DNA from: Rebecca billardiae RCC1528 | Taxonomy: Eukaryota > Protista > Haptophyta | DNA length: 64,000 bases | NCBI GenBank assembly: GCA_965240325.2 | Contig: OZ251226.1 | Coordinates: 930,001 to 994,000 of the forward strand | Direction of reading: 5' to 3' | In this document: positions 1-64,000 of the stretch, in pieces | Layout of the letters: each line of letters begins with the position of its first letter | Position numbering within the stretch: position 1 is the stretch's first letter | Translations under genes and position numbers: made by a program | Notes under the pieces: model-generated | The model's input: only the letters and a program-made list of their open reading frames with translations | Database searches by the model: none | What the model was told of the DNA's origin: nothing

Positions 1-1513
1 TTGGCGGTGGCAGCTCGTCAGGCGAACTGTTACACATGTCAGACTGAGACAGCAGCCGACGGAGGGTGCACCGCGGGCCCCGAACTATGTTCGTTCTACG
101 GAAAAAGACCGCGGAACGCGGTCATACTGTAGTACTGTAACTATTCGGTAAGCAGAGACGCACACAGCCAGCAGCCGCAGGCATAAAGACTGGCCGCGGC
201 AGTAAGAGCCTCCGGATGGAGGCCGCTCGTTTTGAACGCGCTCCAGCGCGCGGCGAGGTGACTGGTGAGGCCCAGGTGAGGACTGAGGCGTGCTGCGCCA
301 TTCCGCATTCGGCGCTGTGGACGCCTCGAGGGCGTCAAGGTGGACCTGGCACCCAAGTGGCGGTCGCCACCTGGATCGGCCTCTCCGCGCCGTGCGAGGC
401 CGCGGCGCGCGGGCGGTACACGACCTCCTGTCTGACGGCCGAAGGTCCGAGTGGGCAGCCCTCAGCGCGTTTCGCCAGCGGAGCTGCCCGGGCGGCCGGC
501 GCCAAAATGTTTTTCTGCTTCGATTTCACGGTAATAGGCGACCACTCGGACCAGTCCTGGCGCAGTAATTAGTCCTGGCGCAGCGTTACTTCGTGTCGAC
601 GATCGGGCACTGCCGCCGACGAATCACCGGAGACCCGCGTCGTCCTACCTGTGTCGTTAAATCATAGTTAGAATGATTCAGGAACAAGCTGCCGTAGTTA
701 CAGGGTGGCTCCAACACGAAACTGGACACTTTGGGCAGCAGCTCAGCGTACGGCCTGTGGCTGCCTCGCGCGGGGTCAGGAGCGGCCAGCTCGGCTCGTG
801 TGCACCCCATTGGGTTTATCTGCGACCGCGCATAGCCGGGAAGCCCGCGTTGAGCACCCTTCTAGGTCATGCGGACAGTCGGCACAAGGCTGGTCATGAG
901 GGCCGTGCCGGCAGCAGCCGCGTGGCTTCTGCGTATGTTTGTAGCTAGCCAGCAAGCCCGCTCAAGGCCGCCCAGATATTATAACGTGGCATGGTCGCTG
1001 ACTATGCGACATGCGCTCGACAGCCTGCTGGGCAAGCCCGGGCGTAGCGCTACACCAGGAGCATATACGGCCCCGATCGGTCCAGCCTACCAGTTGCACA
1101 CCTCTCTTGCACAGCTGCTGTCACACAGCCAGTCGATCGGCTCTGGCCGTGCAGGCAAGGGCTACACTCGGCGCCACTACCCGCAGCGAACGCTGGAGGC
1201 CCACCAGAGCGCACACCAACCCGCCCGCCGTCAAATGCAACCGTGCGCCAGATACGAATTTCAGTGTTATGCATGCCACTCAGTACTCACGGCCCGCACG
1301 GCGGGGCTCCGTAGAGCTGTTCAGAGCCAACCGCTAGTGGGTTGAGCTGTACATCCAAGCCAGCCCTGGCCACACGCAGAGCGCGCCACTATGGCGCTAC
1401 TGAGAGCCTCTGGCCTTTGCTCTGGCCCATCTCATCGTCAGGAGCCGTAGTCAGCAATAATCAGTGTCCGAACAATTGTTGGGGCGGACCCTGTATGAAC
1501 AGGCCGCCGCACG

Positions 1514-3703
1514 ATGGCGGCCGCGGCTCGAGCGTGGGCCATCGTGGCCCTCATCCCCGCCGTGCCGTCGTCGCCCCCGGTGGTGAGGCGAGACGCATCA
1601 GCCTTCGACTGCCAGGCGCACGCGGCCTGCCGGCGCACGTCGTTCTGGGTGCTGTGCCCGGAGAGCGACGCCAACAGCACGGCGCGCGCGCTCCGCCACT
1701 CGTGGCTGCGCGGCGCGCACATGCGATGCGCGGTGAGCCCGGGGCCGCACGAGTACGCGCCGGGCGTCACGCGGCTCCCGATGGTGCCGCTCGACCCGCA
1801 GACCGCGCGCGTCGCCAAGCCGTCGACGAGCGGCCTCCACCCGCAGTTCTCCGCCGGCTCGGAGGCGGGTGCCGAGTCGCTACGCGCGCTCAACCTCTTC
1901 CTTCAGCGCAAGGTGTACGCGACGCTCCGGGGCATGTGCGAGGAGCTGATCTCGCAGCGCTTCGACCACTTCGTCATGCTCGACGCGGACACTGCCGTCA
2001 ACCTGCCGCGCGTGAGCGAGCGTCTCGGCGAGCTCGCGCCGAGCGTGCCCGGCTACTACGGCTACTGCTACCACGCGGCCCCGCCGGTCGTGTCGGGCGG
2101 GCCGGGCATCTTCCTCACGCGCGCGATGCTCGAGCTGGCGTGCCCGCGGCTCGACGAGTGCGTCTCGATGCTCGACCCCGAGTCGCCCGACGCGCTGCCC
2201 ACGGGCGGCGGCGACGCCTTCCTCAACGCGTGCCTGCGCTCGCTCGCGCCGCGCGTGCAGCCGGGCTGCTCGCAGTGCGGGCGCGGCGGCTGCCCGTTCC
2301 GCCCGTGCGCGCCGTGGGTGGGCGAGTGGATGATGCACGCGGCCAGGGCCGCGCGCAGCCTCTCGCAGCGCCGCGCGGTGGGCTCGAGCTTCTTCCAGCA
2401 CCACCACCGCGCCAAGCCGACGCACGTGCCCGGCGGCACCGACGCCGCGCTCGACGCCGACAGCGTGGCCTACCCGGCCGCACCGTTTGGCGGCTGGCGG
2501 CTGTTGCGCGAGCGCGCGCTGGGGCTCGCGCGGCGCGCGGGCGAGGGCGGCTGGCTCGGCGCGGGCGAGACGCTGACGTACCACCGCGTGCGGCCCACGG
2601 AACGCGTGCCCGGCCTCGCCGCCGACCCGCGCTGCGCCGTCTGGGTGCGCCTGCCCACGCAGCTCGAGCCCGGCGGCTGGCACCACGTCTCGTCGACGTG
2701 CGCGCCGCACTTTGTGATCGCGGGCGCGCCCAAGGGCGGCACGACCTCGCTGTTCCGCTACCTGCTGCAGCACCCGGAGGTGCTGCCGCCCGCGCGGAAG
2801 GAGCTGCTCTTCTTCCGCGCCGTCGCCCTCGGCCACGCCGCGCGCCGCGCGTCCGAGCACCACCGCCGCGCGTACATGGCGCTGTTCCCGCACATCGACC
2901 CGCGCGACTTCAAGCTGACGGGCGAGGCGTCGCCGGGCTACCTCTACGACGCGCAGGCGGCCGACCTGTTCGGCAGCCGGCTGCCGAGCGTGCGCGTGGT
3001 GCTCGCGCTGCGCGACCCGCGCGAGCGCGCGTTCTCCGAGTACAAGCACAAGCTCGCCGAGCGGAAGCCATACTGGACGGCGGGCGCCGCCTCGTTCGCC
3101 CAGCTGGTGAGCGGTGCGCAGGGCGCGCTCGCGCGCTGCGGGCTGCGCCGGCTGTACGACTCGCAGCGCGCGTGGCACGCGTGGTTCTGCGCGGGCGGCG
3201 GCGGGAGCAACGCGGCGTGGAGGCTCGAGCCGCAGTGCCTCGAGCGCGAGCGCCACGCGCCGCAGCAGCAGCAGCAGCCGGCGGCGCAGGCCGGCGCCGC
3301 CGCTGCGTGCGTGCTCCCGCCCGTCCTCTTCGAGTCGTGGTACCAGCTGGTGCTGCCACAATGGCTGCCGCTCGGCAACCGGCTGCTCGTGCTCTTCTCC
3401 GAGGAGCTCTTCGCGGACCCGCAGGCCACGGTGCGCAGGGTGTCGGACTTCCTCGAGCTCAGCGCCGGCCATGCCTTCGACACGGCCGCCGCATACAACG
3501 CAGAGCGCCAGCGCGGCCTCGACATGCGCGCCAACTCGAGCGCGATGCGCGCGGCGGACGCGGCGCGCACACGCACGGCGCTCGACCCGGCGCTGCGCCG
3601 CGGGCTCGGAGCGCTCATGGACGAGTCCATCCAGCGCACCGACGAGCAGCTGCGCGGCGCGGGCCGTTCAGGAGTGCCGAGCAGCTGGCGCGCCGCGACA
3701 TGA
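1514..3703 (+). CDS. Secreted/Golgi fusion protein: Fringe/GT31-like glycosyltransferase domain + PAPS-dependent sulfotransferase (heparan sulfate 3-O-sulfotransferase-like) domain, 729 aa
   Basis: N-terminal hydrophobic signal (WAIVALIPA). GT31-like motifs 'FDHFVMLDADTAVN' (DxD) and 'SGGPGIFLTRAML'. Sulfotransferase 5'-PSB 'FVIAGAPKGGTTSLFRYLLQHP', plus 'KELLFF', 'GEASPGYL' and 3'-PB 'LRDPRERAFSEY'. Strong GC3 bias in this frame. Confidence 0.8.
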   Translation: MAAAARAWAIVALIPAVPSSPPVVRRDASAFDCQAHAACRRTSFWVLCPESDANSTARALRHSWLRGAHMRCAVSPGPHEYAPGVTRLPMVPLDPQTARVAKPSTSGLHPQFSAGSEAGAESLRALNLFLQRKVYATLRGMCEELISQRFDHFVMLDADTAVNLPRVSERLGELAPSVPGYYGYCYHAAPPVVSGGPGIFLTRAMLELACPRLDECVSMLDPESPDALPTGGGDAFLNACLRSLAPRVQPGCSQCGRGGCPFRPCAPWVGEWMMHAARAARSLSQRRAVGSSFFQHHHRAKPTHVPGGTDAALDADSVAYPAAPFGGWRLLRERALGLARRAGEGGWLGAGETLTYHRVRPTERVPGLAADPRCAVWVRLPTQLEPGGWHHVSSTCAPHFVIAGAPKGGTTSLFRYLLQHPEVLPPARKELLFFRAVALGHAARRASEHHRRAYMALFPHIDPRDFKLTGEASPGYLYDAQAADLFGSRLPSVRVVLALRDPRERAFSEYKHKLAERKPYWTAGAASFAQLVSGAQGALARCGLRRLYDSQRAWHAWFCAGGGGSNAAWRLEPQCLERERHAPQQQQQPAAQAGAAAACVLPPVLFESWYQLVLPQWLPLGNRLLVLFSEELFADPQATVRRVSDFLELSAGHAFDTAAAYNAERQRGLDMRANSSAMRAADAARTRTALDPALRRGLGALMDESIQRTDEQLRGAGRSGVPSSWRAAT

Positions 3704-4082
3704 CCGTTGCCACATCAGTGCGGACTGTCGACTCACACGGTTACTCTGACGGCTGCGGCTGCCCCGGACCGCCAGTCTGTGATCTGTCGCGTCACGGACG
3801 GACACGCGGACTGGCTGCGTCGGCGACCGCGACACGGACGTAGTGAAATGAATTGAACGCGGTCGGGCACCGGCCACGCACGCCGGTCTCGGGCGCGAGC
3901 GCGATTGCGGGCGCGAGCGCACGCTGATGTCGGATGCCGTGCAAGCGGTCGTGGCATTGCGCGCGCCTGTGGTCCGCCATCGCCCGATGCCCATGGCTGG
4001 AGTCCGGGTATTCAGTGCTCACAAGTCCGGGAAGAATCCATCGCAAATACGACGAGGTTAATTTCCAGCGGAGATCGACGCC

Positions 4083-4815
4083 ATGTTCGCCACGCTCGCC
4101 CTTACGACGCTCTCCTTCAGCGGCCCCGCCCTGCGGGTGCGTGCTGGCCTCTCGCGCGGAGTGCGCGGCAGCGCGTGGCTGGGGCATACGATCTTGCTTG
4201 GGCACGCGCTTTTGACCGCGCGCATCGTCGCTGCCACCCTCTCCGCCGCGCGCGCGCGCGCAGGCGCCGGCGCAGTCGCGGTCGGCGGTGCACATGGCGG
4301 AGTTCTCGGAGTCGGTGCCCTTCCTGGTGAAGGCGGAGAAGCTGGGAAAGGGCATGACTGGTGACGTGGGCTTCGACCCGCTCTACCTCTCGGAGACCAT
4401 GGATCTGAAGTGGCTGCGCGAGGCTGAGCTGAAGCACGGCCGCATCTGCATGCTCGGCGTTGTCGGCATCCTTGTGCAGTCGGTGGTTCAGCTCGGCGGT
4501 CCGTACTACTCGGAGAGCAACCCGATTGCGGCTGCGGCGAGCACGCCCCCGGAGGCGTGGGCCCAGATCTTCGCCGCGATCGGCGCCGCTGAGTTCGTCC
4601 TGAACAAGGGCAAGATGACGATGAACGACATGTTCGCGGACTCGTCGCGCGTGCCGGGCGACCTTGGCTTCGACCCGATGGGCATGGGTAAGGATGCTTC
4701 GAAGCGCTCGAAGCTTGAGCTGCAGGAGCTCAAGAACGGGCGCCTGGCGATGCTCGGCTTCTCGGGCCTGCTGCACCAGCTCTTCATCACCGACTCGCTG
4801 GCGATCAAGTTCTAA
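4083..4815 (+). CDS. Light-harvesting chlorophyll a/c(-fucoxanthin) binding protein (LHC); exons 4083-4136 and 4264-4815
   Basis: Motifs 'GDVGFDPL', 'LREAELKHGRICML', 'PGDLGFDPMG' and 'ELKNGRLAMLG'. GT..AG intron 4137-4263 joins the leader MFATLALTTLSFSGPALR in frame. Confidence 0.95.
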
Positions 4816-5307
4816 GCAGCTCGCTGCTGCCGGGCGGCGAGCCGACCGAACTGAGACATGCGGGAGACTTGGTTGGTGCCGGGGGCGCCGGCGATGGCAG
4901 TGCCTCAGATGAGTGACAGATGACCAGCAGTCTAGCTACAGTTTGTAACGGTGTCTGTCACAGAGCAGACTGTTATTGATGATTCTGAGTAGTGAGATAA
5001 TTGATCGTCGACATCGAATATTGGAATAATTATTATATTATTTATATTAGATCGAATACCGGCGGACAGATACCGGCATCGGCATCACACAGCTGTCACA
5101 GTGATGGGGCCGGAAGGGGGATAGCAGCGTGCCCTGTGCGCCGGGCGGAGCGGGACAACCGCAACGGCCGGCGCATCGACTATCGTCATCGAGACTGTCG
5201 CACGTCGCAGGCGATGATTTGGCAATGTACATCGGGGACCCCGGTGTGCGTTGGCGCGGAGCCGCGTGCTCGGCGTCGTCACGCTGGGCGTTCGAAGAGC
5301 ACCTTCC

Positions 5308-6751
5308 TCAGCCGCCGCCGTGCCGCTCAGGCAAGAGGACATCGGCCGCTGGCGACGCGGCTGCAGTGTCGTTCGCCGCAGGTTGTGGCTCGCCGCCGCG
5401 CGCGCGCGGCGCCGCACGCCCGCCGCCGACGCAGGGGCTGTTTGTCGGCGGGGTGAATGAGCCAGCTGTGGGCATACCGGCATCAAAGGCGTTCCTCGCG
5501 CGGCCGGGCCGGACGGCGGGAGGCCCCGGTGTGAGCGAGGCCACGCCGATGCTCGGACCGGCCACGGGCTTGACGAGCACGACGGTGATGTACACGTTGT
5601 CAGAGGTGTTCATGTCCATCAGCACGTGCTGCAGCAGCTGCTCGGCCGCCCACTGCGGGTTGTCGTGCTCGCGCAGCTTCTCGTCGACGAAGGTCGCGGC
5701 CTGGGCGGAGGTGCAGCAGCTCCACAAGCCATCGGTCGCCAGAATCAGGAAGGCCGCACTCGCCCTCGAGCGCGAGACCACGCAGATCTCCGGCATGGAC
5801 GTCACCACCTGCGCGGCGACGTTCGAGCGCGCGCGCGCGGCGCGGGACGACGGTCAGCGTCCACGCGCCGCGCGTGCAGGGCGGCGCCCGACTCAGCGCG
5901 CACACCTGCATGTCCGGGTCGCAGCGATCCTTCGGGTCGATCGCTTTCATGCGCACGTCACCGAGCGCGCGCGTCACGGGCAGCTCGCCCCCATCGTCGG
6001 GCAGCGCGACGAAGCCCAGTTGTATGAGCGCGCCGGCTGCGGCGCGGGGTCCGCCAAGCGGGTACGCACGCGTGCGGCGCGTGAGCGCGGGCGGTCCCGC
6101 GCGGCGCTGCGCGCGGCGGGCGTGGCGAGCGGACGCACCGGCCCTCGCGCGGCTCGCTTCGCTCTCGTTCTCGGGCGTGTGGTCCTGTGACAGCTCGTGC
6201 ACCTCATCGCCGCACGAGTAGACGGCGCGGCAGTCGCCGCAGTTCCCGACGATGATGTTTGACTGCGTGACGACCGCAATGATGGCGCAGGCGCCGCCGC
6301 CGCTCTCGGCGCGCAGCAGGGCCTCGACCACTTCTCGGTCCGTCTGCAGGTACCCGTCCTTTATCGCGGTCGGCACGTCCCACGGGAACGCGCTGTGTGA
6401 TCGGATGGCCATGTGCAGCTGCTGCTGGCAGTACTCGGCCGCAAACGCGCCGCCGTGGCCGTCGTAGACGCCGAAGATGACGTCCGCGTCGCCCGCGCTG
6501 ACGACACCAAAGTCCTCCATGTGCGCGCGGGGCCCGATCGAGGAGCACGTGCCCCACTGCACGCCCAGCGCGGCCGCGTTGGCGCACGTGCCGCGTTGCG
6601 GCGTGCATGCTCCCAAGAACGGATGCACAGGCCGGCCGAAGGAGAGCGCGCGGGGCGGCGTGACCGTGGCGGGCGAGATCGCCATCGGGCTCACGTTCCA
6701 TTCGTACGCGGCGAGCGGGTCGCGCCTCAAGCGCTTCGTCGTCTGCGCCAT
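5308..6751 (-). CDS. Protein phosphatase 2C (PPM family); introns 6037-6138 and 5809-5905
   Basis: PP2C motifs 'GPRAHMED', 'FGVYDGHGG', 'GNCGDCRAV', 'LSQDHTP', 'VTRALGD', 'LILATDGLW' and 'SDNV'. Two GT-AG introns restore the continuous domain. Confidence 0.9.
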
Positions 6752-7147
6752 TCTCGTGCGCCGGCTCGACTCGGCACCGAGCGAGAGGGCGAACGGCGGG
6801 CGTTCGTGTTGTCGGGCCACACGCGCGAGCTCTGATCCAAAACCTCTCTGCCGGCGGGCTCGAAAGTAGAAGCCAGTTCGCGAGAAGGTGGCAAAGCTTT
6901 CAACAGTCGTCGCGCTCGAATGGTCTTTTGAAAGCCCCGTGCTCCAATCACGTGCTCGCGCACCAGTCGCGCATAGCGACAACGACTGGAGATCGCTCTC
7001 AAGATCGCGCTCTCGCCCCTTTCTCCGAGGCGAACCAGTTTTAAAAGCTCTCAAGTACCACTCCGGCCCAGGCGTTTCTAAATTCTCACATAGGATTCGC
7101 ACTGCGCAAAGACGGACGAATCTTGGCGACGCTTGGCCGTTCAATGA

Positions 7148-8137
7148 TTACGCCCACTCGCGCGGCGTGCGGAGCACCTCGAGGGTGCGCGCCTCCTCCG
7201 TGCCCTCCTCCGGCTCGGCGCGGAAGCGCCACGCGACGAGCGGCGGCGAGGAGACCAGCACGCGCTCGATACTCTCCGGCGAGAGGCCGAAGCGCACGCC
7301 GCGGTCGTACAGCAGGTTGAACTCGATGTAGCGGCCGCGCCGCAGCAGCTGCCACTGCCGCTGCGCGTCCGTCGAGGGCTCTTGCGAGCGCGCGCGCACG
7401 ACCGGCATGTACGGCCCGTCGGCGTGGAGCGCGCAGTCGAGCAGCGCGAGCGAGAAGCTTGGCGCCCACTCGGCGTCGAGATCGTCGTAGAACAGCCCGC
7501 CCACGCCGCGGTGCTCCTCGCGCGCCGGCAGGTAGAAGTAGGCGTCGCACGCCGCCTTCATGCGCGCATACACCGCGCGGCCATCGTCCGCGTGCGCCTC
7601 GCACAGCCCCTTGAGCGAGCGGTGGAAGTGGGCGGCATCGTCGTCTACGAGGTAGGCGGGCGTGAGGTCGAGCCCGCCCCCGAACCACTCGTGCTCGCCC
7701 ACCGCGAACATGCGCGCGTCGCCGCGGAGCGTGGGCACTCTGGGCGAGCGCGCGTGCAGCACAAAGCTGAGCGCCGCCGCCGAGTAGTGCGCGCCCTCGA
7801 CGATGCCGTCCACCCCGGTGCGGCCAGAGATCGCGTCTGCGCGGGCTGCGTTCAGCCGCCCTTCCTCAACCACCGTCACCGAGATGCAGCCCTTCTCCCA
7901 CACCTCCCCGTCCTCGAGCACGAGCGCGAGGCCGCGCGAGTGCGCCTCCTCCTGCCACGTCGCACTCGGATCAGCCGCGCGCGCGAGCGCGGCCATCGCG
8001 GCCTGCCGCTCGGTGATGGCGGCGGCAAACTCGCTGAAGCCCGCGCGCGCTCGCGAGCTTCCCGCTGTGGGCGTCGATGCCGCCCGCAAGCGCGCTACCG
8101 CCGAGAGCGCGAACACGAGGCGCGCCCTCATTGTCAT
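7148..8137 (-). CDS. hemF: Oxygen-dependent coproporphyrinogen III oxidase, probably plastid-targeted
   Basis: Motifs 'WFGGGLDLTP', 'CDAYFYLPAREEHRGVGGLFYDDL' and 'QLLRRGRYIEFNLLYDRGVRFGL'. Signal-peptide-like N-terminus (MRARLVFALSAVA). Start is the ATG at 8137 or 8131. Confidence 0.93.
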   Translation of the reverse strand: MTMRARLVFALSAVARLRAASTPTAGSSRARAGFSEFAAAITERQAAMAALARAADPSATWQEEAHSRGLALVLEDGEVWEKGCISVTVVEEGRLNAARADAISGRTGVDGIVEGAHYSAAALSFVLHARSPRVPTLRGDARMFAVGEHEWFGGGLDLTPAYLVDDDAAHFHRSLKGLCEAHADDGRAVYARMKAACDAYFYLPAREEHRGVGGLFYDDLDAEWAPSFSLALLDCALHADGPYMPVVRARSQEPSTDAQRQWQLLRRGRYIEFNLLYDRGVRFGLSPESIERVLVSSPPLVAWRFRAEPEEGTEEARTLEVLRTPREWA

Positions 8138-8292
8138 CGTCGTTCGGCTGCCCAGTCCAGTCCGGGCCTTTTGCAAACCGCCGGGCCCGCGTCGCCCCGG
8201 ACAGCCAGCTCTGAGCTCACCAAGGCCGCCGCCTCTGCCAGAGAAGCAGTTCGAAAGGGGCATTGGCGCCTGAGTCGCCGGGCGCGCACGGC

Positions 8293-11200
8293 ATGTCCAG
8301 CGCTCCGGGCAGCGCGCGCCGCGAGGTGTGGACGGAAGGTGGCGCCCCGGCGCAGCCGCAACCAGCCGCCTCGCGGCGCAACGCGCCTCTCAGCGGCCGC
8401 GAGCCCAAGGAGCTGATGGACGAGGTGCTCGCGCTGCGCGAGGCCAACCTGCAGCTCAAGAAGCGCAACGCGGAGCAGGAGGAGAAGACGAAGCAGCTCG
8501 CGACGAAGATGGTGCGCATCACGTCGGACATGCGACGCCACGGCCCCGTCGAGACGCCGCAGGACCGCGCCGCCCTGCGCGACGCGACCAAGCAGCAGCA
8601 GATTGACGAGCTGCGCGCCGAGCTCTCGCAGATGGAGGGCAAGGCCGAGCGCCTCACCAACCAGGTGACGTACTACAAGCAGCTGGCGCACCCGCCGGCC
8701 GGGCGAGCGTTGAATCCCAGCCGGCGCGGCCAGCGGAAGCGCCTCGTGACCGCCGGCGGCGCATCCTCCAAGCCGGCCGACCACGCGCGCGCTCACACAC
8801 CGAACGCCACCGCGCGGTCCGCCGCCACCAGCGGCGCCGAGGACATCGCGCACCAGCCGCCGCCGACAGCGCCGGCGGCGCCGCCGGTGCACGTCTCGGA
8901 GTATGAGCGCCGCGACACGCCGCCCTCGCGCCCGCACTCCCGGCCGCAGACGCCGCGCTCCTCCGCGCCGTCGCCGCGCCGGCGCTCAGCCAACGCGCCT
9001 GTCGAGGACCCGACGTCGGTCGCGCGGCTGCTCGAGCTGCTCGAGGCGAAGGAGCGGCAGATCGAGGGGCTCCGGGCTCGGGCCGGGGCGGCGCTCTCGC
9101 CCCCCCGCGCGCCGGACGTGCCCGACGACCGCATCGCCAGCGCGGTCGTCGCCGCCGCCGTCGAGCCCGGCAGCGTACCAGCCGAGACAATCGCCGCGGC
9201 CGTGCGCGCCGGGCTCGAAGAGCACCGGGCGGAGCAGCTGCAGGCCGCGGTGGGCGCGCACGAGTCGGCGACGGTGGTCGAGCTGCGGCGGCTCGTGCGC
9301 GAGCGCGGCGCGCAGCACGCGCTCGCGCAGCAGAAGCTCGACGGCCTGGCCGCCCGCTTCGAGGCGCTGCGGGAGAACAACGACAAGGCGGTCTCGCAGC
9401 TGCAGGAGCTCAACCGGCTGCTGCACGAGGTGCGCCAGAGGCGCCGCGCGCGCGCGCACGGAGCGCCGCCCCCGCGCGCGCACGGAGCCGCGCGCGCGCG
9501 CGCCGAGCGCCGCGCACGCTCGGGCGCTCGCGCGCTGCCGGCTGACGCGCGCCGCCCCGCTCGCGCGCCGCGCTCGCCGTCGCGCAGGAGCGCATGAAGA
9601 GCTCGCGGCTCGAGCAGGACGCGACGCTGCGCCAGATGCGTGCGGACGAGGTGGACGAGCTGCGCACGCAGCTCGAGGCGGCGCGGCAGGCGAAGCGGAT
9701 CGCGGACGACGAGAAGGCGCAGCTGCTCGAGCGCGCGCTATCGGACGCCGACTCGTCCGAGCTGGGCGCGCTGCGGCGCGAGCTCGCCGACAAGACGCGC
9801 GCCATCACGCGGCTGCAGCAGGCGGCGAAGGCGGCGGAGGAGTCCACGCAGGACGCGCAGGAGAAGATGCGCGCGCAGGAGGTCGCCGCCGCCAACCTGC
9901 GCGCCGAGCTCGGCGTGGTGAGCCGCACGAAGGAGCGGCTTGGCACTGAGCTCGAGTCACAGCGCGCGCTCACCGCGCGGCTGCAGGAGCAGCTCGCGCT
10001 GTACACGGGCGACGCGGGCGTCGCGCCCGAGGAGCTGATGCGCGCGCTCGCGCTCGTGCGCGAGGGCGGCGGCGCGCCCGCCGGTGGCGCCGGCCGCTCG
10101 GCCTACGGCGCGGCCGGCCCAGCCGCTGCTGCTAGCGGTGCCGCCAGCCGCGTCGCCGGGCCCGCCGCCGGGGGCAGCGCGGCCAGGGCGGCACCTGGCG
10201 TCGTCGGCGCGGCGGCGGACCCGCTCGCCGCTCTTGTCGCCGCGCCTGGCGCCCCGAGCGCCCAGGCTGCCAGCTGCGGCACCGTCGCCGCGTCGGCGCC
10301 ACCCGGCTCCTTCGCCGCGCCCGCGCCCACGCCGCCCGGCGCGCCGCCCGGCGCGCACGGCGCGGCTCGGTCGCAGCCGGCCGAGATGTTGTCCGCGGAC
10401 GAGGACACGCTGCTGCGCTCGCTGCCGGCGCCGCAGCGCCGGCACGTGCAGGGCGTGCTCGTGCAGAACTCGGAGCTCATCCTCGCGCTCCAAAAGTCGG
10501 AGCACCTGCTGCAGCTCGCGCAGGGCATGAACGCGGCGCTGCAGGACGAGCTCGGCGCCGCGCGGCTCGAGCACGACGAAGCCATGGCGACGCGCGCGCG
10601 CCAGCTCGACTCCAAGGAGGCGGAGATCTCGCAGCTGCGCAAGGAGCTGGTGATGCGCCCAGGCGGCGCGGCCGCCGCCGCGGCGGCGAGCGCCGACGCG
10701 GACGCCGTCGCCACCGGCGGCGCGCTCGCGCGGCGCGGCGCGCCCGGCCGGTTCGCGCGGCCGCGCGGGCACGAGGGCGAGAGCAGTGTGGCCGCGCCTT
10801 CGCTCATCTCGGAGGGCGAGACCTCGGAGCTGAACGTGCGCGACGACGAGAACCTGTTCGAGCTGCACGTGCTGTCCGCCGAGCTGCACAAGCCCTACTT
10901 CCCCGGCGCCGCGCCGCGCACGTTCGTCACCGTCGACTTCTACCAGCACGAGACGCAGGCCACGCCGCTGGTCGACGGGCACGCACCCATCTACGACCTG
11001 CTGGCGCAGTTCATCGTCGTGGCGGACGACCTGCTGCTGCACTACCTGCGCACGCGCGAGCTGGTGCTCGAGGTGCGGCAGGCGCGCGCGACGGACGAGG
11101 CGCTCGTCGCCACCGCGCGCGTGCCGCTCGCCTCGCTGCTCTCGCCCGCCTTCGTGCGCTCCGACTCGGCCGGCATCGTCGGCGGAGGCTCTGGCGGACG

Positions 11201-14200
11201 CGTGAAGCACGCGATCGAGCTCGTCTCCGCCGACGGCTTCGGGCACGCGGTGGGCACGCTGCGCTTCACGATGCGGATGCGCAGGCCGATGGACCACGTG
11301 CTCGTGCCCTTCTACCGCCGCTTCCCCGAGCTCACCACGCCGCCCACCGCCGTCGTGCCGCGGCAGCTCAGCGTGCGCGTCGTCGGCTGCCGCGGGCTGC
11401 GCGCGCCCGCCGCGCTCGACGGCGCCGCGCCGACCGCGCCATACGCCTTCTACTGCTTCTACGAGTTCGGCGACTACGAGACGCCGACCGGGCGCGGCGC
11501 CGACCCGGTGTTCGACTCGACGCACGCCTTCGTCGTCGACGTGCGCTCGCGCCGGCTGCGCGACGAGCTGCGCCGCTCGCCGCTGCGCATCAGCGTGCTG
11601 GACGACGACGACTCGACGCGCGCCTCGGACGAGCCACTCGGTGCGCCGCGCGCGCCGGCGCCGCGCCGCGCGCGCCCTCTCCCGCGTGCGCGCGCGATTC
11701 GGCGCGCGAGCGGCTGCGCGAGCGATGCTCAGGCGTACGCGTACCGCGCCCCGCCACGCCGCGCGTGCGCCAGGCCACGCCGACGTGGACCTGAGCACGC
11801 TGGTGGTCGACGAGCGGCCGCTGCCACGCGAGTACCCGCTCCACGATGACAACGGTGCGGGCGCGGCGCTGCGCACACGCGCGCACGCCGCGCGCACGCG
11901 CAGCCGCCGCGCGGGCGGGCTCGGCGGGCTTGAGGCGTACTCACGCGCGCGGCGCCTCTCCACCGGCCGTGCGCGCAGGCCTCCCCGTCGGCACGCTGCT
12001 GCTCGACGTGACGCTTGGCCCGGTGCCCTCGGCCGCGCTGCCGTCCGTGCAGCAGTACGACGACGACGCGGGCGTCGAGAGCGCGGCCGTGCTCATTCAG
12101 AGCCGCGCGCGCGGCCGGCAGGCGCGGAGGACGACGAGCGCGCAGCTGGGCTCGCGCGCGCTGCGCGTGCGCGTCGGCACGCTCGAGCTCTCCGCCAAGT
12201 CGCTGAGCGACGAGCGCACGCGCGTCGTCTGGGTGGAGGCGGATGTGCTCGGCCTCGGCGGCGGCGCGGCGGGCGCGCTGCGGACGGCGACGCGCGACAA
12301 GGGCGGCGCGCGCATCGATTTTGGCTTCGCGCACGAGCTGGCGCTGCCGGAGGGCAGCGAGGCGGAGCGCACCGTGCGCAGCGCGCTCGTTGCGGAGGAC
12401 GAGGAGGAGGCCGACGTGTACTTCACCGTGCTCGGCGCGGCCGACGCCGGCGGCGCGGGCGGGCACCAGCTGGGCTCAGCGCATCTCAACCTGCAGGAGA
12501 TTGTGCGCGCCGGGCTCGAGGCGAGCCGCGTGACGCTGCAGCTCTCAGACGGCGCAGGGCGGCTCTCCGTCTCGCTCACGGGGCTGAGCACGCTGCAGCG
12601 CCTGCAGCGCGAGGCGGGCGGCGGGCAGCCCGGCGCGGTGCAGCCGCCCGGCTCGCTCCAGCAGCCGCCGTACCGCGCGGCGACGCCCGCGGGCCGCGCG
12701 GCGACGCCGCCGCCGCCGAGCGCGCCCGCTGCGGCGCCAGCCGACGCGCTCGAGATCCGCGTGGGCGCGCTCGCGCTCGAGCCGTCCGTGCAGCGCGACG
12801 CGGCTGTGCAGGGCGTGGGCGTCGAGGTGGAGCTGCTCGACCTCGACGACACCACCGCGCTCAAGACGCCGATGCTGCCCAAGGGTGACGGGCGCTCGCC
12901 GCTCGACTTCAAGTTCTCGCGCGCGGTCGCGGTCGAGCAGGGCAGCGCGCGCGAGCGGCTGTTGTACGACGCGCTCGCGTCCGACGACAAGCAGGACTCG
13001 GACGTGGTCTTCTTCCTCTTCGCGCACGGCCGGGGCGGCGAGCGCACGCAGATCGGCGAGGCGTCGCTCAACCTCGAGAAGATGCTGGAGGCGCGGCGCG
13101 AGCAGCGCGACGTGAGCCTCAAGGTGGTCTCCACACCGGACGGCAAGCGGCAGCTGGGCACGCTCACCGCGTCGGTGCTCGGGCTGGCCACGCTGCAGCG
13201 CGTGGATGAGCTGCCAGAGCCGCCGCCGCGCGCGTCGACCGCCGCGCCTTCGACCGCCGACCGCGCCGCCGCCGATGCCGCGCGTCCCACGCCGGCGGGC
13301 GCGAGCTCGGCGGCTGCGAGCAGCGGCTCGGGCTCGCTCGAGATCCGCGTGGGCACCCTCGCGCTCGAGCCGTCCGTGCAGCGCGACGCGGCTGTGCAGG
13401 GCGTGGGCGTCGAGGTGGAGCTGCTCGACCTCGACGACACCACCGCGCTCAAGACGCCGATGCTGCCCAAGGGTGACGGGCGCTCGCCGCTCGACTTCAA
13501 GTTCTCGCGCGCGGTCGCGGTCGAGCAGGGCAGCGCGCGCGAGCGGCTGCTGTACGACGCGCTCGCGTCCGACGACAAGCAGGACTCGGACGTGGTCTTC
13601 TTCCTCTTCGCGCACGGCCGGGGCGGCGAGCGCACGCAGATTGGCGAGGCGTCGCTCAACCTCGAGAAGATGCTGGAGGCGCGGCGCGAGCAGCGCGACG
13701 TGAGCCTCAAGGTGGTCTCCACACCGGACGGCAAGCGGCAGCTGGGCACGCTCAGCGCGTCGGTGCTCGGGCTGGCCACGCTGCAGCGCGTGGACGAGCT
13801 GCCAGAGCCGCCGCCGCGCGCGTCGACCGCGTCAGCAGTCACGCCGGCGCCCGGCACGAGCGCCGACGCGCGCTCGGACGTGATCACCGTCCGCGTGGGC
13901 GCGCTCGCGCTCGAGCCGTCTGTGCAGCGCGACGCGGCGGTGCAGGGCGTGGGCGTCGAGGTCGAGCTGCTCGACCTCGACGACGCGACTGCGCTTAAGA
14001 CGCCGATGCTGCCCAAGGGCGACGGGCGCTCGTCTCTCGACTTCAAGTTTGAGCGCGAGCTGCGTGTGCACGCGGGCAGCTCGCGCGAGCAGCTGCTGCG
14101 CACCGCGCTCGCCTCGTCTGATCCGCAGGACTCGGACGTGGTCTTCTTCCTCTTCGCGCAGGGCCGGAGTGGCGAGCGCACGCAGATCGGCGAGGCGTCG

Positions 14201-14920
14201 CTCAACCTCGAGAAGATGCTGGAGGCGCGGCGCGAGCAGCGCGACGTGAGCCTCAAGGTGGTCTCCACACCGGACGGCAAGCGGCAGCTGGGCACGCTCA
14301 GCGCGTCGGTGCTCGGGCTGGCCACGCTGCAGCGCGTGCGTGCGCTGCCCGCGCCATCGTCGACGCCGCCCGCGCCGGCGGCCGCCCCGGACGAGACGCT
14401 GAGCATCCAGGTCGACAGCCTGCGCGTCGAGCCCGGGCTGCTGCGCGACGCGGCCGTCGAGAACCTCGGCGTCGAGGTGGAGCTGCTCGACCTCGACGAC
14501 GCGACCGCGCTCAAGACGGACGTGCTACCCAAGGGCGACGGGAGCAAGCCGCTCGCCTTCGGCTTCCAGGCACAGCTGCCCGTGACGAAGGGCAGCCTGC
14601 GCGAGCGCCAGCTGCGCGAGATGCTCGCGACGAAGCAGACGCAGGACACAGACGTTGTCTTCTTCCTATTTGCGTCGGGCCGCGGCGGCCACGATCGGAG
14701 GCAGGTCGGCGAGGCTTCTGTCAACCTCGAGAAGATGCTCGCCGGCAAGCGCGAGCAGCGGCAGGTCGCGCTCGAAGTCGTCTCGACACCGGACGGCGAC
14801 AGGCGCCTCGGCACGCTCACGGTGAGCGTGCTCGGCCTCGCGACGCTGCAGCGGGTAGCAGCTCTGCCGGCGCCATCGGCATCGCGCCCAGCCACGGGGG
14901 CAACCGCGGGCGCGCGCTGA
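8293..14920 (+). CDS. RPGRIP1L: RPGRIP1L/fantom-like ciliary transition-zone protein: coiled coils, C2-C2_1, C2, IQ motif, then 5 RPGR1_C-type C2 domains; introns 9430-9587, 11641-11773, 11855-11978
   Basis: N-terminal 'EQEEKTKQLATKMVRI' coiled coil. C2-C2_1 signature 'ENLFELHVLSAEL..RTFVTVDFYQHETQATPLVDG..PIYD..AQFIVVADDLLLHYL'. Second C2 'PYAFYCFYEFGDYETPTGRGADPVFDS'. Three GT-AG introns link the ORFs in frame. Confidence 0.85.
12748..14870 (+). repeat. Intragenic tandem repeat of ~460-590 bp coding units (C2 domains): three highly similar copies and one more diverged
   Basis: 'gctcgagatccgcgtgggc...' recurs at 12748 and 13336 (offset 588). A third copy starts ~13885 and a fourth ~14400. 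A more diverged domain lies at ~12160-12600. Confidence 0.92.
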
Positions 14921-15404
14921 CGGTCGAGTTGATCATTCAGATCAATCAAGAGTTGAGAGTGTGGAACGGTCGTGGCTTCGCGGTGCAAGTTGTGTCGTTA
15001 GTTGTGATGACAGGATACTGAGATTCCCTCACATTTCGAGTGATTTCGGAGACATTCTGATTTCCGAGAGATCCTCGAGGCGGAGCGTCTCGACTTCTGC
15101 TTACGCCGGAAAACTGGATGACAGGTGGTTGCTGATTGGATTTCAAGGCGGGCGTTCCCGGGATCCTGCCACACGCTCGCGAAAAGCAAAGCCCCCGCTG
15201 GGGGCTTTGCCTTTTCCCGTATTCAAATGTACCCGCTTCAAATGAAGGAAGCTCGTTGCAATAGGAAGGTGGTGCAATTTGGCGTATGACCAATGCGGGG
15301 AACGCCCCTGGACAAGAAACGACACCCCGCACGCAACGTGGCACGAACAGGTGGCCGCCGCACAGCTTGCCCCAGCGGAGCGGACTCGTGGCCAAAAGAC
15401 GACG

Positions 15405-16184
15405 ATGGCTCTTTCGCACTCGCTGGCTTTCACGATGATCCAGGCGCAGCAGCGCTACGTCGAGGAGCACGAGCGCTACGAGCGCGAGCGCGAGGAGCAA
15501 GCCGAAAAGGCGCGAGCGCAGTCGCGAAAGGGCCGCCGGCGCTCGCCCGGCCACAGGGGCAGACCGCAGACAGCTGACGTCTCGCGCGCGAGGAGTGTCC
15601 CGCCGCCGCGCCCAAAGTCCGCTTTCGTACGGCAGGTCGAGCGCCGGCACGCCGCGTCGGGCATGCCCACTGAGGAGCTGCTCATCGCGACGTGCGGAAG
15701 CCCCGCTGCTCACGACATCCTCGCAGCCCGCCGGACGACCAGCCCACCACCGCTGCCCACGTCCCCGAACGAGCTACTAGAGGTCACTGACTCGATGCTT
15801 CGTGCGATTCCGCTCTTCAGCCACCTCGGCAGGCAGCAGCTGCAGGTGCTCCGAGCGGGGGCACACGTGCAGAGGTTGCCTTGCAACTGCACCATCTATG
15901 AGGCCGGCTGGAAATCGGACAGCATGTTTGTCCTGCTGCATGGCTGCGTGGAGCTTAGCGGCTATCGGCGACGAGCCGAGATGATCGAGCGCTTCAAGAT
16001 TACGCAGCATGCTTCCAGCTTCGGCGAAGAGGCCGCCCGCCGGCCTGAGCCGCTGGTGCGACTTGGGAATGCCCACACGAGAAAGGTGGACCGCAACCTC
16101 GTGCTCGAGATTCCCTGCGACGTGCTCTCGCGCGCACTCATCAGGCGGGCGCGGGCGCTCCGCTTGGAAACGCGTCGTTTGTGA
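15405..16184 (+). CDS. Small cyclic-nucleotide-binding (cNMP/CRP-fold) domain protein
   Basis: 'LRAIPLFSHLGRQQLQVL...IYEAGWKSDSMFVLLHGCVEL...SSFGEEA' matches a cNMP-binding domain. Single ORF; start uncertain. Confidence 0.65.
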   Translation: MALSHSLAFTMIQAQQRYVEEHERYEREREEQAEKARAQSRKGRRRSPGHRGRPQTADVSRARSVPPPRPKSAFVRQVERRHAASGMPTEELLIATCGSPAAHDILAARRTTSPPPLPTSPNELLEVTDSMLRAIPLFSHLGRQQLQVLRAGAHVQRLPCNCTIYEAGWKSDSMFVLLHGCVELSGYRRRAEMIERFKITQHASSFGEEAARRPEPLVRLGNAHTRKVDRNLVLEIPCDVLSRALIRRARALRLETRRL

Positions 16185-17228
16185 TTTCCGGCTCGGCTCA
16201 ATGATCGGTGCGTCTGTCGGCCGCTGGCCCCGAGTCTTCACTACACCGCCGCATCGCAGCTGACGGGCCCGGCCCGGAAAACCGGCCGTCCGAGATATCT
16301 GACGTGGACGCGTCGGTACAGTCCGTCACGCCGCCGTGAGTCCGTCGGTCGGCCGTACTCCGTCGCGTACGTTGACTGACTACACCGATGTTAGATATGA
16401 TGATGACGTGTCAGCGTGACGATATGCGACGACTCCAGCGGCCGATTTATCCGCCGCGTTCCGAGACACTCAATACTCATCATCATCAGAACAGCGACTG
16501 ACGAGCCTATATATTATTATAATTTATAATAAGCAGACGACGATAATTATAATATATTGTGGTCGCAGCGTCAGTAAAATTTTATCTTAGTTACTCACCG
16601 CCATGAAACAAATTAAGCATCACCCTCGGATATTGGCCAGCTGTGGCCGGACGAGGCCGTGAGTGCTATGGGCGCGCGCTTCCTTAGTGCCGCCGAGTGC
16701 CGACTCGGTCGTCTGTTGCACTGCTAGCTACCAGCTGGCCTGGGCCGCCTCGGCAGGCTGATCTAGATTAGTCGTACTAAGTCTAACGTACTGGCTACTG
16801 CTACGTCTACGGCACACTGCCTAGTTATAGTAGGCTCACCGTCTGTCCGTTGACTATCCCGATCGACGGGGCCGCACGGCGGTAACACTAATAACCGTGA
16901 CCGTCGTCAGATCTCATCAGAATAAGACAGATCGAATCGAACCGCGACGAACGACACCGTAGTGAACACGGTTCACACGCACGTATCAGAGTCGGTCAGA
17001 CGACTCAATCCCGTGGAGGGGCTGTCACTCGCCTGGCAAAACATATCCGGCAGATGTGCCGCCATAATATTCTGCGCGCTTTGAAGCGCTTTCGGCAATC
17101 GGCAGGCACTCACGCCCGTCGAAAGTCTCAGCAGCAGACGAAGCTCATCCGTCGACTCCGTCGAGTACCTGCGCCGTATAGCAGCAGTATGAGAAAGACC
17201 CGCGAGCTCGGAAACCTCGTGGACAGTC

Positions 17229-18299
17229 CTAGTACAGCATGCGCACGCCATTGTCGGCGTACTGCGCGCCCGGCATCTTGATGACGTTGCCCTCGTCATC
17301 GATGTACTGCGACTTCTGCTGGAGGACGAAGCGCTGGAAGAACTTGGTGAGGACACGGTCGGTGGTGAGGAACTCCACCTTGGCACCCTGGCCCGAGGTG
17401 GCCAGGATCTTTGGCACGAGATCCTGGGCCACCTCCTCCGGCTGCGCGGCGAGCACGCCGAAGGGGAACTTGCGCAGCTCCTTGGTCGAGTCGTTCAGCA
17501 GCAGGTCCGTGAAGACCATCCCCGGGGAGAGCGTGTGGCAGTTAGCCACGCCCTTGGTCGTCGGCTTCTCGTAGCCCTGCACCCCCTCCGTGAGCTCCTT
17601 GACGAGCGAGTCCGTCATCTGCGGCAGCCCGCGCTTCGTCGCCCCGTACGTCACGTAGCCCGGCGTGCCGCCACCCTTGACGCCGGAGCCGACCGTGTTG
17701 AAGATGTGGCCCTCCACGCCCGGCTGCTCGTGCATCAGCTTGATCGCCACCTGCGTGCACAAAAGGATGCCGATCAGGTTGACCTTCACCACCGCCTCGA
17801 TGGTCTTCGTCTCGAGCTCGGTGAAGGGCCGCCGGCCACCGTTGATGCCCGCGTTGTTGATCCAGTACCCGATCGTGCCGAGGTTGTCCTTGGCAAACTG
17901 ACCGAGCTTCTCGACGCTCGCGGCATCGCTCACGTCGCACTGGGTGCCGTAGACGGGCGCGCCGTTGGGCACGCGCTCTTTGACGGCGTTGACGGCCGTC
18001 GTCGTGTCCTTAATGTCGCATATCACGACCGGGTAGCCGCGCTGAGAGAATTCCACTGCATACGCCCACCCCACGCCCGCAGCACCCCCAGTGATGACGA
18101 CGCCTGGCTTTGACGCATCGGCCATGACGACCGCGAGGCGGGACGAGTGGGCCTGCCGCTGGCCGACGGCGCCGACGCCTGGCCGAACGCGGTGCGCAAT
18201 CGACACACGCGCGGGCGTCGAAGCCAGCGACACCGCGCTGGCGGCGCGCAGCGCGGCCGCGAGGACCAGCACGACAGACGTGCGCGAGGACGTCATCAT
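17229..18299 (-). CDS. Short-chain dehydrogenase/reductase, chlorophyll b reductase NOL/NYC1-like, with bipartite plastid-targeting leader
   Basis: Motifs 'VVITGGAAGVG', 'WINNAG', catalytic 'YGATKRG' and 'HTLSPGMVFTDLLL' (NOL-like). Signal peptide followed by a Ser/Ala/Arg-rich transit peptide. Confidence 0.8.
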   Translation of the reverse strand: MMTSSRTSVVLVLAAALRAASAVSLASTPARVSIAHRVRPGVGAVGQRQAHSSRLAVVMADASKPGVVITGGAAGVGWAYAVEFSQRGYPVVICDIKDTTTAVNAVKERVPNGAPVYGTQCDVSDAASVEKLGQFAKDNLGTIGYWINNAGINGGRRPFTELETKTIEAVVKVNLIGILLCTQVAIKLMHEQPGVEGHIFNTVGSGVKGGGTPGYVTYGATKRGLPQMTDSLVKELTEGVQGYEKPTTKGVANCHTLSPGMVFTDLLLNDSTKELRKFPFGVLAAQPEEVAQDLVPKILATSGQGAKVEFLTTDRVLTKFFQRFVLQQKSQYIDDEGNVIKMPGAQYADNGVRMLY

Positions 18300-18595
18300 G
18301 GATGCGCGCGCCAAGCGATGCGTGGCAATAAGAAAACGCTAATGAACTGGCGCAATACGCGGTATTAATAAGTTCTCGTCGCGCGATCTGACCGCTCCAG
18401 ATCGGACTCATCGTCCGGACGCACAGCGCGAGTGCATGAACTCTCAGACTCAGACTCAGAGTCTCAGTCAGCTGTGAGAGGCTCCTGTGACGACAGTCAA
18501 ATGTCAATAACTACGAATTGACCGAACTCATCGACAGGTCATCCAGCAAGTACTAGGCTCCATACTCCATAGCCTGGCTCTACTCGTACACGTAT

Positions 18596-19735
18596 TAAGT
18601 GATAACGTTCCAGGTGCATAGATAGAGCGCGCGAGTCGGCAGTCGCGTGGCTTATGGCGCCTGGCTGTCGTCTGAGTGACTGAGAGTCTGTCTGTGAGTC
18701 GATACTGTAATATAAAGTGTAATTACGTACTAATAAAGTACTATAGACAGATGACGCCAGTCACGAGAGCTCGGAGTCCACAGTGAGTCTGACTCTGAGA
18801 GGTCTGAGAGGAGTCTCTGAGAGGACTGCTCATGATGTCCGAACTGTCGGACACTGATTGTGATGCGGTTGGACCAACCTGGTGAGCATGCCGCATGGCG
18901 ATGTCCCACCGTCGATCAACCGTGACCGTCCTGTCGAGTGTCGTGCGGGCCCACATGCTGGCAACCCTGTGAGTGTGACACGGCATGGCGAGTGACTCGC
19001 GGCAGCTCGGGTGAGTCTGGTGTGAGCTCCGCGCCGCGGGATCGCCCTTCATTCATCTTCGATCTCCTGCATACGCGGGGCCGCTGCCGTCGGCGCGCCG
19101 CTGGTGCTCGCCCCCTCGGCTCCACTCGCCCCCTCGTGCCGAGCGCCTCGCCTGTCAGCCTAGTACTAAGTGATAACGTTCCAGGTGCATAGATAGAGCG
19201 CGCGAGTCGGCAGTCGCGTGGCTTATGGCGCCTGGCTGTCGTCTGAGTGACTGAGAGTCTGTCTGTGAGTCGATACTGTAATATAAAGTGTAATTACGTA
19301 CTAATAAAGTACTATAGACAGATGACGCCAGTCACGAGAGCTCGGAGTCCACAGTATGAGTAGTGAGTCTGACTCTGAGAGGTCTGAGAGGAGTCTCTGA
19401 GAGGACTGCTCATGATGTCCGAACTGTCGGACACTGATTGTGATGCGGTTGGACCAACCTGGTGAGCATGCCGCATGGCGATGTCCCACCGTCGATCAAC
19501 CGTGACCGTCCTGTCGAGTGTCGTGCGGGCCCACATGCTGGCAACCCTGTGACACGGCATGGCGAGTGACTCGCGGCAGCTCGGGTGAGTCTGGTGTGAG
19601 CTCCGCGCCGCGGGATCGCCCTTCATTCATCTTCGATCTCCTGCATACGCGGGGCCGCTGCCGTCGGCGCGCCGCTGGTGCTCGCCCCCTCGGCTCCACT
19701 CGCCCCCTCGTGCCGAGCGCCTCGCCTGTCAGCCT
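18596..19735. repeat. Direct tandem duplication of ~570 bp (18596-19161 and 19167-19735) containing the NudC 3' end and 3' flank
   Basis: 'taagtgataacgttccaggtgc...' starts at 18596 and 19167. By eye the copies are identical except for a 9-nt and a 6-nt indel. Confidence 0.95.
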
Positions 19736-21093
19736 GTGCGCCATGGGCGTGTGAGCCAGCGCCCCTCGCGGGCATTGGGGGCAAGGGCATGTCCCCGCCA
19801 GCCCCGGGCAGGCTCTCCCCGGTCAGCTTCACCTTGGAGGGGTCGAAGGGCATGCCCTTGAACGGCGAGCCATCCGCATTCCAGGCCTGCGCGTGCGTGA
19901 CGCATGGGGGTGCGCCGGGTGCGCCAAGCCGGGCGGGAGGCGGGGTGCGCGGCACGGCACTGTCAGCCCGGTGCGCGCACGCTCGGGTGGGCAGCGCTGC
20001 AACGCGCTTCGGCGCTCGGCGCACCTCCTTGATCTTCTCCAGATTCTGCAGCTCGTCCGAGGTCGGCAGCCCCTTCCGCTTCTGGTCCTGGTCGAACATG
20101 ATCTTGCGGATCGCGCCCTGCGTCTCGCCGTCGTACTCCTCGACGCGCTTGACCGAGTCCACCTTGGTTGTGTCGATCTCGACGTGGCCGTGCAGCGCGG
20201 ACTTCCACCAGGACTCGCGCTCCTTCTCGAGGTAGATGGTGCACTTCCCGTCCGCGACGTTCCAGAACGACTGCTCCGTCTTCACCTGCTCCCAGATGCA
20301 CTGGTTATTCCGGTCGTCGCACGGGTAGTCGTCGTCGAGCAGCGCCGTCTCCGCGCCCTTCAGCTGCAGCTGGAGGTGCCGCCGCCCAATCACGCAGAGG
20401 ATGTCGCGGGAGCGCGTGCCCTCGGGCAGCGGCACGGCGATCGTCACGTCGGCTATCGTCTGCTCCCACACGTACTTGTCCGTCTGCCCTCCGTTGTACG
20501 TCGACTCGAGCGCCATCGCATTCTTGACGTGCGTCGACGACGCCGCGTTCTCGTCAAGCTGCGAGGCCGAGATGACGCGCGCGCCCGAGCTCTCGCCCTC
20601 CTTGGCCGGCGGCCCTGAGGGCTTGGCGGCGCTGGTAGCGGGGCCACTGGTGGTGCCTTCGCCAGCACTCGGAGCGGCGCTCGCCGTCGGCTTGTCCGAG
20701 CCACCGCCGTGCGCTGCGGCTGCCGGCTTGGTGGACGCCACCTTGCCTGTTGCGGCTGCTCCCGTGCTGCGCGCCTTGGCAGCCATCGCCTGGTACTTGC
20801 GGAAGTGGCCGAGCACGAGCTTCTCGGCGACGCCCGGCGCAAACCCCATGTTCTCGCCCTCCTGCATCACGTGGTAGAAGTCGGTCTTGCGGTAGAGGAA
20901 GCTGAAGAATGCGTCGAGCAGTGGCCCGATTCCGCCGCTGCGCTGCGCGATCATCATGAAGAGCTGCGCACGCGCATGGGAGGAGCGAGCGCGGTGGCGC
21001 ACGGTCGGGCGTCAGAAGATCGCAACAGCAGTGGCGGCGGCGCGCCGCGCCGCCCCCTTCGCGCACCTCGTCGTGCTCCATCCCGCTACCCAT
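19623..21093 (-). CDS. nudC: NudC family (nuclear movement protein, CS/p23 domain co-chaperone); introns 20964-21066 and 19887-20024
   Basis: NudC_N motif 'LLDAFFSFLYRKTDFY'. CS domain 'NGGQTDKYVWEQTIADV'. C-terminal 'ETQGAIRKIMFDQDQKRKGLPTSDE' and 'AWNADGSPFKG' (NUDCD3-like). Confidence 0.92.
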
Positions 21094-21567
21094 GCTGCTC
21101 CAACGGCCGCGCGGCTCGCTGGCCGTGAAGCGCTTGGCTCCAGACAACAACGATGGCGGTTGCCCCTGGCAAGTTGGGCCAAGGGGTCTTATGGGTCTCA
21201 AAATTCGAAACTCGGTTCCCTGCCGCCTGAAATTCGTCCCCAGTCCCTTTTTCTTTAACGACGTGGTATGCAACGGGCAAGCGTCAGGCTCAGAGTGCAG
21301 CAGACACATACTCATAGAATGCGTCCGCGCCTTCCAACCAGGTCAGGCAGTGCGCCACCCGCAGCCCTGCCCCTCTGAGGGAGAAGGGCCGGGATGGAGC
21401 CACCCGAGCACCTCATTTTTCTTGATCAAAGTAGATCTTTTTTATAATATGAAACTACTACTGCGTGGTTAGGGCCCGCACTGCGGGCTCCACGCTGCGC
21501 GCTCCGCCCTGCACCGCGGGCCATTATTAGGCCGCCGGAGTAAAATTATATTAATAACAGCTTTACG

Positions 21568-24156
21568 TCAGGACGATGACGACGACTGCACCAAGTCGCG
21601 TGCCAACCCTTCTGCAAAGCGTGCGTTGCTCGCGGCTGAGCCAGATGCACCGCTGTAGTCCTCGTAGCTCACGCGCACGACCTGCCAGCCCAACGATTCG
21701 AGCACGCGCGTCTTCCACTGGCTGGGCCCGTTGAGCCGCTGCGCGCCCGTCCACGGGTCGGTCACGAAGTGGGACGGCCCATCGTACTCCACAACCACCT
21801 TGGACGCGGTGCACGCCATGTCCACGACGAGCAGCCCGCCCTCGCCGATGCGCACCTCCTCCTCGTGCGCCCAGCCGCACTCTGCGAGCGCGCGAGACAG
21901 CGCCCGCTGCGATGACGACGAGCGCACCCGTGATACTCGGTCACGAAGCAGCTGGCTACCGAGGCACTGCGCCAGCATGGACTCCACACGCGTGCGTGCG
22001 GTGCCAACGGGCAGGCGTGCATCGGCGTGCAGCGTGAGCAGTGCCTGCGCCACATTGATGTGCGCCTCGAGCGCGAGTTGCGCTTGCAGCCCAGATGCAG
22101 CAAGGAGTCGCTCGCACAGGGACAGCAGAAGCTGCCGATGCGCCATGTGCTGGCCAGCCGTCGCATATGCCCACGCCGTGTTGGCCAGCTCCTGCGCATT
22201 GAACTCCCCCACGCGCGCCTCGGCCTCCCGCGCGATCGCGCCATACAGCGCGGGCGCGTCCACGCCCGCTGTGGCGTACGCCCACGCCGTGTTGGCCATG
22301 TTCTGCGGCTTGAACTCGCCCACACGCGCCTCGGCCTCCCGCGCGATCGCGCCATACAGCGCGGGCGCGTCCACGCCAGCTGTGGCGTACGCCCACGCCG
22401 TGTTGGCCAGCCCCTGAGCATTGAACTCGCCCACGCGCGCCTCCGCCTCCCGCGCGATCGCGCCATACAGCGCGGGTGCGTCCACGCCCGCTGTGGCGTA
22501 CGCCCACGCCGTGTTGGCCAGCTCCTGCGCATTGAACTCGCCCACACGCGCCTCGGCCTCCCGCGCGATCGCGCCATACAGCGCGGGTGCGTCCACGCCA
22601 GCTGTGGCGTACGCCCACGCCGTGTTGGCCATGTTCTGCGCATTGAACTCGCCCACGCGCGCCTCGGCCTCCCGCGCGATCGCGCCATACAGCGCGGGTG
22701 CGTCCACGCCCGCTGTGGCGTACGCCCACGCCGTGTTGGCCATGTTCTGCGGCTTGAACTCGCCCACACGCGCCTCGGCCTCCCGCGCGATCGCGCCATA
22801 CAGCGCGGGCGCGTCCACGCCCGCTGTGGCGTACGCCCACGCCGTGTTGGCCAGCCCCTGCGCATTGAACTCGCCCACGCGCGCCTCGGCCTCCCGCGCG
22901 ATCGCGCCATACAGCGCGGGTGCGTCCACGCCAGCTGTGGCGTACGCCCACGCCGTGTTGGCCAGCTCCTGCGGCTTGAACTCGCCCACACGCGCCTCGG
23001 CCTCCCGCGCGATCGCGCCATACAGCGCGGGTGCGTTCACGCCAGCTGTGGCGTACGCCCACGCCGTGCTGGCCAGCCCCTGCGCCTTGAACTCGCCCAC
23101 GCGCGCCTCGGCCTCCCGCGCGATCGCGCCATACAGCGCGGGTGCGTCCACGCCAGCTGTGGCGTACGCCCACGCCGTGTTGGCCATGTTCTGCGCATTG
23201 AACTCGCCCACACGCGCCTCGGCCTCCCGCGCGATCGCGCCATACAGCGCGGGCGCGTCCACGCCCGCTGTGGCGTACGCCCACGCCGTGTTGGCCAGCC
23301 CCTGCGCATTGAACTCGCCCACGCGCGCCTCCGCCTCCCGCGCGATCGCGCCATACAGCGCGGGTGCGTCCACGCCCGCTGTGGCGTACGCCCACGCCGT
23401 GTTGGCCAGCCCCTGCGCATTGAGCTCGCCCACACGCGCCTCGGCCTCCCGCGCGATCGCGCCATACAGCGCGGGCGCGTCCACGCCCGCTGTGGCGTAC
23501 GCCCACGCCGTGTTGGCCAGCCCCTGCGCATTGAACTCGCCCACGCGCGCCTCGGCCTGGCGCGCGATCGCGCCATACAGCGCGGGTGCGGCTACACCAG
23601 CTGTGGCGCACGCCCACGCCATGTTGGCCAGCTCCTGCTCATTGAACTCGCCCACGCGCGCCTCGGCCTCCCGAGCGATCGCGCCGAATGTGCGCTCGGC
23701 ACCGCACTTGGTCGGCCGGAGCTTGGCCAGGCCGTGCGCTAGGTTAGCCACTTGGCGGGCGCTATACGGCGAGCCGTCGACTGCCGTGGCCTCCAGCCGC
23801 CGCTCCACGCGCGCGAGCAGCGCGCCAAAGCGCTTGTCGGTGCGCAGTGCGTGGCCGCGCAACGTGCGCGCGTTGCGACCCAGTCGAGAGATGGCTGTAG
23901 CGTCGTTCACCGGGTCGAACGCGTGGCCATGCGTAGCGCACACATCGAGGATGCGTTTCGCGTCACGTGCATCCGTGAGCTGCCGGTTGATCATTTTGTT
24001 GTCTGGCCGGCGTGATGGGCCGTTTGTGTGCATCGCCGCCCGTAGCGCAGCACAGGCGAGTGCGGGCGAAGGCGGCATGCGCGCTCGCAACCCATACGCG
24101 TTGCGCGGGCATGCGCCCGCACTGGTGCTCACCAACCGCCCTAACAGCCCGAGCAT
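21568..24156 (-). CDS. HPR/OPR-type 37-aa repeat protein with C-terminal RAP domain, paralogue 1 (13.5 repeats, ~862 aa, intronless)
   Basis: Arg/Ala/Leu-rich, acid-free leader MLGLLGRLVSTS. 14 repeat starts at exact 111-bp spacing with consensus FNAQxLANTAWAYATAGVDAPALYGAIAREAEARVGE. RAP motif 'VDMAC..KVVVEYDGPSHF...KTRVLESLGWQVVRVSY'. Confidence 0.92.
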   Translation of the reverse strand: MLGLLGRLVSTSAGACPRNAYGLRARMPPSPALACAALRAAMHTNGPSRRPDNKMINRQLTDARDAKRILDVCATHGHAFDPVNDATAISRLGRNARTLRGHALRTDKRFGALLARVERRLEATAVDGSPYSARQVANLAHGLAKLRPTKCGAERTFGAIAREAEARVGEFNEQELANMAWACATAGVAAPALYGAIARQAEARVGEFNAQGLANTAWAYATAGVDAPALYGAIAREAEARVGELNAQGLANTAWAYATAGVDAPALYGAIAREAEARVGEFNAQGLANTAWAYATAGVDAPALYGAIAREAEARVGEFNAQNMANTAWAYATAGVDAPALYGAIAREAEARVGEFKAQGLASTAWAYATAGVNAPALYGAIAREAEARVGEFKPQELANTAWAYATAGVDAPALYGAIAREAEARVGEFNAQGLANTAWAYATAGVDAPALYGAIAREAEARVGEFKPQNMANTAWAYATAGVDAPALYGAIAREAEARVGEFNAQNMANTAWAYATAGVDAPALYGAIAREAEARVGEFNAQELANTAWAYATAGVDAPALYGAIAREAEARVGEFNAQGLANTAWAYATAGVDAPALYGAIAREAEARVGEFKPQNMANTAWAYATAGVDAPALYGAIAREAEARVGEFNAQELANTAWAYATAGQHMAHRQLLLSLCERLLAASGLQAQLALEAHINVAQALLTLHADARLPVGTARTRVESMLAQCLGSQLLRDRVSRVRSSSSQRALSRALAECGWAHEEEVRIGEGGLLVVDMACTASKVVVEYDGPSHFVTDPWTGAQRLNGPSQWKTRVLESLGWQVVRVSYEDYSGASGSAASNARFAEGLARDLVQSSSSS
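22155..23685 (-). repeat. 111-bp coding tandem array (13.5 units)
   Basis: The unit recurs with exact 111-bp phase from 22201 to 23644 (13 x 111). Confidence 0.97.
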
Positions 24157-24620
24157 CCTTCTCCAGGCCGGCCCCGTGCGCCGCGACGCCGCGTGGAAGA
24201 CGACCCCGCGTCTCCAGCTGCAGCCGTGTACGTCGGACCAACCCGCATTCGTCATCGATCGACACGATGGCGGCCAAATCCTCCGGCGGCCGTCTCACTT
24301 ATTCGTACTCGTCACGTCGGTCAAGTGCTGCACGCGTGCAGGTGCGCCTGCTGCCACGGCTCGCGCCGCACGTGCGCGCTGCGCTCGAATAAACGGGCGC
24401 GCTGCTGGGCGAGAACGAGCCGAGGGATGCGGCTCGCGCGTGCATTGCTGCGGCGAGCCCCGCCCCAGCTACTCTAACTGTCTGTGGCGGCGGCCGGCGG
24501 CGGGGTCAATCGCCGGCACTGCCGGGCCGGAGTCGGCCAGCCGAGGCGTCGGCATCCGCGTAGTCGGGCGATTACGACCGCTATCGCTGCTGGAGCCGGA
24601 TACTAGGCGCGGGCCTGACA

Positions 24621-27600
24621 CTACGACCTGACGCTGATGCTCGGCTTGCTGCTGCTGCTGCTGCTAGACACGCCGTCGCCGCCGTCACCGCCAGACGAGG
24701 CGCGGAACTCAGTGTCGGCGAGGTGGAGCAGCGGTCGGCTGAGGCGCTCGTGCACGAGCATGAGCTGTGCGAACTGCGCGCGCGCAGGGCGGGGCGGGGC
24801 GAGGGGCCCGCGGCGCTCAGCAGCCGAGGCGTCGCGCGGGGCGCGCGCGGCGTGTCGCGCGGCGCGCGCGGCGGCCGCGGCCGCGCACCGCTGCCTTGAG
24901 CGCGGCCGCGGACGAGGCCGCGTACGGCGCGGTCTGCTGCGCGAAGCGCTCGAGGGCGGGGAGCACGATGAGCAGCGTGGCGCGGCGGTGCGCGAGCAGC
25001 CGGTCGGCGAACGCGCGCAGCTCGCCCCACAGCTCGGGCATCGCGTCGGCGAGCGACGGCCCGTGCTGGCGCTCGTGCGCGGCCGCGGCGCCGACGCGCG
25101 CAGCAAACGCGGCGGTCGCGGCGGCCATGTCGCGCGCCCACACGTGCAGCTCCTTCGCGTGCGCGAGGATCGCCTCGCGCTGCGTGACCGCCGCGCGGTC
25201 GGCGGCGAGCCGCTCCTCCTCCTGCGTCGCGCGCCCGCGCGCCGTCGGCGCGTGCAGCCGCCGCTCGCCCGAGCCGCGTGCGCCGCCGTACTTGCCGAGC
25301 AGCGCCGGCAAGACCGGCTTGCCGCCGCCGAGCGCGTGAGCGTCGTCGAGCGGCGTGCGGCCGAACGCGTCCTCGGCGTTGACGTTGATTCCGGGCTGGG
25401 TGAGCAGGAAGTAGACGCAGCCCTCGTGCCCCGTCGACACCGCCACGTGCAGCGGCGTGCGGCCGAACGCGTCCGCGGCGTTCACCTCGCACCTGCACTG
25501 GAGCAGTCGGCCGAGCGCGGCCGTGTCGTGCGCAAACGCCGCGTGGTTGAGCCTTCGCGCGGCGTCGAGCGCGCCGAGCGGCGCGTTGGCGTGGAGGAGG
25601 CGGTGGAAGCAGGCCTCGTGCCCGCCGAGCAGCGCGTCCTGCAGCGGGGTCATCCCGTTCACGTCCGTCGCGTCCACGCGCGCGCCCAGCTCGAGCAGCA
25701 CCTCGATGTTGGCGCTCACGCCGTCCGCGGCCGCGATGTGCAGTGCGGTGCGGCCGGCCGCGTCGGTCGCGTTGATCTCGACTCGGCACGGGCCCATCGC
25801 GCGGAGCTCGGCGCCGGCGGCGGGGTCGCGCGCCATCGCGAAGAGGAGCTGCTGCCAGAGCGAGCCCGAGCCGCACGTGCCGCCGTGCCCCGCCAGCAGC
25901 TCCGCGCAGCCGATGTGCTTGGCGCGCAGCGCGTCGAGCAGCGGCGTGCTCCCCGACGCGTCGGCCGCGTCGACAGCGGCGCGATGCGCCAGCAGGACTT
26001 TGATCACTGTCGCGTGCCCGCCGCACGCGGCGAGGTGGAGGGCGGTGCGGCCGAGGAAGTCGGCGCCGTCGACGTCGGCGTGCGCCGAGTGCAGTAGTCG
26101 CTGCACCTTCCTCACGTCGCCCGCAGCGCACGCGAGGCACAGCCGCATGTGCTGCAGGTTTGCCTGCTTGCGCCGCGCAGAAGCGACCACCTGCGACACA
26201 GCACGCGGTGCGCGCGGTGCGCGCGGCGCGCGAGGCGCGTTGGTCGCGCGCGCGGGGTGAAGGGGCGCGCGGCGGAGAGGCCGGCCGGCGGCCCGGGGCG
26301 AGGGCTGCGCGCGCGCGGCGCGCACGCCGCGCGCACCGCCTGCAGCATGTCGCTCTCGCCGCCGCCGTCCGCGTCCTTGGCGCCCACGTCGACGCTGCCC
26401 GAGTCTGAGCGACCGTCGAGCTCGGCGCCGTCGGCCGGCGCGCCGCCGGCGCCGACGAGCGAGGCGCGGCGCGCGACGGAGCGCGCGGAGCGCGCGGTGA
26501 GCGTGCCGTCGGCATCCGCATCGCTCGCGGACATCGCGTTGTCCATCACCACGTCCGCCTGCCCCGGGAACGTCTCGACCAGCTCCTTGTACGCCTCGGC
26601 GGTGAGCACAAGCACGCGCGTCTCCTGGACCGGCAGCGTGCGCGCGCTGCACACGTGCCGCGTGCCGAAGACGAAGGAGAGCTCGCCGAGCGGCTCGCCG
26701 CGCGTGCGCACGTCGAGGACGGCGTGCTCGCCGTCGTCCACCTCGACGTACATCTCGACCGCGCCGTGCGAGACGAAGAGCAGCTCGGTGCACGCCTCGC
26801 CCGCGCGGAAGAGCGCACTGTCCGCGTCGAGCGCGCGAGACGACAGCATCGACGCGAGCCGCGAGCAGAAGCCGTGCGAGCAGCCGGAGAGCAGCTGCGA
26901 GGCCTCGAGGATCGGGCGGGTGGTGTACGCGGCGATGTCGATCTGCAGCGCCATCGGCAGCCCGGAGTAGATCTCCTCGTCGCGCACGTCACTCAGCGAC
27001 TCCGCCTGCAGCCGCGTGATGAAGAACTTGGACATGCGCGCCTTGAGCGAGAGCGGCACGCGCGCGTGCTTGATGAAGGACTGCACGAGCTCGAGCTGCG
27101 CGCGCTTGGCGACGATGTCGTCGTCCTGCCGCATCACGAGGCCGGAGATCTGGCCGACCGTCCACGCGTACACGGTCATGTTGAGCAGCATCAGCGAGAT
27201 CACGAAGCCGATCTCGAGTGCGTTGGTCGGCACGGTCGACAGACCGATTGTGGACATCACGGAGAGAACGAAGAAGACATCCAGCACCCACGCGTCCGCG
27301 AGCGTCTCGAGCGGCGACGCGCCGAGCCGCGCGCTCGCGCCGACCGCCTCGCGCTGCAGCGCGTCGACGCCGGACCACGAGGTGCCGTACTCGGCGCTGA
27401 TCAGCTCGTTGTGCCCGAGCACATGCCACACGCACGCACTCAGGTGCAGCGCGAGAACGAGGACAAGGATGTAGTGCCCGATCCCCTCGGCGACCGCGGT
27501 GTCCTTGAGCCGGTGCCGCCAGCGCAGGTAGGCAGACAGCGTCGCGCGCGCGTTCACCAGGCGGAGGAGCCGGAGCACGAACGCGGCGATGGGCTCGGCG

Positions 27601-28661
27601 CCGAGCGCCCAGATGAACGCCTCGAACGGGAAGTTGGCCAGGAGGTCGAGAGAGAAGGCGGAGTGGAGGTAGTGCTCGCGGATCGCGCCGAGCTCGAACA
27701 CCTCCACCGAGGATTCGTTCACGTACGAGGTGACGAAGCGGAGGCCCATCCGGCCCCAGTACAGCGCGTCAATGCACAGCGTGAGCGTGCGCAGGTGGGG
27801 CATGCGCAGGGTGTGCTCGGCGTACGCGAGCTGCACGGGCACCAAGAAAATGTCCAGCACCGTGAGCGTGAGGAACGCGGCGTGCAAACGCCGCGCGAGC
27901 GCGCCGCGCGCCGAGATGACGAACCACGGCCGGCCAGCGTCGAGAGCAGACGCGCCGCCGCCCGCGCCCGCCGGCCGCAGGCCGTCGCCGAGCTCGGCGG
28001 CGGGCGTGGGCGCGCCGCCGCCGCCGCCGCGGAGCTGCCGCGCCGCCGCGCCGGTCTCGCCGTGCAGCGCCGCGCAGAGCCGTGCCCAAGACACCTCCTC
28101 CGCCTCGTGCTCGCCCGCCGCCGCCTCGTCGCCCTCGGCCTCGCCGCCGCCGCCGCCGCCGCCGCGCGCCGTGCCCGCCGCGCTGCGGGGCTCGGCCGGC
28201 AGCGCGCCGTCGCGCGGCGCCACGTCAAGCCGCAGCTGCTCGGCGCACCAGCGGCGCACGTCGGCGACGCTCGTGTCCGGGTGTGTCGCGACCGAGCGTA
28301 AGACGAGCGCGTGCAGCGTACCCGCCTCCGCGCGCTCGCCCAGCCGCAGCCGGCCCGTGTCCGCGCGCGTCTGGATGGCGCGCGCGATCGCAGCGCGCGT
28401 GCGCGGTAGCGCGAGCGCGCGCGACAGCTCGGCAAACGGCTTGTCGCCGCCGTGCGGCCGCTCGGCCGAGCCGGTGGGCGGCGCGGAGAGGGAAGCTGCG
28501 GTCGGCGGCGTGGACGTGACGTCCGCAAGCCCCGAGCACCCCGCGCCGCCGCCGCCGCCGCCCGCCGCGCGCCCGGGCTCGTGCAGCGCGCTCAGGCTGA
28601 GCGCCATCGCGCCGCCCTGCGGCGGCGACGCGGCGGGCTCGGGCTCGGCGACGGTCGCGCA

Positions 28662-28696
<35 letters not shown>

Positions 28697-31600
28697 CCTC
28701 CGCGCCGTCCGCGTGTGCACCGTCGGGCTCTGCGATGCTGCCACTCATGATCCACACTGCCGTCCCGAGCAGGAACTGCTCCACGTTCACCGCGCGCGCG
28801 TTGAGCCGCGCGCCGCGCGACACCTGCGCCGCGCCAACGCTCGCCGGCGCGCCCAGCTCCAGGCCAAGGGGCTGCACGCGCGGCGCGGACGCGGGCGCGC
28901 TGTCGAGCGCGCCGGTGGCATCGTCGGCGGGCGCGCGCGCCGAGCCGGGCGCGTCGGCCAGCGCCGCGGGCGTGCCCGCGGCGCCCGCGCCCGCTGCGCC
29001 GCCCGCCGCGCCAGCCCGCCCACCCTGCTCCTCTTCCTCCCCCGCAGGCGCCTCCTCCTCCGCCGCCTCCGCCTCCGCCTCCTTGCCGCTGTCGAGCGCA
29101 AGAGACGCGACCAGCGCTGCGTCGAGACGGCCGCCGAGCGCGCCAAAGGCCGGCGAGCCGCCGCCGTGGGAGGACTCGCGGCTGCGGCTGGCGGAGGAGT
29201 CGCGCGCGCCGGGCGCGACGCCGAATGCGACGCGCACGCCGCTCGAGCCCGCCGAGCCCGCCAGCGCCGCCGCCGCCGCCGCCGCCGCCTCCAGCTTGGC
29301 CTGCGCCGTCGTGGTGGGCACAATGGCCGCCTGCGCGAGCAGCCGGTGAAGACCCTTCACGTCCGCGCCGCCCATCTCGCCGACCTGCCGCTGCACGGCG
29401 CGCACCTTGCTCAGGCGCACGCTCGTCGACTGGCCCGCGGCGAACACGCGAAACAGCCGCAGCATCACGCCCACGGCGAGCGCCACCTGCGCCGCCGCCG
29501 TGCGCTCGTGCGCGCCGCCGTCGCCGCCAGCCGGCGCGCCGGCGGCCGAAACCGGCTCGGCCGCCGAGCGCGTCGACGCCTCGTCCACCTCGGAGTCGAG
29601 CGGCGAGGAAGGGCGCATCGACGGGCGCACGGCGGCGAGGAGCCCGCCCAGGTAGTTGCTCCGCCCGCGGCTCGGGCGCGAGAACCGCCCCCCTGCCGCC
29701 GCCGGCTCGCCCGCCGGCGGCGCGCCGCCGTCGGCGCCGGAGCCGGCGAGCCGGCGCCGCGCGGTCGGCGTGCCAAGCGCGCCATCGAGCCCATCGCCGC
29801 CCTTGCCCGCCGAGCGCATCGCGTCGACGAAGGGCTTGGAGGTGAAGAGCACGGCGAAGCCGCTCGCCGCGAGACTGGCGGGCGCGTCCGCCTCGCCGCC
29901 GACCCCCGCCGAGCTGCCCGCCGTGTGCGTCCGCCCGCGCCGCACCTCACCCTGGCTTCCCATCAGGCCACCACCCTGCGAGCTGAACGCTGCGGAGCCT
30001 GCGCGGCCGTGCCGCTGCCGGCCGAGCAGGCCCTTCCACCGCCCGCCCTCCGCGCCGCCGCGTGCGTGGCTGAGCGGCGTGGACTCGAGCGCGCCGTCGC
30101 ACGAGCCGACGCACGACGCCGACCGCCCCGGCTGCCCCGCGCCGCCGCCGCCGTGCGTGGCCGCGCGCGCGAAACGTTGGGCGTCCGCGGCGCACGCCCA
30201 GTCGGCGCTGCGCGACACGGCGCCGCCGCCGCCGCCGCCGCCGCCGAGGGGCAGCGGCGGCGCCGGCTCGGCGCGCGAGTGCCGCCCACCCCCGGCAGCC
30301 CCGCCGCCGAGCAGCTCGTCGGCCGGCGGCGGCCCGCCGTGCGAGCGCATGTACAGATTGCCCGCGCGCACCGAGCTCGAAGACCGGAAGACACCGGACG
30401 AGCGCGAGCGCGAGCGCGAGCGGCGCGCGCGGCGCGCGCCGCCGAGCGAGGGCGGCACCGCGGTGCCGGCGGCGCCGGCGGCGCCGGAGAGGCGCTCGGT
30501 GAGCTCGTCGGCGACGGCGCGCGCGGTCTCGCCGTCGAGCCCGAGCGCGTCCACCAGCATCCGCTCGAGCGCCGCGCCCTCCTCGACCAGCCCGCGCGCG
30601 CCGCGCAGCGCTCTGTCGTACAGCGCTCGGAGCGCGCACAGCCCGGCCTCCGCGCGCGAGAGCTGCAGCACGACGCGGACGAAGTCCTTCGCCTCCGAGC
30701 CGCCGGGCTGCGGCTCGTCCGAGTCAGAGGAGCCGTCGTCGGAGCGCGCCCCCGAGCCGCCGCGCCCGGCGCCGCCCTCCTCCTCGCCCTCCTCCTCCTC
30801 CTCGTCCTCCAGCCCATACAAGTCCACCCAGCCGTCTGCGCGCGGCCCGAGCGTGGCCAGCAGTTCGCGGCCGTCGCGCGCGAGCGCGCGCACGGTCTTG
30901 GCGGAGGCCTGCAGCGAGACGTCGATCTCGTGCTCGAGGGCGAGGCGCTGCTTCGCCGCCGCGCCCGCGCGCTTCTGCACCGCGTTCAGCGTCTGCATCA
31001 GCGTGAGCGAGCTGAGCCCCTGCGCGACCGCCAGCGCCGCGCTCAGCGTCTCGTCCTGCGCCGCCTCCGCGCGCGCGCCCTCCGCGTCCGCGTACATCAG
31101 CAGCAGGGCGGCGAGCTGCGCGTCGGCCTCGAGCGCGTACGCGACGGGCGTGCGTCCCCACTTGTCCCGGACCGACGGGTCCGCCATCGAGGCGAGCAGC
31201 AGGTGCGCGGCGGAGAGCGAGCGCGCCGCGACCGCCGCGTGCAGCGCCGTGCGGCCATCATAATCGGCGCGGTCGACGTCATACCCGTAGCTCACGATGA
31301 ACTTGATCTTGGGGAGGTTCGCCGAGCGCGCGGAGAGCGCGAGCTGCTCGGCGAGCGTCTCGTCGGACGCGGTCGCGGTGTACCGCACGAGCAGCTGCGC
31401 GACGAGCAGGTGCTCGTGCCGGATCGCCTCGTCGAGCGGCGTGCGGCCCCACCGGTCGGCCGCGTTCACGTCAGCGCCGTGTGTCACGAGGAACTCTGTC
31501 ACGCGCGACGAGCCGAGCGTCGCGGCGATGTGCAGCGCGGACGCGCCGTCGTGGTCGCGCGCGTCCGCGTCCACGCCGTTCTGGATGAGCAGCCCCATCA

Positions 31601-33928
31601 GCGCCGTGTCCGTGCCGCGCGTCGCGGCGTGCAGCCGCGCCGCGCCGTCGCCGATCTCGAGCGCCGCGCCGCTCGCCTCGAGGAGCGCCGCCACCGCGCC
31701 GTGCCTCGCGCCGACGGCGAGCTGCACGGGCGTGCTGCCCCAGCGGTCGCGGCAGTTGACGTCCGCGCCGGCCTCGACGAGGAAGGCGACGACGGCGTTG
31801 TTCCCCGACGCCGCGGCGAGGTGGAGCGCCGTGCGCGCGTCGAAGTCGCGCGTGTCCACCGCGTAGCCGCGCGCGAGCAGCAGCCGCATGCCCTCGACGT
31901 CGTTCGCCGCGACCGCAGCGCTCATCTCGCTGAGGCTCTGCTCGTGCCGCGCGAGGATGGCGCGGCGGATGGCGGCCTTCTGCTCCTGCAGCTCCTTGAG
32001 CTCGTCTTCGTCCAGCGTGCCCGCGCGCTCGCCCTCGAGCGCGCCCACGTCGTTCCCCTCCTGGTCGAGCCCGTACTTTCGCAGAAACGTCGTGAGCACG
32101 GTCGCCTTCTCCTCCGGGAACGAGGCGAGGACGCGCTCGTACGACTCTTTCGAGAGCACGATCAGCGTGACGTCGCCGCCCGCCGACGCCTTCACCGTGT
32201 GCGGCTGCTGCACGCCGAGCAGGAACGCCACCTCGCCCACCAGCTGGCCCGGCCCGAAGTCCGAGCGGATCGTGCTGACGTACTTGTCGCCCTTGAACGT
32301 GTCGAGCGCGCCCGCCGCGCACCACAGCAGCTCGGTCGAGCCGTCGCCGCGGCAGAAGAGCACCTCGCGCGGCAGCACGAAGCGCTCGTGCAGCAGCAGC
32401 ACGAGCGACGAGTGCAGCTGCGCCGAGCAGCCGCGGAAGAGCCACGAGTGCGCGAGCTCGCGCGCGTACTGCGCCGTCGCCACGTCGGTGCGCATCGAGA
32501 GCGGCATCTTGGCGAAGATCTTGGCGGTGCCCGCCGCCTGCTTGCGGTGCTGGAAGGCGTAGTACTCGACGATGCGCGCGGCGAGCGCGGGCGGCAGCCG
32601 GCGCTCCTTGCCGTACCGCTCGGCGGCCTGCTGCACCACCTTGTGGTGCAGCACGTTCTGGTCGACGCGGATGAGGAAGTGCAGCAGCGTGCCGAACACG
32701 AACGCGTAGAAGACGATCTGCGCGAGCGCGGCGAGCACGGCGAGCCACACCTCGAGCCGCGCGCTGATCACCAGGTTGCCGTACCCGAGCGCTGCGGAGG
32801 GGAGGGGGGGGGCGCGTGGCCGGAGGGCCGACGCGAGGGGCGCGGAGGGGAGGCGGGGGTGGTGAGGAGCGGGGCGAGCGGTGGCGCGGGGGGGGAAGGG
32901 GGCGCGGAGAAGGCGCCGCGAGGGGCGCGTGGGTGGTGCGGGGGTGGCGCGCCACGGGCCGCGCGCGCGCGCGCGCTCGACGCACCGGTCATCCCCGCCC
33001 AGCCCATGTACGACGAGAGGAGGTAGCTCTGCGTGCCGCTGAGCGACTCGGGCGCGAAGCGCTCGTTGCGCGTGACGAGCGAGATCTGCGCCGCCCACGA
33101 CGGCAGCTCGACCACCTCCTGCCCGCGCTTCGCCACCGCCCACCAAAAGCAGCCGACCCAGTGCGGCACGGAGAGCAGCACGACGAAGAACTTGAACAGC
33201 CCGACGAGCGACGCGCTGGTCGCAAGGTCGTTGTTGAGCTTCTCGATGTACCGGTAGAGCTGGCGCACGCGCGTCAGCCGGAGCACCTGCGCCGCGAGCC
33301 ACAGCTCGATGCCGCCGCCGAGCAGGAAGACCACGCGCGCGAGGTGCAGCAGCACCGCACCCGCCCAGTCGAGCGCCGCGCGCTTCGAGCGGTAGTAGCG
33401 GCCGCGGCCCTCGTCGGCCTGAAGCTCGGAGGGCTCGCTCGTGGTCGCGACCAGGATGGAGGGCAGCTGCGCGCGCACCACCACCATCTCGATCGAGAGC
33501 AGCTCGAGGCAGTCCACCAGCAGGTCGACCACGGTGAGCGCGCCCGACTCGACCGTCGCCACCGGGAACGCGACGCGCAGCGGGATCAGCACCTCCTCGT
33601 ACAGCAGGATGGGGAGGCGGACGAGCTTGGAGCGCGCGGCGAGGCGCGCGCGCAGCGCGTGGTCCCACTCGAGGCCGTCGTCCGCCGCCTCGTCAGCCTC
33701 GTCGCCCGCGACGATCACCTGCCGCCACGTCACGCGCCGCCGGCCGCCGCCGTTGCCCGCGCGCGCGCCCGCGCGGCTGTCGCGCAGGATGCCGCCCATG
33801 ACGGGACCGTGCGGCGGTCTCGGCCCCTTTGCACCGTCCGCGACGTCCACCGCGCTCTCCGTCGCGCCCGGCGCCGGCTTGACCGTCGCCGCCCAGCGTG
33901 TCCCAAGCAGCACCGTCGACCAGCCCAT
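24621..33928 (-). CDS. Giant (~2950 aa) tandem channel: [6TM pore GYG + cNMP + ankyrin] - low-complexity linker - [6TM pore + cNMP + ankyrin]; exons 33928-32986, 32791-26337, 26190-24889, 24773-24621
   Basis: Module 1: S4 'VLRLTRVRQL', spliced pore 'MTALGYGN', C-linker, cNMP 'GQLVGEVAFL' and ankyrin repeats 'DFDARTALHLAA'. Module 2: 'FSLDLLANFPF', S4 'VLRLLRLVN', pore 'VMSTIGLS', cNMP 'LGELSFVFG' and ankyrins 'GRTALHLAA'. Three GT-AG introns keep the frame (8853 nt total). Confidence 0.85.
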
Positions 33929-34443
33929 GACAAGACGGTACAGCTATCTCAGGGCCGCGTCCCCACTTGGCATTGCCGCCTTTCGCGCCTTCCATAGGTG
34001 GTAAAATGATGAGGAATCAGGACCGCACTGGATGAGGCTCGTTAATGGGCTCGTGTGTCGGCCCCCCCGGCGACGAGCTCACATATGGAGATTTCTCGCG
34101 CGGTATTATTCCCCTCAAACCACGCGGTGGGAGCGGTATTTTGAATATGTATTGGCGGGTGCGCGGTAGCATTCGTCAATAGGCGTGGGTCAAAATGAAC
34201 GACTCTTCGAATACAATAATGCACCATGCACCATTGGACAAAACATTGAAATATTCTTTTCATTCAAGATGATCATATTCATCACCTCGTCCAATGACGT
34301 ACGACTTGAAATGGCTACGGGTATTCGGGTAGAGAAGCAGAAGTGCTCGCACAATACTATCTAAACGATTTGGCTTCGCCGCTTCGGCGAGACAGAGACG
34401 ATTCCGCCATCACCTCCCTCCGAGTGCACCACCACAATCGGCG

Positions 34444-35574
34444 ATGGGCGCTTCGGCCTCGGCGGTGTGCGCGCCGGGCGCACCTCAGGCAGAGCTCGTG
34501 CAGGTCTGGGACCCGTCCTTCGTCTTCCTCTCCTTCGTGATCAGCACCGTCGGCGCGTTCACCTCGCTCACCACCGTCGTGTACGCGTTCTCGGTACTGC
34601 GTCAGCCCAGCCTGCGCGGGTGGTTCCACGCGTACATGGTCGCGGCGGGCGCGGCGATCGGCGGCGTCGCCGTGTGGGCGATGCACTTTGTCGGCATGCA
34701 GGCCCTCTCGCTGCGCACCTGCGACGGCCGCCCCGTCGCCATGTCGTACAACGTTGTGCTCACCATCACCTCACTCGTCGCGGCGATCGCGATCGGCACG
34801 CTCGTCTTCTACCTCGTCGTGCCGTCGCACAGCGTTGGGGCGGGCGCGGGCGCGGGGCCGGGCGGCGGGGGCGGGGGCGCGGGGGCCAGGGCCGCGAGCG
34901 CACACCTCCCCGACTCGTCGTACTGGATCCTTCACGACGTCGAGCTGTGCGGCGTCAAGCCGCGCGTCGGCAAGTTTGCGATTGGCCGGTTCGTCCTCGC
35001 ATCCGTGCTACTCGCGACCGGCGCGTGCGTGATGCATTACATGGGGATGGCGGCGATGTACGGCGCGTACACGATCCGCTTTGACGGCGCGCTCGTGGGC
35101 GTCTCCGTCCTCATCGCCGTCGTCGCCGCGAGCGCCGGCCTCTTCATCGTCGTGCAGATCGCGTACGCGGGCCTCACGTGGTTCTCGATCGCGCTGCGCG
35201 TGGTGGCCGCGCTGGTGATCGCGCTCGCGGTGAACTGCATGCATTATGTGGGGATGCTGAGCGCAAGCTACGTGCCCACGCGCGAGCTGGGCGACAACAT
35301 CAACCACCACCTCGGGCCCAACCTCAGCATGCACGCGCTCGTCGTCGTCGCCATCGCCGTGAGCTACTGCTTTGCGCAGCTGCTCGCCGTGTACTCGCAC
35401 CTCACCTCGCTGCTGCTGCCCGACGACGCTCACGCGACCGCGGTCGTCGGCGCGGGCGAAGAGGGCGAGGGCGGGCTTGGCGGCAGCGCGGCGCAGCCGC
35501 CGCCCGGGGAGAAGCGTGGGGCGCCGGCCGACTCGCCCCCTGCCGCCGCCGGCGGGCGCGGCGCGGGGAGGTGA
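34444..35574 (+). CDS. Stand-alone MHYT membrane sensor domain protein
   Basis: Three MHYT motifs ('WAMHFVGM', 'VMHYMGM', 'CMHYVGM') in a multi-TM protein. N-terminal 'VFLSFVISTVGAFTSL' is typical of MHYT domains. No output domain. Confidence 0.9.
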   Translation: MGASASAVCAPGAPQAELVQVWDPSFVFLSFVISTVGAFTSLTTVVYAFSVLRQPSLRGWFHAYMVAAGAAIGGVAVWAMHFVGMQALSLRTCDGRPVAMSYNVVLTITSLVAAIAIGTLVFYLVVPSHSVGAGAGAGPGGGGGGAGARAASAHLPDSSYWILHDVELCGVKPRVGKFAIGRFVLASVLLATGACVMHYMGMAAMYGAYTIRFDGALVGVSVLIAVVAASAGLFIVVQIAYAGLTWFSIALRVVAALVIALAVNCMHYVGMLSASYVPTRELGDNINHHLGPNLSMHALVVVAIAVSYCFAQLLAVYSHLTSLLLPDDAHATAVVGAGEEGEGGLGGSAAQPPPGEKRGAPADSPPAAAGGRGAGR

Positions 35575-35907
35575 CTGGTGAGCCACTCGGTTAGGCGGCT
35601 CGACTAAGAACGACACTCGACAGTGCACCGTCCGTTACGGCGGCGCGTGTAGTTCGTCACTCTTGACTCCACAGTCACGTTCCTACGGTAATATAATAAG
35701 GTATTCTACTAGCTAGCGGATACTGTCGTACGACGTGAGTTATACTCGGTTCCTACCGTTGTGTCTGTAATGACTTGTGACCTATCTACCGGGATACGGA
35801 GCAGTGATCCGCGCAGCCCGCGGGCTGTCCCGCTTAGGACTGCATGATGTAGTCATCATCACTTAGTCTTATCATCCGCGAGACCGGAGTCCGATCATGA
35901 TCCGATG

Positions 35908-35909
<2 letters not shown>

Positions 35910-35945
<36 letters not shown>
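35910..35945. repeat. (TA)n microsatellite
   Basis: Direct reading. Confidence 0.95.
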
Positions 35946-35947
<2 letters not shown>

Positions 35948-35948
<1 letters not shown>

Positions 35949-36016
35949 TATGATCGGCTACGCCGATCTTCGGGTAGTGAACAACGAAGTTGAGGGCGCA
36001 CGGCCCTAGTGGCTAG
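35948..36016 (+). mobile_element. Dispersed 60-bp multi-hairpin motif ending in CTAG|T (Helitron-like 3' terminus), copy 1
   Basis: 59/60 identical to 61667-61726. Hairpins GATCGGC-tac-GCCGATC and AGGGC-gcacg-GCCCT. CTAG ends 9 nt after the last hairpin and is followed by T. Confidence 0.55.
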
Positions 36017-36495
36017 TCACCATCACGCAGCTAGTGAGCTTGTGAATGTGAGCAGCAGCCGCGGCTTGTGACGACACGGTCGGACGGTCGGACGGTGCCG
36101 GTGCGGCGGGGGCAGCGGCGGCGCGACGGCGTCGGCGGTGGCGCGCTCGTACAGCGTCTGCAGCACGTGCGCAGCGTGACTGCGTGTGCAGCAGCGCGCC
36201 GCTCAGCTCCCGCCGCTCCACGCCGCCGCAGCGGCGCGCGCGGCGCGCGCCCGCCTCGGCCGCGGCCGCGCCCGCCACCATCCGTCGCGCCGCCGCCAGC
36301 TGCTGCGCCGTCGGTGACGGCGGCGGGTCGAGTGCAGAGAGGAGGTGGATGAGCCAGTGCAGCTCGGACTGCGTGACGTCCACGTCCACCACCGCGTCCT
36401 CCTTCGCCACCGCCATCTCCTCCGCCCGCCCCGCCCCCCAGCGGCGGTCCCACCACTTAGTAGGCGGCGACCGCGGCCCGGCGCACGCCGCCGTG

Positions 36496-36995
36496 ACGCC
36501 GCGGGCGCCCGGCGAGCGCTCGGATGACGAAGCGGCTGGGCGGCAGCGTGGGCGGCGAGGCGACGCGCTCTCCGCCGCTGACGGAGGAGTTGACGGAGGT
36601 CGTGCGCGCTAGGTCGGCGGCGGTGTGCGCGGCGGCGCTGGGCGAGTGCGCCAGCCTCTCGGGCAGCACATGCCCCGCCGCGCGCCCGCCGCCGCCCAGG
36701 CTCCCGCGCTCGGCCGCGCGCCGCGCCGCCGCGCTGTCCGCACGCCGCGGGCGCCCGGCGAGCGCTCGGATGACGAAGCGGCTGGGCGGCAGCGTGGGCG
36801 GCGAGGCGACGCGCTCTCCGCCGCTGACGGAGGAGTTGACGGAGGTCGTGCGCGCGAGGTCGGCGGCGGTGTGCGCGGCGGCGCTGGGCGAGTGCGCCAG
36901 CCTCTCGGGCAGCACATGCGCCACATGCCCCGCCGCGCGCCCGCCGCCGCCCAGGCTCCCGCGCTCGGCCGCGCGCCGCGCCGCCGCGCTGTCCG
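36496..36995. repeat. 246-bp tandem duplication (36496-36740 and 36742-36995) in an unannotated GC-rich segment
   Basis: 'acgccgcgggcgcccggcgagcgctcggatgacg' occurs at 36496 and 36742. The second copy carries a 9-nt microduplication. Confidence 0.92.
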
Positions 36996-37340
36996 GATGG
37001 CGCACCTCCCTCGACTGCGCCGCCACCATCGCCCTCGCTCCCTGCAGTCGCCGCCCCCGCCGCCTGCCGTGACGCGCTCGCCGCGCGCCGTTCGGGCGGC
37101 ACTCGCGGGCGGCGGCGTCGGCTGAGAGCCGGCGGCGGTGACGCGCGGGCGGCCGCCGCTGGCGAGGGTGAGGACGGACATGCCGTTCGGCGCGCCTCCC
37201 TCGTCCGTGCCGCCACCACCGCCCTCGCTCCCTTCAGCCGCCGCCCCCGACGCCTCCGCCTGGCCGCTACAAAGGCCGCCGCATCGCACCGGGACTCGCG
37301 CCGACGTGCGGGCGGCGGTTGGATCGTGACTGTTCGCGAC

Positions 37341-37388
37341 CAGAGAGCCCAGAAGTGACGGTTGTTAACTCGTACCATAAAACTTTAC
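37341..37388 (+). repeat. Dispersed ~50-bp motif B, copy 1
   Basis: 'cagagagcccagaagtgacggttgttaactcgtaccataaaactttac' matches 63877-63928 with a few substitutions/indels. Confidence 0.8.
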
Positions 37389-37562
37389 TACAAGAGGCAG
37401 AATCAAAGCCGATCGCTGCCCTTTCAAGTTGTCCAGGGACACACTCGTTTTCAGAGAGCTGTTAATCCTCGCAGATAGAGGTGTCGAATCCCACCCGCAT
37501 TGTAATACGTTGATACTGAAACGTTGTTTTTGAAGTGTGGTTCTCTTCAGAGGAGAAGGATA

Positions 37563-37704
37563 ATAGGAGACGATACTTTACTCTTTGAATTGGAATCAGC
37601 AAACCAAAAGTGTATATCAGCAGGAGAATCACGATAGGAGACGATACTTTACTCTTTGAATTGGAATCAGCAAACCAAAAGTGTATATCAGCAGGAGAAT
37701 CACG
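37563..37704. repeat. Exact 71-bp tandem duplication in an AT-rich island
   Basis: 'ataggagacgatactttactc...aggagaatcacg' occurs at 37563 and 37634. Confidence 0.95.
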
Positions 37705-38580
37705 AACGGCCCACCATAATTATCAGAAAGATGCAGACGCCTTTGTCCTATTCGAGTTCGATTTCTTCTATTACTTACTATCCAAGGATTAAGGAGCAGT
37801 ACAAACGCAATCATGAGCAGCGATATCGAGTCAAATGCGGATTTCACACCTAAATCCACCTACAAAAATCCCCCAAATCCTGCGCGCATCCTCTTTTTTG
37901 ATTTTGCGGAGCACGTGCGCCGCCCCCCCCGGCTTTCGCTCACGCTCAGACCTTTCGGGGGGCCGTGCGCCATTATAGCATATCAGCATCAGCGATCGCC
38001 GATATATATACGCGGCGCGAAGTGCCGCGAACGCGGCATGAAAACAATTCCCCCGCATCCCCACTGGGCGGAAGTGCGGACGGGTTACGGTAACGCCGAA
38101 AATCGATTTCTTTACTGTGTATCACATATATATTTAACGACGTAGCATGCAACGCCGGGCAGGCGTCAGATGACAGAGTCAGCTGAGCTGGCACGGCAGC
38201 AGAAGTCGAGCAGCGGCGACCGGACAGTCACAGCAGTATTTAATTCTGCGATTATAATATTTGTTTAAACTATTATTTGATATATTATAATAAACTACGT
38301 AGTTATTGTCCGCGCATTTATTGCCGCCAACAGCGGTGAGTCCGTGTTCGAACCGCCAGTAGCAGCGCGACGACGGCAGGCCGATAATGGGCGCGCCCTA
38401 GTATCATACTGTACTTGTAGCCTTAGAGAGAGAGTAAGAGCCAGCTACTGAGCTAGAGAAAGTGCGCGCACTGCGCTGCCACTGTCTTGGACCCAGCCAC
38501 AAGACCCAGCGCCCAGAGTACGTCGTGTCATCGACCCAGCCACTGATGTCATGATTAGTAGAAGTAAAACAGCTTCGTCG

Positions 38581-41058
38581 TCAAGACGATGACGACGACT
38601 GCACCAAGTCGCGTGCCAACCCTCCTGCAAAGCGTGCGTTGCTCGCGGCTGAGCCAGATGCACCGCTGTAGTCCGCGTAGCTCACGCGCACGACCTGCCA
38701 GCCCAACGATTCGAGCACGCGCGTCTTCCACTGGCTGGGCCCGTTGAGCCGCTGCGCGCCCGTCCACGGGTCGGTCACGAAGTGGGACGGCCCATCGTAC
38801 TCCACAGCCACCTTGGACGCGGCGCACGCCATGTCCACGACGAGCAGCCCGCCCTCGCCGATGCGCACCTCCTCCTCGTGCGCCCAGCCGCACTCTGCGA
38901 GCGCGCGAGACAGCGCCCGCTGCGATGACGACGAGCGCACCCGTGACACTCGGTCACGAAGCAGCTGGCTACCGAGGCACTGCGCCAGCATGGACTCTAC
39001 ACGCGTGCGTGCGGTGCCAACGGGCAGGCGTGCATCGGCGTGCAGCGTGATCAGTGCCTGCGCCACATTGATGTGCCCCTCGAGCGCGAGTTGCGCTTGC
39101 ACCCCAGATGCAGCAAGGAGTCGCTCGCACAGGGACAGCAGAAGCTGCCGATGCTCCATGTGCTGGCCAGCCGTCGCATACGCCCACACCGTGTTGGCCA
39201 TGCTCTGCGCATTGAACTCGCCCACGCGCACCTCAGCCTCCCGCGCGATCGCACCATACAGCGCGGGTGCGTCCACGCCCGCTGTGGCGTACGCCCACGC
39301 CGTGTTGGCCATGTTCTGCGCATTGAACTCGCCCACGCGCGCCTCGGCCTCCCGCGCGAATGCGCCATACAGCGCGGGTGCGTCCACGCCAGCTGTGGCG
39401 TACGCCCACGCCGTGCTGGCCAGCTCCTGCGCATTGAACTCGCCCACACGCGCCTCGGCCTCCCGCGCGATCGCGCCATACAGCGCGGGCGCGTCCACGC
39501 CCGCTGTGGCGTACGCCCACGCCGTGTTGGCCAGCCCCTGCGCATTGAACTCGCCCACGCGCGCCTCGGCCTCCCGCGCGATCGCGCCATACAGCGCGGG
39601 TGCGTCCACGCCCGCTGTGGCGTACGCCCACGCCGTGTTGGCCAGCTCCTGCGGCTTGAACTCGCCCACACGCGCCTCGGCCTCCCGCGCGATCGCGCCA
39701 TACAGCGCGGGTGCGTCCACGCCAGCTGTGGCGTACGCCCACGCCGTGCTGGCCAGCCCCTGCGCCTTGAACTCGCCCACGCGCGCCTCGGCCTCCCGCG
39801 CGATCGCGCCATACAGCGCGGGTGCGTCCACGCCCGCTGTGGCGTACGCCCACGCCGTGTTGGCCATGTTCTGCGCATTGAACTCGCCCACACGCGCCTC
39901 GGCCTCCCGCGCGATCGCGCCATACAGCGCGGGCGCGTCCACGCCCGCTGTGGCGTACGCCCACGCCGTGTTGGCCAGCCCCTGCGGCTTGAACTCGCCC
40001 ACGCGCGCCTCCGCCTCCCGCGCGATCGCGCCATACAGCGCGGGTGCGTCCACGCCAGCTGTGGCGTACGCCCACGCCGTGTTGGCTAGCTCCTGCGCAT
40101 TGAACTCGCCCACGCGCGCCTCGGCCTCCCGCGCGATCGCGCCATACAGCGCGGGTGCGTCCACGCCAGCTGTGGCGTACGCCCACGCCGTGTTGGCCAT
40201 GTTCTGCGCATTGAACTCGCCAACGCGCGCCTCGGCCTCCCGCGCGATCGCGCCATACAGCGCGGGTGCGTCCACGCCAGCTGTGGCGTACGCCCACGCC
40301 GTGTTGGCCAGCTCCTGCGGCTTGAACTCGCCCACGCGCGCCTCGGCCTCCCGCGCGAATGCGCCATACAGCGCGGGTGCGTCCACGCCCGCTGTGGCGT
40401 ACGCCCACGCCGTGTTGGCCAGCTCCTGCGCATTGAACTCCCCCACGCGCGCCTCGGCCTCCCGCGCGATCGCGCCATACAGCGCGGGCACGTCCATGCC
40501 CGCTGTGGCGTACGCCCAAGCCATGTTGGCCATGTTCTGCGCATTGAACTCGCCCACGCGCGCCTCGGCCTCCCGCGCGATCGCGCCGAATGTGCGCTCG
40601 GCACCGCACTTCGTCGGCCGCAGCTTGGCCAGGCCGTGCGCTAGGTTAGCCACTTGGCGGGCGCTATACGGCGAGCCGTCGACTGCCTTGCCCTCCAGCC
40701 GCCGCTCCACGCGCGCGAGCAGGGCGCCAAAGGGCTTGTCGGTGCGCAGTGCGTGGCCGCGCAACGTGCGCGCGTTGCGACCCAGTCGAGACATGGCTGT
40801 AGCCTCGTTCACCGGGTTGAACGCGTGGCCATGCGTAGCGCACACATCGAGGATGCGTTTCGCGTCACGTGCATCCATGAGCTGCTGGTTAATCATCTTG
40901 TTATCTGGCCGGCGTGATGGGCCGCCAGCGTGCATCGTCGCCCGTAGCGCAGCACAGGCGAGTGCGGGCGAAGGCGGCATGCGCTCTCGCAGCCCATACG
41001 CGCTACGCGGGCATGTGGCCGAAGTGGTGCTCACCAACCGCCCTAACAGCCCGAGCAT
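38581..41058 (-). CDS. HPR/OPR-type 37-aa repeat protein with C-terminal RAP domain, paralogue 2 (12.5 repeats, ~825 aa, intronless)
   Basis: Same leader, repeat consensus and RAP domain as 21568-24156. 13 repeat starts at 111-bp spacing (39214-40546). Confidence 0.92.
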   Translation of the reverse strand: MLGLLGRLVSTTSATCPRSAYGLRERMPPSPALACAALRATMHAGGPSRRPDNKMINQQLMDARDAKRILDVCATHGHAFNPVNEATAMSRLGRNARTLRGHALRTDKPFGALLARVERRLEGKAVDGSPYSARQVANLAHGLAKLRPTKCGAERTFGAIAREAEARVGEFNAQNMANMAWAYATAGMDVPALYGAIAREAEARVGEFNAQELANTAWAYATAGVDAPALYGAFAREAEARVGEFKPQELANTAWAYATAGVDAPALYGAIAREAEARVGEFNAQNMANTAWAYATAGVDAPALYGAIAREAEARVGEFNAQELANTAWAYATAGVDAPALYGAIAREAEARVGEFKPQGLANTAWAYATAGVDAPALYGAIAREAEARVGEFNAQNMANTAWAYATAGVDAPALYGAIAREAEARVGEFKAQGLASTAWAYATAGVDAPALYGAIAREAEARVGEFKPQELANTAWAYATAGVDAPALYGAIAREAEARVGEFNAQGLANTAWAYATAGVDAPALYGAIAREAEARVGEFNAQELASTAWAYATAGVDAPALYGAFAREAEARVGEFNAQNMANTAWAYATAGVDAPALYGAIAREAEVRVGEFNAQSMANTVWAYATAGQHMEHRQLLLSLCERLLAASGVQAQLALEGHINVAQALITLHADARLPVGTARTRVESMLAQCLGSQLLRDRVSRVRSSSSQRALSRALAECGWAHEEEVRIGEGGLLVVDMACAASKVAVEYDGPSHFVTDPWTGAQRLNGPSQWKTRVLESLGWQVVRVSYADYSGASGSAASNARFAGGLARDLVQSSSSS
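39170..40587 (-). repeat. 111-bp coding tandem array (12.5 units)
   Basis: Exact 111-bp periodicity (12 x 111 between 39214 and 40546). Confidence 0.97.
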
Positions 41059-41384
41059 CCTTCTCCAGGCCGGCCCCGTGCGCCGCGACGCCGCGTGGAA
41101 GACGACGCCTGCGTCCCCTCCCGTGCTGCTCCCAAAGTTCCAACACGGTCCCTCGTCATCGACACGATGGCGGCCAATCGGGTTCACTGGATCAGGGGCT
41201 TCGGGCTGGAATGCTGGATATGCTAATCGCATCCATGCCGTCCCGGGAGTTCGGCGCACAGCCAGTGCAGTACTTGTAGTGCGCTCGCAGGACGGCGCCC
41301 GACCGGATCTCGGGGCACTCGAAGCGGCCGAGGCGGATCGTGCCGGCATCGCCGAGCGCGGCCTCGCTGATCTGTCCGCTGCGA

Positions 41385-42845
41385 ATGGCACCGTCTGCGG
41401 CTGGCGACGACCGCGGTCGCTCCGAAGCAGCTATCATCGCCAGCGCCTGCGTTCTCTGTATGGTCGGGCCATTCTCGGGGCAGCTGTTCGCTCCGTCGCT
41501 CCCAGCGATGGCGGAGGCGATCGGTGGGGGCTCCATCGGTGTCATCCAGCTCTCGATGAGCGCCTACACCATCGCCTTTGGCACTGCCCACCTGCCCGCA
41601 GGTGCGGTGTCGGACGTGTACGGGCGCGCGCCGGTGCTCGCCTTTGGTATCGGCCTGTACGCGCTCGCTTCGCTGGCGTGCCCCATGGTGGCGACGGCCA
41701 GGCAGCTGATAGTAGTGCGCTTCTTCCACGGCGCCGGTGCCGCGGCCATCTCCATCACTGGGCCCGCGTCCTTGCGCGACCTCCTAGAGTCGCCCGCTGC
41801 GCGGCAGCGCTCGATGGCGCGCGTGATCATGGCGCGGCAGACGGCCACATTCAGCTCGCCCGCGATCGGCTCGCTCGTGGCGGGCGTCCTCGGGTGGCGC
41901 TGGGTTCTTGGCCTGTACGTGCTGGTTGGCGCCTTGGCTGTGGCCGCCGCGGTGGTCCTGGTCCCACCCCTGCGCGCCAGCCATGCCCAGAAGCTCGCAG
42001 GCGAGACGGCTGCGGGCGGCACGATGGCGCTTGGCCCGGGCGCTCCGCGCAGACTCACGTGCGCGGCCATCGCTCGGCCGTTCCGCGCCCTGCTCGTTGA
42101 CCGCGCCTTCGTAGCGTACGTACTCGCCGACTCGTTCTCCCTCGCCGTGAGCCAGACCTACTCGCAAGCGGCGAGCTACGTCTTCCAGAGCTACTACGGC
42201 CTCGGGCTCGGCGGGTATGCAGTCTGGATGACACTCGTGCCCCTCTGCGTGGTTGGAGGCGTCAAGCTGACGGCGGTGGCGAGGAACGCGCTCCGCGGCG
42301 GCAATACGCGCGTGGTCAGGGCAGCCCTGCTGGCTTCCATCGGCAACGAGGCCCTGCTCCTTGCGCTGTTGCTCGTGCTGCCGCCGCACGCCGCAGCGGC
42401 ATGGTTCGCGTTTGGCTCGTTCCATTTGCTTTTCCAGGGCGTGCGCGGCATGCTCACCACGGCAGCGCAGACTATGGTCGTCGAGCTCAGCCCTGGCAAC
42501 ACGGGCAGCGCGCTGGCGTTGCTCTTCTTCGTGCGCTACGCGCTGATCACAGTCTCTGCGTACGCGATCGGCGCCCTGTACGACAGCGACTGGTGCGTGG
42601 TGGGCGCGCCTGTGCCAACTGCTGGCTTGTTTCTAGGTACTCTCGTGCTAGGCCTGATGGCATTCGACTGCTTCCGCCCACGCGGGCTGGCGGACCACAG
42701 CGCCGCGCCAGAGGCCGCCACGCCGGAGGCCGCCGCGCCGGAGGCCGCCGCGCCGGCTGCATCACCGGGTACTGCCCTGCTAGAGAGCAGGCCGCAGAGC
42801 CCGCTCCTTCATCACGTGTCTCATGCCCCCAGCTCGGCCAGCTGA
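41385..42845 (+). CDS. MFS drug:H+ antiporter (Bcr/CflA, DHA1-like)
   Basis: 'LFAPSLPAMA', MFS motif A 'GAVSDVYGRAPVL', 'LIVVRFFHGAG' and 'SPAIGSLVAGVLGWRW'. About 12 hydrophobic segments; intronless. Confidence 0.88.
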   Translation: MAPSAAGDDRGRSEAAIIASACVLCMVGPFSGQLFAPSLPAMAEAIGGGSIGVIQLSMSAYTIAFGTAHLPAGAVSDVYGRAPVLAFGIGLYALASLACPMVATARQLIVVRFFHGAGAAAISITGPASLRDLLESPAARQRSMARVIMARQTATFSSPAIGSLVAGVLGWRWVLGLYVLVGALAVAAAVVLVPPLRASHAQKLAGETAAGGTMALGPGAPRRLTCAAIARPFRALLVDRAFVAYVLADSFSLAVSQTYSQAASYVFQSYYGLGLGGYAVWMTLVPLCVVGGVKLTAVARNALRGGNTRVVRAALLASIGNEALLLALLLVLPPHAAAAWFAFGSFHLLFQGVRGMLTTAAQTMVVELSPGNTGSALALLFFVRYALITVSAYAIGALYDSDWCVVGAPVPTAGLFLGTLVLGLMAFDCFRPRGLADHSAAPEAATPEAAAPEAAAPAASPGTALLESRPQSPLLHHVSHAPSSAS

Positions 42846-43196
42846 AGCTCGAACGCGGCGGCTGCCGTTGCTGAGCCGCTGTAAGCTAGCTTGCCTAGCT
42901 AGCGGCGGTACTACTACCGCTTCAGCAATGGGCGCTTCATTCATCACTGGGCGCTTAATTCGGCCGCCACTCCAGCAGTGTGACTCGTCCTGTTACGAGT
43001 ACGACGCGCTACGCCTGAGTGAGAGAGTACGGTATCCGATACGGTCCGCCTGCCGGAGAGTGATGAGAATGGCCGGGGCCGCGCCTGGCCCGCCTGTGCA
43101 GACACTCAGGTGCCATTGCCAGTGACGCAAGAGAGGCAGCCAGTGACGACTGAGTCGGCGGCACCGCCCGCACGCGACGCCGCGACGGCACGTACG

Positions 43197-43198
<2 letters not shown>

Positions 43199-43245
<47 letters not shown>
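43199..43245. repeat. (GA)n microsatellite
   Basis: Direct reading; further GA runs extend to ~43350. Confidence 0.95.
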
Positions 43246-43674
43246 ACTAGAGAGAGAATCATCATCAGATTCAGACTTCAGTCTTCAGAGTCAGAGAGAT
43301 CATCACGAGAGATCATCACGAGAGAGAGAGAGACGGAGAGAGAGAGAGAGTAGCAGTCATCGTCCCAGACCGAGTCACGACAGACGACTACTTAACGACA
43401 GTACTGCTGCTGAGGGCATGAGCGGACTCGTGACCGACTCCGAGTCCGATCACTGTTCACTCCGAGTGACGTACGGCTTACGGAATAACCGTCACGTAGC
43501 CGTTACGTGCCTATCAATATAGTGATCGCGGAGTGAGACGACGACATCGGATGACTGTGTTAGAAGACACTAGACAGTACGTGATGAGTACGGCGGTAGT
43601 AAGACAGATAATCGTTATTGATAGTAGTGCGGCTCTGCAAAGGTCAGAGCCGCAAGGCATGGGCGAGTGCGCCG

Positions 43675-43750
43675 ACGACGTGTGTCCGGCGAGCCGCGGT
43701 GGGGCGCAGTGTGCGCGCCCCAGCTTTGTCGCGGCTGCCATCATGTCGCG
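43675..43750 (-). promoter_or_regulatory. SECIS element (type II-like) in the TrxR 3' UTR
   Basis: Minus strand reads cgac-AUGAU-GGCAGCCGCG-ac-AAA-gc-UGGGGCGC/GCGCCCCA ministem-c-CGCGGCU(c)GCC-GGAC...gucg. This gives an AUGA/GA core, a ~10-bp helix II and an apical AAA. Confidence 0.88.
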
Positions 43751-43903
43751 CCGCCGCGCGCGCTGCCAAGCAGGCGAGCGCGCGCAGCGGCAGCAGTCGT
43801 CGGCCCACAGGCCGTGATCTCAGCAAAGCGGCCACCGGCCACTCGCGCCGCGCACTGTGCCGCAGAGGGCGACAGGCGGTGGCGCGAGCGCACTGGTGGC
43901 CGC

Positions 43904-45736
43904 TTAACCTCAGCAGCCCGCCTTCTCGGCGCTGACGCCCGAGCTCTTGGTCACCTTGAGGATGGTGAACTCCTCCGCGTTGGTCGGGTGGATGCCGACC
44001 GTGTCGTCAAACAGCTCCTTGGTCGCGCCGCACTTCATCGCGACCGCAAAGCCCTGCGTGATCTCGCCCGCGGCGGGCCCACACACGTGGAGGCCGATGA
44101 CGCGCTCGTTGTCGCGATTGTCGACGACCAGCTTGGCGTAGCACGCGTTGTCGCCGCGGTGTGGCACCGTCCACTCGAGCGGCTTGAAGTACGAGTGGTA
44201 CACCTCGATGTTGGCCTGCGCGGCGCGGGGCAGCCGCAGCGAGCCGGCCGGCGAGGCGACAGTGAGGCGCGCAGCCCTGGAGCGAGTGATGGCGAGGCGC
44301 GTGCGCGGCGGGAGGGCGGCATGCGGCGCGCCCGCCGGCGGGGCGACGCGCGGCCGCCGCGCACCTCGCCCAGCTTGGCGATGGCGTCCTCTTCGCTCAG
44401 GCCGACGCAGCCGTACTCGAGCGGCGTGAACACGGTAGTGGGCACGCCGTCATAGTCCATGGGCTTTGTCGCGCCGGCAAAGATGCGCTTGGCCAGCAGC
44501 TTGCCGGCCTGGATGGCGACGGGCGTGAGCTCGGGCCGGCCGTCGAGCACGTCGCCGATCGCGAAGATGTGCTCCACGTTCGTCTGCTCCCCCTTCGCCG
44601 GGATCTTGCCGGTCTTCGGGTTGACCTGCACGCCGGCCTTGTCCAGGCCGATCTTGCTCGTCTCCGCGTCGCGTCCGATCGCGACGAGCACGGTGTCGAA
44701 GAGGCCCTCGCCGACCGTGCCGTCGGCGTACTTCCACGTGACCTTCTTCTGGCCGTTCTCCGCCGCCTCGACCGCCGTCGGCACCGCCTGCTCGATGAAG
44801 CTGACGCCGTGCTCCTGCATGTACGCCTTGACCTGCCCCGCCATCTGCTGGTCAAAGCCGCGCAGCGGGATCGAGCGCATCATCACGTGCGCCTTCATGC
44901 CGAGGCCGTGGATGAAGCCAGCGCACTCGAGGGAGATGTACGACGCGCCGATGCACAGCGTGGTGCCTGGGGGCGAGGGCAGCGCGAAGAGGTCGTCCGA
45001 CGAGATCGTCAGCTCCTTCCCCCCCGGGATCTCCGGGTAGCGTGGCCGGCCGCCCACCGCGATCACAAAGCGCGCGCCCGTGACCGTCGTGACCTTGCCC
45101 TTCTTGTCCGTGCACTCGATGGTGTGCGGGTCGGTGAAGACGGCGTACGCGTTGAGGTACTTGATGCCCTCGGTCATCAGCTCCGAGCGGTACCCAAAGT
45201 TCAGGCTCTTGATGTGGTTCTGCACATTCTCCACCATCGCCTCCCACTTGTGCGACACCTCCGGCACCTCCCACCCGTAGCTGCGCGCGTCGCTCATGCC
45301 CTCGCCGAGCAGGGCAGCCTGGTGCATCAGCTTCTTCGGGATGCAGCCCACGTTCACGCACGTGCCACCGAGGCCCCACTTGGTGCCAGCGGGCGAAGGC
45401 TGCACGAAGTCGCACACGGCGACCTTGGCGCCTAGCATCGCGGCGTTCTTCCCACACGAGAGACCACCGGACCCGCCGCCGATGACCTGCGCGGCGGCGC
45501 GGCGAGGGCGCGGGCGGGACAAGGGGCGGGCATCAGGTGCGGCTCGCACGCCCACCCGCGGCTGAGACTAGCAGCCGCGCACAGCCCTGGCCTGCGCGCA
45601 CGATCAGATCATAGTCGTACGAGTGCTCGCCAATCTTCGGGCCGTTGCTGACGACCGGCACCGCCTCGGCCCCGCTGCCGTTGGCCTCGCCCATCGCTGC
45701 GTCACCACCCGCGCCACCCGTCAGCCAAGACAGCAT
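43904..45736 (-). CDS. TXNRD: High-MW thioredoxin reductase, selenoprotein (C-terminal Gly-Cys-Sec-Gly); introns 45487-45601 and 44216-44364
   Basis: 'YDYDLI|VIGGGSGG', redox motif '[13 protein letters not shown]' and 'GIHPTNAEE'. The end reads GGC TGC TGA GGT TAA, with TGA at 43912-43910 as Sec. Confidence 0.95.
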
Positions 45737-46859
45737 GCGCGCTCGCTTGAGCGGACGCCCCGCCGTCCGCAGCGCGAGTATGATTCACGCCACCGCCGGC
45801 GCCCCGGTGTCGAGCTCGGAGCAACCCCGCTATTGATCCCCGGCTTGACCGCGCGATGGGAAATATGACGACAGTTGGCGGCTGGTCCGGGAGCCCGGAC
45901 GCATGCCGGTTGGCAAGGGGGAATGGCGGATCACACGGAACCGGGCCGGGGGGGCCGTGAGACTGACCCGCCCGCGTGTTTCTGGACTCTGGAGGCGCTG
46001 CCGTGCTGAGTGCACGGCGCCTGCGGCACGATGCCGACCCCGGGGGTCTCGCTTGCGGCAGCGGCGGTGTTCCCCTTCGTGGGCTAGGCACGTGGGTGAT
46101 CATGTGGAAGTTGCCCCCGTGGTCGACACTCCTGGGAGCACAGTGCTCGTCTTCACGGCGCAGCTCGTGCCGGTGCTGGCACAACGCAGCAGGGAGAGCT
46201 AGCTGCTGCTCAATCGTCCGCCGCCGGCATCATCAGGCGACTCTGCAGATCCCGAAGATTCTTCGGCGCCAGCGTCTGCTTGATCGGCTACAGGCTGCCA
46301 ACATCGTCAGTGACAATCGGCGCGCTATCATCGGTTCTGCCGGCTTTAGCAGTCGAACCGCCGCCCCCCGCGGCCTATTGTACTCGTTGGCATCCACCGA
46401 GTATAAGTTCATACCGCGAGACTTCAATGATGATCATCATCCTGGGCATGCAACGAGCGCGATATCGTCGCCGCAGTGGCACCAACCGTGCGACGGGCGC
46501 TTATTACTAAGTTGAAATCGATTATTCGTCGTGTAGCTTATGATCATCATCAATAATAAAGTAATTACTACAATTAGTTCAATAAATGACGAATCAGTAG
46601 TCGTAGCTAGCAGCATATTCAGACTACTTTATTGCAGGCCGCCGGCGCCGGTCCATGATCGTCGCGAAGTGATCGTGACCACGACTCACGATGTCAGTCA
46701 GTCTGACTGGCGGACTGTCAGTGCCTCCGTCTGACTGACTAGTGACTGTAGTCAGTCTGACACTGCTAAGTCACACTGTCAGTGACAGTGTCACATAGAT
46801 CGTCCGACCCGTACCCTCATTATAAGCATTAGGATCGATGAGCGAGATAAGAGAGTGCT

Positions 46860-46990
46860 AGAGAGAGAGCGCGAGTGAGAGAGCGAGAGAGAGAGACGGA
46901 CGAGAGGGCGAGAGAGCGACGAGAGCGAGAGCGAGAGAGAGAAAGAGTAGCGAGAGAGAGAAAGAGTCAAGCGCGCGCAAGAGCCGAGAC
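46860..46990. repeat. Degenerate GA-rich microsatellite
   Basis: Direct reading. Confidence 0.85.
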
Positions 46991-47095
46991 ACAGAGTGAG
47001 ATGAAGTACAATGAGCCAGGCGAAGCTGTCCGAGCTCCGCAAGCTCCGCGAGCTGCCCGCACCGGGTGCCCATCGCCTCGTAGCCTCGCATCGAT

Positions 47096-48769
47096 CTAGA
47101 AGGCCACCGGCCCTGCGATGTTGAGGGCGGCGAGGTAGTCGATGACGAGTTTGCTCGCCTGGTCGTGGGCGTAGCGCCCGAGGCACAGGCCGCCACCCAT
47201 CACGATCAGCGTCGTCGAAGGCTGCGCGTCGCTCCCAAACAGCTCGACCGCGTCCACCCAGTCGTCCATCATCACGGTCACGATGTCCTCTTGGTGCCTG
47301 CTCCAGAGGGAGAGGACGCGATCGGTCTGATCGGGGCCGACGGCGAGGACCACCTGCGGCCGCGCGAGCCTTGGCAGCGTCGAGAGCAGCTTGAGCGCGG
47401 CCGCCTTGGGCATCTCGCGCCACGCGACCAGCATCGGCCGCAGCGAGTGGATCAGCTGCAGGTGGCGCACGACCGCAGGGTGGGGGTCGCCAAAGCGCAC
47501 GCGCGCGCGGCGCCAGGCGCGCAGCGTGGAGCTGTGCACGAGGCGCTCGGAGCCAGGTACGACACCCGCGCGGGGTACGAACAGATAGGCCAGGTCGACC
47601 GGCAGCCCGCCGCGCGCCACCTTGAGCGCCGAGCCCGCGCCGCGCACCGCGCTCGCGAGCGCGCTCGGCTCCCACAGCAGCCGGCCGATCTGGAGCGAGT
47701 CAGCGATCAGCGCGCGCGTGCTCGGGAGGCACTCGGCCTCGTACTTGCCGAGCAGCGCGTCGGTGGCCGCGCCCGACCACACGAGCGTGAGCTTGCGGCA
47801 CAGGTTGTGCGCGTTGCGCAGCCCCGCGCTCAGACCCTGCCCCAGGAAGGGCGGCACGCCGTGCGCCGCGTCGCCGCACAGGAAGACGCGTCCCGACTGC
47901 CAGCTCGGCGCGAGGCACGCCTGGAAGCGGTACACCCCATGACGCACGAGCCGCACGCTCTCCATCCGGCCGGGCTGGACGAACGGCTCGATCAGCTCGC
48001 GCACGCGCTCCGGCGCCTGCAGCTTGAGCGCGTCGTCGGCGCTGTCGACGCGGAACTCCCAGCGCACCCGGTCCTTCTGACCGCTCAGCGCAAACATGAC
48101 GGGCCGGCGGCCGTCCACCACGTGGTAGATGGCGGCCCGCGCGCCGTAGAGCACGCTCATCGGCGCGTACGCGTCCACCACCAGGGACGCCCCGCTCTCG
48201 CCGAGGCTCTCCATCCGCACGCCGATCTGCTCGCGCACAAAGCTGCTCGCGCCGTCGCAGCCGACCACAAAGCCGCCCTGCAGCTCGCGCAGCTTGCCCG
48301 TCGCGCCCTCTCGCACGACGAGGCGCGGCGTGCCGTCCTTTGCGCTCCACAGATTCACGGCGGACGTGCCGAACAGCGCGTTCACCTGCGGGTGCTTCGT
48401 GAGCACCCGCCACAGCATCGCTTCGAGCTCCGTCTGGTCAAAGAAGAGGCGCCAGTCGTCGTCGCTCGAGTCCGTCGTCACAAACGGCTCGCCTTGCGAC
48501 CAGCGGTGCATGTCCGCGTAGTAGCCGGCCGCGAGACATCGCTCGAACGCTACCTGCTCGGCCTCGACACCGAGCGCCGCGCGTATCATCGCCACGGAGA
48601 AGCTGTCGACGCTGAGGGCGCGCGGGTACGGGTACGCCTGCCGCTTCTCCTCGACAAGGGCGACGCGCATGCCCGCGCGCGCAAGTTGGAGCGCCGTCAC
48701 GCTGCCAACAGGGCCGCCGCCGACGACGATGGCATCGTACGGCGACTCCACCGCTCGGCGCCTCGCCAT
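47096..48769 (-). CDS. FAD-dependent aromatic monooxygenase (MhpA/PheA family)
   Basis: 'AIVVGGGPVG', 'YPRA', 'FFDQTELEAML', 'VVGCDGASSFVR' and 'GRVFLCGDAAHGVPPFLGQGLSAGLRNAHNL'. Intronless. Confidence 0.9.
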   Translation of the reverse strand: MARRRAVESPYDAIVVGGGPVGSVTALQLARAGMRVALVEEKRQAYPYPRALSVDSFSVAMIRAALGVEAEQVAFERCLAAGYYADMHRWSQGEPFVTTDSSDDDWRLFFDQTELEAMLWRVLTKHPQVNALFGTSAVNLWSAKDGTPRLVVREGATGKLRELQGGFVVGCDGASSFVREQIGVRMESLGESGASLVVDAYAPMSVLYGARAAIYHVVDGRRPVMFALSGQKDRVRWEFRVDSADDALKLQAPERVRELIEPFVQPGRMESVRLVRHGVYRFQACLAPSWQSGRVFLCGDAAHGVPPFLGQGLSAGLRNAHNLCRKLTLVWSGAATDALLGKYEAECLPSTRALIADSLQIGRLLWEPSALASAVRGAGSALKVARGGLPVDLAYLFVPRAGVVPGSERLVHSSTLRAWRRARVRFGDPHPAVVRHLQLIHSLRPMLVAWREMPKAAALKLLSTLPRLARPQVVLAVGPDQTDRVLSLWSRHQEDIVTVMMDDWVDAVELFGSDAQPSTTLIVMGGGLCLGRYAHDQASKLVIDYLAALNIAGPVAF

Positions 48770-49131
48770 CGCCGTGCGCGTCGCACGGCGCCAAGCGTGT
48801 CCGAAAAGTGGTGCGCGCGACTGCAGCTTGTACTAAAAGTAGTAGCTGCACTGGTGATTTCATTTCAGCTTGCCGTGGTCCTGTGAAAGTCCTGCCAGCC
48901 GTCCAGATCGGAGATCGGCATCTCCCAGTCTGCAAACGGTGCGTGCTTGCGACGCAACGATCGACGCGATTCGTACTTTGCTCTCAACGCGTCCGCGCGT
49001 TGGTCGCTCCGGAATCGCGCCTGCCTAATTCGGGGCTTCTCGGAGTGCGAATCTGACCCGCTCCCACGTGCGTGGGGCGCGCCAAAACGTGCTGTGGCTC
49101 GGCGAGCTCATCAAGTGTGGCCGTGCGCGTA

Positions 49132-50527
49132 ATGATGGCCCTGCGCTCGACGTCGCAGCTCCTCGCGGCGCCTGCGCGCGCCCGCGTGGCGCAGTTCAGC
49201 ACGGCGGCGGCGATCCAGAAGTACAACATCCCCGAGCCGGAAGTGCCGCCCCCGCGCGACTTCGGCCAGCTCAACCCGCCGCCGCGACTCATGCTCGGGC
49301 CTGGGCCATCAAACGCACACCCGCGCGTGTACACGGCGATGGCGACGCCAATGGTGGGCCACATGGACGCGCACTTCATCCAGCTGATGGAGGAGGCAAA
49401 GGAGCTGCTCCGCTACGTCTGGCAGACGAAAAACCCCTTCACCGTCCCTGTGAGCGGCACCGGCTCCGCGGCGTGGGAGGCTGCCCACGCAAACCTCACA
49501 GAGCCCGGGGACGTCACGCTGTGTGCCGTCAACGGCTACTTCGGCGAGCGCGCGGTGGACATGTCGTCGCGGTACACGTCGAACGTGGCGCGCATCGACA
49601 AGCCGTGGGGCGAGGTCTTCACGCTCGACGAGATCAAGGAGGCCTTCGCAAAGTACAAGCCGCAGCTCTTTTGGATTGCCAACGCGGAGACGTCGACCGG
49701 CGCGCGGCAGCCGATGGAGGGCATCGCCGAGATCTGCCACCAGTACGACTGCCTGCTGCTGGCGGACACGGTGACGTCGATCGGCGGCGTGCCGCTCTAC
49801 ATCGACAAATGGGGCATCGACGCGGCGTACGCCGGCGGCCAGAAGGCCCTCGGCATCCCGCCGGGCATGGCGCCGCTGACGTTTGGCGAGCGCGCGCTCG
49901 AGAAGATGTCGCGCCGGAAAGAGCCGGTCAAGAACTGGTACCTCGACATGAACATGATCCGCAAGTACATGCTCGCCGAGGGCAATGCGCCGCGCTCGTA
50001 CCACCACACCGCCCCCATCTCGATGCTGTACGCGTTCCGCGAGGGCCTCAAGGTTGTCTCTGAGGAGGGCCTGCAGAACAGCTGGGCCAGGTGCGCGCTG
50101 CGCCGCGCGCCGCCCGTCGGGGCGGAGCCGCGCCGCGCGCGCGCGGGGGAGCGGCTCTTGCGAGGTGGGCGCGCACGGCTGACCCGGCTCCCGCGCACGC
50201 CGCGCCCCCTCGGCACGGCGCAGGCACCGCGAGAACGGCGAGATGTTCTGGGAGGGCCTCGGTGAGCTTGGCCTCAAGCCGCACGTGGCGTACGAGCACC
50301 GCCTGCCGACGCTCACGACCGTGCGGATCCCGGAGGGAGTCGACGGCAAGCTGGTGGTGAAGCACTGCCTGGACAACTACAACATCGAGATCGCCGGTGG
50401 CCTCGGCGAGCTCGCGGGCGTGGTGTGGCGGATTGGCTTCATGGGCTACAACTCGAAGAAGGAGAACGTGATGACGCTGCTCGCCGCCTTCAAGAGTGCG
50501 CTCAAGGAGCAGGGCAAGCTGCCCTAG
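49132..50527 (+). CDS. AGXT: Alanine-glyoxylate / serine-pyruvate aminotransferase (class V PLP), with mitochondrial-type leader; intron 50091-50223
   Basis: 'LMLGPGPSN', 'SGTGSAAWEA', 'AETSTG', PLP lysine 'GGQKAL', 'SYHHTAP' and 'WRIGFMG'. The intron restores 'SWARHRE'. Confidence 0.93.
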
Positions 50528-50841
50528 GCTTGCTCGTCACGCCGTCCTCGCGTGCGGCTTTCCGCCGCCCGTCCTCTCGCGCTCGCGCTCGTGGGTCCGG
50601 GCCACCGCCACGCTGTGCCGCGCACGGCGAGACGGCATGTGCGCACGCCCCCGACAGCCTGCAGTCAAGAGCTCGCCGGGCCGCATCAGTCACACTGTCC
50701 GTGTGTCACTGAGGCTGGGCTGAGCACAGTCTCCTCGCAGGGACATCACTATGAGCCGGCGGGAGTTTGAGAAGTTAGCCAATGGTCGCGGCGGACGACT
50801 ACCCGCTGCTCGTCGGTTGTATGTAGAATGACGCCATCACG

Positions 50842-50842
<1 letters not shown>

Positions 50843-50872
<30 letters not shown>

Positions 50873-50917
50873 TGTATGTATGTATGTATGTATGTATGTA
50901 TGTATGTATGTATGTAT

Positions 50918-50989
<72 letters not shown>
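50843..50989. repeat. Compound microsatellite (TATG)n(TG)n(TA)n
   Basis: Direct reading. Confidence 0.97.
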
Positions 50990-50992
<3 letters not shown>

Positions 50993-52009
50993 TAGCCACT
51001 CCGCCATGCCCGGCTCGTACAAGGCGTCGGGTACGAATGGACTCTGGAGCTGGATGGTCGCGGCGCGCGGCGTCGTGGAGTAGACAGACCACAATGATCA
51101 ATCATGGAACGATCAGGTTAGCTATGTTGGGATTTGAGCAACGAACGACAGCGGGCGCTGGCAGCGGCGTGGCGGTTGAGCTGCTGCCCGAGGTCGAGAG
51201 GGCGCCCGCGAGTCCCGTTTATAAGTTGGAGCGGGCGTCCAAGTAGTCGTTGATGAATCCCGTTTAGAAATAGAAGAGACGAGGACTGCGCGGCCGCGCG
51301 CGCACGATCGATCGCGACGCTCGGCGAGCAGACACGCGTCAGAGTGCGCCGCACCCGCGCGACGCACGGGCGCGAGGCGAGCGCGTATCTCAAACGATGA
51401 AGCGTGCGGGTTGACGCGACAGCGGCGAGAGCAAGAGACCATTGCATGAGGGGCGACGCGGCGAAGACAGATGATGACGTCGCGCCGCCGAACGATCAGG
51501 CGGGGAGCCGGGCCACACAGACAGCCAGCGACCTTACCGAGCAGAGGGGCTGCGGCGACTGCGGTGCACCTCCTGCAGCGGAGCGTGCACCCGGCAGTGC
51601 CCGATGCAGGCGATTCCCTTGCCCAGCTCGGCGCCTTCGTCGTGAGCAGCCCCATGGCGCCCCCGAGAGTGAAGCCTGATCGATCCGATGTGAGCGGTAA
51701 CCAACCGAGTCCTGCAGGTGCGCCGCTGTGGGCCAGATTGGCAGCGCACCAGGACTCCGCCTGCGCGCGGCGGTGCGCACAGGACAACGCAGGAATGCCG
51801 TGCGAGCCGGATTCTTGGCGTCGCTCATAGACACTCAGTTATAGGTTCCCTATAACGCCACATATATCGGTATATGTATGTAATGTATGGCGACACTGCG
51901 GCGTCGCGTGACACACGGTCACGGCCACGGGAACATACAGGATTTTAGTGACGAGGATACCATCGTCATGTTCCTCGGGACGCGAATGCGCCCGCCGCCA
52001 TGCTCTGCG

Positions 52010-55000
52010 CTATCGCTTGTGGTGGCGACTCGACTTCTTCTTCGTCTTTTTTGACTTATTCTTCTCCTTCGTCTTTCTCTTGCCCGACTTGTCTGCATCC
52101 TTGTCGTGTTTCGATGCGTGCTTGTGCGATCCACGGCGGTCATGCTTCTTGTCGCGGCTGTGGTCTTTGCGCCTGGATTCGCCATCGCCGCGCTTGTCTC
52201 GGGCCGACTTGCCGTCAGCCCTCACGGCGCGTGCCGAGCCGGCGTGAGCCGCCGAGTCGTCGTCGCTCGCGCTGTCGGTTGTACTCGAGGAGCTCTCAGC
52301 CGCGGGTGCCTGTGCGCCCAGGGGACCGCCCGGGCCCGGTGCACGCGGCTGCTCGGCTGTCGCCTCACCGGCAACGCGTGGCGGGGGTGGAGGTGGTGGA
52401 GGCGGTTGCGGCTGCCAGAACGGCGGAGGACGGTCACCCGAGGGTGGTGGCGGTGGGTGCGATGGCGGCGGGCGCGAGGGCGGCGGGTGCGACGGTGGCG
52501 GCGGAGCGCGCGGCATCGGCAGCGCAGCCCCCGGCCCTTGCGGCGCGCCCGCCGAGCCCGCGCGGGTCTCCTCGCCAAAGACGCTCTGCAGGAATCGATT
52601 CGCCAGGCTCGCGGGCTCGGGGGCGGCGGCGCCGTGCGCGACCGCGGGCGCGGACGCTCGGGCCGCGCCCTCGTCGGCGGAGCCCGCGCCAGCCTCCGGG
52701 TCGGTGCTCTCGCCCGAGTTCTCAAAAATGGCCTTGAACAATTCGAGCGCCGGCCGAGCGGTGCCGCCGCCGTGCTCGTTCTGCTCGTCCTCGCTCGCGG
52801 CGTGCGCGCCCTCGCGCTCTGCCGCCACGGGCCCGGCGTCGTCGCGCGAGGGGGGCGGGATCGGATCGCGGGGCGGCGGCGGGGGCGGCGGGGGCGGCGA
52901 GGGGCCGGCGCCGCTCCCGCTCCCGCCGGCGGCGCTCGGTCCCCACCGGGTCGCTGCGCGCGGCGGCGGTGGCGGCGGAGGCGGCTGCCGCCTGTGGTCA
53001 GTGCCGCTGCCACGCGCCGCGGCGGAGTGCGCGGGGCTGAGCGGCAGCAGCGCGTTGTTGTACAGCTGCGAGGCGTGCCTCGGCCCGTCCTCGCGCGCCG
53101 CAGCCGCCGCCGCGTGGCTGCTCGGCGATGGCCCAAGCCCCGACTCCGTCGCGCCGGCCGGCATCCAATCGGGGCCTTGCACGTCTGAAGGGTGCGGCGT
53201 GTTAAATCGCTTGCACAGCAGCCGCTCGGGGGCCCATTTCTCGACGTGCAGCGTGAGCCGGCCGTGCATGCCAAGCTTTGCGGCCGCGCGCGCGTCGTCC
53301 TCGGGCGTCGGCTCCGCGGGCGCCGGCTGCTCCGCTCCCGACGTCTCACGCGGCGCCGCCGCGGCGGGCGCGCCGCCCGCTGCCTCCCTCTGTCGCGGCT
53401 GCGTCACGCCGCCGCGGTGCTCCTCATCGTCCGCTGCCTGGGCAAACTCGGCGCCGGCCGAGGTGAAGCGTGAGGTGATGAGCGCGTGCGGCTGCTGGCC
53501 GAAGAGCCGGAGCACCTTGCGGAACTCGCTCGCCTCGTGCTCGCGCGTGTGCGCCGCCACCTCCGCCGGCCATACGTACACCGCACCGCGGTCGGTCGCG
53601 GCGAGCCAAGCATCGAACCGAATCTGCTTGGCGGGGTTGGCAGCATACGGCTTGATGGCTGGGCGGCGCGGCGGTGGCGCGGCCGCGGTGGCGCGCGACG
53701 CCGGCTGGCCCGGCGGGGCGCCGGGCGGAGGGCCTGGCGGCGGGCCGGGCGGTGCGCCCGGAGGCGCCCGCCGTGCCAGCGGCAGCTCCCCGAGCAACCG
53801 GCCTCGGTCGACCGCGCTGAGCGACGCGTGCGGCTGCGCCACGCCCTCGCGCTGGGTCCACACGTGCGCTGGCGGTGGGCCAGGCGGCGGCGGCGGCGCT
53901 CGCCCAAGCTGCGAGGGGAGCGCCGGGCCCGAACTGCCCCGCATCCAATCACTCCGTGCCTCGGGATCGTGCGCACCTGCGAGCCCGCCGGCGGGGTGCG
54001 CGTGGCCCGCGGCGGCCGCGCTCGGCGCCGCGCCCGCGCTCGCGCCGCTCGGCGCGCGCGGGACGCGCAAGTCTTCCTTGAACTCGTGCACGGCCTTGAA
54101 GCTGTCGGGCACGCGCGGCGGATCGTACCAGCGCTCGGTGCCGTCCGCCGCGCTCTGCGCCGCAGCCCCCGACCCACGCGACCCCACCGGCTCCGGCTCG
54201 GCGAGCTCGAAGCCTTCGAGGAGAACAAACTGAGAAGCAATCAGACGGACCGCGCGCCCGCGGCCCGCGGCTGCGGGCGTTGCGCGCCGCGCGGCGGCGG
54301 AGCTCGGGTCGTCGTCGGCGTCGGCTGCCCCTGCCGCGCCGACGGCGATGGACATGTCGTACTGCTCCAACCCCTGCTCGGCGTACACGTCTGCGTCGTC
54401 GTCCTCGAAAGCGCCGACCCCGAACGCGCCCGCTGGCCGCGGCTCGCGCGCGCTTGCTTGCGCCGAGGCCGCGCGAACGCCAGGCAGCTGCGAGGTGTAC
54501 CCGAGGCCGTGGTGGTCGTCCTTGAAAGCCCACGCAGGCGCCTCCACATCGCGCGGGGCGAAGGTCACCCGGCTCGACCCGTCCCGCGCGCGGCCGCCGC
54601 CTTCGGCTGCGTCCGCACCCTCCTCGGCACCGTCGCTCTCCGCGGCCGCGCGCTCGCGGAGCGCAGGCGGAAGCTCGCAGCCGTACACGCGAGGCGCGGG
54701 CTTGCGCGGGCCGAGGCCGAAGCCCGCGCCGCGCCAGCCCATGGCGCGGAGCAGCCGCTCTCCGACAGACGACGCGCCCGACGACACGATGCCCTCGATC
54801 GTGAGCTGGTCGAGGTGCGAGCGCACCGCCGAGTCAGCGAGCTGCGACGCGACCGAGCGCGCGCCGCCCGTGTCTCGGGGCTCGGCGGCGGCGTGTGGCT
54901 CAGAAGCCGCGGCCGGGCGGGAGCGCATGCCGGCGAACGCATCCGTCGTCGTCAGCCGCTCGTACGCAGCGAGGTCCTCCTCGTCCATGAAGTCCTCGGG

Positions 55001-55330
55001 GCGCGTGCCAGCGACGGAGCGCGCGCGCTTGGATCGCGAGGACACAAACGCGGACGGCTCCCAGCCCTCGGCGCTGCCCACCGAGTTGAAATAGCCCGCG
55101 GAGAACCCGCCCGTGAAGGCGCCGTGGAATCGCCGACGGCCCTGCGCGTCGAGCACTTCCTGCTTCCATGGCGCGTCCGCCTTTGCCTGCCGCGCCGGAT
55201 CGAGCTCGCGGCGCGCCTGCAGCCGGCGCGTCTTGCCCGCAGAGTGCTCCTCGTCGTCCGAGATGGCCGTGCCGAGGAATGAGCCACCAGAGCTGTCCGA
55301 CGACACGTCATCTCCCCTCGCCGCTGCCAT
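52010..55330 (-). CDS. GPATCH1: G-patch domain-containing protein 1 (GPATCH1/TOUGH-like, DUF1604)
   Basis: 'GRRRFHGAFTGGFSAGYFNSVGSAEGWEPS', 'RPEDFMDEED', G-patch 'GERLLRAMGW', 'WAPERLLCKRFN', 'LFKAIF' and a basic C-terminal tail. Confidence 0.92.
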   Translation of the reverse strand: MAAARGDDVSSDSSGGSFLGTAISDDEEHSAGKTRRLQARRELDPARQAKADAPWKQEVLDAQGRRRFHGAFTGGFSAGYFNSVGSAEGWEPSAFVSSRSKRARSVAGTRPEDFMDEEDLAAYERLTTTDAFAGMRSRPAAASEPHAAAEPRDTGGARSVASQLADSAVRSHLDQLTIEGIVSSGASSVGERLLRAMGWRGAGFGLGPRKPAPRVYGCELPPALRERAAAESDGAEEGADAAEGGGRARDGSSRVTFAPRDVEAPAWAFKDDHHGLGYTSQLPGVRAASAQASAREPRPAGAFGVGAFEDDDADVYAEQGLEQYDMSIAVGAAGAADADDDPSSAAARRATPAAAGRGRAVRLIASQFVLLEGFELAEPEPVGSRGSGAAAQSAADGTERWYDPPRVPDSFKAVHEFKEDLRVPRAPSGASAGAAPSAAAAGHAHPAGGLAGAHDPEARSDWMRGSSGPALPSQLGRAPPPPPGPPPAHVWTQREGVAQPHASLSAVDRGRLLGELPLARRAPPGAPPGPPPGPPPGAPPGQPASRATAAAPPPRRPAIKPYAANPAKQIRFDAWLAATDRGAVYVWPAEVAAHTREHEASEFRKVLRLFGQQPHALITSRFTSAGAEFAQAADDEEHRGGVTQPRQREAAGGAPAAAAPRETSGAEQPAPAEPTPEDDARAAAKLGMHGRLTLHVEKWAPERLLCKRFNTPHPSDVQGPDWMPAGATESGLGPSPSSHAAAAAAREDGPRHASQLYNNALLPLSPAHSAAARGSGTDHRRQPPPPPPPPRAATRWGPSAAGGSGSGAGPSPPPPPPPPPRDPIPPPSRDDAGPVAAEREGAHAASEDEQNEHGGGTARPALELFKAIFENSGESTDPEAGAGSADEGAARASAPAVAHGAAAPEPASLANRFLQSVFGEETRAGSAGAPQGPGAALPMPRAPPPPSHPPPSRPPPSHPPPPPSGDRPPPFWQPQPPPPPPPPPRVAGEATAEQPRAPGPGGPLGAQAPAAESSSSTTDSASDDDSAAHAGSARAVRADGKSARDKRGDGESRRKDHSRDKKHDRRGSHKHASKHDKDADKSGKRKTKEKNKSKKTKKKSSRHHKR

Positions 55331-55548
55331 GACCGCGCCCAGGCCCGCCGAGGCCTTTGTGATGGAGTCGAGAGCGGCGTCCTCACGGCGCCGCGACCGC
55401 CATCCTGCGAGGCCACAGCTCCGCGCCGTCGCTGGCGAGCACGAGGGCTCCTTCGTGACTGTCCTGCTTTGGGCGCGGCGTGGCGGATCTCTTGGCTCCC
55501 GAGCGCGACGCTCGCCACGCTGCGGCGCGCCGCTACTGCCTGAGCGCC

Positions 55549-55980
55549 ATGGATCCGCGCCCAGGTATCCGTGGTCTCGTTCTGGTCACGATGGGCTCGC
55601 TTACCGTCGGCGCCTTCACCAGCGGCGCGTCGTCAAGCTCGCAGCTGATTCGCGCTGCTGGCCTGCGGGCATGTGGACCGCGGGCACTCGCGCTGGCGCA
55701 GCCGCGCATGCGGGCTGGCGATGGGCCCGAGGTCGACGGAGCCGGGCCAAGCGCGGAGGCAGACGGGCTCGGTGGCGCGCCTGACGCCAGCGACTTCGAC
55801 TATGACACGCGCATGCGCGAGGTCGAGGGCCAGATGACGCCATACCAGCGCGCGTCGGCGTCGCTCGCAGAGGTGGGGCTGAGCGTCCCGGGGCTGGCTC
55901 TACTCGTCGCGGCGCTCGTGCTAGTGGCACTCAACAGTGCGCTCGGGCCTGGCTGGCTTGGTGCGCTCCTGGGCGGCTAG
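55549..55980 (+). CDS. Small hypothetical protein with signal peptide + 'GAF' motif and C-terminal TM helix (putative plastid membrane protein)
   Basis: MDPRPGIRGLVLVTMGSLTVGA-F leader, Ser/Ala/Arg transit-like segment, acidic linker and hydrophobic C-terminus. No recognised domain. Confidence 0.5.
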   Translation: MDPRPGIRGLVLVTMGSLTVGAFTSGASSSSQLIRAAGLRACGPRALALAQPRMRAGDGPEVDGAGPSAEADGLGGAPDASDFDYDTRMREVEGQMTPYQRASASLAEVGLSVPGLALLVAALVLVALNSALGPGWLGALLGG

Positions 55981-56173
55981 CTGCGCCACGGCTCACGCAG
56001 CCGTGAATGCCGCCGCGCCGCGGGCGGGCGTCTCTCGGGCGGCGAGCGCTCGAGTCCGGGCCGTGCCGACCGCGGAAGGTCCGGAGTCGAATGGGCGCGT
56101 CCGGGAGCCGCACCATTTTTGAATCGAGGTCGTCCACGCCCGGCAGCGCGAGCGCGAGGCGCGACGCCCAGCC

Positions 56174-59100
56174 ATGAACGTGCTTCAGCCGAGCCAGAGC
56201 AACGTTGCGGAGGAGGCGCCCAAGGCGACGGGGGCGAAGGCGGGTGCAGCGAAGCGCACGGTCGAGGAGACGTACACCAAGCTCACGCAGCGCGAGCACA
56301 TCCTCGTGCGGCCGGACACGTACATCGGCTCGGTCGAGGCGGTCACGCAGCAGATGTGGGTGTACGACCGCGAGTCGAAGCGGATGCAGCAGCGGCAGCT
56401 GACGTACGTGCCCGGCCTGTTCAAGATCTTCGACGAGATCCTCGTCAACGCCGCCGACAACAAGCAGCGCGACGGCTCGATGGACACCATCCGCGTCGAG
56501 ATTGACGCCGAGAAGGGCGCGATCTCGGTCCTCAACAACGGCAAGGGCATCCCGGTGCAGATGCACAAGGAGCACGGGTGCTACGTGCCCGAGCTGATCT
56601 TCGGCCATTTGCTCACCAGCTCGAACTACGACGACAACCAGCAGAAGGTCACCGGCGGGCGCAACGGCTACGGCGCGAAGCTGGCCAACATCTTCTCGAC
56701 CGAGTTTGTGGTCGAGACGTCGGACGCGGCCAGCGCGCTGCACTTCAAGCAGGTGTTCCAGAAGAACATGGAGGTGCGGCGCGAGCCGCAGCTCAAGGCG
56801 GCGAAGGGGAGCGACTGGACGAAGATCACGTTCAAGCCCGACCTCGCCAAGTTCGGCATGTCCGAGCTCGACCGCGACATCGTCGACCTGATGTCGCGCC
56901 GCGTGGTCGACATGGCCGGCTGCAGCGACCGCTCGGTCAAGGTGTACCTGAACGGCGAGAAGGTGCCGGTGGCGGACTTCAAGTCGTACGTGGACCTCTT
57001 CATCGGCGTGAAGGGCCTCGAGGGCTCCAAGCCGCGCGTGTACGAGCGCGTCAACGCGCGGTGGGAGGTGTGCGTCGCGCCGAGCGACGACGGCTTCCAG
57101 CAGGTCTCGTTTGTCAACTCGATCGCGACGACCAAGGGCGGCAAGCACGTCGACCACGTGACGGAGCAGGTGACGGCGAAGGTGATCGAGGTGCTGAAGA
57201 AGAAGGACAAGAGCGCGGCCGCGCTCAAGCCCGCGCACGTGCGGCAGTACCTCAACGTCTTCGTCAACTGCCTGATCGTCAACCCGGCGTTCGACTCGCA
57301 GACCAAGGAGAACATGACCCTCGTGCCGTCCAAGTTCGGCTCAAAGTGCGAGCTCGACGACAAGTTCCTGAAGCAGGTGGTGGGCTGCGGCGTGGTCGAG
57401 GGCGTGCTGTCGTACCTCGACCGCAAGAACCAGAAGGACCTCGCCAAGACCAACAAGGGCAAGCGCGAGCGCCTCACGGGCATCTCGAAGCTCGACGACG
57501 CCAACGAGGCGGGCGGGCGCAACTCGCGCAAGTGCACGCTCATCCTCACCGAGGGCGACTCGGCCAAGGCGCTCGCGGTGAGCGGGCTCTCGGTGATCGG
57601 CCGCGACTACTACGGCGTGTTCCCGCTGCGCGGCAAGCTGCTCAACGTGCGCGACGCGCCGACCAAGCAGGTCGCGGACAACGCCGAGCTGAGCCAGCTC
57701 AAGCAGATCATCGGGCTGCAGCACGGCAAGGACTACTCGGAGCCCGCGTCACTCGGCACGCTGCGGTACGGCCACCTGATGATCATGACCGACCAGGACC
57801 ACGACGGCTCGCACATCAAGGGGCTGCTGATCAACTGGCTCCACGTGTACTGGCCCTCGCTGCTCAAGTACGACGGCTTCCTGCAGGAGTTCGTCACGCC
57901 GATCGTGAAGGCGACCAAGGCACGCACGGCACACACCTTCTTCACGCTGCCCGAGTACGGCGCGTGGCGCGAGGCGCTCGGCTCGGCGCGCGGCTGGACG
58001 ATCAAGTACTACAAGGGTCTGGGCACCTCCACGTCGAACGAGGCGAAGGAGTACTTCTCCGACCTGCCGCGCCACGAGCTCAGCTTCGAGTGGACCGGCG
58101 AGTCCAACTCGCAGCTGATCGAGCTCGCGTTCTCGAAGAAGAAGGCGGACGAGCGCAAGACGTGGCTGCAGTCGTACGAGGACGGCGCGCACGTCGACCA
58201 CTCGCAGTCGACGCTGCCGTACGACGACTTCATCAACAAGGCGCGCGCACGCGCCGCGCACGCGCCGCGCACGCGCGCGAGCACGCGCCGCGCCGCCGAG
58301 CCCGGCCGCGCGCACGGCCGCGCGCTCACGCGCGCCGCGCCGCCCGCTGCCCGCCGCGCCCGCGCCCGCCACCCGGCCCGCGCGCCGGCCGTGTCTCGCA
58401 GGAGCTGATTCTCTTCTCCCGCGCGGACAACGTGCGCTCGATCCCGAGCATGGTCGACGGCTTCAAGCCGGGGCAGCGCAAGATCCTCTTCGGCTGCTTC
58501 AAGCGCAAGCTGAAGGGCGAGATGAAGGTGGCGCAGCTCTCGGGCTACATCGGCGAGCACTCGGCATACCACCACGGTGAGGTGAGCCTGCAGGGCGCGA
58601 TCATCAACATGGCGCAGGACTACGTGGGCTCGAACAACATCAACCTGCTGCACCCGTCGGGGCAGTTCGGCACGCGGCTGCAGGGCGGCAAGGACCACGC
58701 CTCCGCGCGTTACATCTTCACCAAGCTGATGCCGATCACGCGCGCCATCTTCCCTGAGGCGGACGACCCCGTCCTAGACTACCTGGAGGATGACGGCCAG
58801 TCGATCGAGCCGAAGCACTACGTGCCGGTGCTGCCGATGGCGCTGGTGAACGGCGCGGACGGGATCGGCACGGGCTGGGCGACGAGCGTGCCCAACTACA
58901 ACCCCGTCGAGATCGTCGCCAACCTGCGCCGCATGATGGCGGGCGACGAGCCCGAGCCGATGGCGCCGTGGTACCGCGGCTTCTCGGGCGCGATCGAGCC
59001 GTCCAAGAAGGACTCGTACACGGTGTACGGGCGGATCGAGAAGCTGGACGAGACGACGCTCAAGATCACCGAGCTGCCGCTGCGCAGGTGGACGCAGGAC

Positions 59101-61275
59101 TACAAGGAGCAGCTCGAGGCGATGATGCTCGGCAAGGACGGCGAGCCCGCGTTTGTCTCCGACTTCCGCGAGCACCACACGGACACGACAGTCTCCTTCA
59201 CCGTGACGCTCAGCGAGCAGAGCATGGCCGCCGCCGAGGCGGAGGGGCTGTACAAGAAGTTCAAGCTGACGTCGAGCGTGACCGAGTCGAACCTCGTGCT
59301 CTGGGACGCGCAGGGCCGGCTCAAGAAGTACGACGGCACCTCGGAGGTGCTGCGCGAGTTCTTTGCCGTGCGGCTCGGCACGTACCGCGCGCGCAAGGCG
59401 CACCTGCAGGAGCGGCTCGGCGCCGAGTGGGATCGGCTGCAGAACAAGGTGCGCTTCATCCGCGCGGTGGTGAGCGGCGAGCTGGTGATCGCGAACAAGA
59501 AGAAGGCGGTGCTCGTCGAGATGCTGCGCAAGGACGGCTACCTCGCCATCCACGCCGCCGCCAAGTCGGCCAAGCTGAGCGCGGGCGCGGACGCGGACGC
59601 CGACGCGGACGCCGACGCGGACGCCGACGGCGGCGGCGGCGCGGGCGCGGACGCAGACAGCGGCTCGGGCCACGGCGGGTACGACTACCTGCTCTCCATG
59701 CCGCTGTGGTCGCTCACGCTCGAGAAGGTCAAGTCGCTCTGCGCCGAGTGCGACGCGAAGGAGGCCGAGCTCAACGAGCTCCTCGGCAAGAGCCCCACCG
59801 ATCTTTGGTGCGCAGACCTGGACGTGTTTGAGGCCGCGTACGCAGAGTGGCTGCAGGCCAAGGAGCACGAGGAGGCGGAGGCGAGCGAGAAGCAGGCGCG
59901 GCAGCGCGCGGCGGCGGGGAAGAAGGGCGGGAAGGGCCCCGCGCCCAAGGTGCGCGCGCGCGCGCCCGGCCGCTCGCCCTCCCCCCGCGGCCCGCGCGCG
60001 CGGCACGCGCGCCGCCGCCCAGCGCGTGAGGTGGCGCGAGCGCGAGGCGGCGAGCGCTCACCTCGCGCGCGGCCGCGCGCGCCGCGCCGCTCGCGCCGAG
60101 CAGAAGGCTGCGCCGAAGAAGAAGGCGCTCGCGCGGATGGACGTCGACTCGGACGGCAGCCTCGAGTTCCTCGACGACGAGAACGACTCCGACTTTGAGA
60201 TGCCCACCAAGGGCGCCAAGAAGAAGGGCGGCGGCGCCGGTGCCGCGCCGGCGCAGCCGCGCGCGCGCGCGCCCGCTCGCAACGGTGCGCGCGCGCTCGC
60301 GCGCCTCGCGCCCGCCCGCAGCTGCCCTGCGCGCCCGGCGCGGGCTCGCGCGGGCCAGCCGCGCGGCGCGCACGGCCGTAGCCCCACCTCACGCGCACGC
60401 TCCCTGCCCCTCGACCCGCTGCAGCCGCGGTCGCCGCCGCAGCCGCCGTCGCGGCGCCGGCGCCCGCGCCGACGCCCGAGGAGCCAGCCGCGCCGAAGCC
60501 GAGCGCGCCCCCGCCCGCCGCGCCGCTCGCGAGCAAGGCGGCGCCGGCGGCGCAGAGCGTGGTGAACCTCGAGGAGGACGACGAGGACGAGGACGATGGC
60601 ATGGCCTCCATGTCGCTGATGGAGCGGCTGAAGATGCAGCAGCAGCTCGCGTCCGCACCGGCGGCCAAGCCCGCCGCCAAGCCCGCCGCCGCCAAGCCCG
60701 CCGCCGCCGCCAAGCCCGCCAAGAGCGCGGCCGCCAAGCCCGCCGCGGCGCCAAAGGCGCCAAAGCCGGCTCCCGCGCCGCTCACGAGCGCCGCCGCTGC
60801 CGAGCCGCAGCCCGTCGACGAGTTCGAGTTCGAGGGCCTCGCGGAGGAGACTCGCGTGCCGCAGCCCGCGGGCAAGAAAGCCAAGGGCGGCGCGGGCGCG
60901 AGCGGCGCGGGCAGCAAGGCCAAGGCCGCCGCCGCGCGCGCGGACGCCGACGTCGAGTCAGCGCCCACGGCGCCCCAGCCAGCCAAGCCCGCGGCGCAGC
61001 GCAAGGCGCCGCTCGCCAAGGCGCGCCCTGCCGCGGCCCCCAAGCCTGCCGCCAAGCGCGGCAAGCGCGTGGTCTCCGACGACGACGACGACGACGACGA
61101 CGAGCCCGCGCCTGCGCCCGCTGTGCCGGCGCCCGCGTCGCGTCGGCCTGCGCGCCAGGCTGCCACGGCGAGCCGCGCCAAGCTGGCGGATCTCGATGCC
61201 AGCGACGAGGAGACGGATGATGAGGAGAGCCTCGACGACGGCGGCGATAGCGACGGCTCGGACTACGTGGAGTGA
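56174..61275 (+). CDS. TOP2: DNA topoisomerase II; introns 58241-58401 (GC-AG), 59950-60103, 60240-60424
   Basis: 'EHILVRPDTYIGS', 'GGRNGYGAKL', 'LTEGDSAK', 'PLRGKLLNV', 'MTDQDHDGSHIKG', 'FINK|ELILFS' and active-site 'ASARYIF'. Confidence 0.97.
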
Positions 61276-61666
61276 GTGACGCGGTCACAGGCGGGTGACT
61301 TGCTGATCGGCAAAGTTGCGCGCCTGCAGCATGATGCCGAGCCGGAGCATGCCTCGGCCTGTGGCAGCCGGGACTACAGGATTGCGACCCCCGTCCGCAG
61401 CCACGCTGGGGCACCCATCGATTTATCAGCAGCAGTAGTATTAGCGCAGCAGAGAGAGAGAGAGAGAGACTCATCAGTTAAAGAGAGAGCAGAATGAGAG
61501 TCAGCAAGTGTCCAGAGCCAGAGTGCCCAGAGACTAGAGAGAGCTAGATGAAGATGAGATCTCGAGTCCGAGAGAGGCGAGAGATCCGAGAGAGAGAGAT
61601 AGCTGAGACTGCTAGACGAGAGATCGATAGCAGAGATAGATAGACGCGATATAGTAGACGATATCG

Positions 61667-61735
61667 ATATGATCGGCTACGCCGATCTTCGGGTAGTAAA
61701 CAACGAAGTTGAGGGCGCACGGCCCTGGTATCTAG
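61667..61735 (+). mobile_element. Dispersed multi-hairpin motif ending in CTAG|T (Helitron-like 3' terminus), copy 2
   Basis: 59/60 identical to 35948-36007. CTAG again ends 9 nt after the hairpin although the spacer bases differ. Preceded by GA/AT microsatellite-like DNA. Confidence 0.55.
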
Positions 61736-63876
61736 TTGTCGCGCGCGTTCTTCACGACTGCTGAATCACGTTGCGCGCGCGCCCCGGCCCGGCGCGTCGC
61801 CGTACACGAGGGCGACTGTGAGCACGGGTTAGACTGAGAGGGGAGCACGGCGTCGCCCGTAGCATATGCCACCTCGCCATCGTCGCAGACTCGCCGCTCG
61901 CAGATCTAAGCCTGTGGCTCGTCTCGTCGGTCAGGCAGTCAGGCATCCGTCGAGTGATGACTGCGTCAGACGACTGCGCGTTGCAGCCGCAGCCATACCG
62001 TACATACATACGCTCTCAGCGGGACTACGCGCGAGTTGTTCATCTGCCTTCTAACGGTGCCGGCACGTGGCGCGACGATTCTGGCGTCATTATCACTTGA
62101 CGACTCGACTGATCACGACGAGTGCCGTCATCGTCTGGTTCCCCTGAGAAGTCTTCTGGAATGCATCAGCGACATGCTCCCGCAGCCTGGTCAGTGGTCC
62201 AAGCCAGTCACATCCGGCAGCCTGACATCATCCCACATGCCGCGCGGGCAGAGAGGCGCGCTATGCCCACGCGACTGGCTTCCTAGAAGCTGCCGTGACG
62301 GAACGAGTGTCAGCAGTGGACCGCCGGCCGGTGCCGCGCGCCGCACCGCCGGGCCCAATGGCAACCGGAACACCCGGTGGCCGGCGGTGCGGCCCTAGGC
62401 TAGTGCGGCGGATCTATCGCGTATAGAACGACCGGCCGTGACGCGCTCTGCACCACGTACATTCGGACGCGGCAATGAGCAGCATGCACCACCGTCCGGC
62501 CGTCTCAGGTCGCTGTCGTCGGCAGCCAGCCGGTGCCGGGCACGGTGGCGCCGGGCGCTCGCAGCTGAAGGACCGCGATGGCAAGGATTGATTGCCAAGT
62601 CGTCAGCCGACGACTGGGAAGTTGAGCCTGATGCTGCCCGCTGCCGGTTCGCGGGACGAATGACGAGCAGCCTATGGTCCGTGAACCTGCGTCAGCTCCT
62701 AGAACTCTTCCAGACGTGGTGAGGATATCCCTCACTGCGAACTCAGCCCTCTCGCGCTGACGCAGCGCGTAGACCTTGCGGCCTGCTGCGTGCCGCGAGC
62801 TATCGGACAGCGCGGCCCGCCGGCCGCGGGCCTTGGGCGGCGGGTCGACGGCTCCAGGCAGCTGCGGAGGACGCGGAGGCCGGTCGCATCCCGGCCAATG
62901 CGTGGGCATCGGCCCGGCGGTTGGGCCCGTCAGCACGTCGGCAAGCGCTCTGATGCCACTCGACTCTCGAGACTGGCTGCCGAGCCGTGTCGCGCAACCG
63001 TGCCCGGCAAGACACGTGGGTCCGCGCCGAGCGTTCACCGGCCTCCGAACCCGCGCACGCCTACCAGCCCAGGGCCAGGGCACGCGCCGTCGAGCTGCCC
63101 AGTCGCAAGCAGCTCGACAGCCCCGCTGTGTGCGCGCGCCCTGCCGGTCCGTCCGCTGCCCGCTCGAGGGCGAGCACGCGGCGCCTCACCTGTCGACCAC
63201 GACAGCGCGCCTCGCGTGCACACTCTGACGGCGAGGCCCGGGATCTGGGCATGCGATGGCACTACCCGCGCCTCCGCCAAGTCTCGGCCTGGCCGAGGGG
63301 TGCAACACCGGCCGAGCCCTCGGCCCGGCGCGCCGCCGCCAGCCTGAATGCGCTGAAAAGCCCCGAAGCCGTGCGCGGCAGGCCTGCGCGTGCGAGCGGC
63401 GATGGGCGTGGGCGGCGTTGCGCGGCGCGAAGTGGGCCAGGGGCATACGTCAGCCTCGACTCCGCCGCGTCGCGCGCGGCCGAGCGCGCGCTCTGCGCGC
63501 GGGGCGCGCGACGCGAGGCGGGCGCTCGCGCACACACACGGCCATCCCATCCGGGAGGCTCCGCGACGGCTCAAGCCCCGCGCCGCCTCCGCAACCCGAC
63601 TCACGGCCGCAGGAGGTCGGGCCGCCTCCCCTCGTGAGCAACCCGAGTCTTCGTCAGCCTCTGTGAGCCCGGAGTGCTGCGCAGTCACGAGTTTAGCGAA
63701 GCACCCTGAACCCCGTACTACAGTTTACTATGATTTAACGTGCACACTTGGTTAAGGCGTGATATCTGATGTACTCATTTCGTGTTGTATTGCGTACCCA
63801 CCTCTTTATGCTATGCACTTGCATATGTATGTGATTAAGGCGACAACCGTCCAAAAACGGACAGAGATGAGATAGG

Positions 63877-63928
63877 CAGAGAGCCTAGAAGTGACGGTTC
63901 GTTAGCTCGTACCATTATGAAACTTTAC
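63877..63928 (+). repeat. Dispersed ~50-bp motif B, copy 2
   Basis: 'cagagagcctagaagtgacggttcgttagctcgtaccattatgaaactttac' matches 37341-37388. Confidence 0.8.
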
Positions 63929-64000
63929 CACCTTGATAACCGTATGATACTGACCAGGGCGGGAACGTCGATTCAAGCTACCCGCGCAATACCATATCGC

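Follow-up and report, generated by a model that had tools for sequence, protein, structure and literature searches.

A haptophyte HPR-RAP gene with near-identical 37-residue repeats and a variable patch that may select RNA sequence

Results

Gene A and its layout. In the window, the whole 64,000-nucleotide stretch of Rebecca billardiae RCC1528 DNA analyzed here, we identified a gene (gene A) whose product is, judged by its sequence, a member of the HPR/DUF1601/RESC6-like and FASTK-like family carrying a RAP domain. What is uncommon relative to the known family is the TALE-like uniformity of its repeat units. Our main reading, to which we assign a probability of roughly 0.6, is that gene A is a nuclear gene for an organelle-targeted HPR-RAP protein that binds RNA and whose variable patch chooses the RNA sequence. 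The features of gene A and of a paralogue in the same window (paralogue B) are listed in Table 1.

The maximal minus-strand ORF (21568..24255; 895 aa) is intact. Homology between gene A and paralogue B begins at 24212, so that Met1 of this ORF is absent from B, and Met34, at position 24156, is the first methionine common to the two. The segment that follows (aa 34-87) has a pI of 11.6, with eight K/R against a single D/E, and its composition indicates that the N terminus of gene A is probably an organelle-targeting peptide. A NudC-like gene neighbors gene A, and an MFS-transporter ORF was also recognized; an Atlas search with the former and a homologue search with the latter turned up no close relatives. 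The host DNA is ∼70% G+C. The AlphaFold model of the gene A protein (pLDDT, 91.6; pTM, 0.86) shows two helices regularly in each unit and, at the C terminus, an alpha/beta domain. Before the near-identical array come two to three degenerate repeats; the two that had been quoted in the earlier note lie at aa 113-186 and were modeled as helical hairpins. Helix pairs were predicted across the whole degenerate stretch (aa 88-186; pLDDT, 84 to 97), which aligned with RESC6 repeats in a PDB sequence search.

Table 1. Features of gene A and paralogue B in the window
Feature	Coordinates	Strand	Remarks
Gene A CDS	21568..24156	-	862 aa, Met34 to stop; no intron required; from the ORF list
Gene A stop codon	21568-21570	-	
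Basic presequence, aa 34-87	23995..24156	-	Putative organelle-targeting peptide; precedes first predicted solenoid helix
Degenerate ("cryptic") helical hairpins, aa 88-186, including FDPVNDATAISRLGR and YSARQVANLAHGLAKL	23698..23994	-	Sequence and AlphaFold helix pairs
First unit, semi-degenerate, 37 aa, aa 187-223	23587..23697	-	Patch N-E-Q-E-L
13 near-identical 37-aa HPR units, aa 224-704	22144..23586	-	TRF, column table, AlphaFold (pLDDT 97-98)
Helical nonrepeat linker from array to RAP fold, aa 705-795	21871..22143	-	AlphaFold helices (pLDDT 54-70)
RAP/Vsr-like alpha-beta domain, aa 796-895	21571..21870	-	Pfam and predicted strands/helices
Paralogue B	38581..41058	-	17 kb from gene A; Pfam DUF1601 and RAP matches
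111-bp array of paralogue B	39179..40587	-	TRF: 12.7 copies, 93% matches

Family membership and fold. The protein matched Pfam DUF1601 (PF07671) at 83.8 bits (cutoff, 25). The family is large (8,492 representative clusters); a word index gave 634 homologues, and hundreds of homologues show the architecture of gene A. The joining of repeats to a RAP domain, which had been presented as a special TALEN-like fusion, is ordinary for this family. The best HPR homologues came from haptophytes and pelagophytes (about 50% identity), and homologues carry the RESC6 (PF26188) and FAST_1 (PF06743) domains. RESC6 (PDB 8fn4/8fni) was the best solved relative, both by sequence (phmmer E value, 1.6e-25) and by fold (E value, 9e-13; TM, 0.73 on target). 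Other PDB sequence or fold matches were Toxoplasma (T. gondii) mitoribosomal HPR/RAP proteins, Chlamydomonas and Polytomella OPR proteins, and FASTKD4, and the fold matches included ASA2, a structural subunit of the Polytomella ATP synthase. Pfam, AlphaFold, and the fold matches agree on the helical repeat array with a RAP domain of PD-(D/E)XK-related fold that the earlier note had proposed.

Membership in other repeat families was rejected. No TAL Pfam match was found at E values up to 1, the unit is 37 aa long, and the homologues and fold matches were all HPR, OPR, or RESC. Of the TALEN-like description first given to gene A, the uniform scaffold with a variable patch and the nuclease-fold domain stand, but "TALE-like" describes an analogy of design and not of descent. 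There was likewise no PPR Pfam match, and the similarity to PPR10 was at the fold level only (E value, 4.8e-5; TM, 0.35 to 0.38). Strict OPR membership was rejected on the basis of the unit, which is exactly 37 aa with the inter-unit junction GVDAPALY, versus 38 to 40 aa with PPPEW in OPR proteins; the literature nonetheless recognizes OPR motifs in HPRs and places them within the OPR family (PMC13126933).

The RAP domain. Pfam RAP (PF08373) scored 30.0 bits against the whole protein and 33.1 bits against the C-terminal piece alone (cutoff, 24.2), and DUF559 scored 21.7 and 25.3 bits, respectively (cutoff, 20.6); a match of MTES_1575 to the same region was weak. The motif previously given as D..ExDGxxH was recovered as VVDMAC...VVVEYDGPSHF, and strands and helices were predicted in this domain by AlphaFold (model residues 711-806). 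Its residues include D812, E823, D825, G826, H829, and K848. Across 84 homologues, D, E, G, P, H, K, and R columns, represented here by D812, E823, G826, P827, H829, K848, and R850, were at least 90% conserved. RAP domains resemble Vsr/DUF559 DNA endonucleases (PMC12687428), and endoribonuclease activity has been reported for FASTKD5 (bioRxiv 10.1101/2024.07.18.603998; PMC12687428). FASTKD4 is thought to be noncatalytic (PMC12687428), so the RAP domain of gene A may not be a nuclease.

The repeat array and its variable patch. Tandem Repeats Finder (TRF) reported a period of 111 bp at 22169-23685 (13.7 copies, 93% matches, 0% indels), and the reading frame is intact throughout, in agreement with the near-identical 111-bp units described earlier. 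Each unit was modeled as two helices. From the N to the C terminus, the patches read NEQEL, NAQGL (three times), NAQNM, KAQGL (with N25S), KPQEL, NAQGL, KPQNM, NAQNM, NAQEL, NAQGL, KPQNM, and NAQEL; our unit-by-unit translation reproduced every entry of the original patch list exactly. The array had been described as ending in a half repeat, which is incorrect, as the last unit retains 34 of its 37 residues. Recurrent amino acid variation was found at unit positions 19 (N/K), 20 (A/P), 22 (G/N/E), 23 (L/M), and 25 (N/S). Positions 19 and 22, which on our mapping correspond to HPR-register positions 4 and 7, are the N-cap and N3 (first turn) of the second helix according to the AlphaFold secondary structure. 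Residues Q21, N25, and A29 of this helix are almost invariant and, on a helical-wheel reading, appear to point away from its hydrophobic face.

Variability is clustered, as its top four positions in the unit all fall within a 5-residue window (P of about 0.002 in a chance test). Within the array, pN/pS was 3.4 in the patch versus 0.11 in the remainder of the unit. The claim of an invariant scaffold with a variable patch is upheld. Moreover, recurrent polymorphic nucleotide sites were nonsynonymous in 6 of 6 cases in the patch versus 2 of 7 outside it (Fisher P = 0.02). At the sequence level, the patch behaves as if it were a target of diversifying selection. The same pattern could arise without a code if the array were the product of recent amplification and concerted evolution, with units homogenized by unequal crossing-over or gene conversion and a patch that is simply a tolerant helix cap. 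The protein would then be a general HPR-RAP RNA chaperone or scaffold, and any specificity would come from the degenerate N-terminal repeats, the RAP region, or partners. N, T, S, or D at position 19, P at position 20, and E or D at position 22 make up the classic helix capping-box alphabet. Of 71 cases of K19, 56 have E22 as its partner; given the capping-box residues and this coupling, the pattern may be partly structural. The restricted alphabet at position 22 (E/D/N/A/G in 93% of 329 units), on the other hand, speaks for a patch that selects RNA. A weak 222-bp higher-order period in the synonymous sites of array A also fits amplification without a code. However, tolerance alone predicts a pN/pS near 1, well short of the value in the patch, where there were zero recurrent synonymous sites.

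Paralogue B and arrays in other organisms. Paralogue B contains A-type units in an altered order between flanks that share about 95% nucleotide identity with those of gene A, and the signal of a fixed scaffold and variable patch replicates in it. A collinear block of four units is common to both arrays (units 4 to 7 of A and 6 to 9 of B, differing by 1, 1, 1, and 0 nucleotides; unit types NANM, KAGL(S), KPEL, and NAGL). The reuse of shared unit types in a new order, between flanks that have barely diverged, favors a patch that selects RNA. The flanks differ at only 2 to 7% of synonymous sites, and their pN/pS of 0.7 to 1.0 is based on few changes, so that constraint is not evident from that ratio alone. 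The near identity of the flanks implies that the amplification events were recent, as expected if concerted evolution accounts for the array. Despite the homogenization of the scaffold, however, multinucleotide cassettes persist in both arrays: GGGCTG, GAGCTG, and AACATG recur in A and B in every combination with NA and KP.

Among 25 independent low-divergence arrays from other organisms, 12 likewise varied most at position 22, which a merely tolerant cap does not readily explain, and pN/pS in three metagenomic homologues was 1.53 at positions 19 and 22 versus 0.34 elsewhere. In the wider divergent family, positions 19 and 22 were not uniquely variable, as positions 9, 16, 36, and 2 varied equally; their hypervariability is therefore confined to low-divergence arrays. 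The equal variability of many surface positions in the divergent family favors the absence of a code, as does the mainly charge-based nature of the OPR-RNA contacts described to date (PMC8660880). Taking both sides together, we regard amplification without a code as unlikely.

The ligand of the solenoid. In OPR relatives, single-stranded rRNA ends are held in the inner groove, and the grooves of RNA-binding OPR proteins are basic (PMC8660880). Array A is acidic (pI, 4.5; 58 D/E versus 33 K/R), which, given those basic grooves, counts against binding of RNA in the groove. The ligand might instead be something other than RNA, with the solenoid serving as a modular peptide or protein binder, as a structural subunit, or as a binder of organellar DNA with a Vsr-like DNase in a truly TALEN-like protein. 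Beyond the acidity of the array, such a role would be in keeping with the same fold in ASA2, with RESC6 working inside a protein complex, and with the kinship of RAP to Vsr/DUF559 DNA endonucleases noted above. Further, the almost invariant N25 lies one turn past the variable residue and is reminiscent of peptide-binding armadillo repeats. We nevertheless consider a ligand other than RNA improbable, because the sole family member assayed in vitro, an HPR protein, showed binding to RNA but not to DNA (PMC6212722), the closest relatives of solved structure touch RNA in RESC and in mitoribosomes (PMC12936278; PMC8660880), and FASTKD5 cleaves RNA (bioRxiv 10.1101/2024.07.18.603998).

Integrity of the array. 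An assembly artifact, with unit number or order made by the assembler, or a dead, unexpressed ORF is very improbable. In its favor, contig pieces of the public run are 41 to 151 nucleotides long with none spanning the array, no RNA run is listed, and DNA of this G+C content readily yields long ORFs. Against it, the arrays of gene A and paralogue B differ in unit order, and each keeps a perfect frame, consists of exact 111-bp units, and is flanked by intact domains. Moreover, short contigs of the run agree without a single difference with stretches of the array and with its junction to the C-terminal region, and the matching architecture recurs in the hundreds of homologues. The run in question (X1; Logan contigs) contained one tenth of the words sampled and possibly comes from the same sample as the assembly of the window.

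Discussion

A proposed mechanism. For an HPR-RAP protein that chooses RNA through its patch, we infer organelle targeting, an RNA ligand, one unit per base, contacts between patch and base, and nuclease activity. After import, about 16 stacked helix-turn-helix units would form an alpha-solenoid, the groove of which would bind single-stranded organellar RNA. The invariant scaffold would set the geometry, and positions 19 and 22, aided by positions 20 and 23, would vary from unit to unit and select the RNA sequence. The placement of positions 19 and 22 resembles that of positions 35 and 5 in PPR proteins, which are the specificity residues. The C-terminal Vsr-like RAP domain would cleave the RNA or hold it beside the bound site, leading to processing or stabilization, and new specificities could emerge from tandem gene duplication with reshuffling or exchange of unit types within arrays.

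A code in the patch is plausible but unproven. More speculatively, these algal HPR arrays may be natural programmable RNA readers. Each unit would then recognize a single base by means of two code residues, at positions 19 and 22, and the cell would reprogram arrays by swapping a few ready-made unit cassettes within and between clustered paralogues; we offer this reading tentatively and think it rather doubtful. HPR, OPR, and FASTK proteins are major regulators of organellar RNA in apicomplexan parasites, algae, and human mitochondria, and to our knowledge they are without a known recognition code, unlike PPR, PUF, and TALE proteins; reviews and preprints describe their repeats as too degenerate for a reliable motif to emerge. 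Our literature search found no published HPR or OPR recognition code and no paper connecting HPR or OPR proteins with haptophytes or pelagophytes. A fixed scaffold in which two to four residues vary isolates the candidate specificity positions, and the near-consensus scaffold is a ready basis for designer proteins. With their reshuffled arrays, the paralogues form a natural set in which residues could be correlated with target bases. If programmable reading is true, the protein would be to RNA what TAL effectors are to DNA, with a nuclease-fold domain already attached, and the HPR/OPR/FASTK code could be read directly by pairing arrays with their targets. A catalytic RAP domain would make these proteins natural RNA endonucleases guided by sequence. 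Should the patch be no more than a tolerant helix cap, gene A would simply illustrate concerted evolution within a family already known.

Comparison with known systems. The closest parallels are the alveolate HPR-RAP proteins (Hillebrand et al. 2018; PMC6212722) and the mammalian FASTK proteins, which share with gene A the 37-aa helix-turn-helix unit with its FxPQxLANxxWA motif, the C-terminal RAP domain, an N-terminal presequence, and a predicted role in organellar RNA metabolism. Alveolate HPR tracts contain about six degenerate repeats on average, in contrast to the 13 units of gene A, which are about 93% identical and vary in four residues, and reviews state that HPR proteins have no reliable motif or code (bioRxiv 10.64898/2026.01.22.701003; PMC12691811). 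[quoted passage not shown] The Chlamydomonas OPR proteins (the NCL cluster and mitoribosomal mL115-mL118) belong to a related helical repeat family with single-stranded RNA in the inner groove (PMC8660880). The NCL genes, like the A/B pair, are clustered, and they are recently duplicated and quickly diversifying (PMC8226300). In addition to the differences in unit length and junction given above, OPR units are degenerate within a protein.

PPR proteins (PPR10, designer proteins, and Rf-like clusters) have in common with gene A an alpha-solenoid of helical hairpins and (candidate) specificity residues at the N-cap or first turn of one helix; they differ in their 35-aa unit and in the degeneracy of natural repeats. 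Rf-like PPR proteins are under diversifying selection at the specificity positions in clustered paralogues, and the PPR code has been established experimentally, whereas that of gene A is hypothetical. TAL effectors and TALENs are alike in design, with near-identical tandem units, a short variable patch at a helix-loop boundary, and reshuffled arrays among paralogues. TAL units are 33 to 35 aa long, and their residues 12 and 13 recognize double-stranded DNA. There is no homology between the two, and the ligand of gene A is most likely RNA, read if at all by a hypothetical code; what TALENs and gene A have in common is the plan of such an array joined to a nuclease-fold domain, and in gene A this fusion is natural.

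A near-identical repeat array with recurrent variation at four positions

Tandem Repeats Finder resolved the 111-bp period of gene A, which encodes a heptatricopeptide repeat (HPR) array and a C-terminal RAP domain, as 13.7 copies with 93% matches and no indels. When the protein was cut into 37-residue units, the variable patches listed in an earlier note on this DNA were matched exactly, and hairpins with the sequences of its two degenerate repeats were found upstream of the array. The note had also ended the array in a half repeat, but the last unit retains 34 of its 37 residues and is therefore not one. The upper coordinate given there for the gene, 24156, corresponds to Met34 of the open reading frame (ORF). 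Sequence comparison suggests that Met34 is likely the start codon rather than Met1, which lies outside the region shared with paralogue B because homology between the two genes begins at 24212.

Coordinates of gene A, its paralogue, and neighboring features
Feature	Position	Strand	Length or content
ORF holding array A	21568..24255	minus	895 aa
111-bp period	22169-23685		
Array A	22144-23586		
Semi-degenerate unit of gene A	aa 187-223		one unit, directly before the near-identical units
Near-identical 37-residue units of gene A	aa 224-704		13 units
Paralogue B	38581-41058	minus	
~104-aa ORFs	18741-19052 and 19312-19626	minus	two ORFs
NudC-like gene	19623-21002	minus	
ORF between gene A and paralogue B	26112-33668	minus	2,518 aa
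Tandem duplication	37563-37705		71 bp x 2
MFS-transporter-like ORF	41340-42845	plus	501 aa

Across the 13 units of gene A, amino acid changes recurred at unit positions 19 (N/K), 20 (A/P), 22 (G/N/E), and 23 (L/M), which we call the patch. The probability that four positions would lie this close together (within 5 residues) by chance is ∼0.002. N25S was found once in array A and twice in array B, the array of the paralogue, and was recurrent only with the arrays pooled. Recurrent synonymous changes in array A were in codons 11, 14, 33, and 37, with codon 6 added by pooling. All 6 recurrent polymorphic nucleotide sites inside the patch were nonsynonymous, compared to 2 of 7 outside (Fisher P = 0.02). 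For 23 core units from both arrays, compared pairwise within arrays, pN/pS was 3.4 in the 4 patch codons and 0.11 in the remaining 33. The NM, EL, and GL cassettes differed from one another by at most 4 nt, and each was combined with both NA and KP. Separately, Arg14 (unit column 42, a synonymous CpG site) alternated strictly between CGC and CGT (C,T,C,T) through the 13 units of array A, and the codons outside the patch had fewer differences at even than at odd unit lags, a weak 222-bp higher-order repeat. The amino acid patch was out of step with this period, which was absent from array B.

The flanks of paralogue B, on the same strand, were 95% identical to those of gene A. Array B (12.7 units) contained the same unit types in a different order; four consecutive units were collinear between the arrays, with 1, 1, 1, and 0 nt differences, and the units flanking this block were rearranged. 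Synonymous divergence between the flanks was low (0.07 N-terminal, 0.02 C-terminal). Thus, the arrays change faster than their flanks gain point substitutions.

Other features were observed nearby. The NudC-like gene, ∼0.6 kb past the 3' end of gene A, matched clusters with Nudc_N and CS domains in an Atlas search, and the ORF appears to read through, in its C-terminal part, into intron or untranslated sequence. Just downstream of it, two near-identical ORFs (MKGDPAARSSHQTHPSCRESLAMPCH...) ∼570 bp apart resemble a short dispersed or tandem repeat element. The tandem duplication is perfect (100% identity), has a lower G+C content than the surrounding sequence, and is located ∼0.9 kb past the 3' end of paralogue B. 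By eye, the 2,518-aa translation appears to contain ankyrin repeats and cyclic-nucleotide-binding-like and ion-channel-like membrane segments. The best database relatives of the MFS-transporter-like ORF were only 27 to 39% identical, indicating that the organism is poorly represented in public protein collections.

Family membership and replication in other organisms

The earlier note had called for a profile search, and the gene A protein scored above the Pfam cutoffs for both DUF1601, a 37-residue repeat (83.8 bits; cutoff, 25), and RAP (30.0 bits; cutoff, 24.2). The Vsr-like DUF559 was also above its own cutoff, MTES_1575 was weak and subthreshold, and the RAP motif (VVDMAC...VVVEYDGPSHF) was present downstream of the array. 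A word-indexed search returned 634 homologues. Those with a named source belong to haptophytes (Phaeocystis, Chrysotila, Pavlovales), pelagophytes, diatoms, dinoflagellates, and Plasmodiophora; their annotation is RAP domain protein, with PF26188 (RESC6), PF06743 (FAST_1), and PF08373. An exhaustive search yielded 8,492 representative clusters at E ≤0.001 and 1,042 at E ≤1e-30, with no relative above 57% identity among them. From these profile and homologue matches, the repeat is identified as the heptatricopeptide repeat of Hillebrand et al. 2018 (PMC6212722). By our mapping, unit positions 19, 20, 22, and 23 would be HPR positions 4, 5, 7, and 8, that is, the residue preceding "helix A" and the first turn of that helix.

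Other organisms supplied 155 homologues with at least 6 in-register units each, of which 25 had low-divergence arrays (mean unit identity ≥0.70). Position 22 was the most variable site in 12 of these (∼0.7 expected by chance) and among the two most variable in 15. Mean entropy reached 1.67 bits at position 22 and 1.26 bits at position 19 but did not exceed 1.09 bits at any other position. E, D, N, A, and G made up 93% of residues at position 22 (329 units), and N, K, T, S, and D predominated at position 19. In DNA from three metagenomic homologues, pN/pS was 1.53 for positions 19 and 22 together compared to 0.34 for the rest. Across the more divergent family as a whole, variability at positions 9, 16, 36, and 2 matched that at 19 and 22, and so the signal is confined to arrays with a uniform scaffold.

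Predicted structure

The AlphaFold2 model of gene A residues 88 to 895, based on an alignment of 84 sequences, had a pLDDT of 91.6 and a pTM of 0.86. Each predicted unit consists of a helix (1-13), a short turn (14-19), a second helix (20-33), and a four-residue link (34-37); the second helix thus places position 19 at its predicted N-cap, 20 at N1, and 22 at N3. Helical hairpins were also predicted before the array, and a lower-confidence helical linker and then an alpha/beta domain after it. RESC6 was both the best PDB fold match listed by Foldseek (E 9e-13) and the top sequence match among solved structures, aligning repeat by repeat. Further fold matches included several Toxoplasma mitoribosome HPR and RAP proteins, octotricopeptide repeat (OPR) proteins of the Chlamydomonas and Polytomella mitoribosomes, ASA2, PPR10, and the FAST1-FAST2-RAP module of FASTKD4.

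The key prediction is that the variable residues would face the groove of the solenoid, and the argument for it is indirect. On a helical wheel, position 22 would lie opposite the hydrophobic stripe L23/A24/A27/W28/A31, on an exposed face also occupied by N25 and A29, both almost invariant, with invariant Q21 adjacent. In the wider family, the other helix of the unit would carry the charged and variable residues.

Possible function and relation to known systems

An organelle is the probable destination of the gene A protein, whose residues 34 to 87 have a pI of 11.6. Its solenoid would bind single-stranded RNA. In vitro, an HPR protein of this family bound RNA but not DNA (PMC6212722); in OPR relatives, the inner groove accommodates the 3' ends of rRNA (PMC8660880). 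The RAP domain, which retains residues at least 90% conserved within the family, may cut adjacent to the bound site or may only bind; FASTKD5 has been reported to cleave (bioRxiv 10.1101/2024.07.18.603998; PMC12687428).

Unit positions 19 and 22 would be the best candidates for specifying bases. The acidity of array A (pI 4.5) is a caveat to such RNA reading. A textbook capping box has N/T/S/D at the N-cap, P at N1, and E/D at N3. The patch alphabet may be partly structural, because its residues match this box and K19 was paired with E22 in 56 of 71 cases.

Neither the family nor the RAP fusion nor the 37-aa repeat is new. The searchable literature portrays HPR and OPR repeats as degenerate, gives an average of about six per alveolate tract, and reports no recognition code (PMC12691811; bioRxiv 10.64898/2026.01.22.701003; PMC8635915); our searches of it turned up no account of an HPR array made of near-identical units with a hypervariable patch. 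The near-identical array with its variable patch is real and replicated; the recognition "code" and "TALEN-like" activity proposed in the earlier note are treated here as hypotheses. Such arrays are useful for the open question of a recognition code. New specificities would come from duplication and reshuffling of units, a process resembling that of the fast-evolving NCL cluster of Chlamydomonas (PMC8226300).

Follow-up and report, generated by a model that had tools for sequence, protein, structure and literature searches.

Proteins of the HPR/FASTK type control mitochondrial RNA in humans, apicomplexan parasites and algae; we know of no established rules by which their repeats choose an RNA. 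TAL effectors of Xanthomonas and Ralstonia are bacterial, type III secreted, DNA-binding proteins of an unrelated fold, built from near-identical tandem repeats of 33-35 aa with a small hypervariable site (a loop di-residue, positions 12/13), and they evolve by recombination, repeat gain and loss, and swapping between paralogues. No recognition code has been described for HPR repeats, and the word 'code' occurs 0 times in PMC6212722. PPR proteins are alpha-solenoids that read single-stranded RNA one repeat per base, with code positions 1, 4 and ii (PMC8635915). In the Chlamydomonas NCL (NCC1-like) OPR-RAP cluster, single repeat substitutions give a protein a new organellar transcript as its target, and this transcript is then destabilised (Boulouis et al. 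2015, according to the account given in PMC8635915).

The window, i.e., the whole stretch of DNA that was analysed, comprises 64,000 nucleotides of contig OZ251226.1 from the haptophyte Rebecca billardiae RCC1528 and contains two paralogues, A and B, of a multi-copy HPR-RAP family in this GC-rich alga; the comparison of their repeat arrays is what is new here. The complete coding sequence of paralogue B lies on the minus strand at 38581..41058 (ATG at 41058-41056, stop codon at 38583-38581); its translation of 825 aa plus stop is unbroken and needs no intron. Residues 1-50 (40909..41058, minus strand) form an Arg-rich, presequence-like N-terminus with a net charge of +6 and one acidic residue, which is modelled as disordered. 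The HPR array (39154..40596, minus strand) consists of 13 units spaced at exactly 37 aa (111 nt), the last of them half-diverged; Tandem Repeats Finder reported a period of 111 nt with 12.7 copies and 93% matches at 39179-40587. The units of both arrays, which extend over about 1.4 kb in B, are about 97-98% identical at the DNA level. The Pfam profile search gave 77.7 bits for DUF1601/HPR against a cut-off of 25, and in the AlphaFold model (pLDDT 85.8 overall, about 98 over the array) every unit is predicted to adopt a regular two-helix pattern. The net charge of the array is -25, which is unusual for an RNA binder; consensus-designed PPR arrays are likewise acidic.

The C-terminal domain of B (38584..38928, minus strand) was assigned to Pfam RAP with 29.6 bits (30.0 bits in A; gathering cut-off 24.2), with weak matches to DUF559 and REase_MTES_1575. 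Its modelled secondary structure, helix-strand-strand-strand-helix-strand, points to a PD-(D/E)XK-like fold with acidic, His and Lys residues. D741, E753, D755, H759 and K778 are present in both paralogues; in an alignment of 40 sequences, including 38 relatives, all have E753, and G756, H759 and K778 are each kept in at least 90%. Upstream of B, the 48 nt adjoining the ATG (41059..41106, minus strand), a probable 5' UTR, are identical in A and B. The 20-nt element TTGGCCGCCATCGTGTCGAT lies about 100 nt upstream of the B ATG (41158..41177, minus strand) and again upstream of paralogue A (24258..24277, minus strand); these are its only two matches in the window, compared with 0.01 expected.

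Paralogue A (21568..24156, minus strand) encodes 862 aa and carries 14 units, with the array at 22141-23694 (Tandem Repeats Finder: 13.7 copies at 22169-23685). The leaders of A and B differ at 27 of 462 nt (5.8%) and the C-terminal parts including RAP at 11 of 585 nt (1.9%), in agreement with the near-identity of these regions reported by the first-pass annotation. The most diverged part is the first 198 nt, where 18 of the 27 leader differences fall (9%); divergence is lower over the remaining leader (3.4%), the array core (0.9%) and the C-terminus (1.9%), and the 5' UTR shows 0 differences in 48 nt. For silent divergence (pS), the aligned units gave 0.0275, compared with 0.02-0.04 for the structured flanks. 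For the flanks including the RAP domain, pN/pS between A and B is 0.7-1.0, a range based on 3-12 changes per class, and one of the two copies may be under relaxed constraint.

The two loci are dispersed, 17 kb apart, and have different flanking genes that are unrelated to each other; homology reaches past the gene by no more than about 120 nt on its upstream side and about 45 nt on its downstream side. Haplotypes mis-joined in the assembly, which the first-pass annotation had named as a possible source of the pair, are ruled out: in a comparison of the 36-44 kb region with the window, the gene alone is shared and the neighbours differ. Regarding the neighbouring FAD monooxygenase, the best matches besides the window's own protein were bacterial, with 37% identity.

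The codes of the successive B units are NAQNM, NAQEL, KPQEL, NAQNM, NAQEL, KPQGL, NAQNM, KAQGL(S), KPQEL, NAQGL, NAQEL(S), NAQNM and NAQSM, all 13 exactly as first listed, and their order differs from that of the 14 units of A. Four consecutive units have identical codes (A5-A8 = B7-B10), as had been noticed; runs of at least four arose in 23 of 2000 unit-order shuffles. At the DNA level the block comprises five units, B6-B10 (39487..40041, minus strand) being orthologous to A4-A8 (22807-23361), with 5 differences in 555 nt (shuffle p about 0.0005). The first-pass annotation was too restrictive in allowing only four shared units: the DNA diagonal extends to A10/B12 with 15 differences in 777 nt (p = 0.002), the sequence indicates that co-linearity probably runs on to that point (39265), and the arrays are less scrambled than supposed. 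Two units in the extended stretch have been recoded by replacements of 2 nt and 6 nt. The conserved core is offset by +2 units from the N-terminal anchor and by -3 units from the C-terminal anchor, so that at least two unit gains or losses have occurred, on both sides of the core. The proposal that the arrays change by recombination rather than by scattered point mutation stands, whereas 'shuffling' is too strong a word for arrays that are co-linear over 5-7 units and differ by unit gain or loss and small cassette replacement. The mean distance between two units, per 111 nt, is 5.80 when both come from A, 5.71 when both come from B and 5.57 when one comes from each, which speaks for a pool of variants common to the two arrays. 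A lag-4 periodicity in the A array is weak (p = 0.03 once the choice of the best among six lags is allowed for), and the lag-3 periodicity in the B array is non-significant (p = 0.27).

The explanation we favour, and regard as fairly probable as a whole, is that A and B are a young, dispersed nuclear gene pair (silent divergence about 0.02-0.04) encoding a three-part protein, whose arrays have been changed by unequal recombination and cassette replacement. After the separation of A and B, or their last exchange, unequal recombination would have produced the gains or losses of whole units; cassettes of 2-6 nt, drawn from a pool of variants common to A and B, would have altered the arrays further, and the rest of each unit would have been kept by strong purifying selection or homogenisation.

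The most serious competing account, though an unlikely one, holds that the two genes are older paralogues whose coding regions continue to be homogenised by non-allelic gene conversion among family members, with the core of 5-7 units as a recent conversion tract; if it were true, the low divergence of the flanks would be uninformative about the rate of array change. It would account for homology that stops sharply at the gene borders amid unrelated surrounding DNA, and for the uneven divergence along the gene (leader vs C-terminus, Fisher p = 0.0008); moreover, the opening 118 nt of the CDS are matched, with 6 differences, by a contig of run X1 whose similarity is lost precisely at the ATG, which is the behaviour expected of a further family member. 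However, the silent divergence of the aligned units is similar to that of the structured flanks, which fits a single age, and the fastest-diverging segment is the disordered presequence, for which relaxed constraint is a sufficient explanation.

Variation within the units is almost entirely confined to codons 18, 19, 21, 22 and 24, which correspond to the N-cap and the first two turns of the second helix. In the aligned core this five-codon patch shows 8 non-synonymous and 0 synonymous changes (pN 0.096), the 8 changes representing two clustered replacements of 2 and 6 nt. The comparison of patch and scaffold, which the first-pass annotation had suggested as a check, gave frequency-weighted pN/pS values of 3.2 and 0.07, respectively; an allele count in the manner of McDonald and Kreitman (patch 6:2 vs scaffold 4:8) was non-significant (p = 0.17). 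Every variant patch codon is drawn from a small alphabet common to both arrays. AAC21 and ATG22 are completely linked (p = 4e-6) and AAG18 is linked to CCG19 (p = 3e-4), while between these two cassettes, 6 nt apart, no linkage was found. Linkage does extend from GGG21 to a silent site at a distance of 45 nt (p = 0.005), which indicates that at least some unit types have spread by copying. In 104 relatives, variability within proteins ranks position 21 first and position 18 third of 37; positions 8, 11, 12, 15 and 35 come close to these two in variability, and conservation is seen at 22 and 24, so that family-wide support for the exact patch is moderate only.

Regarding the closest relatives, phmmer against PDB sequences retrieved trypanosome RESC6, a RAP-domain protein, with E = 2.6e-24, and Foldseek aligned it with a TM score of 0.83 (on target). 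Further Foldseek matches were the HPR/RAP proteins of the Toxoplasma mitoribosome, proteins of the Chlamydomonas and Polytomella mitoribosomes, and PPR10; taken together, the Foldseek matches were summarised as mitochondrial RNA-associated solenoids, and ASA2 of the Polytomella ATP synthase was also among the best fold and sequence matches. The named closest relatives of A and B belong to haptophytes and stramenopiles including pelagophytes, with green algae absent from the named matches. The tandem 37-aa helix-pair repeats with their DUF1601 match place both proteins among the HPR proteins. FAST_1 and FAST_2 gave no match in either window protein at E <= 0.1. In relatives, a faint precomputed match to FAST_1 exists. 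The unit of 37 aa has no PPPEW motif and is not the 38-aa OPR, and repeat length and sequence family, together with the eukaryotic nature of the gene, separate A and B from TAL effectors.

From these relationships the following mode of action is proposed. The Arg-rich presequence would direct the expressed proteins to an organelle, most likely the mitochondrion; the alpha-solenoid of 13-14 near-identical units would bind single-stranded RNA with one unit per base, as in PPR proteins; and the nuclease-fold RAP domain, in which the acidic, His and Lys residues are preserved, would cleave the RNA or help to hold it. The topological match to the PPR code residues and the selection pattern suggest that the patch acts as the specificity code, in which case A and B would have different targets. 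The presence of ASA2 among the best matches and the strongly acidic array are compatible with a solenoid that serves, like ASA2, as a protein scaffold rather than for RNA reading, its patch tuning protein contacts. Such a role is improbable in view of the RAP domain, of the RNA association of almost all other matches, and of variation in one small polar patch per unit, which is more readily reconciled with the modular reading of a polymer than with a protein interface.

Relatives from metagenomes show the same behaviour. Every pair with 90-96% identical flanks has different arrays (e.g., L011, with 14 units, and L014, with 13). Identical flanks are mostly accompanied by identical arrays, as in six pairs; L004/L007 and P0002/P0018 each show a clean gain or loss of two units. 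A metagenome search by the C-terminal domain yielded no close relatives, and a protein search with the 194-aa C-terminal piece gave no match. In the one public run that contains this DNA (share 0.08), the contigs across the gene were 64-241 nt long. Since an array of 1.4 kb whose 111-nt units are 97-98% identical poses difficulties for assembly, the unit order could in part be an artefact of assembly or polishing, and the two-unit differences between otherwise identical metagenome genes could be collapsed repeats; we consider this very improbable, because both frames are intact, the patch is free of chimeric or novel codons and strictly linked within cassettes, and the two separate loci match over five units in a row, silent markers included. 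A function of the family as an antiviral or other defence repertoire against foreign RNA, with which it shares the general pattern only (multi-copy, fast-changing recognition modules fused to a nuclease fold), is highly improbable given the presequence-like N-terminus, fold relatives that are all mitochondrial, and neighbours that are ordinary housekeeping genes.

Returning to the young pair with recombining arrays, a further-reaching reading can be offered tentatively, and we hold it to be possible but doubtful: the patch would be the recognition code of HPR/FASTK repeats, exposed by concerted evolution that has erased neutral variation, and the alga would retarget a programmable HPR-RAP family by swapping 2-6 nt cassettes and whole units, the sites of A and B sharing a core of 5-7 nt and differing on either side. 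Owing to the homogeneity of the arrays, variation is left at the presumably functional residues alone, and A and B, whose proteins are otherwise constant and differ in a small set of units, all of them listed, form a natural test pair. Should the code be borne out, the scaffold would offer a new RNA-binding module open to design. A literature search on RAP with haptophyte and on OPR with gene conversion did not find an earlier description of arrays of such homogeneity.

Compared with described systems, A and B are most similar to HPR/FASTK-like RAP proteins (Hillebrand et al. 2018, PMC6212722; human FASTKD1-5; apicomplexan mitoribosomal HPR/RAP proteins, PMC11652630), with which they share the 37-aa two-helix repeat, the C-terminal RAP domain and mitochondrial fold relatives. 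Known HPR tracts are degenerate, whereas the variation among A and B units is confined to five codons; FASTK proteins in the strict sense are set apart by FAST_1 and FAST_2 domains upstream of RAP. RESC6 of the RNA editing substrate-binding complex (PDB 8fn4/8fni) is the best solved homologue by both sequence and fold and itself a RAP-domain protein, but it occurs in a single copy, as part of a fixed complex, and its repeats have diverged. The NCL cluster, to which the first-pass annotation had likened the pair, is an apt analogue as a young paralogue family that combines a helical repeat with RAP, but not the same family: as far as that cluster is portrayed in PMC8635915, its repeat is the 38-aa OPR with PPPEW and its members lie together and diverge by point substitution, while A and B lie dispersed among unrelated genes and differ by unit gain or loss and cassettes on a homogenised scaffold. 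PPR proteins have a 35-aa repeat of another sequence family and degenerate natural arrays; their code residues, at the loop end and first helix turn, are topologically like positions 18, 19, 21 and 22, and PPR10 is among the fold matches. With TAL effectors the likeness lies in the mode of evolution only, the variable site of A and B being the N-cap and first helix turns; in this respect the A/B pair documents, in a eukaryotic and putatively RNA-binding family, the recombination-driven array evolution known from these bacterial proteins.

The gene designated B is a single uninterrupted frame of 825 codons at window 38581-41058 on the minus strand, and its paralogue A is a frame of 862 residues at 21568-24156 on the same strand. 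Both carry a tandem repeat with a period of 111 nt (12.7 copies in B and 13.7 in A, 93% matches), and in both the Pfam families DUF1601 (37-aa heptatricopeptide, HPR) and RAP exceed the curated cut-offs; DUF559 and a restriction-endonuclease family match weakly. The residues at positions 18-22 and 24 of the units read exactly as listed in the first-pass annotation, whose observation of a second paralogue with a different unit code (13 units in B versus 14 in A, counted in repeat phase) on similar flanks was confirmed. The nearest database proteins showed only 56-58% identity to the HPR-RAP pair; those named were from haptophytes (Pavlovales, Chrysotila, Phaeocystis), pelagophytes and other stramenopiles. 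The G+C content of the window is 60-80%, and to judge by these relatives the source is probably a GC-rich alga from among such groups.

Similarity between A and B at the DNA level spans 38565-41115 versus 21552-24212, and self-comparison of the remainder of 36-44 kb revealed no further recurrence within the window. The 48 nt 5' of the common ATG are identical; next upstream come about 50 nt that have diverged and, about 100 nt from the ATG, the identical 20-mer TTGGCCGCCATCGTGTCGAT (41158-41177 in B and 24258-24277 in A, minus strand), which has no other copy in the window and is a possible promoter or 5' UTR element specific to the family. Downstream of the stop codon the similarity is gone within about 45 nt. 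The neighbouring genes are unrelated between the loci and encode NudC, a short-chain dehydrogenase, a large ankyrin/cyclic-nucleotide-gated channel, an MHYT protein, an MFS transporter and two flavin oxidoreductases. Since the similarity is confined to the gene region and the neighbours are unrelated, wrongly joined haplotypes were ruled out, and A and B are separate loci.

In the start region (41059-41180 and 24157-24280, minus strand), an ATG directly follows the 20-mer. In A this ATG shares the frame of the gene and would add 33 residues; that of B lies in another frame and would open a short upstream frame whose end comes just beyond the main ATG. Judged from the sequence, MLGLLG, common to both, is the sole candidate start that would yield homologous N-termini. 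A 233-nt public contig (record 7 of X1, the single sequencing run with window DNA, which yields fragments only) differs at 6 positions over the first 118 coding nucleotides (window 40941-41058), and precisely at the ATG it turns into unrelated sequence; the contig probably derives from a further member of the family with only coding sequence in common. The MFS transporter gene (41340-42845, plus strand) diverges from B with less than 300 nt between the starts, and the two would have a very short bidirectional promoter region in common. A FAD-dependent monooxygenase gene (47096-48769, minus strand) may be of bacterial origin: once the protein of the window itself is set aside, its top matches come from bacteria (Candidatus Poriferisodalis, 37% identity). 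A 391-aa frame (36203-37378, minus strand) without a Pfam match contains a direct repeat of about 250 nt, 96% identical, at 36496-36995; close to it, 37563-37705 is a 71-nt tandem duplication without mismatches.

Variation among the 23 internal units of A and B is limited to a few codons: AAT or AAG at codon 18 (N/K), GCG or CCG at 19 (A/P), GAG, GGG or AAC at 21 (E/G/N), CTG or ATG at 22 (L/M) and AAC or AGC at 24 (N/S), together with four recurrent silent sites (codons 10, 13, 32 and 36) and a handful of singletons. The five variable codons, here termed the patch, showed a pN of 0.243 and a pN/pS of 3.2, versus 0.006 and 0.07 (pS 0.08) for the other 32 codons, the scaffold. M22 always accompanies N21, and P19 mostly accompanies K18; these 18/19 and 21/22 cassettes, with six nucleotides between them, assort freely. 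G21 is in linkage (p = 0.005) with a silent site that lies 45 nt further downstream, so some unit types spread by the copying of tracts 45 nt or more in length. Similarity among the units of one array does not exceed that between the arrays (5.80 differences per 111 nt within A, 5.71 within B and 5.57 between them); A and B draw on a single variant pool which is older than their split. The silent CGT at codon 13 occurs in every second unit from A3 and A5 up to A13, and also in B7, B9 and B11. The array of A (22141-23694) has a weak four-unit periodicity (p = 0.03), which hints at block duplication; both patterns would be traces of multi-unit block duplications.

The arrays were aligned by unit-level dynamic programming under all gap costs, and at every cost units A4-A8 paired with B6-B10, with 5 differences in 555 nt (matched in 0.05% of unit-order shuffles) and concordant silent markers. 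The diagonal extends by way of A9/B11 to A10/B12, which brings the count to 15 differences over 777 nt (p = 0.002). A4 and B6 differ solely by an adjacent TG-to-GC change, which shows that the 18/19 cassette can change while the remainder of the unit stays identical; A9 (KPQNM) and B11 (NAQEL(S)) differ by six changes within 21 nt and one elsewhere. The scaffold pS of the aligned core (0.0275) equals that of the flanks, and the core is therefore orthologous and of the same age. Its patch holds 8 non-synonymous and no synonymous changes, which amount to two replacement events. Measured from the N-terminal anchor, the core of B lies two units farther in; measured from the C-terminal anchor, that of A lies three units farther in. 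A minimum of two whole-unit gains or losses is therefore needed; N-proximally, A2-A3 and B2-B5 have no code in common. The earlier interpretation is supported in part; a better term than 'unit shuffling' is unequal recombination, together with the replacement of small cassettes, on either side of and within a core that has been conserved.

Regarding the flanks, 27 of 462 nt differ in the leader and 11 of the C-terminal 585 nt. Two thirds of the leader differences (18) fall within the first 198 nt, which encode an Arg-rich segment (net +6 over 50 residues) that is disordered in the AlphaFold model. Nei-Gojobori estimates of pS and pN/pS were 0.11 and 0.72 for this presequence, 0.04 and 0.76 for the rest of the leader and 0.02 and 0.96 for the C-terminus, near-neutral ratios which are based on few changes and which are a caveat to the functions predicted for the pair. 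The proteins are putatively targeted to mitochondria.

The AlphaFold model was built with 40 aligned sequences and reached a pLDDT of 85.8 overall and of about 98 over the array. In each unit the first helix runs from position 37 to 12 and the second from 19 to 32; the patch therefore occupies the N-cap (18) and positions N1, N3, N4 and N6 of the second helix. In PPR proteins the code positions lie where a loop ends and a helix makes its first turn (PMC8635915); the modelled patch appears topologically alike, and by this analogy it may serve as a recognition code. The arrays are predicted to bind RNA, with their net charge of -25 as a caveat, and A and B would have different targets. The top Foldseek matches were the trypanosome RNA-editing complex protein RESC6 (of the solved structures also the closest in sequence, at E = 2.6e-24), Toxoplasma mitoribosome HPR and RAP proteins, Chlamydomonas and Polytomella mitoribosome repeat proteins, ASA2 and PPR10. 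The C-terminal domain is ordered helix-strand-strand-strand-helix-strand, as in PD-(D/E)XK nucleases, and D741, E753, D755, H759 and K778 are retained in both proteins; the RAP domain is a candidate nuclease.

In 104 relatives, position 21 ranks first and position 18 third in within-array variability, with positions 8, 11, 12, 15 and 35 close behind; positions 22 and 24 are conserved. In A and B, homogenisation has erased the first-helix variation and patch variation is kept, as expected if selection protects patch variation alone. The repeats of P0020, a relative with the unusual RAP motif in common, are only 79% alike at the DNA level, which makes the homogeneity of A and B extreme. Among 76 array-bearing genes from metagenome contigs, identical flanks went with identical arrays in six pairs from different samples, and with flanks 90-96% identical the array differed in every pair (e.g., L011 and L014, with 14 and 13 units). 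Clean two-unit gains or losses on identical flanks, which assembly collapse could mimic, were seen in L004/L007 (from L004:9815 and L007:1502 onward) and in the protein pair P0002/P0018; in L004/L007 a variant of the first helix changes together with the code residues, so that whole unit types alternate. A and B thus behave as is usual for this family. From these sequence comparisons, array change appears to keep step with flank divergence of a few per cent and not to be hypermutational.

Nothing in the evidence points to the antiviral defence proposed in the first-pass annotation. Literature searches found no published description of HPR arrays this homogeneous. New are the orthologous core, the number and nature of the events that set two young copies apart, the variant pool common to both and the parallel cases in environmental relatives. 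The main value of the pair is that the family's recognition rules become experimentally testable; in its way of evolving, the HPR-RAP pair is likened to the TAL effectors.
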